In this document: piece after piece, positions 1-64,000 of the stretch
How positions within the stretch are numbered: the stretch's first letter is position 1
Layout: every line of letters begins with the position of its first letter
DNA from: Ascidiella aspersa
Lineage: Eukaryota
Length of the DNA stretch: 64,000 nt
Assembly (NCBI GenBank): GCA_963924565.1
Contig: OZ004607.1
Location: forward strand, 2,976,001-3,040,000
Direction: 5' to 3'
Translations under genes and position numbers: made by a program
Notes under the pieces: generated by a model
What the model saw: only the letters and a program-made list of their open reading frames with translations
Databases searched by the model: none
Told to the model about the DNA's origin: nothing

Positions 1-78
1 TATGCCTCAGCAAAGAACATTTGGCTTACATCCCTGCTACATTTCAGGCGATAAATATTACGGGTAGATCTACGCTTC

Positions 79-3000
79 CTACTTTCTCGCTACCACTTTG
101 TGCTTATTTTCCTCACCATCTACCCCTGCTTGCGATCTTCTGTTATCTATTGTCCCTCTTCCACTAGTGAGGCTACTCACGCGGCGAGAAAGCGACTGGC
201 GACTTTCCGTTTGAGGGCGCACTGGGGCTCCCATTTCTTCAAATGCCTGAAACACAAAATATCGAATAAAAAAAAACAAAAAAACAAACATAAAATATCG
301 AAAAACTCTTTTGAAAGCTAAGTCTAGGGATGTCCGTTAATGTCGGTTCGGAGTCGATCTCCGAAGCGAGTTGTTAGGTTCCGTATTTGTCCGCTACCTG
401 GTTTAGGTATGAATTTCAGGAATGCTATCCAACGCTGCGTTTTTTTATCTTTGAATGTAAATTTGTTGAAAATAGTGGGCTGACCAGCAACCCTAAAGCA
501 AATTTTTCAACATAAAAAATTAGCATTGACAGTTTTAATTACACAACTTTGCTTTTTTAAACATAGTAAGCTTTTTGTTTTTTTCGAGTATCGTTTACGG
601 AACAAAAGTATAGAAATCCTTACTTAAGACCACCATTTGCTTATACGAAACCAAGGTTACATTTAGTACACAAAATACACGACATGCAAATATGACGAGC
701 TAATTTTATGACTCACGCTGCTTCGCTTCCCCACCGGCTGCTTCTCCAGCGTGTCTCTACTCCCCACTTTTTCGGCAGTGAAGGATGTCAGCGCCATAGA
801 ATCCCGACGTGCCTGGTCGGTCAGCATCAGCTGGGAAGCGGCACTACCTCCCTGGGCGGTCCCTATATTAAGAAGATTATTAAGTTGTTTTTGAGAAATC
901 TTTTTAATTTCTCCAACAGTCGTGAAAAATTATAACATGTTTGTGCAACTTGGTAAGTTCGATAATACCGGATCGGAGCCGATACTCCATGCGAACAGTA
1001 TCGATACTCGTCCGATACAAGGACGGTATCGTTGCCGATCCTATACCGAATTCAAACAAAAAATTCAGCCATCATTTGCGACCCAACAGATCGATTTAAT
1101 CTTGAACTGTAAAAGAATAGTATGATAACAAATGTAGCATAGTAATGACGTCACTTGGTACCGGATAGGATCGCAATACTTTTTGTCCAAAATATCAGGT
1201 CGCGGAATAATATGTCAAGTATTGGACATCGAAATGTTTAACTAATACAGATGACAAGCAGTTAGGGGTTGCCAGCGGGTCGTTGTAGATTTGAAATTTC
1301 AAAGAGCCATAGCCAAAAATAAATACAACATGAATATAAAAGCTGGATAAAATTAGACGAACAGCCGCATGGCGTTTGTGCGCCGCTGTATGGCCACGCC
1401 AGACATAGTTTTTATTAAAGACATTTTCAACTTTTAAAAATAATTTTAAAGATTTAACGAGTTTTTAGCAACACTCAAGAATAAAACATATTCGACGTGG
1501 CTCTTCTCTAGTACGTTTTTTAGGATTAGAAGTTAGATTTAAAGAATCAATTTTTTTTTCGTTGCACCTTCGGCTCTCCGATTTCTTACAAATGTGATGC
1601 CATATGTACAGATATTTTGAGCTTTAATTGTGAAACGTAGTAATCGTTTAACTTTATAGAAACATACGTTCCACGTACATGCGTGTATACAACAACTGTT
1701 ATCTATCCCTACAAAGTCACCTTTCCATAGAACACCAGGAACTACACACTCTAACAATTGGGGATATTGAGTCCTAACATGACCAGGCTAAAAACTTACC
1801 TACGATGAGGTTCGAACTCATAACCTCGGTTATCGTGGGGACCGCTTTAACCTTTACCGACATTTGTGTCAAACAGGGGACAGAGAGGATTTTTTACCAC
1901 ATGAATTAATAGTTTTGCATAGATCAAACATGTAATTTCTTCACAATGGCTTTCGATATGTGTTTGAAACGTACATTTGCACAATGTGTATTCTGTTATC
2001 AAGCTCTTCTGGACTCGTACTGGCCAACAACGACGGCGCACAAATATATTACACAAGGTGCTTTGAAATGGGTCAGCCTGATCAGGATTATAGTGCAAAC
2101 AAGGCCAAAAAACTAAACGTGCCATAAGGTTCGAACTCACGACCTCGGTCATGCTACACAGGCTCAGACCGAGCCGAGAAACAACTACTGTGTTTTAAGC
2201 TTTCAATATCTTTACAGTTTAAACTTAAGTATCCCCTTGCCCAATGCGGCTTCAGCAAGTGCCCCAGGTTTGGTGCTGGGTTTGCCAGTTCGGTTCTTCA
2301 CGGTGGGGTTGAGTACTTCTGTGGCGTGGGGCTTGCTGCTGGGGGGGCTAGGGGGTCTGGCCGGCCCCACCTCCCCACTGTTTTTCTCTTGGATGAAAGC
2401 GATGCTCGGAGTTCGCTGAAGACAGACATCCGATCTCCTGGAAGAAGATGGACGTAACTAACCAGGGATACGGAGTCTTGTAAAAATAACCCGAGTCCGA
2501 CTTAGAACAAAATTAAAGTCGGGTCTCCCAAGTCCCGTCGAGGCCCGAGTCCAACTTTGACTTTACAGACTTTATTTCACCCATTTAGGTAACTAAAAAG
2601 CTGGATATACAGTAATCTACTCATAGGGCGTCATATAGTTCGTCTAATCATAAAACATGGGAGGAAAATATTCCACTATTCGCTATTACACTTAAAATTA
2701 CGGTTTGCGGCCTTACAAGTTTTAAAATCTGGCACTGCGCATACACACGTCGGACTCGAGACTCGGGTAGTTTTACTCGAGTCCCAAGTCCCGAGTTTCA
2801 CTCCAGCAAAAGTTACCTGGTATTTACTTAATGACGTCATTTGGTACTTAATGGTATTTACTTAATGACGTCATTTGGTACTTAATGGTATTTACTCAAT
2901 GACGTCATTTGGTACTTAATGGTATTTACTCAATGACGTCATTTGGTACTTAATGGTATTTACTAAATGACGTCATTTGGTACTTAATGGTATTTACTAA

Positions 3001-6000
3001 ATGACGTAATTTGGTACTTAACGGTATTTACTAAATGACGTCATTACTAGGCCCAACTAAGCAAAATTAGTTCAATTAAAAAGCGCATTTTGCGCCGCGA
3101 CCCATGGTTGACAAACGCTGTCTTAACATAGTAAGGATATCAAATCCCATACAGAAGTATCAGATAATTAAAATAAATAAAGAAATTTTCGATAGGTTCA
3201 AAACCTACATTTATACGGGCTTTGATATTTCTACAACTGACTGGACCTGTTGTAAATTCTCTCTTGCGATTTGAGGTTTCGTGAGCTGGTTTTCGGGAGA
3301 TTGCCGAAGCTGGTTTTCTTCTTCTGCTTGGTTGGGCTCGCCGACGTACGCCTTCGCCTGCTCTCATCCAGTTCCCCAGTGGATCTGCTGTCGCGCTTAT
3401 CGGATAAACCGAGAGCGGTTCGACTTCTAACTGGAGACTGGAAATAAAACATCAGAGTAGAAGTGTTGGATAATATCAGATGGGAGCAGAAACCCGATGC
3501 CGAATGTTAGTATCAGTACTGGGTGGGATCGGTGCCGATCCGCTACTATTGTTTAGCAAGTTCAGGAAAAGTAGATGTTTTAGTGTTTCAAGAAACGAGG
3601 TTTGATTTTGCAATAAAGGTTGGATGTTATTGTTTGTTGCAAAACACGAAACAGCAATTTTGTCAAGGCCTTAATTGTTGTATAGAAATGATTTTCAAGT
3701 TATCTTGAATTATATGTACAATAGGAAACTGAAATGGAGTCTTAATACATTTAAGGAGAATGTGACAAAGCCTTGTTTTCTAATAAACTATGTTCTTTCA
3801 AAATAAACTTTCATTTGTTAAGGAATAACCTAATATTTCAATCACGCCTTTATGGAGCCCAAAATATCAGTTCACGAACCCCAAAGGGGTCAAACACCCA
3901 GTTTAAGAACCCCTGAAATAAAAGTACCTACGACAAAAATCAGGTAACAAGAATATCAAAGCTCATACAGAAGTTGGTATAATTTTTGACGTTTCCAATA
4001 AATCTTAAAATAATGGTTAAAGGTTGCAGTTGACGTAGAATGAATATGAAAGCCCATACAGAAGTTGGTATAATTTTTGACGTTTCCAATAAATCTTTAT
4101 TCATTTTCAACAGCTGGAAACATCTGTTGATGTTGAAAATGAATAAAGAGTTATTCGAAATGTTCAAAATGCTTCCTACTTTTGTATGGGTTTTGTTATT
4201 TATGCTACGTCTAACTAGAACCTCCAGCAATTGTCAAGATTTATCCGAAATGTTCAAAATGATCCCTACTTCTGTGTAGTCTTTGATGTTCTTAATGCGT
4301 TCCACACTTAAATCGAACATTCTTTCAAGAAAACGCTGTTTACAAAAAACAACACTTAAGCGTAACTCACAGTCGCCTTTGTCACTGACTTCGTGGCCGC
4401 CACGTCATCGCGTTCCGCTTGAGCAGGTGTGACGTTATCAGCTTGCTGCTGATCGTTAGAGTCGCTTGCATCGGAACAGTCGGGCGAGTGGGCGTCGTTT
4501 GTGGCGACTTGTTTGTCGAAGGCTTTAGTAAGAGGTCGTTTGGAGGCGATGGGCGGTCCGCCTTGAATTAAAAGTCGCAATGTTATTATTGCCTGTTTTA
4601 TTTTAGGGAGGGATGTTCAACCTTTTTTGCAAAGGGCCGCATTGCAACTTCAAATATTTGAATGGGCCGCACAACCTATTAAGTTATATTTCACGAAAAA
4701 TGGCTAGTAGTCTAAAGGGGCCTTCATAGTTACATATATATATACCAGTACTATAATATTAGTGCCCCCTAAAATCTGACTGGTACACTTTTAATTAGGC
4801 TAAGATTCAAAGGTTCAAAATACTACTTAGAGTGAAAATGACTAGCGGGCCGCACAAAAATTTCAGGGGGTCGCAGGTTGGACATCCCTGTTTTAGGGCT
4901 TTCGGTAGATTTGAGCAACTTCCCACTATGTTTTCAATTTCCTGGATAAGAAATCTATAAAAGTTTAAAATTCGATCGTTCGCCAAAGTCTTACGTTAAA
5001 TCAAAGCACGCCGTCTAAAGATCCTTTCTGGGTTACGCATTTAGGTGGTCCTAAAATATCCAGCCGCCATGTTAGCTTTAAATCACCGCTTAGTTACACA
5101 TTGCCATGATTATAATGGCCGATATATAGGCCTCAAAACCAGGGCTGCGGAAGCAATGTAACATTTGGAAATGTAATTCGGCAAAGTAGTGCTGGGTTGG
5201 GATGTTCGACAATACCAGATCAGAGTCGATACCCGATGCCAAGTGCTAGTATCGGTACTTGTCCGATATTAGGGTGGTATCGGTGCCGGTCCGATACCAA
5301 ATTGATATAATATATTCCAGTGTTCTTTGAAGTGAGGTTTGTCCGATAATATCGTATCGGAGTCGATACCCGATGCCAACTGTTAGTATCGGTACTTGTC
5401 CGTAGCCCAAAAATGTCGGTAAAATTTAGTTTGGATTTCCGAATAACGCATGTTATCGCAGTTTTTGGGCAATAAATAAATGGCACAATAACCACAGATG
5501 CCAAAATGCGTCTATAACCTCCAGAATCCTATCGATTCCATGTTGTGGAACCCCCCGGAACAATCGGTAGCGATCCGACCCCAAATTAACGTAAGGATTT
5601 TAGTCGTGATTTGCTATACAACGTGGTTATTTCTACATTAAAAAATATATTTATATAATAACAGCTGTAGATTAACAACTGGAGGTAATTAAGCTTTATC
5701 ACCCTGAAACAAATTTAGACCCTAACCTGAAAAAATGCCCTACAACATTTTATTTTCTGTTTTTTTCTATTAATGCATAGTAATAACGTCATTTAGTGTC
5801 GGACCAGATGGCCAAAATATCGGGTAAAGCCATAAAATTAAAAAAAAATTATTGTCGTACATCCTACCTGGCACGAAGCTTCCATCCTCGTCGTACTTTC
5901 CGTAAGGATAAAACTCTCCGTCGGGTCCCAGCTCTCCTCCGACGTACACGCTGTAGTCATCCGCTTCCGGGTCCCCAGGCTCTTCCTCCACGTGGACAGT

Positions 6001-9000
6001 GATGAGGCGCGGATCGGACACCACCTCCCCTCCGCGCACGCACCTCCAGCAGGATGAAGTGGACATCTCGGATGCGAGCGGGATTCGAGGAGTGTGCTGG
6101 AGCTGTAGGACCACTTTCTCGCTGGCTTGGCTCGCAGGACGCGCTTGCTGGAGTCTGTTCCCGTTTTCGTCTTGCTCTGAGAAGGGCACAAACAAGGACT
6201 GGCTGTCACAGGATCCGGGCACCAAGTACCCATCCCTGTTAACGCACCCAGCTGCAATAAACCTCCCTTTCGAGTCGTAAGTGCCCGGGAAGAAGCTCTC
6301 CTGCTGTTCATCGCGGAACCAGACGCCGCTGGCCAGCAGGTCACCTAGGGGGGCGTCCGGGCCGTCCTGGAACACGAAGCGAAAGTTGGAGGCCAGGTCG
6401 TCGGCGGCCAACGCGCGACTCGTCTGTGACGTCATAGTCTGTCCGAGGGTGGGAAATCGCACGTCGCTGAACACGTGCGGGTCCTGCTGGCCACGGTGCG
6501 CGTGGTAGCATCCGTCGTCGTCGAAACGCCCGCGCGCCGAGAAGGCCAGGTCGGCCAGAGTGACGTCACTAGTTTGTGACGTCTGGTGCGCGAAGAATCC
6601 CGGGTAGAAGGCGCCGTCGTTGCTGCGCAGACCCAAGCAGCGAAGTGAAGTGGTGGAGTGCGGAAGGGTCATGAACTTTTCGCGCATTGTCCGCGCCACC
6701 TGCAGCGCCACCTTGCGGTTGACCTCGTCACGTGACTTGCGATTTCCTTCCGCCTCTTTCTTTCCTTGATGTTGTTGTGAGAGCTCGGTGAGCGAACTGG
6801 GGCCTGTGGAAAGTGTGGGGCTTTTTTAGGCCTAGGGTTCTCAAACTGGGGTCGGGCTCTCAAGTCCCTCCAATACTGGGACTTGCAATGGTTACCCCTC
6901 ACCATAAAATCGAAATTTAAAATTGCACAAATTTGACGAGCTAGATAAATATTAGAGGACTGCGCTTCTTAAACTGGGACGGGGTGAGACTTTTGGTCCA
7001 TCTGGAACATTTCAGGGGTTCGCGCAAACTTTTAAATCCATTGGCTTTTTAATGGTCTATATATGAGCTCGTCCGTGTTGTAATAGTTCAACAGTTTATT
7101 TGCAGTGTTTATTAGTATGGAAACAGCGACTTGAATGTTATGTAGAGTAATTAATTATTGTACCATGTTTTTTTTTTCAAATATGCCGCTTTAAAAATGG
7201 TTGAGCCCCTTCATTATTTTAGGAAAGAAAAAGTGGTTTTGCAATGTAAAAAAGTTTGGGTCACGTGAGCGAGTTACTGTGCCTAAACTAGAATAATTGA
7301 CGTAAATAGATTATTTCCAAATTGCTCTTAATTTCCTATGTTAACAAATAGCAAGTTAAGTTAATGACCGAAAAGTTAAACGCCAAGATTGAATAAATAC
7401 AGGCAATCCAAACAATAGTCTGTATCGAAAAACTATATTTCGTACAAGAAACAACGGTTTTAAGTACATATTAAATGAATTGGTCAAAAATACCAAAAAA
7501 ACACTATACGAAAACACCTAAAATCAAAATATTACAAGACATAAAAAACGTTTTTTACATTTACTTAAAGCAGTTTGACTGAATTGTAATTTGACAAATG
7601 AAACACTGCTCGGCTCGAATCAAATTTGAAACTAGGGGCTTACCCAGGGTGACTCTTGTGCTTTTCGGGTGGCGTCCCCTCTCGAACGCCTTCACGATCT
7701 TTTGCCGCTCCTCGTCGCTGGAGGCGCTGTTGAGCAGGGGCAGAATGCTGGCGAGGTCGTCGTTGGACACGAACTTACGAGCCTCGGAAGATTGCAGCGC
7801 GGCCAACAGCTTTGCCGCTTCGCTGATGTTAAGCTCGAAAACTGGCCCGCGGGTCACGCGCGACACCTGGCGATAAATATAAATTCGTCGGGCTGCCGCT
7901 AGTCGGTTTCGTGTTGCAATTTATTTACCAGCGTTTTGGATAAAACATTTTAAAATCCAGACATTGGGGCATGACTAGAAAGTCTGGTTTACTGGTTGTT
8001 GATTTTTACCGTATATAGAAATCCGTCATGTTGCGCTAGTGGGTTTTTGCGTTTCGATGCATTCGCGAGCGTTTTGGATGGAAGTTTCCAGACATTTGGG
8101 CATAACTAGAAAAGTCTGGTTTACTGTTGTTAGATTTTTTACATTGGGGCGCTAAACGTAAACTTGCATATTTTGCGGCAATCTACGTGTTTGTTAGATC
8201 TAAAGTGGTCTTCTTTTATATGCTCTTCCTTAAGGTTATTTCTATATACAACGGTTGGGCAGTTTTGGACTAGTAACGCAAACTACAAAATTCCTCGATG
8301 CCAATTCTAAAAAGTTTACAAATTTATTACAAAGTTCTGCCATTGGCACAGCTCCATAATACTTCTGCTATCTTTCTATAGATCTATTCCACAGTTAGTA
8401 TATGCCTTTACCTCGATTTGAGTTCATCAATTCAGACGGAGATACAAAGTTTGCAATATTCTAATCATTTATTGCAATAGTTGTTGACCCTTAAAACATT
8501 TTTGTCCTAACAACCGGGAAAAAATAACTTTTAACCTTCCAATTTCGTTATAACCCTTCAAAGAATAACTTTTAACCTTCCAATTTCGTTTTAACCCTTC
8601 AAAGAATAACTTTTAACCTTCCAATTTCGTTTCAACCCTTCAAAGAATAAATTTTAACCTTCCAATTTATTTTTCTTTTTTTCACTTTTCCATTCACGAT
8701 ACTTTTGTCCAATATATCGGTTATCGGTATCGGAATAAGCATCAAATATCGAACATCTCTACTTGTAACTCTGTAGAATACTGTTGGGTTTTTGGGTTAC
8801 CCCGGTAAAAAACCCTGAGATGGTTTGTGTGATGATGTTTCCTTACCTCGTCACAGCTTTCAGGCAGTAGTCCTGTCTGTTGCCAGTGAGCCAAGCACTT
8901 CGGGCAGTGGAATATTCCTCTCGCACCAGGGGTCGTACCGCTTCTATAGTCCGCATGCACGTTCAATGTGATCTGACAACGTTATAAAAAAGTAAAATAA

Positions 9001-12000
9001 ACCCTACTTTAGTCCAGTGCTCTTCAATCCTGTATATACCGAAGTGTATGCTGGATTAAAGCTAGGGAATACAACTAACAAAGGGTATAAGAAAGGTATA
9101 CAGATTAGGTCAGTAAATAACACAAATGTGACAAAACACTTTTTTCCTTGAAATATGTTGTATTTTTAAGATTTCATCAGATCATGCCCACCAAATAAGT
9201 CAATGCAAAAAGTTTTGCGCTACTCGCGAATCTTATAGGTCTGTTTATGTTGACACGAATTAAGGGTTTAGGCTTAAGACGATGTGCGTTTCATGGAATG
9301 CTGCAATATTATTTTCGCTTTGCGAGCGTCTGGCTGCTGTATCGTAATTAAAACGCATGTCTTATAATTTGAATGTTTAAGCAGATAATAGCATTACAAG
9401 ACTTTTTCAAACTAAACTTATAGTTGGAACCATACAGCTGTTTAACGGCGTACAACTTGTTTGCCATTTGATCAATATGTCTCGTCTACTTCAAATATAA
9501 AAATGGCAATTAAACCTACATTTTTTTTTGTTTTTAAACCAACATTTTTTTTATTTTTTTATAAGGGACGCTCTTTTTCTTTGGTGCGCAAGAGTGTTGA
9601 GCGAAAGCATGAAGGCGCTCGCGTTGTGGCGTAAATTTGTGACGTCTTACCTTAATTGATTTCGTGCCTTTGTGAATTTCTATTTGAGGGTTGTACGGAG
9701 TTTTTAATAAGTTTGAGTTTTTACAGGTTAAATAGAGCGCAGTCAAACGGCAAAGAGCATTGCTTCAGTCGAACAGAGTTGTAATCAGAACTGTACCTTG
9801 TCCCTTGTGAATTCACGCCTAAACCTCTAGCCCTCTAGCCCGATATTTCTGGGTCCTATTCGACTTGCAACTCTATAATAATTGCAAATAATACCGTGTA
9901 ACGTAATGCCGACAATATTAGCCTCATAAGGTACAAACTTTTCAATATAACATAAAACGGCTGCCGTTCTTTGTAAGCTAATTAGTTATTTGTAGTAAGT
10001 CCCAACTGAATATAAAGTATATTTTGTGAATAAATCAGTCTTTAAAAATCGATGTTATTTAGCTTGAAAATGAATGTCAAAGTCAAATAGGTCGAGTAAA
10101 TCGACTTTATATTTAAATGACACTTCGATATGCACTTGTAACATCATCCGTTAATGTAACTTGATGTGTAGCTACTTACATTTTGAAATTTGAGTTTAAT
10201 TGAAGTTCGAAAATTTAGGTTGGTCTACCGTACATTTCTTTCTTTAACTTTTTTAGTTCCAAAACGTAAAACATATTATTGTGCGTCGCTTTTTCAGAAA
10301 GTTAACACATTTGTAAGTTTTACAAGCGTTGGTTAAGTTTAGAGCAGTGCTTTTCAGCCCGTGGGATGGTACTCACTTGTGCGGATGACAAAAATTGTAA
10401 TGCGGATGACGAACGTCGTGCGGATGAATGTGCGGATGAACATGGTCCATATTATTATTTTTATTATGTGTATTATAGTAATCAAATAGGCTGATGCGCC
10501 CACCTATGCGTTACAGGTGCATTAATAGTCTCTCAGTGGTCCAGATTGATCTGTCTATTTTATATCGGTCAAGGCTGAGGCACACGGTTTTAATACACAA
10601 ACCCTTTCTTTGTTATTTCACAAATAAAACTAAAGGTTGCCAACTTACTGTGCTTGTTTTGTGCGGATGGGTATTTTCCGAAATAAAAAAGTGCGGATGG
10701 CAATTTTAAATGTTGAAAAGCACTGGTTTAGAGGGTGCAAAAACAAAAAATCTGGCCATTTGGTTGGTGCTCGTTGTAACTTACCTCTATTGGAACTCCG
10801 AGCGCATGGATGTGAAGTATATCTTCTATTTGTTCTTGCAGCAATGGGCCGAGTACGAACGGCTCAGGGGTTGATATCGGCTTGAACTTAAACGCGCTTC
10901 CTTCATCTCTGTAAGGTCAAAACTTTAAAACACACAGCTAACTGTTCTCTAAACTATTTTTCAAACGCCAAATAAGCAAAAGTAATACATTTTGCTCGAA
11001 CGACGTGATCTTGCATATTACACATAAATTGGTAGACATGCTGAATATGGCACACGGGTGTTCAACACAATGCAGCATAACAACACCAATAAACTAGATG
11101 GGAGTCGATAGCTCCAGAAAGCTTAAACGATGACGTCACAATACTTTAGGCTTTTTGTCCCCTAATCGAAGGCCCCAGGGGTGCAGACTGGTAAACCTCT
11201 TATGCCCACCTACATAGCATTCTACGTCTTGTCTGAAAATTTGAGAATCCTACGATCTATACTTATTCTATAAAGCTTCGGAAAAAATCGGTCGGAAACA
11301 TTTAAAGGCAAAAACATGATATGTCCCGAAAACAAATTTTCGGCCCATATAATTAATTAATGAAGACAATTGCTCCTAACCATTCTATAACAGATAATCG
11401 GGAAATGTATAGTCACCGCTTAATAAAAAAGGATAATTGTCAGAATGCATTTTTTTCAACTTGATATGTTTCATACCAGCTTCTAGAAACGTACAGCTGG
11501 ACCAGTATTTACCTGGCGTTGGTCTTTAATGCAGGAAGTGCCAAATCCTGTCCGAGCACTGAAAAATGCTGCTGTTCGCCGTCAAAGCGCTGAAATATTG
11601 GCGGCAGTTTGTTCTGAAAAAATATATACATTTTACTCGAAAAAAATAAACGTTTTTAGTGGCCAGGAGGTAACCGAAAACCTACTTTTTGATCATGGGC
11701 TCATAGCAATTACTTTTTTATGTGTAGAATTCAGTTAATAGTATTTTTAACTCTCGGAAAACACTGATCTAAACTACTTTTTTTTGAGCAATTTAAGCCC
11801 AAAATAAGTATCTATAAATGGTGTCCATATAGCAGAGTTTGACTTACTTGGCTTAAGTGCCCTTGAGTCACAGTTGAAATAACTTAACTTGGCGTAAGTC
11901 TTTTGGACAAATGACTGGACATACACTTAAATCATTGCGTCATATAACTAGGGTTAAAATTAGGTGTTTTTGTCAAACATTTTAAATAAAATTGGGCTTT

Positions 12001-13566
12001 TAAGCTCAGTCTGGGCAAGACAAAGACGAGTTTACCAATTTTTAAAGTTGAACGCTTTATTTTTGTTAATGAGAAGTTGACTTTTTCTGATGACTGGAAC
12101 TAAGACTTGTTAGTTTTGCATTTCAAAATGCAAAATAAGCTAATTTTAACAAGCAATTGCTTGCAACACTGTCATATAGTATTTACTTGGTGCTATACTT
12201 CAGAGGCGTAGCAAAAGTATCTTGCACCCGGGGGCAAGCTATAAAATTGGCGCCCCTCCTCCATGTCACATTTTCTATACATTAACATAATATACCTTAC
12301 TTTACCCGGAAAAAGAGTTCAAATTTTAATAGAACATTGTATTTGAAGAAGAAGCGGCCCCATTCTGGCATTTGTAAGCCTCATTTTGCCGCCCCTTGAC
12401 CTTTGTGCCCATGGACATACGCACTTCACCGCCACCTCCAACTACGCCTCTGCTATACTTACTCAAAAGTCAGCAACCAGCGCAAAACTAAAGCACATAC
12501 CTTGAATGACTCGGACGTCGATGGTCTGTTGGCGGAATCTTGTTGTGTTGACGAGTCCGCCTTTTTCAGGACGAGATTGAGAGAGTTGTGGTCTTCTTTG
12601 GCGATTGCCCCCCTGTCTGAGGGGAGTCTTATGCGGGACTTTCCCCGTGACGTCAGAGTTTGCCGGGAATGGGATCGGGTGGGTGGTTTTTGCTTGAAAT
12701 GAAAGTGTTTGTTTTGTTAGTAATGGAGGACTTTAAGATTGTTATGAAAATCAATTTTGTTGCAACCAGTAATGAGGGTAAGCCGAAACGGTCAGGAAAG
12801 CTTTTTTGCAAGTACGCCGTTGTGATAAAAAAAAATATTTTATTAACCATGTCATGTCCTTTTGTAACAGGTCATCCGGCCATCTCCTTTGCCATACTCA
12901 AACAAGTAGAAAATAGATTAACTCAAAACGCTTAAAGGACGTTTTTCTCCGGGTGGTTTTGGGCTTGAATTTAAATAGCTATTCTAGGTAGAAAACGCTG
13001 TTTTTAGTGGATAACAAAATCATGCCTTAATTTGGTATTGAATCACGAAACAGAACCCTACACAGAACAGTCCAACACTTTTTATGTTCAAAAAACGCCT
13101 TTTTCTAGGCTGCTTGTTAACCGATGTCATAATTGCTAGTTCACCAGATAGTTCGTAAATGCATACTTTGTCAATGTTTATTTTGACATATTTGAGGAAA
13201 AAAAGTTAGTTTTTTAATTGGTGTAATGTAAAACCAACATAAAACTGTAACTTAAATGGCTTCTGAAAGTTTCGTCTAACTGAAACTGTTTTTCTATATT
13301 ATTTCTAGTTTTGACACGGAACTACGCGTGTTTGTTACAATATAGTACCATCCAACAAATTATTGAACAAATAAAATACATTAGCAAAATCTCCAAGACA
13401 CAACGGCACTATTGCTAAATAAAATAAAACTATCTTGACATAAATTTCTTACTCTTCTCGGTGGCCTTTTGTGCTGTTTTGGGTTTTCGGCACCTTGCTG
13501 AAAAGTTGTGGCCATACCTTCATCTTCTAGAATGGTAGTTAGCGGTGATGTTGGCTCAGCGTCCAT
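79..13566 (-). CDS. Uncharacterised multi-exon protein (~870-900 aa), largely disordered, with a central CxxC/helical segment and G-x-F/Y-x-P-G repeats
   Basis: Exons in transcript order, all phase-compatible: 13566-13453 (ATG, MDAEPTSP...), 12692-12501, 11613-11513, 10908-10785, 8972-8847 (FHCPKCLAHW), 7866-7644, 6803-5868, 4561-4371, 3437-3247, 2437-2241 (GC donor), 862-717, 246-79 (TAG). A GTGAGT donor at 180 could instead carry the gene beyond the window. Exons are GC-richer than introns and have AG acceptors. No family recognised. Confidence 0.8.
1790..2190 (-). repeat. Two truncated tRNA-derived repeat copies flanking a fragment of a second dispersed repeat
   Basis: AGGTTCGAACTCA at 1808 and 2127. 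Segment 1975-2060 matches 61460-61545 (CGTACTGGCCAACAACGACGGC). More tRNA-repeat fragments at ~37025, ~44075 and ~44840. Confidence 0.7.
2818..3046. repeat. 34-bp minisatellite, ~7 units, each with an AATGACGTCATT palindrome
   Basis: Unit TGGTATTTACT(T/C/A)AATGACGTCATTTGGTACTTAA. Six perfect TGACGTCA and one TGACGTAA. Confidence 0.95.
3925..4330. mobile_element. Foldback-like palindromic element with ~90-bp modular arms
   Basis: Tandem CATACAGAAGTTGGTATAATTTTTGACG units inverted about a centre at ~4120. Related copies at 57040-57325, 28310-28465 and 3130-3230. Confidence 0.7.
4609..4890. mobile_element. hAT-type MITE
   Basis: TIRs (C)AGGGATGTTCAACC / GGTTGGACATCCCTG; 8-bp TSD TTTTAGGG. Confidence 0.85.
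5200..5420. repeat. CGATAC/GTATCG-rich dispersed repeat
   Basis: Duplicated GAGTCGATACCCGATGCCAA.TG.TAGTATCGGTACTTGTCCG. Relatives at ~960-1230, 3465-3545, 8710-8755, 29895-29943 and 35200-35285. Confidence 0.6.
7930..8145. repeat. Local tandem duplication (~80-bp segment, ~137-bp period)
   Basis: AGCGTTTTGGAT...CCAGACATT.GGGCAT.ACTAGAAA(A)GTCTGGTTTACTG occurs twice. Confidence 0.75.
8521..8668. repeat. 41-bp minisatellite, ~3.5 units
   Basis: Unit AAGAATAACTTTTAACCTTCCAATTTCGTT(A/T)TAACCCTTCA. Confidence 0.92.
10345..10725. mobile_element. hAT-type MITE with subterminal GCGGATG repeats
   Basis: TIRs CAGTGCTTTTCA / TGAAAAGCACTG; 8-bp TSD GTTTAGAG. Confidence 0.9.
12201..12452. mobile_element. 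hAT-type MITE
   Basis: TIRs CAGAGGCGTAG / CTACGCCTCTG; 8-bp TSD CTATACTT. Confidence 0.9.
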
Positions 13567-14138
13567 TATTATAATTCCTTAGTTTAAACAAGAAAATCTT
13601 TAAATTAGAACTAATTTCTTTAGAGTAATTTAAAAGTTTGTTGTGACTGGAGGCATGTTTATATCCCGAAACGTCACAATTGCCATTGTCTTGCTGATTG
13701 TGACTAAGGTAATGAAAAGACAAGTCATTCTCGGCTCCAAAACATTTGGTTTGTACTGTATATTTTTTCCAAGCAGAAAAATAAGCCAAAACTGGTGTAT
13801 TTTGTGCAGCCAATTATTTGTCTAGACTTATTTTGTGTTTTAGTTAGCTAACTTTTACAATATTTATGGCAGCCGCACCTAGCTTACTTAAAAACATCCC
13901 TATTTGAAAATACCTAGAGCCACTTTTTGTAAATTGGGTCAATAAATGTAAAACAAATAGGTGTGAGTCTAACATACTATTTAATTGCGTTTATACACTG
14001 TTTTTTGACTTACAGGATAAAGTATATATTGCTGGGATTGTTATCTATCAGTATAGATATTTGTTTTGGTTTGTTTTTCATTTCTATGGATGTAACGGTG
14101 ATCTAGGCTCAGAAAATAATCACAGATTTACTTTTCAG

Positions 14139-14368
14139 GTAAATTGATAGCAGCCCAGTACGTTTACGCAACTGTGACTGGGATAACTGTAACGGATGAT
14201 CAACGCGTTATTATTACAAACAAGATGGGATTCGTTATTGTCGACAAACTCATCGACGAGAAAAACCCTGCCGCACCGGAAAAAATTCGAAGCCCTGGCG
14301 CTCCGGAAAAGCGCAAAACGTCTTCCCATAAAAAACGCCCGAAATCTTCAGTATGCCAGATCGCGTAG
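14139..14368 (+). CDS. Putative small prenylated protein: last or only coding exon, ending KRKTSSHKKRPKSSVCQIA* (polybasic + CaaX)
   Basis: TTTTCAG acceptor at 14132-14138 and an open frame to TAG 14368. In-frame ATG at 14225 in AAG-ATG-G context gives 47 aa. Alternatively a phase-1 exon 12723-12777 (ATG...GAG G|GTAAGC) gives 94 aa. AATAAA near 14668 and 14800. Confidence 0.5.
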
Positions 14369-14891
14369 TTTAAATCTGTACTGTACTGTTAATCAAGATG
14401 TACTTACTTGCAACTGTTTTTTAAAATAGGCTTTGTGGAAGCATTAGGTTCGGAGGCAGTGTTATGGCTAAAAGACAGCTATTCTGTTGTACCTTATTAC
14501 TTTGGTTTTTAATAACTTTGGTAGACGCTATGCACCTAATGAAATCGTAAATTCTGAGTTGAGATATTTACTATTTCGATTTTTTTAGCGCTTAGATTAG
14601 TTTAGAGCAGTTTATGTTTTAGTCCTATGACGAAAAATCTTTAAACTAAATCATCAAGACTCTTAAAAATAAATGTTTTTTTTCACGTTTAAGAAAATCG
14701 TCTGTTTTCTAATTCGCCGCACTTATGTGTTTTATGCATTTGTGAAATTTGTAACACTCGCTTTGTTTTATTGCGCAATTTTAATTTCAGCTATTTTATA
14801 ATAAAAATGTATTTTTAAATTCTGTCTCGAAGAAAACTGTTCTGGTGAAAATAGGGTTACAATAATAAAAAAACACAGATGAGCTACAATC

Positions 14892-15348
14892 CAGGGGTTG
14901 CCAACACGCCACTCACGAGCCGCATTCGGCTCTTCACCCAGTTATATGCGGCTCTTACGTTCATGTTGCACTGAATTTTAAACTGTTTCGATTTCGTTGG
15001 TTAAGGGATGAATTATTGCCGGTTCCGACTCAGATTGTTTGCCTTGAGGCCAATGTATTTTTGAGCATTACTTTTGAAACAAGATAAACGCAAAAAAATA
15101 TGCCTAAATAATATTGATAAATAACATTATATCGAGAAATGTGTATTTTTTTCATCCAACGCGTCGCGTCTCCTTACTTAACGAATTAAAGGCACTTTTT
15201 TCGCGCTTCGTGCGATCGCTTTGTGGAAGTGAGTAAGAAATGGAGTGATAGGCCCATTCTTTTCGTTCCATGTGTGTAAAGTGTGGCTCTTAGCGGTTAA
15301 CCAAGTAACAAATCCCGCTCTTGGTATTTGATTGGTTGGCCACCGCTG
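14892..15348. mobile_element. Degenerate hAT-type MITE
   Basis: CAGGGGTTGCCAAC / GTTGGCCACCGCTG ends with GGCTCTT subterminal motifs. TSD is degenerate. Confidence 0.6.
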
Positions 15349-15513
15349 GGCTAAATTCATGACGAAATCCTAGACACATTGACAGGATTGATAAACATCT
15401 GTGAGGCACTAATAAAGTACTATTTTAAGTATTTATTTTAATTTAATAAACACTAAAATACCATTCCAAATTTCCCACTCAACTGGATTATAAAGGAAAA
15501 AAATCCCCTAATG

Positions 15514-15848
15514 CAGTGGTCTCCAACCTATGGGTCACATCCCATGTGGAGTCGCCTAAACCTTTTATGGGGTCGCCATCACTCACCAATTCCTGCAGTT
15601 TTAGTTGCTTCATTGCGCTTGTGGTTTAAACGAACGCAATGAGTGTATTGAAAGTGTTAAAAAAATTATTTTTCGTTCTCAATTTGATGCTACCAACAGT
15701 TCTCTGGAATTGTGCATAATTTAAGCATAAATCGTTCGTGTTATTTATTTTAACAGTACTTGTCGAAAACCAAACTTAGGCCGCATGTAAATGCTGATTT
15801 ATTTTCATTAAACTTGTTGTCGGTTAATAAAAAGGTTGGAGACAACTG
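15514..15848. mobile_element. Degenerate hAT-type MITE
   Basis: CAGTGGTCTCCAACCT / AGGTTGGAGACAACTG ends. TSD is only partly conserved. Confidence 0.7.
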
Positions 15849-18800
15849 CCCTTACACAAAGTGTTCCTTTAAAATCATGGAAAAAACAGACGAAGAAAAA
15901 CCATACGTGAAAATAAACATTTTATGATCTTTTCCAGTTTTCCAAGTCTAAAGGTCAAGTTTAATTGAGTCTGGGAAGTATAATATAAATCTTACACAAC
16001 AGGAAGACAATAGTTGGGTACACTATGCACGGATCTGTAATGTAGCTTGATAATAAATTGCAAAGCCAAAAAGGTCGAGTAGATCGACATCATCTTGATT
16101 AAGACGTTTAGACACGAGCGTATATCATTATCAGCTAATGTGACTGAGAAGCAATTCAAGCATTACTCATAAGAGATGGGACGCAATTGTCATCAGCAAG
16201 ACAATAAAGTCGTGAAATTACTCTTTAGGCCTATTTATTTTCTTCTGAAATTACTGTTTAGCTATTTAACGTTTCCTTGAAGCGACAATAAGTCTCGATT
16301 GCAATTTAATTGCAATTTAATATTTTATTTTCTTTTTTTATTCGGTCAAAAATATACTTAGACAACACGAAAGCGGCGTCGCTCTGGCTAAAGCGTAATT
16401 TTATGAAGGAATTTCAAAAAAAAAACATAAAAAATGTTGCATAAAAGAAATATACCTGAAAAATATGGGCGAAATATTAATTGAAAACGTTACTTTAGTT
16501 TTTAAAGTAAGTATTTTACAATAAAACTAGCAATGAGTGGCTCTGTTGTTACAGTTTTGTAGATCAGTTGGCAATACGATCCTGTATGCAAACCCTACCT
16601 GGAAAACGGAGATTTCCAAAACATTGTCAAAAATCGAAACATCTTACCGTTAAAAGCAATTTTTATTATTTTAATAAGCGAAAAACGCCTTTGAACGTTT
16701 GATTTTTTTCTATTTTTGCTTTGTTTGAGCATAATAATTACGCAACTTGGTATAGGATTGCGTTGGTACCTTTAAACCAAAATCGTTGGTAAAAAATCGA
16801 GTCGTTACCGGGAAAAATAAAGTATCGACATCCAAAGAACCAAAGAAGTTATCTACTGATTACAATTGCCCAAGCAGCGACATGCCTTCTTTCTTTTGGC
16901 GCTAACACCTGACTTACCTTTTTCTAGAGTCATTCTAATGGATTTAGTTAGTTGCTTTTTCTTTTATAAGATAGTTGGTGCTCTTTTGTTGTCATTCGCC
17001 AAAATTTATAATGGTTTTATAATATAAAACGGATTTAAACCTAGCTTGTCTGCAAACTTCGTACAATAGACAGACTATAGTTTAAATTTTAGGAAATGTA
17101 CTTTGACTTTTTACTGAGTTTTTGCAATAATTGGCGTTGTACTATTGAATCATAAAAAATTAGAGTTAGTTCTCCGAAATAGTTTAGGTTGAAAAGTGTA
17201 GAGCACTGATTTGACGATTTGCGCACTGATGTTTTTTTTAGCATGAGGCATATTTGTGCAAAACCTTGCTGGCTAATAGCATAGGTCGCAAAAGTTTTTC
17301 TTGGTGTAGCGTTAAGAAGTACTTACCCCAATGCGTTGCCAACTTGACGTCACTATACACGTGATCGGTGTCCACTGAGGTGTGACCAATGCCCGGGTTA
17401 GTGGGATCGGCGTTTCGCGATTTCATTCAACCTTATAATTTTCATTTCTGGTTACTGGGTACAACTTTAAGTAACGGCTTATATAAGTCACCCTGTTACG
17501 TTATAGTGTGACTCGGGCTCCGAATAGCGACCGTTAGAAAGGCGATTGTAATTAGAGCGACTAAACAAAAGAGATACATTTAAATCAGCAGCAACAGTAT
17601 ATACTTCTCCTATTGTTCATCTAACAATTTTACTATGCCCCCAACAAAATTTATATATATATATATAGAACTCTTTATAATTTGTATTGAAGCATTTATG
17701 AGCAGTATGACAATCGATTACATGCCTTCAATTGTCATGCACTGTTACGTCACAAATTATGTAGTTAATATTACGTTTGCTATATTTAAGTTTTACTACT
17801 TTTCACTCATTTTGTTGTGGCTCTTTCAATGTTTTTTGAGTATTGCGTTAAAACTCAGTCAGTTGCTGCTCGAAAAGGTTTGTTAGAATATTTATTTCTG
17901 TTTGATACGACAGTTCATACAATGGCAAAAGCTAAACAAAAAAAATACGACTTGCTACGCCACCAGTCATCAGGTGCGACACAACCTTAACAAACGCTTA
18001 ACGCTAAACTTAATTTGAATATTTGATCAAAACAAGTTGTAAATTTGCTAAAAATGTGATTTTTTTGGTAAATTGGTGCTGCGGTTTCTCTAATAATTTG
18101 AAAGTAGCAAAGTTAATCTAAATAAAGGGTCTGAAACACACTTACATAACCACTATGAAGACAAAAATGGGTAGAAATTGTTACGCTTGATGATTAACAC
18201 ATAATTACTGTACGCATGGGTTGACAGAATTACATAATTACGCATAGATTGACACAATGGTCTGTTAATCGATATGACATATTGCTTATAGTTCACACAT
18301 CCGATTTGATTGATCGGTTTTGTAAACGGTCTTAGTTAAATAGTTAGTGTGCAAAAGACGAACCATAACAAATGTATGTAAAAGGACGCATTAGTCTAAT
18401 TCGAAATAGACTGAGAGGAATAAGGTGGCAGTGTATAAATAACAATGTAGCAACGGCTTATAGCAGAGGTCATCAAACTGAGCGTCGAGACGGTAACTAT
18501 AGACCGCAATCAAATGCTAATTAATATTGACTTATGCATTTAAACCAGTGATTTAAATACACACTACCTATACTAAATTAATCATATTGAGACATTTACA
18601 AATAGTTTGTCGTGTGTTAAGGGTGATTGTAAAATGACTCTATTGTTGTTCTGTTAAAAGTGAGCTGCGAAATATTTAAGATATTTTTAGTGTGCCGCGA
18701 GTCAAAAAATTTGGGAACCACTGATTTAAACTTTGTTTTACTGTAACAATGGAATATTATCATTTAACAATCACCTTTCTCACTTGGAATTCAGTCGTAA

Positions 18801-20404
18801 ATTGTCGTGCGTCGTGCGTGACAATTAAGGTCAGAACAGTCAGATGTATAGATTAAACAAAAAGCCAATTTTGCAGCTAAAATATCAATTGAAACAACAT
18901 TTTTTTGCCTGTGTTATGATTTCTTGTCCTGTTTTAGGTATATACAGTAAGTTCAGTTGCTTCATGTTTTCTTTCTTTTGTGTGTTTTTGATAAACAAAC
19001 AGGTAAAGAAAAACTATTGAAATTCCCATTATTTGGTGCGTTTTTTGAACGAAAACAAAAAAAGTTCAGGAATCACTGGCTTTTTCCTATGTGTAGCTTC
19101 AATCAAAACGCTAAAACCAACACTCCTAAAGAAAAAGGGACTGGCCGGTCGTTGTTTTTGTTCTAGAAACTTTGGCGGGCACATAATTGACCTTCATTCA
19201 GGCGAGTCGAGCTGTCTCAGGGTCTGGTGTCAGTGTGACTTGCAAGTCATGTTCGAAGTATTTAAGAACAGGGCTTCTTAAACAAGTTTCAGTAAGGGCA
19301 GAGATACAAAAAAAACTTGTTTGTTTTTGGAGGTCTAGGTATTTTAAAATGCAGCACGTCGATGCGTTATATTTAATTGGTGAATGAAAATATATTTTAT
19401 GTTGGTTGCGATTGAAAGCTTATGCTCTGGTTTAACGTTTTCTAAAGAAGAAGATGTGAGAAAAAACATTTGACAGTTTTAACTACTTCGTGCTCAGCTG
19501 ATAAGCTGGTGTACATTTTGCTAGCTTGTCACCTATAGTTTTATGTATCTGCGATTCCAACCGACACTTCTGGAATCATTAGTTTGGTGAACCTAAACGT
19601 TGCAACTGGCGGCGTGTTTGGTATAGTTTTTCAAGAAGTGGATTTTGCACATTACGAGTGGCATTTCGTTTTTTTGAAGTTTTTTTGTCGTTACTAACAA
19701 TACATGGCCTTAAGGAAACCGGCCTGAACGGGCAAATAAAAATAACTTTGCCAAATGAAATCGACACATTCCAAGATATCGTAATTGTTCAACATGAACG
19801 TAAGAGCCGCATGTAGAAAATTTCGCCTAAAACGCTCTGCATAGAAAAACATGCTAAAAATGTGACGTAAGGTCTTGCTTTGTATTGATTTTAACAAAGT
19901 AACAATCGTAAATAAAACAAATGTTATTATGCTAAATTTAAAATATTATTTCCCCCAAAAGTCGATTTTCCCAGTCGTACTTTCGGTTAACATCCAGCCT
20001 GTAGTACACCACGATGTATACATCTATACAAATCACAGCTTGTAGTATCATAGCTTGCCCGTTTATTTTAAAAGGCATTTCCCAGTAGACAGGGAGCTGA
20101 AAGGCTGCTGGCCGGTGTCGTCTAAAACCGTTCCTTTAACAAATATAAAATATCCGCCGAAATTTATAGCTTACAAATGCGGTTGAAAGCTCAGGATTAC
20201 TGGCCGCTAAATAGAGATTGTCGGGACTCTTTCAAATTTGGACGCACAGGCGAAACCGTTACAACAAAGGCAAAACATTTTGCGCTGTTCTACTCAGCTC
20301 AATATAATTTAGATAAGTTGTTTCTTATCGTGTTGTTGCTCACGTTTTTTCTTTTTTTTTTCTTTGTGTTTTGTCGATTTATTGCACCACGAGCTTTTGG
20401 TGTC

Positions 20405-20454
20405 ATTCACCCTGAAGAAGGCGATTTGAATTGGTTGCCGAAACGTTGGTTAAC
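20405..20454 (+). ncRNA. Minimal type I hammerhead ribozyme motif (Penelope-like element type)
   Basis: ACC-CTGAAGA-A-GGCGATT-TGAATT-GGTTGCC-GAAA-CGT-T-GGT: core boxes present, 7-bp stem II (with G-U pairs), palindromic AACGTT in place of stem III, stem I ACC/GGT. Confidence 0.6.
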
Positions 20455-21460
20455 AATTACAATTACCGGAGTGTCGTTTATGATTAATGTTACTTTGCCT
20501 GGTAGCAATGGTTTACATATATTATGTTTTTGAGCGTGCTTAAATAGTGGCAGACGAACACTGGTTGACCACGAGCCACTAACACCTCATTTTGGGAATG
20601 TATTTCAAGCGGCAGTCCACTAATTGCAAAGCTAGTTTTTTAATGTGTTTTTAAATCGAGTATACAGCCTTTGAAAGCATTTTTTAGTTTGCGTTTATTT
20701 AAAAATGGAAAACTATGTTGATTACATGTTGTTTAGTGTTGTAACGCAACAAATATTGTGCATTGATAAGAGCTAAAACTTTTTTTATTGAATAACAATA
20801 TTTAGGTGTATGTTCAACATAAAATACATTAACGTTGTTTTCCAAGTTATGGCGCTAGGATTTTTAAAAACAGGTTTAAATATTTTAATAAAGGCGATCA
20901 TAGTATTTTGCTTTGAGCTTCGTTCGACGCTGTTTTGAATGTAAACAAACTTGCACAACTAGCTAATTCTAATTGCTCTATTCGCCAATCGAAGTTATCT
21001 AATTTGTGTTTGCTAATGTTCCCTTCGCTTTTAATTCGAATATAATTTTTGCTTGCATGAAATATGCTACATTATAAATCGGCGTTTTGTATAGTTTTTG
21101 TTTAAATTTAATATTTGGCAATGCTGTTTAGTTATAAGCCTATAAAAAAGTCCAATCTTGATGTAATCTTTGATATTTACATTCAAATCAGAACAAAGCG
21201 TAAATTTATTTCAATTATTTCTGAATTTAATGAATGCAATTCTTGTTCAGATTTTAGTTAAATTCTTATAGTTTTCTTGAATTCGGTAATTCCAATTCTA
21301 ATCAAGTTGGGAAAAAACGAAAAACTATAATTTTATCTCCAATCTAATTACAGAGAGCTGAAAAACAAATTGAGTTATCCAAGTTTACATACAAGGGAAG
21401 TTAACCCGGCTTTATCCCGAAGAAGACTTGCACAACAGCCCCTGTGGGTTTTGGTGAAAC

Positions 21461-41991
<20,531 letters not shown>

Positions 41992-44900
41992 TTTGGAAGA
42001 TAAAAAACACTTCCAACTTACGTAATCTGTTTTGTTTTTTGATATCCTTCAATGAAATGTTTTTTTGTTCGTTTTTTGCCTTTCTAAAGTTGTGCAGCAT
42101 TTCTACCTTCATGAGGTTTGTTATTTTGCTATGTTATCAACATTGGTGTGTCAAATGAATTGTGCAAATATACCTATTTTCGAAAAATTTCAAAGGCCTA
42201 ATTAATGCAGGATAGTAACTTAATAGCAAAAAAAATGAAAAAAACGAAAAAAGCTAAAGCCACACAAAACTTTAAGGTAAAAAAAGTTTTTTTTCCAATT
42301 CGATCCAAAGTTCAGCAGAAACTGGTTAGTGTTGTTCAGCTGTGATCAAATCAACATTTGTATGAAATTTCAATATATTGAACAAATCACCTAGATTTAA
42401 GACATTTTGCTTGTTTTTTTCAGGACTTTAAATTCGTTTTAATTATAGTTTTAGCTAAATCGCCTTTTTATTATTTCTTTTTTATACAGGAAAACTTGGT
42501 GAAAAAATAAATTTGCAACGGCTATTGTCACGCCCTTTTTTAGAATCGTTTTCGGACATTTTAAAACCATAATTCAAGTTTTCTTGAAATTCGTCAAATC
42601 ACAAAACTTCATTGCGTGGGGTTGCGTGCATGCTTTACTTGTTTTTCCATTGTGACGACACGACGACAACAACAACGGGCGACACTGTGACGTAATAATA
42701 AATAGGACAGGCGAAGGTTAAACACTGAACAATAAAACGTCAGGGTAGTACAGAACAGCAAAAAGCAGCGAATAACGCGTTTTGATAAAACTCAGTGATT
42801 AATTCTGGCAAGAAAACGCACCGCAATTTAGTTTTTATTTTCGAATTGATGACATTGCTCTATGTTAGACCACAACAAAAATACAGGTAATTTTCAGGAC
42901 AGACAGTAAATGGATTAAATCCTCTGGTAAAGCTAGCAAAATTTACGGATTGGTACAAATGGCGTTTTGTTTGCTTGCAACATTGGTCAGGTACCGAACA
43001 AACAGAAATACGAGCAAAACTGAGAGAAAAATGGCACAAAACAGAGAAATAGCGGTTAAAGTTGGCTGCAAAAATTCTGTCATTTTTTCAACCTTCCTTA
43101 GTACGTAGGGAACGGGCGGTGGGTGTCATGCATGGGCGGTCATGTGTGGCGGGGCGGTACATGCACAGTGGGCAATACTGCAACGTGGAAAGCGACAACA
43201 GAATATACAGGTGAAAAAAGTAATAGCACACAACGGAACGGGGAGGAAAAACCAGAATAACACCATCGATGTTCGGTAAATGAAAGCAGAAAAGTACGGA
43301 TATTTTAGCTACAGAAAATGTGCTTTAATCGATAACTTAATAGGCGTTGATTTTGCTACTATAGGAGAACAGCTTAATAGGTTAAATGGCAATTACATAC
43401 TGTGCGTAATCGATTAGGTAAGATTCAGTAAATAGGTATTTTACAACCGTAGTAACAGCGGTTCAGGTAAAGTGTAAATAGGCATTGATTTTGGGCTAAC
43501 ATAAAAGAACAGCTTAGTATTTTTTTAATACTATTCGATAAGCGATTCACGTTTTTTTGTTATGCGCTTACGAGCTACAGCATACCATTTTCAACGTATG
43601 TTGTGCTTTGCGGTATTAAGAATTAAACGTTGTTTTTCATGATTCATGTTTGTAGTCTGGAGATCATGGAAATACGGCGAAAGCATGCCTTTTTACACGA
43701 CGACAAAAACTTGCAATTACAGCAGCGTTTTTAGCCTCTGTGAATTGACCAGGGCGCGAACACTGCTTTGGCAATTAGAATTCGGAGTTGCAAACTACTG
43801 ATTTGTACACTTCGCGCTTAGTTCAAGAACTTGGACATTTCACTTGATACGGACAATTTCGGTGAAACAAGCTACTACTGAAAACAACTTTAATCAACCA
43901 AGTAACCATACGGCGCAGCTGAGTGGTTCTTTCCCAGTGAATAATCAATTGAAAAAGAGTAATTTGGGATTTTAAGGGTTAATTCGAAAAAAGTAGGATT
44001 ACTACTTAAAAATAAGACTAATCGAATCAGTCATTAATAATAAACCAAGAAAGGCAGGCTTAAAAAAAACTAGAGATTCGAAATTACGACTTCGGCTGTC
44101 GCTTTACCAACTAAGGCTTTTAAGGTTAACTTTAAAATTGTTTATAGAAATCTAGAAAGTTATTTTTGGCGGTGACCGCAATTAAAAAGATTAACAATCC
44201 CAGTCGTACGTTATTGCGTGAACAACAATACACCACAGTGACATCACACACAAGCGCCGCGCGTCATGCGTGACGTCACACCCAGCCTGTCCTTGTCTTC
44301 TGTCGGCCCGCGAGCGCAACGCGAAAAAGAAATCGGCAAAAAACAAAAAACTGCAAAAAAACAAAAACAAAACTAAACAGTGGCGGACTTAAGGTAAATT
44401 GTGAAGAGCAAAATTAAATTGAAGCGGAGAACAGAAAGGTTTACAAAACTGAACTTGAAATAAAAATGCTACTGACGTCATGCTGGAAATAAACAGTAAA
44501 AGGTTATTTACACAAGGGTCGGTCCTCTTAAAGGTGTTGTGTTGGTCGGTGGGTACATCGCTGTAGAAGCAAAAGAAATAGCGGCAGCCTTGGTTCGATG
44601 GGGACGTGGTGATGGAGGGATTTGCCTGCAAGTGCACGAAAAGGTGCCGATTTATAAGATGGTACAGTTGGTACACCTTTATTCAGAGGCGGAAAACATT
44701 TTTTGCCCATGCGCCGCCTTTTAACTTATAATTCAGCTGTGCACACAAAATTTTGACCCCCTTTCAGTCATCTGAAGACTGATAATTTTGCACAATTGGC
44801 AGTGTTAAATAGAACAGTATAATCATTTCTATGTGGCCAGGTTCGAACTCCGGCTATACCGGGACCGTCGCTCTCCCAATTAAAACAACGCCGTTTAAAT

Positions 44901-45047
44901 ACATCTTATATTTAACAGTAAACTTAAAGCAACACAACATTCGATAATATAGTTTTTTTTGCACCCGCAGTGAAAGGCAAACGTAACTAGTTACACAAGA
45001 TAAAACTAAGCAAAAGAAACTCAAATCGTTTGAATACGGAACGAACC

Positions 45048-48000
45048 TTAGAACTCGATTTTGCACGCTTCAACGCTCTCGTTATGCATCATCACCTTGC
45101 TCCCGCTCGCCACCAAGTGGATGTTTTCGGCCTCCATTTCACGGTGTTGCTTCTGGTACCTAGAAATTAAAACAAAGCATTTAAAAAGTAGAAAAAATGT
45201 CTTTAGTTTTAAGAAAATTTTCGCCAGGCCCATTGTTTTACACCAGCTCTGTTAAGGAGGATAAATTGGAGAAATGATTTATAAAAAATTCCTCCCAAAA
45301 GTGCAAAAATACTTGATAAACAAGATCAGTGTTTTTTTTAAGGTGTTTTGGGGGACCGTCAAATTTCTCCAGCGGTTTCCCAAATTTTTGACTTGCAACT
45401 TTTTGGTATTTAAATGAACCACTTGCGGTCTCTTAAAACTACTTAGCGGTCACCCAAACCAAACCTTAAAAAAAAACCTGAACAAGATAATCAAAAAAGT
45501 GGATGTCCTACAACAATGTATAAATCAGCCAAGACACAAAAAGTTTAATTAGTTGTTTGAAGGCTTATTGGTTTTTAGTCGCGACAGATTTAGTTTTACG
45601 TAAACTAAATCGAGAAACCTAGCTGTAATTATTTTTGGATCCGTTTGGCGAAATTGTATTTATATTTTTTACTCCTTTTGGTTAAAAAATATAAAATTGC
45701 GAGTACTCGAGTCTAACTCGTCGCATTTTTAAAGCCGACTTTCCATTTTGTGCCGGAGTGTTACTTGGGTTAAAATTAAGTGTTTTTAATAAACATTTTT
45801 TAATAATTGGGTTATTGATGTTAAATTTTTTAAAACAATTTGACTGCCGTACATTGGATGTTTATTTCGTTAAGATATTGCAAAAATCAGAACCATTTTT
45901 ATTAGTAAACGTTTTTTTTACCTATTTAAGTAACTATATTTGTTTACCACACTGAAAGTTAGTCTAATTGACAAAATTTTGCACAACTACTCGTTTTGGT
46001 TGGGTAGCATAAAAAATCGAGTAATCGTTCCAAACCCGAGTAGTGGCGACGGTTTTACTCGATTACTTACCACTCAGCAAGTGCCGGAGTGTTGTGAGTT
46101 GGCAGAACAGTAACGTTCTCGCAGTCCTGCCCGGGGGCGCCACCCGCTGGCGGCTTTCCCCACTGCTTCTTGCCCGCTAGGAGGCACTCGAGCACCTGTC
46201 CGCTCGGCTCGTCGCGGCTTACGTCGTTACCGCTCACAACGTAGTACCTGCGTCATAATGGATTATTGTTTACGCGGTACAGCACCGTAACCACCAGCGA
46301 GTGTACAGGAACAATAGAGAGCCGGATTGATGAAATTTTTTAGAATTTTTTGTGAAAATAGTGTTAAAACTATGGGAAACTTGTGAACAATTTATTTAGC
46401 TATACAAGTAGAATATTTTGGAAGCCTTTTCTTTTATAGCATGATTCTGTCGCCCTCTCCTGCTTCAAATATTTGTGTACATGTGCAACTTATACTTATG
46501 TTTATACCGAGAAAAGCCAACGGTTTAACAATTTTTCAGGAAACATATATTATTAAAACAAAGGAAAAAAATATTTTTAACTGATAATATTATCTTAAAA
46601 TATTAAATATGTGGACCTCATACTAAAGTTCTAACGAAATAATTGCCCTGGTGCGATAGGTTCACGTTGCAATGCAATTTAAATATTTTAAATATCACAT
46701 TTTCTTAATGAAAGTCAGTCGTTTTACAAGATGGAAACAGTAATAATCATTTTGCCTAAAATGGCATCTTCGGTATCGTTATCATTCTACTAAATTCTTC
46801 GCCGACGGTCCTACGGGATAAGTGCGTTGCTAGAAGCGCAACACGTGTTTAGCACATACACCAAAGAATAAAAACGAACAGTCAAAATCGACAAGGTACA
46901 AGTTGATAAAAAGCTAGAGTCAAAGAGTTCTTCGATTGCAAATTAGTTGTTTTTAAAACTATTTTATTACGAACCTGGCTCGAACTCGCTTAAAGAACTC
47001 GACGTCCACGTGGTTGCTGTTGACGTGGTGTGGGATGTAAGCGAGATCGACGTAGAATGAAGGAGGCTCGGATTTCTTGCCAGCGCTACCTGCTCAGAAA
47101 CTGGAGTGTTAGTGTTCCAACAAGTGCACACAGGTGGTGGAGTCATTGATTTGACTTTAATGCAAACATTTGAGTAATGGATTGAATTTAATTGCTGTCA
47201 TATACTGGACTTTAGTGAACAAAACTTTAGCCATGAGCTTGAATCAAGTGCACTTAAGTTAAGTCATGGACTTGACTTAAGTAAACAAATGTTGAGTCGT
47301 GGCCTTCAGTTAAGTACACATAAGTTGGGTCATTGACTTCTATAACAAATATTAAGAATATGTTTAAAACGGTTTCGCTGTTTGACTAATACGTTTAGAT
47401 TAATAAAAAACGGTGTTTTGAAAGTTGAAAAACATAGTCACAAAATTTGCAGTGAGAACAAGTATAAAAGGCCAAGAAAAAAAAAATTGTACCATTAAAT
47501 CATTGTCAACACTGGACAGTAACAAGAACACACACGAACACACAAACACGCACGCACACACACACAAAAAACAGTCACACACAAACATAAACTTACACAC
47601 GCACACATACAAACACCCACCTGTGGCATGTCCTGTCGGTTTCTTGACGGGCCTTGCTCCCCTCGTAGTATCTTGGGCCATCATGGGGTCCTGGGTGCGA
47701 ACGGGAAAGTACCCCTCCTCCTCGGTCCCCTGCACCCCCTGACCCTCTGGGGTCATGTGGGCGGTCAGCTCGGCCGCGAAGGGGTTGCTACTGGCCAGTG
47801 GCGCCATCGGTGCCGGTTCCAAATCTGCCGGGAAAGAAGTTTGTATTTAATGAATGTAGTAAATTCTCTACTATGTTACTTTGTGTGACGCATTTTTTTT
47901 ACCTAAAATAAAATACTTTGGGTAGAAATAACATTAGCAAACGCTAGGAATTTATCCACGCTTAAATTTATGTTCAACTTAGTCGAGTAATAAAGAATGG

Positions 48001-51000
48001 CTGTACTAACTACAGTGCAGAAAGCAAAATGTAGATTTAAAATGTCGAGCGATCATAGTAACTTATGCGAATAACTGTGGTTCTTAAACTTTTCTGGTCG
48101 CGTTGAAATAGTTGTGAATGTGAACAAGGTTTCAGAAGAAACCGCCATTGTTCAAAGTTAAACATGTAACTAGAAAACCTTGCTCGCAGTGCTATCTGTA
48201 GATTTTACGTTGATTGATCGATTTAATTTATCAAAGACAAGCTATAATTTCGACAGCCTTATTAGTAATATTATTATTATTAATATTATTATTATTAATG
48301 TTATCATATTTTTTGTAAATTAAGCTGTCGCGCAGCACTAAGGGTTGAGAACCACTGATACAAACAGCAAACCATAAATTTCCATATAAATCGTCCCAGT
48401 GTGTTTTGGTCCGAGTGCCGGATTTCAAGTTTTTTTATCTTGCGATCTTACCGGTTCGATCCTGGGAAGAGTGAAGATCCTCCATCCCGTGTCCCTCCAC
48501 GTCAACGAGGAGCGAAGATCCGCTCCTTCCCTCATTCTCATCTTTACTCCCAGATTCCTCGTGGAGGGAGAACATATTTTGCTCCTGCGCGGAAAGCGGC
48601 AATGTGAGTTGTGAAAATAGGTTTGCGATAAGAGCGTTCTAACGATTTCTAAAATCGGAAACTTCATGAAACCGGGTATGCAATGGCATTAGCCGGTTAT
48701 GCAACGGCATCAACCGGTTATGCAACTTATTAGCCGGGTACGCAATGGCATTAGCCGGGTACGCAATGGCATTAGCCGGGTACGCAATGGCATTAGACGG
48801 GCACGCAACGGCATTAGCCGGTTATGCAACGGCAATAGCCGGTTATGCAACGGCAATAGCCGGTTATGCAACGGCAATAGCCGGTTGTTCAACGGCATTA
48901 TCCGGTTATGCAACGGCTTAATGGCCGGTTATGCAACGGCGCCAAAGTTTACAGGGGCCACATTGGTTTAATAAGGAACTAATTTTGCAACAATCTCATA
49001 TAAAGTTGCAGTTCGCGAGTAACACAAAAGCACTTGAAGAGTCTGACACCTTCAAAGTACACAAAAACACGCAAGTAAAAATGAACTGCGACAGATGCCG
49101 GCAGAAAGCTGATTTTTCCATAAAAAAAAAACGAAACAAAAAAATGACGAAATTATCATATAAATAAAAAAGAAAAACAAAACAAATATGTTTTTACTAG
49201 AGCATTTACCTGGTGTTGATCAGATGCTGTTTTCTGAGCAGCGGCAAAACTGTCGAAGCTTGCTTCACTGATCGACATTATCGGAGCTCGGTCGAAATCC
49301 ACCTTTAAGCTGTCAACGCTGCTCTGCTGTTCGTAGCCGACCTTTTGTGATGCTGGTGTGCCTGTAATGAGAAAAATAAATGTAAAAAGTAATACGGGTT
49401 GGAAAAATAATAAAGAAATTAAATCGGGTAAAACTAGTAAGACGTTATACAAGACAAATATGTAGATCGTTTTTTAAGGTTTGTCTTTGGTGAACGGTAA
49501 TCATTTTAAGGATACGCTACTATTTCATTGGTTTTGCAAAAAAAACATAGTTTCCAAATGGGCTACGTTTTGAGGGAAAGTTGGGGAAATTTAAGAGACC
49601 ATTTCATTCCTTTAGATTAGAACACCCTCAATTCTCAGCAAAACAGATATTCTTGATTACTTTTTCAGATAGAAACGTAGGGCGTGAAAATAGTCTAAAA
49701 TACATTCGTACCAAGGGAACGCTGTCGCTATTCGCCATGCAATCTCCAAGACCGACCGTTTTTTGTGCGCCTTATAAATAAGCGCTATTTTTATTAAGTT
49801 AAAAAATTCAAGTCGATCCAAAAAAGGGCAAAGAAGGCAGATAAAAAAATTATGAGGCTAGGCAAACCGCCCAAAACATCATTAAAGGCGCTCGACAGTT
49901 CTAAGGGTGGATTAACACGCGGCGAAATTGCTGCTGCAATATTGGCGTCGGTAGACTTGTTTTTCACCATAGCTCGAATGGCTCGGGAAGAAATTGTAAA
50001 TAATTTAGACGAGCTTAAGAGTGGTCGGAATGCTTCTATGTTGATTGTTTTATTCATGAGAGGCGCTTGTGGGCTGCTGATACCTCACGCCATTATTGGC
50101 GGCATATGCTATTTGGAAGGTGTGTATCGTCATCTCGGGCCGAAGAGTTTACTGTCGGAACAACTGGAAACTATAAAGCATATCTATTTTATCATTGTAA
50201 ACATGTTAAAAGCTTCTGGGAGGAAAGCACATCTTGAAAAGCTTCAGAACATGTCCGTTTATTACTTCACTGTTGGCGTCATATGCTCTATTTGTCAGAA
50301 ATCAGAACATGTGTGATTTAATCTCTTTACAACTCCCTTATTAAGTAAAGGGGGCTGGTGGAACGTTAAAAAATGTAAAAGAATCGTCAAAATATAGCCT
50401 ACTGTAATTGCAGCTATCGATTTTTGTTACATACTTGAATAACTTACTTGAGGCCTCTGAAAATTTCTTAACATGCACCAAAGCTTTTAAAAAAAGCAAT
50501 TCAAAAACCTGGGCCAAACAAAAAAAATGGCTGGAGAAGTTGACTGAAAACACGAAAACGTTAAGTTATGAAATAACGACATTGGTCCATGGGGAGTCAG
50601 ATTGTGCATACACAAGTACGCAAGCACACATGTAACAGCTTGCTGACGCATCTATAGACACCAGACTCGACACACATCGAACGCATGTGTTTAACCTTTA
50701 AATTACAATTACGTCATCGTAGAAAACACTTGACGTTTGCTGTAAACAGATCAAAGCTTGCAGCTTTGCTATCGTGCTAAAAGCGGGTTTTATCTATAGT
50801 TTCAGTTGGAGAGGTGTCGTATATTTTGATATCGTTAATGATATTTTGTGAAAACGAATAACGATCTGATCTGATATCACACGGCTTGCTTTGCTTAAAT
50901 AAGCAACAAATGTTTAAACGTGCAAATGAAATGGCTTCCATGATTTTAGGCAAATACACGTTATTAAGGTATAAAAAAGCTCGATTGTTGTATTTTAACT

Positions 51001-54000
51001 ATTTAAGGATTTTAAATTATGAATTTTTGCTTGGTTGTAAAATTGAGAACAGTCACTGCCACAAAGTATTTTTAAGAATTTTAATCAGATTTTTTTATTA
51101 CGTTTTCAAGTTTAAACGCGCTAACTGAGTTCTATAACAAGCTACTGGATTAAAAAAATATCTTAAACCAATATTTCAAAGGGCAGGCTTGTGTAATAAT
51201 GCTTAGGGTTCTAAGCTTAAAGGCTTTTCAATATGCAAAACAACTAAAAGTCAACAAAAAAAAATTTAAGCTTGAAAAGAACTTGTGGTTGTGGCAGCCG
51301 ATAAAGAATCTTAATGCCTATTTTTGCATTTTTAAAAAAGGTGTCGGCGATACGAGACGAGATAACCCAGGAAAAAAATTCGTGCGGATGGGGGGTTATC
51401 AGATCTCGTGCATAAATGATGAGCGGGCCTAATGGCGCGACCTGACCCCGCGGGCCAGACGACCCTAGGTGCACGTCAGCTGCCGAGTGGAGTCACAGTT
51501 TAAGGTGGTTTACGTTCAACTCAGCATTTTATTCTTCTTTCGAAAATACCATTTTAAGTGATTTAAAGGAATTATACAAGTTGACCCCAGGCTCAAGGTA
51601 AATGTTGGAAAACCCGCTTTTAATTGTTTATATTTACTTCAGCTTTTTATTCCTCTTTCCCAGTGCATTTTTAAGCGATTTGCGTTTTTTCCACACAAAC
51701 GACACACCAAATAACAAAAACAGTCTCTTAAGCTGATTTCATAAATAAATTTATACATTAGTGTGGAATTAACTCTGGTAAACCAAAATTTTAATATAAT
51801 GTTCCGTTTGAGTTTGTAATCAAGCCAAATAGAAAACAAGGTGATTTTCTGAGTTTTATGATCACTGGTTGCTGTCTTCAATTTAAAATGGCGCTTCATA
51901 CATTATTTTTGGCGACGTGATCAACCTTACAATCCAGATTTATTGTCGCGACACAGACTGTCGCAGACAGTCGCTATCGCACTGGGATTTGAATAACGTT
52001 ATCAAGTGACGTGTGCCTTGTCGTAAGCCACATAATTAACTTTAAATGTCAAAACACTTCGCCTAAATAAAACGTCCATAGGACAACAACACGCCAGCAG
52101 TAAGCAATTTTGAAAACCCGTATTGGAGGTTAGAAAAAAAATGAACCATGTTTTACAAGCATAACGACCAAATGTAATTTGTTATAAATATCTTGTTTAA
52201 AACAATGACTAGTCGAATCATAAGATCAGGTTTACTTTAAAGCGAAAAAAAAAATCGACAAACTTAATGAGATATTTCCACTACAATGTGCTAAATAGTT
52301 ATTCCTGTAAGGTATTCAACATTTCTATAAAGTCCAACAAAAACATCTTAACATTATGACGTCAACAAAGCGCATTGTTATACTAGAACGTTGGAAATAA
52401 AAGTCGGAAAAAGACCTCAACTCAACATATACCGACATTTCAGTTAATACTGGTATACTTTTTGGGCAATGGGAAGAAACTGCCACTACATATTCACCCC
52501 TTACTTTACACATTACTTTATTTTGGTTTCAATGAAAAATTCACACACATATCTACGACTGTGATATGCCAGCCCTTCTAAAGCTGCTTTTTGACCAACG
52601 ATATCAGCTTGCGTATATTAGTACACCGAAAGCCATCTGTCGATCAATGATGCAAGCAAGCAGCAAGGTAAGCTAGAAAAACAACCAGCCTGTAGTGAGG
52701 TTCGAACTCACAACATCGGTCATCCTGGGATCGTCGCTCTACCAACTGAGCTACACAGGCTCAGAGAGGAGCGAGTCGAGAAACAACCATACGTCATTGC
52801 TTGCTACATTCTGTTGTTACAAGCAACTTCATATTGAAGGGGATCTACAGTACCATGTCATTATACATTTTATAGATCTTATTGTATACAGTTTCAAGAT
52901 GTTATATTAACCCAACAATCAACATATACTGGCATTTCAGTTATTCCCGGCCTACTATTTGGAAAAGAGAAGAAAACTGCCACTACTCATTCACCCCTTA
53001 CTTTACATATTACTATAGTTCATGTTTAGTAATAAAAAGCAGTTAATAAAACCTGTTTACCATACGCCAATACGTGCAGGGTTGGACTTAAGCACTCGCC
53101 CACTCGCCAATGCGAGTACAAATTGCTCTTGGCGAGTGCTGATTGACACCCACTCGCCCGACTGGCGAGTGGCTTCGGCGAAAAATTTAATTAGTTGGTG
53201 CAGGACAACTTGTGTTAAGCGCCACTACTAAAAATATTTTCTTAAACACTAAGGTGCAAATACATTCAACACTACACAAATAATAAGGTTGATCGAAGTC
53301 ACGTTCAAAGCTCGTAATAAAGACTCTTTGTCCCGTTTAAAAAAATCGTTTACCGGCGAACAATCAAAGACGTAATTGCTGCAGTGGTAAACAGTTATGT
53401 GGTTTATTGTTTAACTTCAACGTCGTTGACGCCTTTGGAAAAGTTTATTGGACGTGCAGTTTTGGGTAACAATAAGTTCAAAGCAAATGTCTTATAATAA
53501 TATTTATAAGCAATGTTTTTTTAAATGAGGGACTAAATCGGACCACTGAACACTACGATATTTGAAATATCGCCTACTTGTGTAACTACAGCTGAGCATT
53601 AGTAATTAGTCTACGTAAGTATGTTGAATAACTGTATGTAAATATTTTATACCGTATTTAAGATAGATACGAATCGAAACCATTGCGGACGCCCTTGGAA
53701 CATAGAAACGACCCACTATAGGGCATCGCGCAGCACAGAACCTCTGATGCATGGTTGTTAACTCAGCGAATAAATGGTTTAGTTGTAAATTTACAATTAT
53801 TTTGTCATTATTTTATCTGTTCAAACAGTAACTATAGTGTTGGGCGAAATGTGGCGTTTTGTTTGTGGCGCGAAGCAACCTGGATGAAACGTCCTTGAAG
53901 CACAGAAAACACAGAACACGAAAAAAAGAGCGCGCAAGGAATTGACAGTGTTATTTTTTCACTAAAGAATACCTTGGCTGAAAAACATTGTTTTAAGTGT

Positions 54001-57000
54001 AAACTGCTTTATAGGTCATTCATTTGTTTGTTCATCCATTCATTTGTTCATCCATGCATAAAAATAAACGACCAAACTTTTGTAAAAACAAATGTATACG
54101 ATAGGTTGGAAAGTACCCGGTCGGCCGCGGTTACAGCCGCGCATTTCATGTAAAGTCAACGTAAAATTCAGTCAGCCGCGAAAAATCGCTCAAACGCGCA
54201 AAACTTTCGTCGCGTTAAGAGTTTTCAGTATAGTATTCCATTTTCAGCCGTGCAAATTTTACAGATAACTTTATTACAGCCGCGCAATTTAAAGCTGCAA
54301 AATTGTCTCTCCCGCGCAAAATCTAAAGTTTACAATCTGGTGTTTTCGTATAGAAAAATACTGGTTAACGATAACCCAAGAAATTACCGCGCTAGGACGG
54401 AAATTTGCAGACAGCTGCCAAAAATTTGGCGAGTGTTATTTCGTCCTGGCGAGTGCTGATTGATAGCCGCTCGCCAAACTGGCGAGTAACCCTGACGTGC
54501 TACATTCTGTAGGTGCAAGCAACTTCACAGTGAAGGGGGATCTACAGAACCATATCAATATACAGTTTATAGGTATTGTCGTGTGCTACTTATTGTGTGT
54601 AGATTTACAAAAAGTCGGAAAAAGGGCCTACTTTAGTCCTACTTTCCGGCCTAATTTTTGGCCAATTGGAAGAAACTGCCACTACACATTCACCCCTTAT
54701 TTTACACATTACGGTATTTTTGTTAGTAAGACAAACCTGTTTTGACATGCTCCGGTTAATATTCTTGAGTCGTTTCTTTTCAAAGTCGGACAGTTTTTTA
54801 AATAATAACAAATAATCTAATCCCGATTCGACTTACCAAGATCGTGTGCGTGGAGATCCACCAGATCCCGACCAAATCCATCCTCCTCTTTCGGACTCTG
54901 ATCTTCGGCTGCTTCGGATGACTCAGGAAGATGAGTTGGAGGAAGTTGCTGGTGGACGGCGGATGTTGAGGATGAATGAAGAGGATCAAACTCCTTCGCC
55001 TCCGGATCGAGCTGGTGAACTCCAAAGGAATGGAAGATGTCCTCGTCTTTTTGAGGATGCGAGAATCCTGGAGGAGTGGAGGACTCGAGATCTAAATCAA
55101 GCAAAATACATTTAAGAAAAGTCTAGACCAGTGGTTCTCAACCTAGCTTGTTGTGCATAGCGCATTTTAGCCAAATTTCGATACAATTCTAGACTGGATT
55201 TTTTCCTTATATGAATTTTGGCAATTTTAAAGTGTGTTTATTATTTACTCAGGTTTATGTATCACACGCTATAATTGGGGGGTCGCGAAAGTTATCGAAA
55301 ACTTAAAACGGGTCGCGAGAACAAAAAGGTTGAGAACCACTGGTCTAGACATTTATTTGTTATGGCAGATATTAGTTCCAAGTATAAGTGAAATATATGA
55401 GAAGCTATATTTTGGCATAAAGTTAAAATGAGAGGAAAAATATTTCAAGTTGTCTGAAGACCAACAACCAGATTTAAATTGATGAAATAATAATAATATT
55501 ATTACTATTTTTGTTAATTTTGGGATCTAAGCCTGCTCCAACATTGCTAGTTGTTGATCTCTTCTCCATATCGTAATATTTCAGGTTTTGCTTAAACCAG
55601 ATTTAAAGGTTTGCCCTGAACCAGTGGTTCTCAACCTATGGCAAAACTGTCCTTCAAGCTTACTTGAAAAAATCATTTCGAAAAAACACCAATAGAACAG
55701 TTAAAAAAATGATCGCACAACACAAATATATGAAGAACGTCAACAGCAAAAGTTAAAAAGTATAATAATTTTTTATTATTTGAAAGGCTTTTTGCTGGGA
55801 TAACTCGTTCTGTAAAAATGAATAAACAAAAGAAAAGTCAAATTACACGATATATAATTTCAAGTCTTTCGCGAAAAAAACAAATTTTAAGTACTTCTAT
55901 TTCTAAACTATGCAGTTCCAAATACTGCCATGTGTAATATTAAACTAAAATTTTCTTAAAAAACATTATTTTATTTAAAAAAAACATGACAGTGCCTTGG
56001 CTTTGGGTTTATGTTACCTTGTCCGGAAATAGCCGCTCCTCCAGCGAGAAACAGATCCCGGTTGTCGTGTTGTTGGTCTTCTTCTTCCTCATCACTGATG
56101 TCCTCCAGCTGATTCTCCTCCTCCTTCGAGATCGCGAGTCCGGAAGATTTGTCGTCTTCTGCTGGTTGCCAAGCAACAAACGGCGGCGAAGAGTCTTTCT
56201 TTTCAGCGGAACCTAGAAGGCGGAAATGAGGTTTCGGGGTCTTGTGCAAATATATATTTCTGGAACTTGAAATATCTTTCCGTAATTTTAATCTGAAAAG
56301 CTCAATAAATTTTTTTTGGAACGGTTTTAAAAATCAAATTCTTCTGAAGTATTTTAAAAAATACAAAAAGATAGACATCTAAACTTGCAATATAATATAC
56401 ATTAGACTGTTAAAAGTATTTGTATAACTTTTAAAAAAAGTAGAAAAATACATTATTTTAAACTTAAAAAAATATTTGGCGATTTAAATAAAAGCAAAAC
56501 ATCAGCAATTATTAATAAAAAAAAATACAACTAACTTTCTGAATAATCATAATCCATTAAGCATTAGGCATTGCAATAAAGTTTTATTTTTTCTTCTAAG
56601 CAAATCTAAAAGTAACATCTACGTCTCCGAATAGAAAGTAACCTTCAGGTTACACAGAACCAACTGGAAAAAAAGACATTAAACCCTTTTAAAATACGAC
56701 TTTCACAAAGTTTGAATTTATAGTATTAGATTAAATACCGCATAAAAAGGATGCGTACCTTGATTTTCGAATTCCTTTTGCCACAAGTCATCACCTTCTT
56801 CTGGTTCTGGTGTGTGTTCAACAACAAGCTGCTTGTGTGCTTGATTTCCGTTGCTGTCCAGGTCTGACTCGACCTGTTGCGCCTCTCGGTCGTCTGGCAA
56901 AACCAGCGACTGAAAATCTGTGGGATGAAAGCCAGAATGAACAAAACACGGCAAACAATGGCGTTTAATGGTTGAAGAATGTAGTAGGGCGTGGTAGGAA

Positions 57001-60000
57001 TATTGAAGCCCATAGAGAATTTAGGTGGCATTTTGTGAACGTTTCGAATAAATCTGAAGATAATGGCTGGAGGTTTTAGTTAGACGTAGAATGAATATCA
57101 AAGATCATACAGAAGTAGGGATCATTTTGAACGTGTTGAATAAATCTCAAGATAAGGGTTGGATGTTGCAGTAAGCCGTGGTAAGAATATCAAAGCCCAT
57201 ACAGAAGTAGGTATCATTTTGAACGTTTTTTCAACGTCAATGTTGAAAATGAATAAAGAGTTATTCGAAACGTTCAATATGCTACCTACTCCTGTATTGG
57301 CGTTAATATTTTACTACGTGTTTTAAACAATCTATCGGGCCATATAAATACCACGGTATATATCTATGTCAGTGATTCCCAAACTTTATTGTCTTACAGC
57401 AGACTCAGAAATTTTAAATATGTGCTGGAACCCCTGTGACCACTAAAATTTTTCAAATATGGTGTAGTGTAATGTCACAATAAATGAAATAAGACTCAAC
57501 AAAATTAACGCTACAAATTGTACTCATATTGTACACAAATGTTGCAATTCGAGGCTTACCAGTTAAAAAAACAATGATTCTTAAAGCTTCACAAATACCT
57601 TTCGGCATCCTAGAGCATTATAAAAGGCTTCCCAGTATACCGCGGCACGCCCGTTAATGACCACCAAATTCTTATGTATAAACAGTAACAAAAAATAAAA
57701 AAGAATGTGAATATAGCTAGTCCCTGTTCAATTTGCTTATTCGGCGTATCCAAAAACTTCAAGATAAATAACATACATTTTCATACCTGTGATGCTCGAC
57801 AAGCGTCCGTGTGTATCGCTCGGAAGTTCAGAGGTCTTTAGATCATCGGCCTCTGTAAAAAAAGCAAAACAAATGCTGGTTCTTACGATTTATTTGAAAC
57901 GTTTACAAAACGCTCATAACGGTCGGTTTTGGCTTTAGTATCCTCTTTATGTCTAACTACAGCCTAATAAAAAGTAAAATGCTTGTTAATTTACTGACCG
58001 GTTGCTATTATTTGAGAAAAACATGTCGCCTTGTTACATTTTCTGGTTAGGAAAAAACTTTAATAATTATCCACGATTTATTTTGAAATAAACTTTTATG
58101 CAATGGAGCAAGTTTGGTAATTACTATGGACGTAAAAAATCTTTACTTTTAAAGTTTTACTTTTTCTCTTTTTTCAAATTTCACCGAATTTTCTATTTTT
58201 ACATTTTTTAGAATCTTGGTCAATCGTAATGGACTTAAAAAAAAAACACTGTTTTAATTGGTGTTAAACCGTAGTTATTGAAACAAACTTGTACAAAAAA
58301 GCAACTGAATCACCATAACGCCGAATATACAGCTCTCGAAAAATGTAATTTATACCATGATATTCCCTTAAGGCTATAGTGTTTCTGACAAGTGAGCAAA
58401 TAGTTCAATTTAACAAGCGAAACGATTCCAGAATTTACAACAAGGCACTGCGTGATTTTTATCGTTCAGGAACTTTTACAAGAAGGCACTTGCGTGTCAA
58501 AATGTTTGTAAATTGACCTGCTGTGCTGCAAACCCCACCGCTTCCAGCCATACTTGGAAGGTTGTAGGCCGAGTCTAGGTCGGTGGTGCTTGGCGGCGAC
58601 TCGAGTATGGCCACCTTGGAGGCGCTGGTCGTGCTCAAACTGAAGCCGATGTCAGACAGGGGCGCTTCGTCCTGTGTATAAGCATAGGGGAGGGTTTTAG
58701 AAGAGCGTGGAAGCGGACAGAAGCTACACAGATAAATAGGAGAAGTAGCTCCTTTAAAATTCGACCTGTGCCTTCTAGTATTTTTCAAGGCATTAAAGGC
58801 CGTTAATACAGTCCGAAAACGTGATAATGGGGGCCATATTTTGCGAATTTGGCACTTCGGTTTATATATATGTAGGTACGAACGGACAATTTCCCACGCT
58901 GTAATTTCGCACATTATTTAGCTGAACCTAAACAGTTTAACTAAACTTTATTATAGCATTGTCAGAATTAAAATTTGCCCACTAACTGCGTGTGGAAGTT
59001 TTGTCAAATTCCAGAGCGTTTTGACGCTCTGCTGGAAGTCCAGGGCGTCTAAATACTTGGAATCTTAATTGACATGTCTTAGATTCGGGCAGACATTTAA
59101 ATAAGCTACCTTGTACAAAGTGAAATAAAGATGGTAGCAAAGTTATTTAAAGGACAAGCTTAGAATCGGGCCGACAAACTCAGATGAAAAACAGGAAATT
59201 AAACTGTATGTGTGGTTCGAGTTAGACTAAGAAAAACGTGTCCCTTTAAATAACTTTGCAACCACAATTCTTCCACTTTGTAAAAGGTAGCTTATTTCAA
59301 TGTAATAACTAAATCAGTTACAGATCAACTAATTTTTGGTAATATATGTTTAACAAAAAACTTTGTTGTTAAATAATGCAAAAAGCTCCTTAAAAAAACA
59401 ACTAAGAAACAGACAAAGGAGAACTCCGTGAATTTCGTAAATTTTTGTACGGCTAGGCCTAGCGAAATAAAAGATAGTCAAAACCGGGGAACTTCTAGAA
59501 TTCTTGCAGTTAAAAAACATTAAATGGCAACCTGCCCAAAATAAAAGAAGGAGGTACGTGATATGTAACATATAGGGAAGGCAAACATGTTTAATAAAAA
59601 GCCAATTGCGAAAAACTACATTTTAAAATTGTCATAACAAATACGGCGACGTTTTGTAAGCAAATTTCACCCCAACATTTTGAGACAAATTACATTCCTA
59701 CATGAAGTAACGTCACAATATAAAGCTGTTGCACATCTGAGAAAAAAATACAAAACATCAACATCAGCTGAAAAACTTCACCTTTTCGAGCGACTTATCG
59801 CACTGCAAGTCCAGTTCGGTGTCGTCAAAACTGATGACGTCAACAGATTGCGTAGCCATGACATCACGTGCTTCTTCGTCGGCCTTCTCTGACGGGGTCT
59901 CAGTGGGAGTGGACAGCCCGCTGGACAAAGGGGTGTCACTGCGCCAAGAAATAAGTAGGTTGAATTGTTGAGTTGTGGTTTTGCTTATGCCAAATATTTG

Positions 60001-63000
60001 CTGTTATCTTACAACGCATGAGTTTTGCGCCTTATTTTTTCCTAACTGTTTATTTGTTTGTTGCTACAATGTGAACACAGTAGCAAAGGATCAATGAAGA
60101 ACCACAAAATGGTTATCGAGTCAGTTGACCCTGAAGGTATACGGAATTAAGGTTACAACAGAAAATAGGAAATATCAACGTTTAAGAAGAATATTAAGCA
60201 AAAATGCATAAGGAACGTTGGCAACCTAAAGAAGATATATGACGGTTAGAATATTGTCTTGTGCCATTCCAAACTAAATGTCGATATTTATTTTTCGTTT
60301 TTTTAACGATAATAAAATTATTAGTTTCTTCAAACCAAAGTTATATCAGGCCTGCGATGGTCAAGCCCTACGGTTATCCGGCTATTTATTAAAAACAAAA
60401 TACATATAGGTGGGTTGATTGGTTGAGTTGTTGTTTTGCTATATTAAATTATTAAGCATTTTAACTGTGGTTAGGTACTTTGCAGTCATACAATTATTAC
60501 GAGGTGCTGTAACTGTTAGTTGCTGTCACGCGCGTCAATCTTCACTGTAAGGTTTATATAGGCTTCAGTATTAACCTCTTTTGACGCAGGGAAACTGCTT
60601 GGGTCAAAGCCATCTCGCAATCTCTTTGAACTTCATTTAAACTAATATTTTAACTAAATATTTGTTTACCCCAATCGAACGATAACATTGTGTCTTGGGT
60701 TTCATAACTTTACTTGGTTTAGCCTTTATGACGTCATCTCTAAATTTTCCTGTGTTTTCAATTTTTTTTTCGTTTCCGTAAAATATTTATTCTTTATTCA
60801 TCCCTGGGTGGCACACTTTACAAATTAAAGTCATTCTGACCAATTATACACTTAGATCAGTTTCACTGCGTAACTAGGGTTTTAACCCCTGATAAAAACA
60901 ATTGCCATATAAATTTCGTATCAAATCGGTACCGATAGCACACTAGTAACTTGTAAAATTTGGAAAAAATAATGCAGGCATTCGATACCTAAATGCACAC
61001 TTACAATAAGATATTAAATAATATTGTGGTATTCACCTATAAGAGGGCCGTGTTGTATCAGATAACACGTCATTATGTATTGTGGTATTATGCATTCATG
61101 TGTGGTGAGTTTATTTTATTTGCTGTGCGATATAAATAAAAATTGATAACCATTATTTCAAGCCGTACAATCGATATTTTACTTTGGATCAAAAATCAAA
61201 CACAGATCCATCATAGAGCAAAGCACGTTAATAACTTATACATTTCAAGAAAGAGCTAATGTGAAAAACACACTCACCTCATCGCGGAGTCGTCTCTCAT
61301 TCTGTTGTCCAGGTTCTGAGGTTCGAGCGCTTGCATTTTTGCGTTGTCGATGTTCTCCATTGATCCGAGATCTGAGATTTCTTTCGTTTTTTATTCGTAT
61401 AGTGTTAATTGGAAACGTTATTATTTGTCTATTTAAGTCATTTTGTAACTGAAACGCTCTTATGCACAATGTGCATTCTGTGATCAAGACCTTCTGGAGT
61501 CGTACTGGCCAACAACGACGGCACACAAATATAGGACACAAGATACTTTCGGGACGGCTTAACGAAATATGTCAGCCTAATCAGGATAGCTTAATCATGA
61601 TTTCTGACGTCAAAAATGTGGAGTTAATCGACGTCTTCTTGGTTAACACGTTTCTAATGCTGACAATGATTGAAGCTCGTATTGAAATGTATTAATCAAG
61701 ATGAGGTCGATCTACTCGACCTTTTTGGCTTTTCAAATCAGTATTAAGCTACTTTACAAATCCGTGCATAAAGTATGCCAAGTAATTCATTTTATTAGCT
61801 TTAAAATTCTGGTATTATGTTGAAGAAAATATATACATTATTTAAATAAAATATGACTCTTTTGTAAGTTAACAAAACTAAATTATTTGTCATTAAATTT
61901 GTCCTATTTAAAATATAACAGTCTGCCAAGAGTAACGCGGTTATGAAATTTTTGTATTATGGTTGAGCAAGTATATTTAAATATTTAAATATTTGGTTAT
62001 GCATCCGACCCGGTCGTCAAATAAGATACAGATCCTTGCATATTATAAAAAAAGATTGCCATTTGCCTTACCCGTGTGTGCGTCATAGCTCTCCAGGTCC
62101 GATGTGGGTGACGTATCAGTAATCATTGAAAGGGGGTCAGAGGGGTAAGGTGTGGGGTGCCACTCGCGCCCGTTGAATCGCCCGTTGGAATCCTCCTCTT
62201 CCCCCTCGTCCAAATAGTTAAAATTCACACCGTTGCCGCCACTAGGTGGTGTAGCTTGGCAGAGAGCCACATCTGCTAAGGAACTGTGGTCAAAGGTCAC
62301 GGTTTGAGTGGTTCCGGCCTCACGGGCGCACTCCACCGGCGACATCGACAAATCGTTGGCGCTTTCGCCAGCTTTCGGGGCACAAAACGCCGCCAAAGTG
62401 CCGCCAGCGGCGTCGGCCATCTTGTTCTCCGACTTGTGCTGCTGTTCAGGCTCCGGAGCTGGTGCATGTGAATCGTGATCGGCGTTTGAGACCGAATACA
62501 GCTCATCGTGATGTTCTCCGTGATGCAGGTCGAGAGCCTCGTCTTGATGATTCTCATGACGCTCGTCGTGGAATTTTTCATGAAGATTTTCGCGAAGATC
62601 TTCGTGATGATCTTCATGATGATCTTCCTGATGATCTTCGTGATGTGCGTCGTGAGCTTCGTCATGATGTTGTTCGTGATGTTCATCTTCGCTTTCGTGA
62701 GGAATAATTTCGTACGAATCGTGAAGGTTTTCGTTTTCACGAGGCGGCTCTTGGACGTGTTCGTGATCTTTCACATGATCTTCGCTCGACGTAATTACGT
62801 CATCGATAATGACGTGTGCTTCGGGATCCGCTACAGCGAGATTTTTGACGTCATCACAAATAGCGGCCACGTCATCATCAACATCAGCTTCATCTTTGGG
62901 TTGCTCACAAACATGAATATCTTCTTCATGAACCTCATCGGTCGAATCACGATGTGAATCGTGAAGTTGCTCGTGAAACTTTTCATCGACGTGATCATTA

Positions 63001-64000
63001 GACTTTTCAGGTTCATACAAATGATCTTGTGGTTCTCTGTTGGAAACCTCGTGAATGTCGTGAGACTCTTCATCCTGAAACTTTTCATCGTGCTGAGCTT
63101 CGTTGTCGTGATCGAGCTCACGGCTTACGTCCGGAAGAAGTTCACAATCGTGAAGTAGTCGCTGGTTTTCGTTGTGCAACCGATCGAACTCTGCTGTCTC
63201 CTCATCTGCTTTCATATGAGATCCTTCCTCTCTTTCGTCATGTTCATCCGATTTAGAATCATCTATTTTTGTGTGAATGCGTTCATTTATTTCGTTATCA
63301 GCAATCGCAAAATCTGATATCACATGAGCTTGTTCATTAGGTTCATGATTACCAAAGTTTTCAGCCGAATTTCGATCAAGAGATTTAATAATTTCGTGAT
63401 TAGCTATCTCCTCATCTGCTTTTATCCGATCCTGTTCATCTGGTTCGTGATAAGCGGCGTCGTCATCCACTTTCACGTGATCTTGTGCGTCTAGATCATG
63501 ATATGAGGCCTGCTCATTGGGTTTCACGTGAGACTGTTCAACTACTTCATGATATGAAGCGTCCTGATCATCTGGTTTCATGTCAGTCTGTTCATCTAGT
63601 TCGTAAGACGATTTCTCCACAAACTCAGGGCCTTCATCTTCGTGAACGACAGGATCTTTCACAACTTGTTCATCTTCACCATGAACCTGCTTGTCATCAG
63701 AGATTGACGTAACTTCACGATCGTGATCAACTGGTGACTCACGATGAACCGAAACAACTGGAACCGCTCCGTGATTCTCATTGTTTTCTTCAGGAGCAAC
63801 TTCACGTTTTTCTTCCTCGGCGTTCTCGTATTGAACGAATTCAAAATCCTTCTCAAAATCTTCGCTCGGCTGCGAAACCGGAATTTTAGTTGTTTGAATA
63901 TCTGACGCGATGTTGCTTTGTTCTTCGGGGGCGATTTCATCCTTAGCTTTGTCCGAAACCAGATTCGCGTCGGATGCAGCCTTCAGACTGGCTTCCTCTT
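45048..64000 (-). CDS. Microtubule-associated protein 1 family (MAP1A/B/S, Futsch-like), 5' part outside the window, ~1300 aa visible
   Basis: Exons in transcript order: >64000-62072, 61371-61278, 59938-59782, 58671-58518, 57852-57787, 56917-56759, 56212-56018, 55091-54837, 49361-49210, 48584-48452, 47824-47621, 47089-46975, 46247-46071, 45159-45048 (TAA). The phases chain correctly. The last three exons encode FYVDLAYIPHH...VEFFKRVRARYYVVSGND...EPS..VLECLLAGKKQWG...VTVLPTH...EWYQ..H...LVASGSKVMMHNESVEACKIEF*, the conserved MAP1 C-terminal (light-chain) domain. The large exon is open to the window edge. Confidence 0.92.
47522..47618. repeat. Degenerate (CA)n microsatellite
   Basis: CA-rich run directly downstream (in transcript orientation) of the donor of MAP1 exon 47824-47621. 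Confidence 0.8.
48670..48940. repeat. 21-bp minisatellite, ~13 units
   Basis: Unit ATTAGCCGG(T/G)TA(T/C)GCAA(C/T)GGC in a MAP1 intron. Confidence 0.95.
49852..51050 (+). pseudogene. Decayed intronless ORF (~400 codons, 2 frameshifts, ~6 stops) of unknown family, nested antisense in a MAP1 intron
   Basis: TATAAATA at 49773 and a 154-codon ORF from ATG 49852. Protein-like translation continues in a second frame from ~50261 (ITSLLASYALFVRNQ...LSYEITTLVHGESD...) and a third from ~50793 (...FKRANEMASMILGKY). Confidence 0.4.
52688..52760 (-). pseudogene. tRNA-like module (best copy) of a dispersed tRNA-derived repeat
   Basis: GCCTGTG-TA-GCTC-AGTTGGTA-GAGC-GA-CGATC-CCAGGAT-GACCG-ATGTT-GTGAG-TTCGAAC-CTCAC-TACAGGC. 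A and B boxes are present, and the acceptor, D and T stems pair. No U33, mismatched anticodon stem, TTTTT just downstream. Confidence 0.7.
53077..54494. mobile_element. 1.4-kb non-autonomous DNA transposon with a 5-bp TSD (hAT5-like)
   Basis: Ends CAGGGTT / AACCCTG, clustered ACTCGCC/GGCGAGT subterminal repeats at both ends, flanked by ACGTG on both sides. No transposase ORF. Confidence 0.75.
55129..55342. mobile_element. hAT-type MITE in a MAP1 intron
   Basis: TIRs CAGTGGTTCTCAACCT / AGGTTGAGAACCACTG; 8-bp TSD GTCTAGAC. Confidence 0.92.
57040..57325. mobile_element. Second copy of the foldback-like element
   Basis: Same units (CATACAGAAGTAGG.ATCATTTTGAACG) and the same inverted arm GTTGAAAATGAATAAAGAGTTATTCGAAA as 3925-4330. 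Confidence 0.7.
59093..59303. mobile_element. MITE with ~60-bp imperfect inverted repeats
   Basis: ACATTTAAATAAGCTACCTTGTACAAAGTG...GCAAAGTTATTTAAAGGACA versus TGTCCCTTTAAATAACTTTGC...CACTTTGTAAAAGGTAGCTTATTTCAATGT. Confidence 0.75.
61440..61790. repeat. Dispersed repeat family copy
   Basis: 61460-61590 is similar to 1975-2100, 61695-61790 is the reverse complement of 16010-16105, and there is a weaker copy near 10085-10160. Confidence 0.65.

Follow-up and report, generated by a model that had tools for sequence, protein, structure and literature searches.

A polybasic CaaX motif on the terminal exon of a predicted NWD1/NWD2-family gene of Ascidiella aspersa

Positions 14139-14368 of the window, i.e. 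of the whole stretch of 64,000 nucleotides of Ascidiella aspersa DNA that was analysed, are almost certainly the exon with which a large NWD1/NWD2-family gene ends; the predicted start of the gene lies 43 kb before the window. The whole explanation which we favour is that this last exon gives the NWD1/NWD2-family protein a tail of polybasic run and CaaX motif, likely to be farnesylated, which would hold the protein at a membrane; we regard it as probable. The gene belongs to a known family, and its lipid-anchored form, as read from the sequence, is probably undescribed. The NLR-like switches of the NWD1/NWD2 family are conserved and poorly understood, and their head was recently shown to adopt a TIR-like NADase fold. 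A prenyl anchor, if true, would show where some NWD members sense their signal, and it can be probed by exchanging one residue. The principal features are listed below; coordinates prefixed C1 are those of the contig, all others are those of the window.

C1:2932976-2969295, plus strand: exons 1-24 (DUF4062-like head, NACHT, helical part, WD40), from the predicted model
C1:2969959-2970103, plus strand: exon 25, encoding a WD40 repeat and followed by a phase-1 donor, from the loose end of the X3 contig and PF00400
C1:2970104-2990138, plus strand: last intron, 20,035 bases, of which 1..14138 lie in the window, from the splice in X3 contig 7
14139..14368, plus strand: exon 26 of the model, which completes the coding sequence of the NWD1/NWD2-family gene, from X3 contig 7, X4 RNA and the NWD2 profile
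14309..14344, plus strand: polybasic run, from sequence and residue count
14354..14368, plus strand: CaaX motif CQIA (14354-14365) and stop codon, from sequence
14369..14752, at least to 14752, plus strand: 3' untranslated region, from X3 and X4 coverage and sequence

The terminal exon and its upstream partner

Four runs were aligned to window positions 4500-24400, and two of them again to 12460-14885. X4 is a stranded RNA run, about 6 in 100 of which were read; the kind of run X3 is not on record. The strand convention of X4 could be fixed because 15 reads with the first mate on '+' cross the CT..AC joint 12693-13452 of a minus-strand gene. Reads with the first mate on '-', which represent plus-strand RNA, were found only over 14161-14484, at a depth of 0.6-2.6 (about 4 reads); the depth of X4 is 0 over 12703-13431 and 13675-14160. 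By the original prediction, an absence of plus-strand transcripts over 14139-14368 would have spoken against a hidden small gene encoding a polybasic-CaaX microprotein; such RNA is present in X4 (about 4 reads). The letters are as they had been described, with a TTTTCAG acceptor ending at 14138 and a stop-free frame running to TAG at 14366-14368. The exon is a true plus-strand coding exon, and its acceptor is used, as seen from the contig splice in X3 and the plus-strand RNA in X4.

The transcript to which the exon belongs is revealed by contig 7 of X3. This contig comprises 1571 letters at a depth of 19.8 (versus 2-5 for intronic contigs) and was aligned to 14138-14554 and 14616-14752; upstream of 14138 it carries 1017 more letters, which resemble nothing in 12460-14885. 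The 30 contig letters adjoining the joint are absent from the window. They have a single match in the genome, C1:2970073-2970102 on the plus strand with 1 mismatch, and end a 145-base exon, C1:2969959-2970103, with a phase-1 GTACGT donor. Position 14139 is thus joined in frame to the exon ending at C1:2970103, 20,035 bases upstream, and this is the sole joined sequence seen there. The partner exon is located 5.9 kb before the window start, which is why the earlier reader could not see it. With exons 23-25 of the model, 978 of these 1017 letters would be explained, in keeping with the predicted structure; the direct comparison covered the last 30. Note that the last splice junction is supported by one contig (X3) and that none of the X4 reads, about 4 of which lie on the exon, crosses the junction C1:2970103->14139.

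A DNA retrocopy was considered as the source of contig 7 and rejected, one genome match being listed for each exon that was searched. It is no threat to the junction in any case, because a retrocopy would record the same splice. The exon 14139-14368 itself matches once in the 308.6-Mb genome, and no paralogue was found there. It contains no GT[AG]AG donor; used alone as a query it matched no Pfam family, and relatives were found in 0 of 392 candidate stretches of metagenome contigs.

The 3' untranslated region contains AATAAA at 14668; further copies are located at 14800 and 14864. Contig 7 shows a 61-base gap at 14555-14615 within this region, and the X1 contig covers 13282-14956 without a gap. 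An intron was rejected as the cause, since the ends of the gap are TG..AT; it is probably an allele.

Gene model and family assignment

The model was built from 100 kb of upstream sequence; open frames were listed, and exons were seeded by eye and snapped to splice sites. The predicted gene consists of 26 exons extending from C1:2932976 to 2990368, with GT-AG borders throughout, and is open for 1701 codons. Further exons could be missing from the model in the 12-kb intron 19. This intron also harbours, in antisense orientation, two glutathione S-transferase genes (C1:2955013-2955672 and C1:2960139-2960797, minus strand; L005 and L004; PF02798 and PF14497). The first is a single frame of 220 codons; the second has an apparent frame change near its start, which may point to an assembly error or a damaged copy. 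Intron 16 contains an array of 23-base tandem repeats (C1: about 2949970-2950670).

Compared with proteins named NWD2, the model shows 34% identity over about residues 20-950. A profile compiled from 30 NWD2 proteins matches it with an E-value of 1.2e-198; the match takes in the head, both Walker motifs and the helical part. Walker A (residues 412-419) and Walker B (near residues 508-515) are aligned to this profile, as is the winged helix/helical region over residues 600-946. From residue 23 onward, the model aligns unbroken to the head of NWD2 proteins bearing PF13271. Single exons used as queries gave no match to PF13271; for this reason the DUF4062 (NIR) head was judged by alignment. The NACHT exon alone gave weak NACHT and AAA matches below the cut-off. 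Queries with exon 13 retrieved proteins bearing PF25469, and one of these searches gave two proteins among 96 candidates; a direct search of the genome with PF25469 gave nothing, its controls likewise remaining unmatched, and the exons split the domain. Exons 3 and 13 have at least one genome match each, one being listed per exon.

The C-terminal half is represented by WD40 repeats. PF00400 is above its cut-off in exons 18 and 25 and weaker in exons 19, 22 and 24; for exon 25, the E-value is 7.3e-9 and the score 36.2 bits (cut-off 27). Positions 1566-1661 of the 1698 profile positions align to residues 1599-1691 with an iE of 5.9e-6 (one target), and the last junction, at residue 1626, lies inside this segment. 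Because the NWD2 profile aligns across the junction, we take the first half of the exon at 14139 to close the last propeller. A search with exon 25 gave no homologue, and one with exon 23 gave 7 representatives, among them 5 single-exon fragments that lack the C-terminus. For P0028, the PDB gave no NWD structure, the one match being a WD40 chain named Ika8, and an Atlas look-up of P0003 led to generic WD40 clusters.

The predicted protein shares with NWD2-type proteins a length of about 1700 residues, the order of DUF4062-like head, NACHT, winged helix, helical part and WD40, and a collinear C-terminal blade. It differs from them in a strongly diverged WD40 half and in a long branch of its own, together with the locus L014. 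Its N-terminal region aligns to PF13271 carriers, as in the DUF4062/NIR-NACHT STAND proteins TEP1, NPHP3 and TTC41; the model, in contrast, has no TROVE or vWA domain before its head. Judged by these sequence comparisons, the assignment is to NWD1/NWD2 jointly; among the sequences listed, none bore a vertebrate name.

The CaaX end and its possible use

In K-Ras4B-type targeting, a cysteine is farnesylated, the last three residues are lost, and a basic run binds to the acidic membrane. Exon 26 encodes, in order, the last WD40 strands, a low-complexity linker, a polybasic run, the CaaX motif and the stop. Among the 20 residues preceding the cysteine are 7 Lys/Arg and 1 Asp/Glu; the polybasic run is interrupted by Ser, Thr, His and Pro. 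The cysteine at -4 belongs to the true C-terminus, as the spliced contig contains the exon with its stop and X4 reads cover them, and no variants in the motif were listed for X3 and X4 over 12460-14885. With the K-Ras4B anchor, the end has in common a basic run followed by a cysteine at -4, an aliphatic a2 and a small X. It differs in that the basic run is broken and that it would terminate a STAND ATPase of 1700 residues, not a small GTPase; for the protein described here, the comparison is one of motifs.

The K/R-rich run and CQIA, which had been noted at the exon end by the original prediction, qualify as a good prenylation motif by sequence and by look-up in a reporter screen. In this screen of 8000 motifs with a yeast Ras reporter, CQIA reached an enrichment of 6.84 (CVIA: 10.1; CASQ: 0.40), the cut-off of 3 being passed by about 6% of motifs (PMC4358939). 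In a second source, CQIA is counted among the positives used to train predictors of prenylation and of cleavage, and three of four prenylation predictors score it positive (PMC9231725); these sets may draw on the screen of PMC4358939. The acceptance of CQIA is a look-up that concerns the yeast enzyme and another carrier protein.

The conservation of the motif was assessed in two groups of sequences. The NWD2-type set consisted of the best 120 of 416 proteins, found with P0002; because P0002 was the query, the set leans to arthropods. After 21 proteins with fewer than 1550 residues had been dropped, a cysteine at -4 occurred in 0 of the 99 NWD2-type proteins of at least 1550 residues (best 120 of 416, mostly arthropod), unlike in the gene described here. 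The second group comprised 10 NWD loci from metagenomes, 3 of which reach a readable C-terminus (L015, L017 and L019); the other 7 were not counted. Two of these three predicted last exons end in CaaX, CVIV in L017 and CSIL in L019, and L015 has no CaaX:

L017:3393-3953: predicted last exon of an intron-poor NWD-family gene, ending in CVIV, on a metagenome contig
L019:5680-6237: predicted last exon of an intron-poor NWD-family gene, ending in CSIL, on a metagenome contig

L017 and L019 have PF25469 above the cut-off, and CVIV and CSIL are positive in all six predictors. The two last exons are 47% identical; their tails differ, with the cysteine at -4 kept, and the number of Lys/Arg before the cysteine is 7 in L017 and 3 in L019. 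The last exon of L019 has an internal GTAAG. We counted the two loci as one lineage. In trees of the helical region, our gene groups with L014 on a long branch, apart from L017 and L019, which fall into a different deep clade; joining it with L017/L019 was not rejected (p-AU 0.12, long branches). Searches with exons 13, 23, 25 and the last exon found no close relative with a C-terminus.

These data have to be weighed against the explanation that the gene is the same, an ordinary cytosolic NWD member, and that CaaX is the unused chance end of a fast-evolving tail. It accommodates the 0 of 99 among NWD2-type proteins and the end of L015; the searches gave no close orthologue with a C-terminus, and human NWD1 is described as mainly cytosolic (PMC4039239). 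Against it stand the position of CQIA among the roughly 6% of motifs passing the yeast reporter, the 7 Lys/Arg preceding the motif, the CaaX ends of two of the three other NWD loci with a readable end, and the rarity of cysteine, which makes up 1.8% of NWD residues. We consider a chance end rather unlikely and, given the gene structure described above, the use of the lipid anchor quite probable as judged from the motif. Supplements of PMC11152559, PMC3188499 and PMC7902609 contain no NWD1, NWD2 or NACHT entries; this absence is no evidence either way, because they are not necessarily complete CaaX lists. A full-text search, judged by titles and the beginnings of abstracts, found no link between NWD1 and prenylation. 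The trait may already be on record in sequence databases, because the C-termini compared were those of mostly arthropod NWD2-type proteins and of metagenome loci.

By analogy with STAND proteins such as APAF-1, the WD40 propellers of the anchored protein would hold the NACHT ATPase closed, a ligand would open it and cause oligomerisation, and the oligomer would gather the DUF4062 (NIR, TIR-like) heads into a scaffold or an NAD-cleaving unit. By analogy with K-Ras4B-type targeting, the cysteine would be farnesylated and the last three residues removed, and lipid and basic run would tether the sensor end to an acidic membrane on its cytosolic face. NWD1 belongs to the STAND proteins and combines an N-terminal effector domain with NACHT and WD40 repeats; in the mouse, Nwd1 is found at the ER and at mitochondria, and its C-terminal half suffices for ER localisation (PMC11897295). 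The C. elegans protein QUI-1 functions in sensory neurons (PMC8871372). An APAF-1-like activation has been proposed for the family (bioRxiv 10.64898/2026.05.01.722283). DUF4062 is given as a TIR-like NADase fold, and, in the two preprints, NAD is cleaved by TEP1 only, purified human NWD1 and NWD2 being inactive (bioRxiv 10.64898/2026.05.01.722283, 10.64898/2026.09.04.749371). Our model retains a Glu, E91, where the corresponding column of the NWD2 profile is Glu, and from this alignment we infer that E91 may be the catalytic position. A more general proposal is tentative and, in our view, doubtful: prenylated NWD-family STAND proteins with a TIR-like NIR head and a C-terminal lipid tether might exist in several animal lineages, the anchor might be an old, overlooked trait of part of the family, and the missing lipid or membrane might be one reason why purified NWD proteins lack NADase activity.

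The nested minus-strand gene, proposed shorter products and neighbouring genes

The last intron of the NWD gene is occupied by a gene on the opposite strand:

5868..13566, minus strand: nested antisense gene, first seven predicted exons, from model, RNA and the 15-read intron
12723..12777, plus strand: exon proposed originally, unsupported (depth 0 in X4 and X3; 1 of 6 mini-exons)

Intron 1 of the nested gene (12693-13452) is the one crossed by the 15 X4 reads mentioned above, and minus-strand RNA covers 5828-8483 and 12468-13795. The gene is expressed, multi-exon and longer than 600 codons. It seems to continue past the window start to about C1:2971600, still inside the last intron; these further exons were modelled from open frames only. 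No Pfam family was found in the 5 exons scanned. One exon bears CxxC, a GC-rich exon of 936 bases contains Gly/Tyr/Asp repeats, and the C-terminal part is of low complexity, basic and acidic. Nested antisense genes in long introns are common in animal genomes. Here, as in other such cases, the last intron is taken up by a minus-strand gene of several exons, and the two glutathione S-transferase genes are antisense in intron 19; nesting at the NWD locus is ordinary.

The separate small gene did not hold up: in the sole joined transcript, more than 1000 letters precede the joint and finish with an NWD exon, at a site where depth is low. One of the two forms proposed for it, a 47-residue protein, has an ATG at 14225 that does exist in frame with the CQIA end, and no start cluster accompanies it. 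A related alternative is that the promoter of the nested gene is bidirectional and yields, besides the long mRNA, a short plus-strand RNA for a 47-residue polybasic-CaaX peptide from this ATG. The start of the nested gene, 13566, and the exon are about 570 bases apart, and with few X4 reads a minor start could go unseen. X4, on the other hand, shows neither plus-strand reads over 13594-14160 nor a start cluster or a joint at 13708; the sole contig includes upstream NWD exons, and the ATG is part of a strand aligned with the NWD2 propeller. Such a peptide is very unlikely.

The second proposed form, a 94-residue protein, would use the segment 12723-12777. This segment does have an ATG, a phase-1 GTAAGC donor at 12778 and an in-frame continuation, and it does lie within intron 1 of the antisense gene; as an exon it has no coverage, the depth being 0 in X4 and X3, and no joint at 12777 is listed. 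Neither 12777->14139 nor 13708->14139, the two junctions that had been suggested, is listed in X3 or X4 over 12460-14885. On the plus strand, the last intron contains 6 distinct ATG-opened mini-exons with a phase-1 GT[AG]AG donor (29 with GT[AG]A), and because of these 6 the phase match of 12723-12777 is at chance level. The segment runs antisense beside the branch-point-like CTAAC of intron 1 of the nested gene, of which the AG at 12719-12720 is the reverse complement. Contrary to what was originally envisaged, the two genes are not interleaved; the minus-strand gene is nested in the 20-kb last intron of the NWD gene. That 12723-12777 and 14139 nevertheless form a 94-residue protein of interleaved genes, or that 12721-12777 serves the NWD gene as a cassette exon of 57 bases, is barely credible: the GTAAGC donor is a good consensus, the frame matches and the AG at 12719-12720 would keep the frame of a cassette, but the depth is 0 in X4 and X3 over 12703-12783 with no such joint, the segment is one of 6 equivalent mini-exons and has no Pfam match, and that AG mirrors the CTAAC on the other strand.

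Beyond the NWD gene, further genes were observed. Upstream, a GDSL lipase-like gene (C1:2926915-2930092, minus strand) is arranged head-to-head with the predicted NWD start, about 3 kb off. Downstream in the window, plus-strand exons of an ABC transporter extend over about 24900-38900, with PF00005 at 38632-38928; in our own reading, the transporter is ABCC-like. Near the end of the window, an open frame of 651 codons on the minus strand (62046-63998) is rich in His, Asp and Glu and matches no Pfam family.
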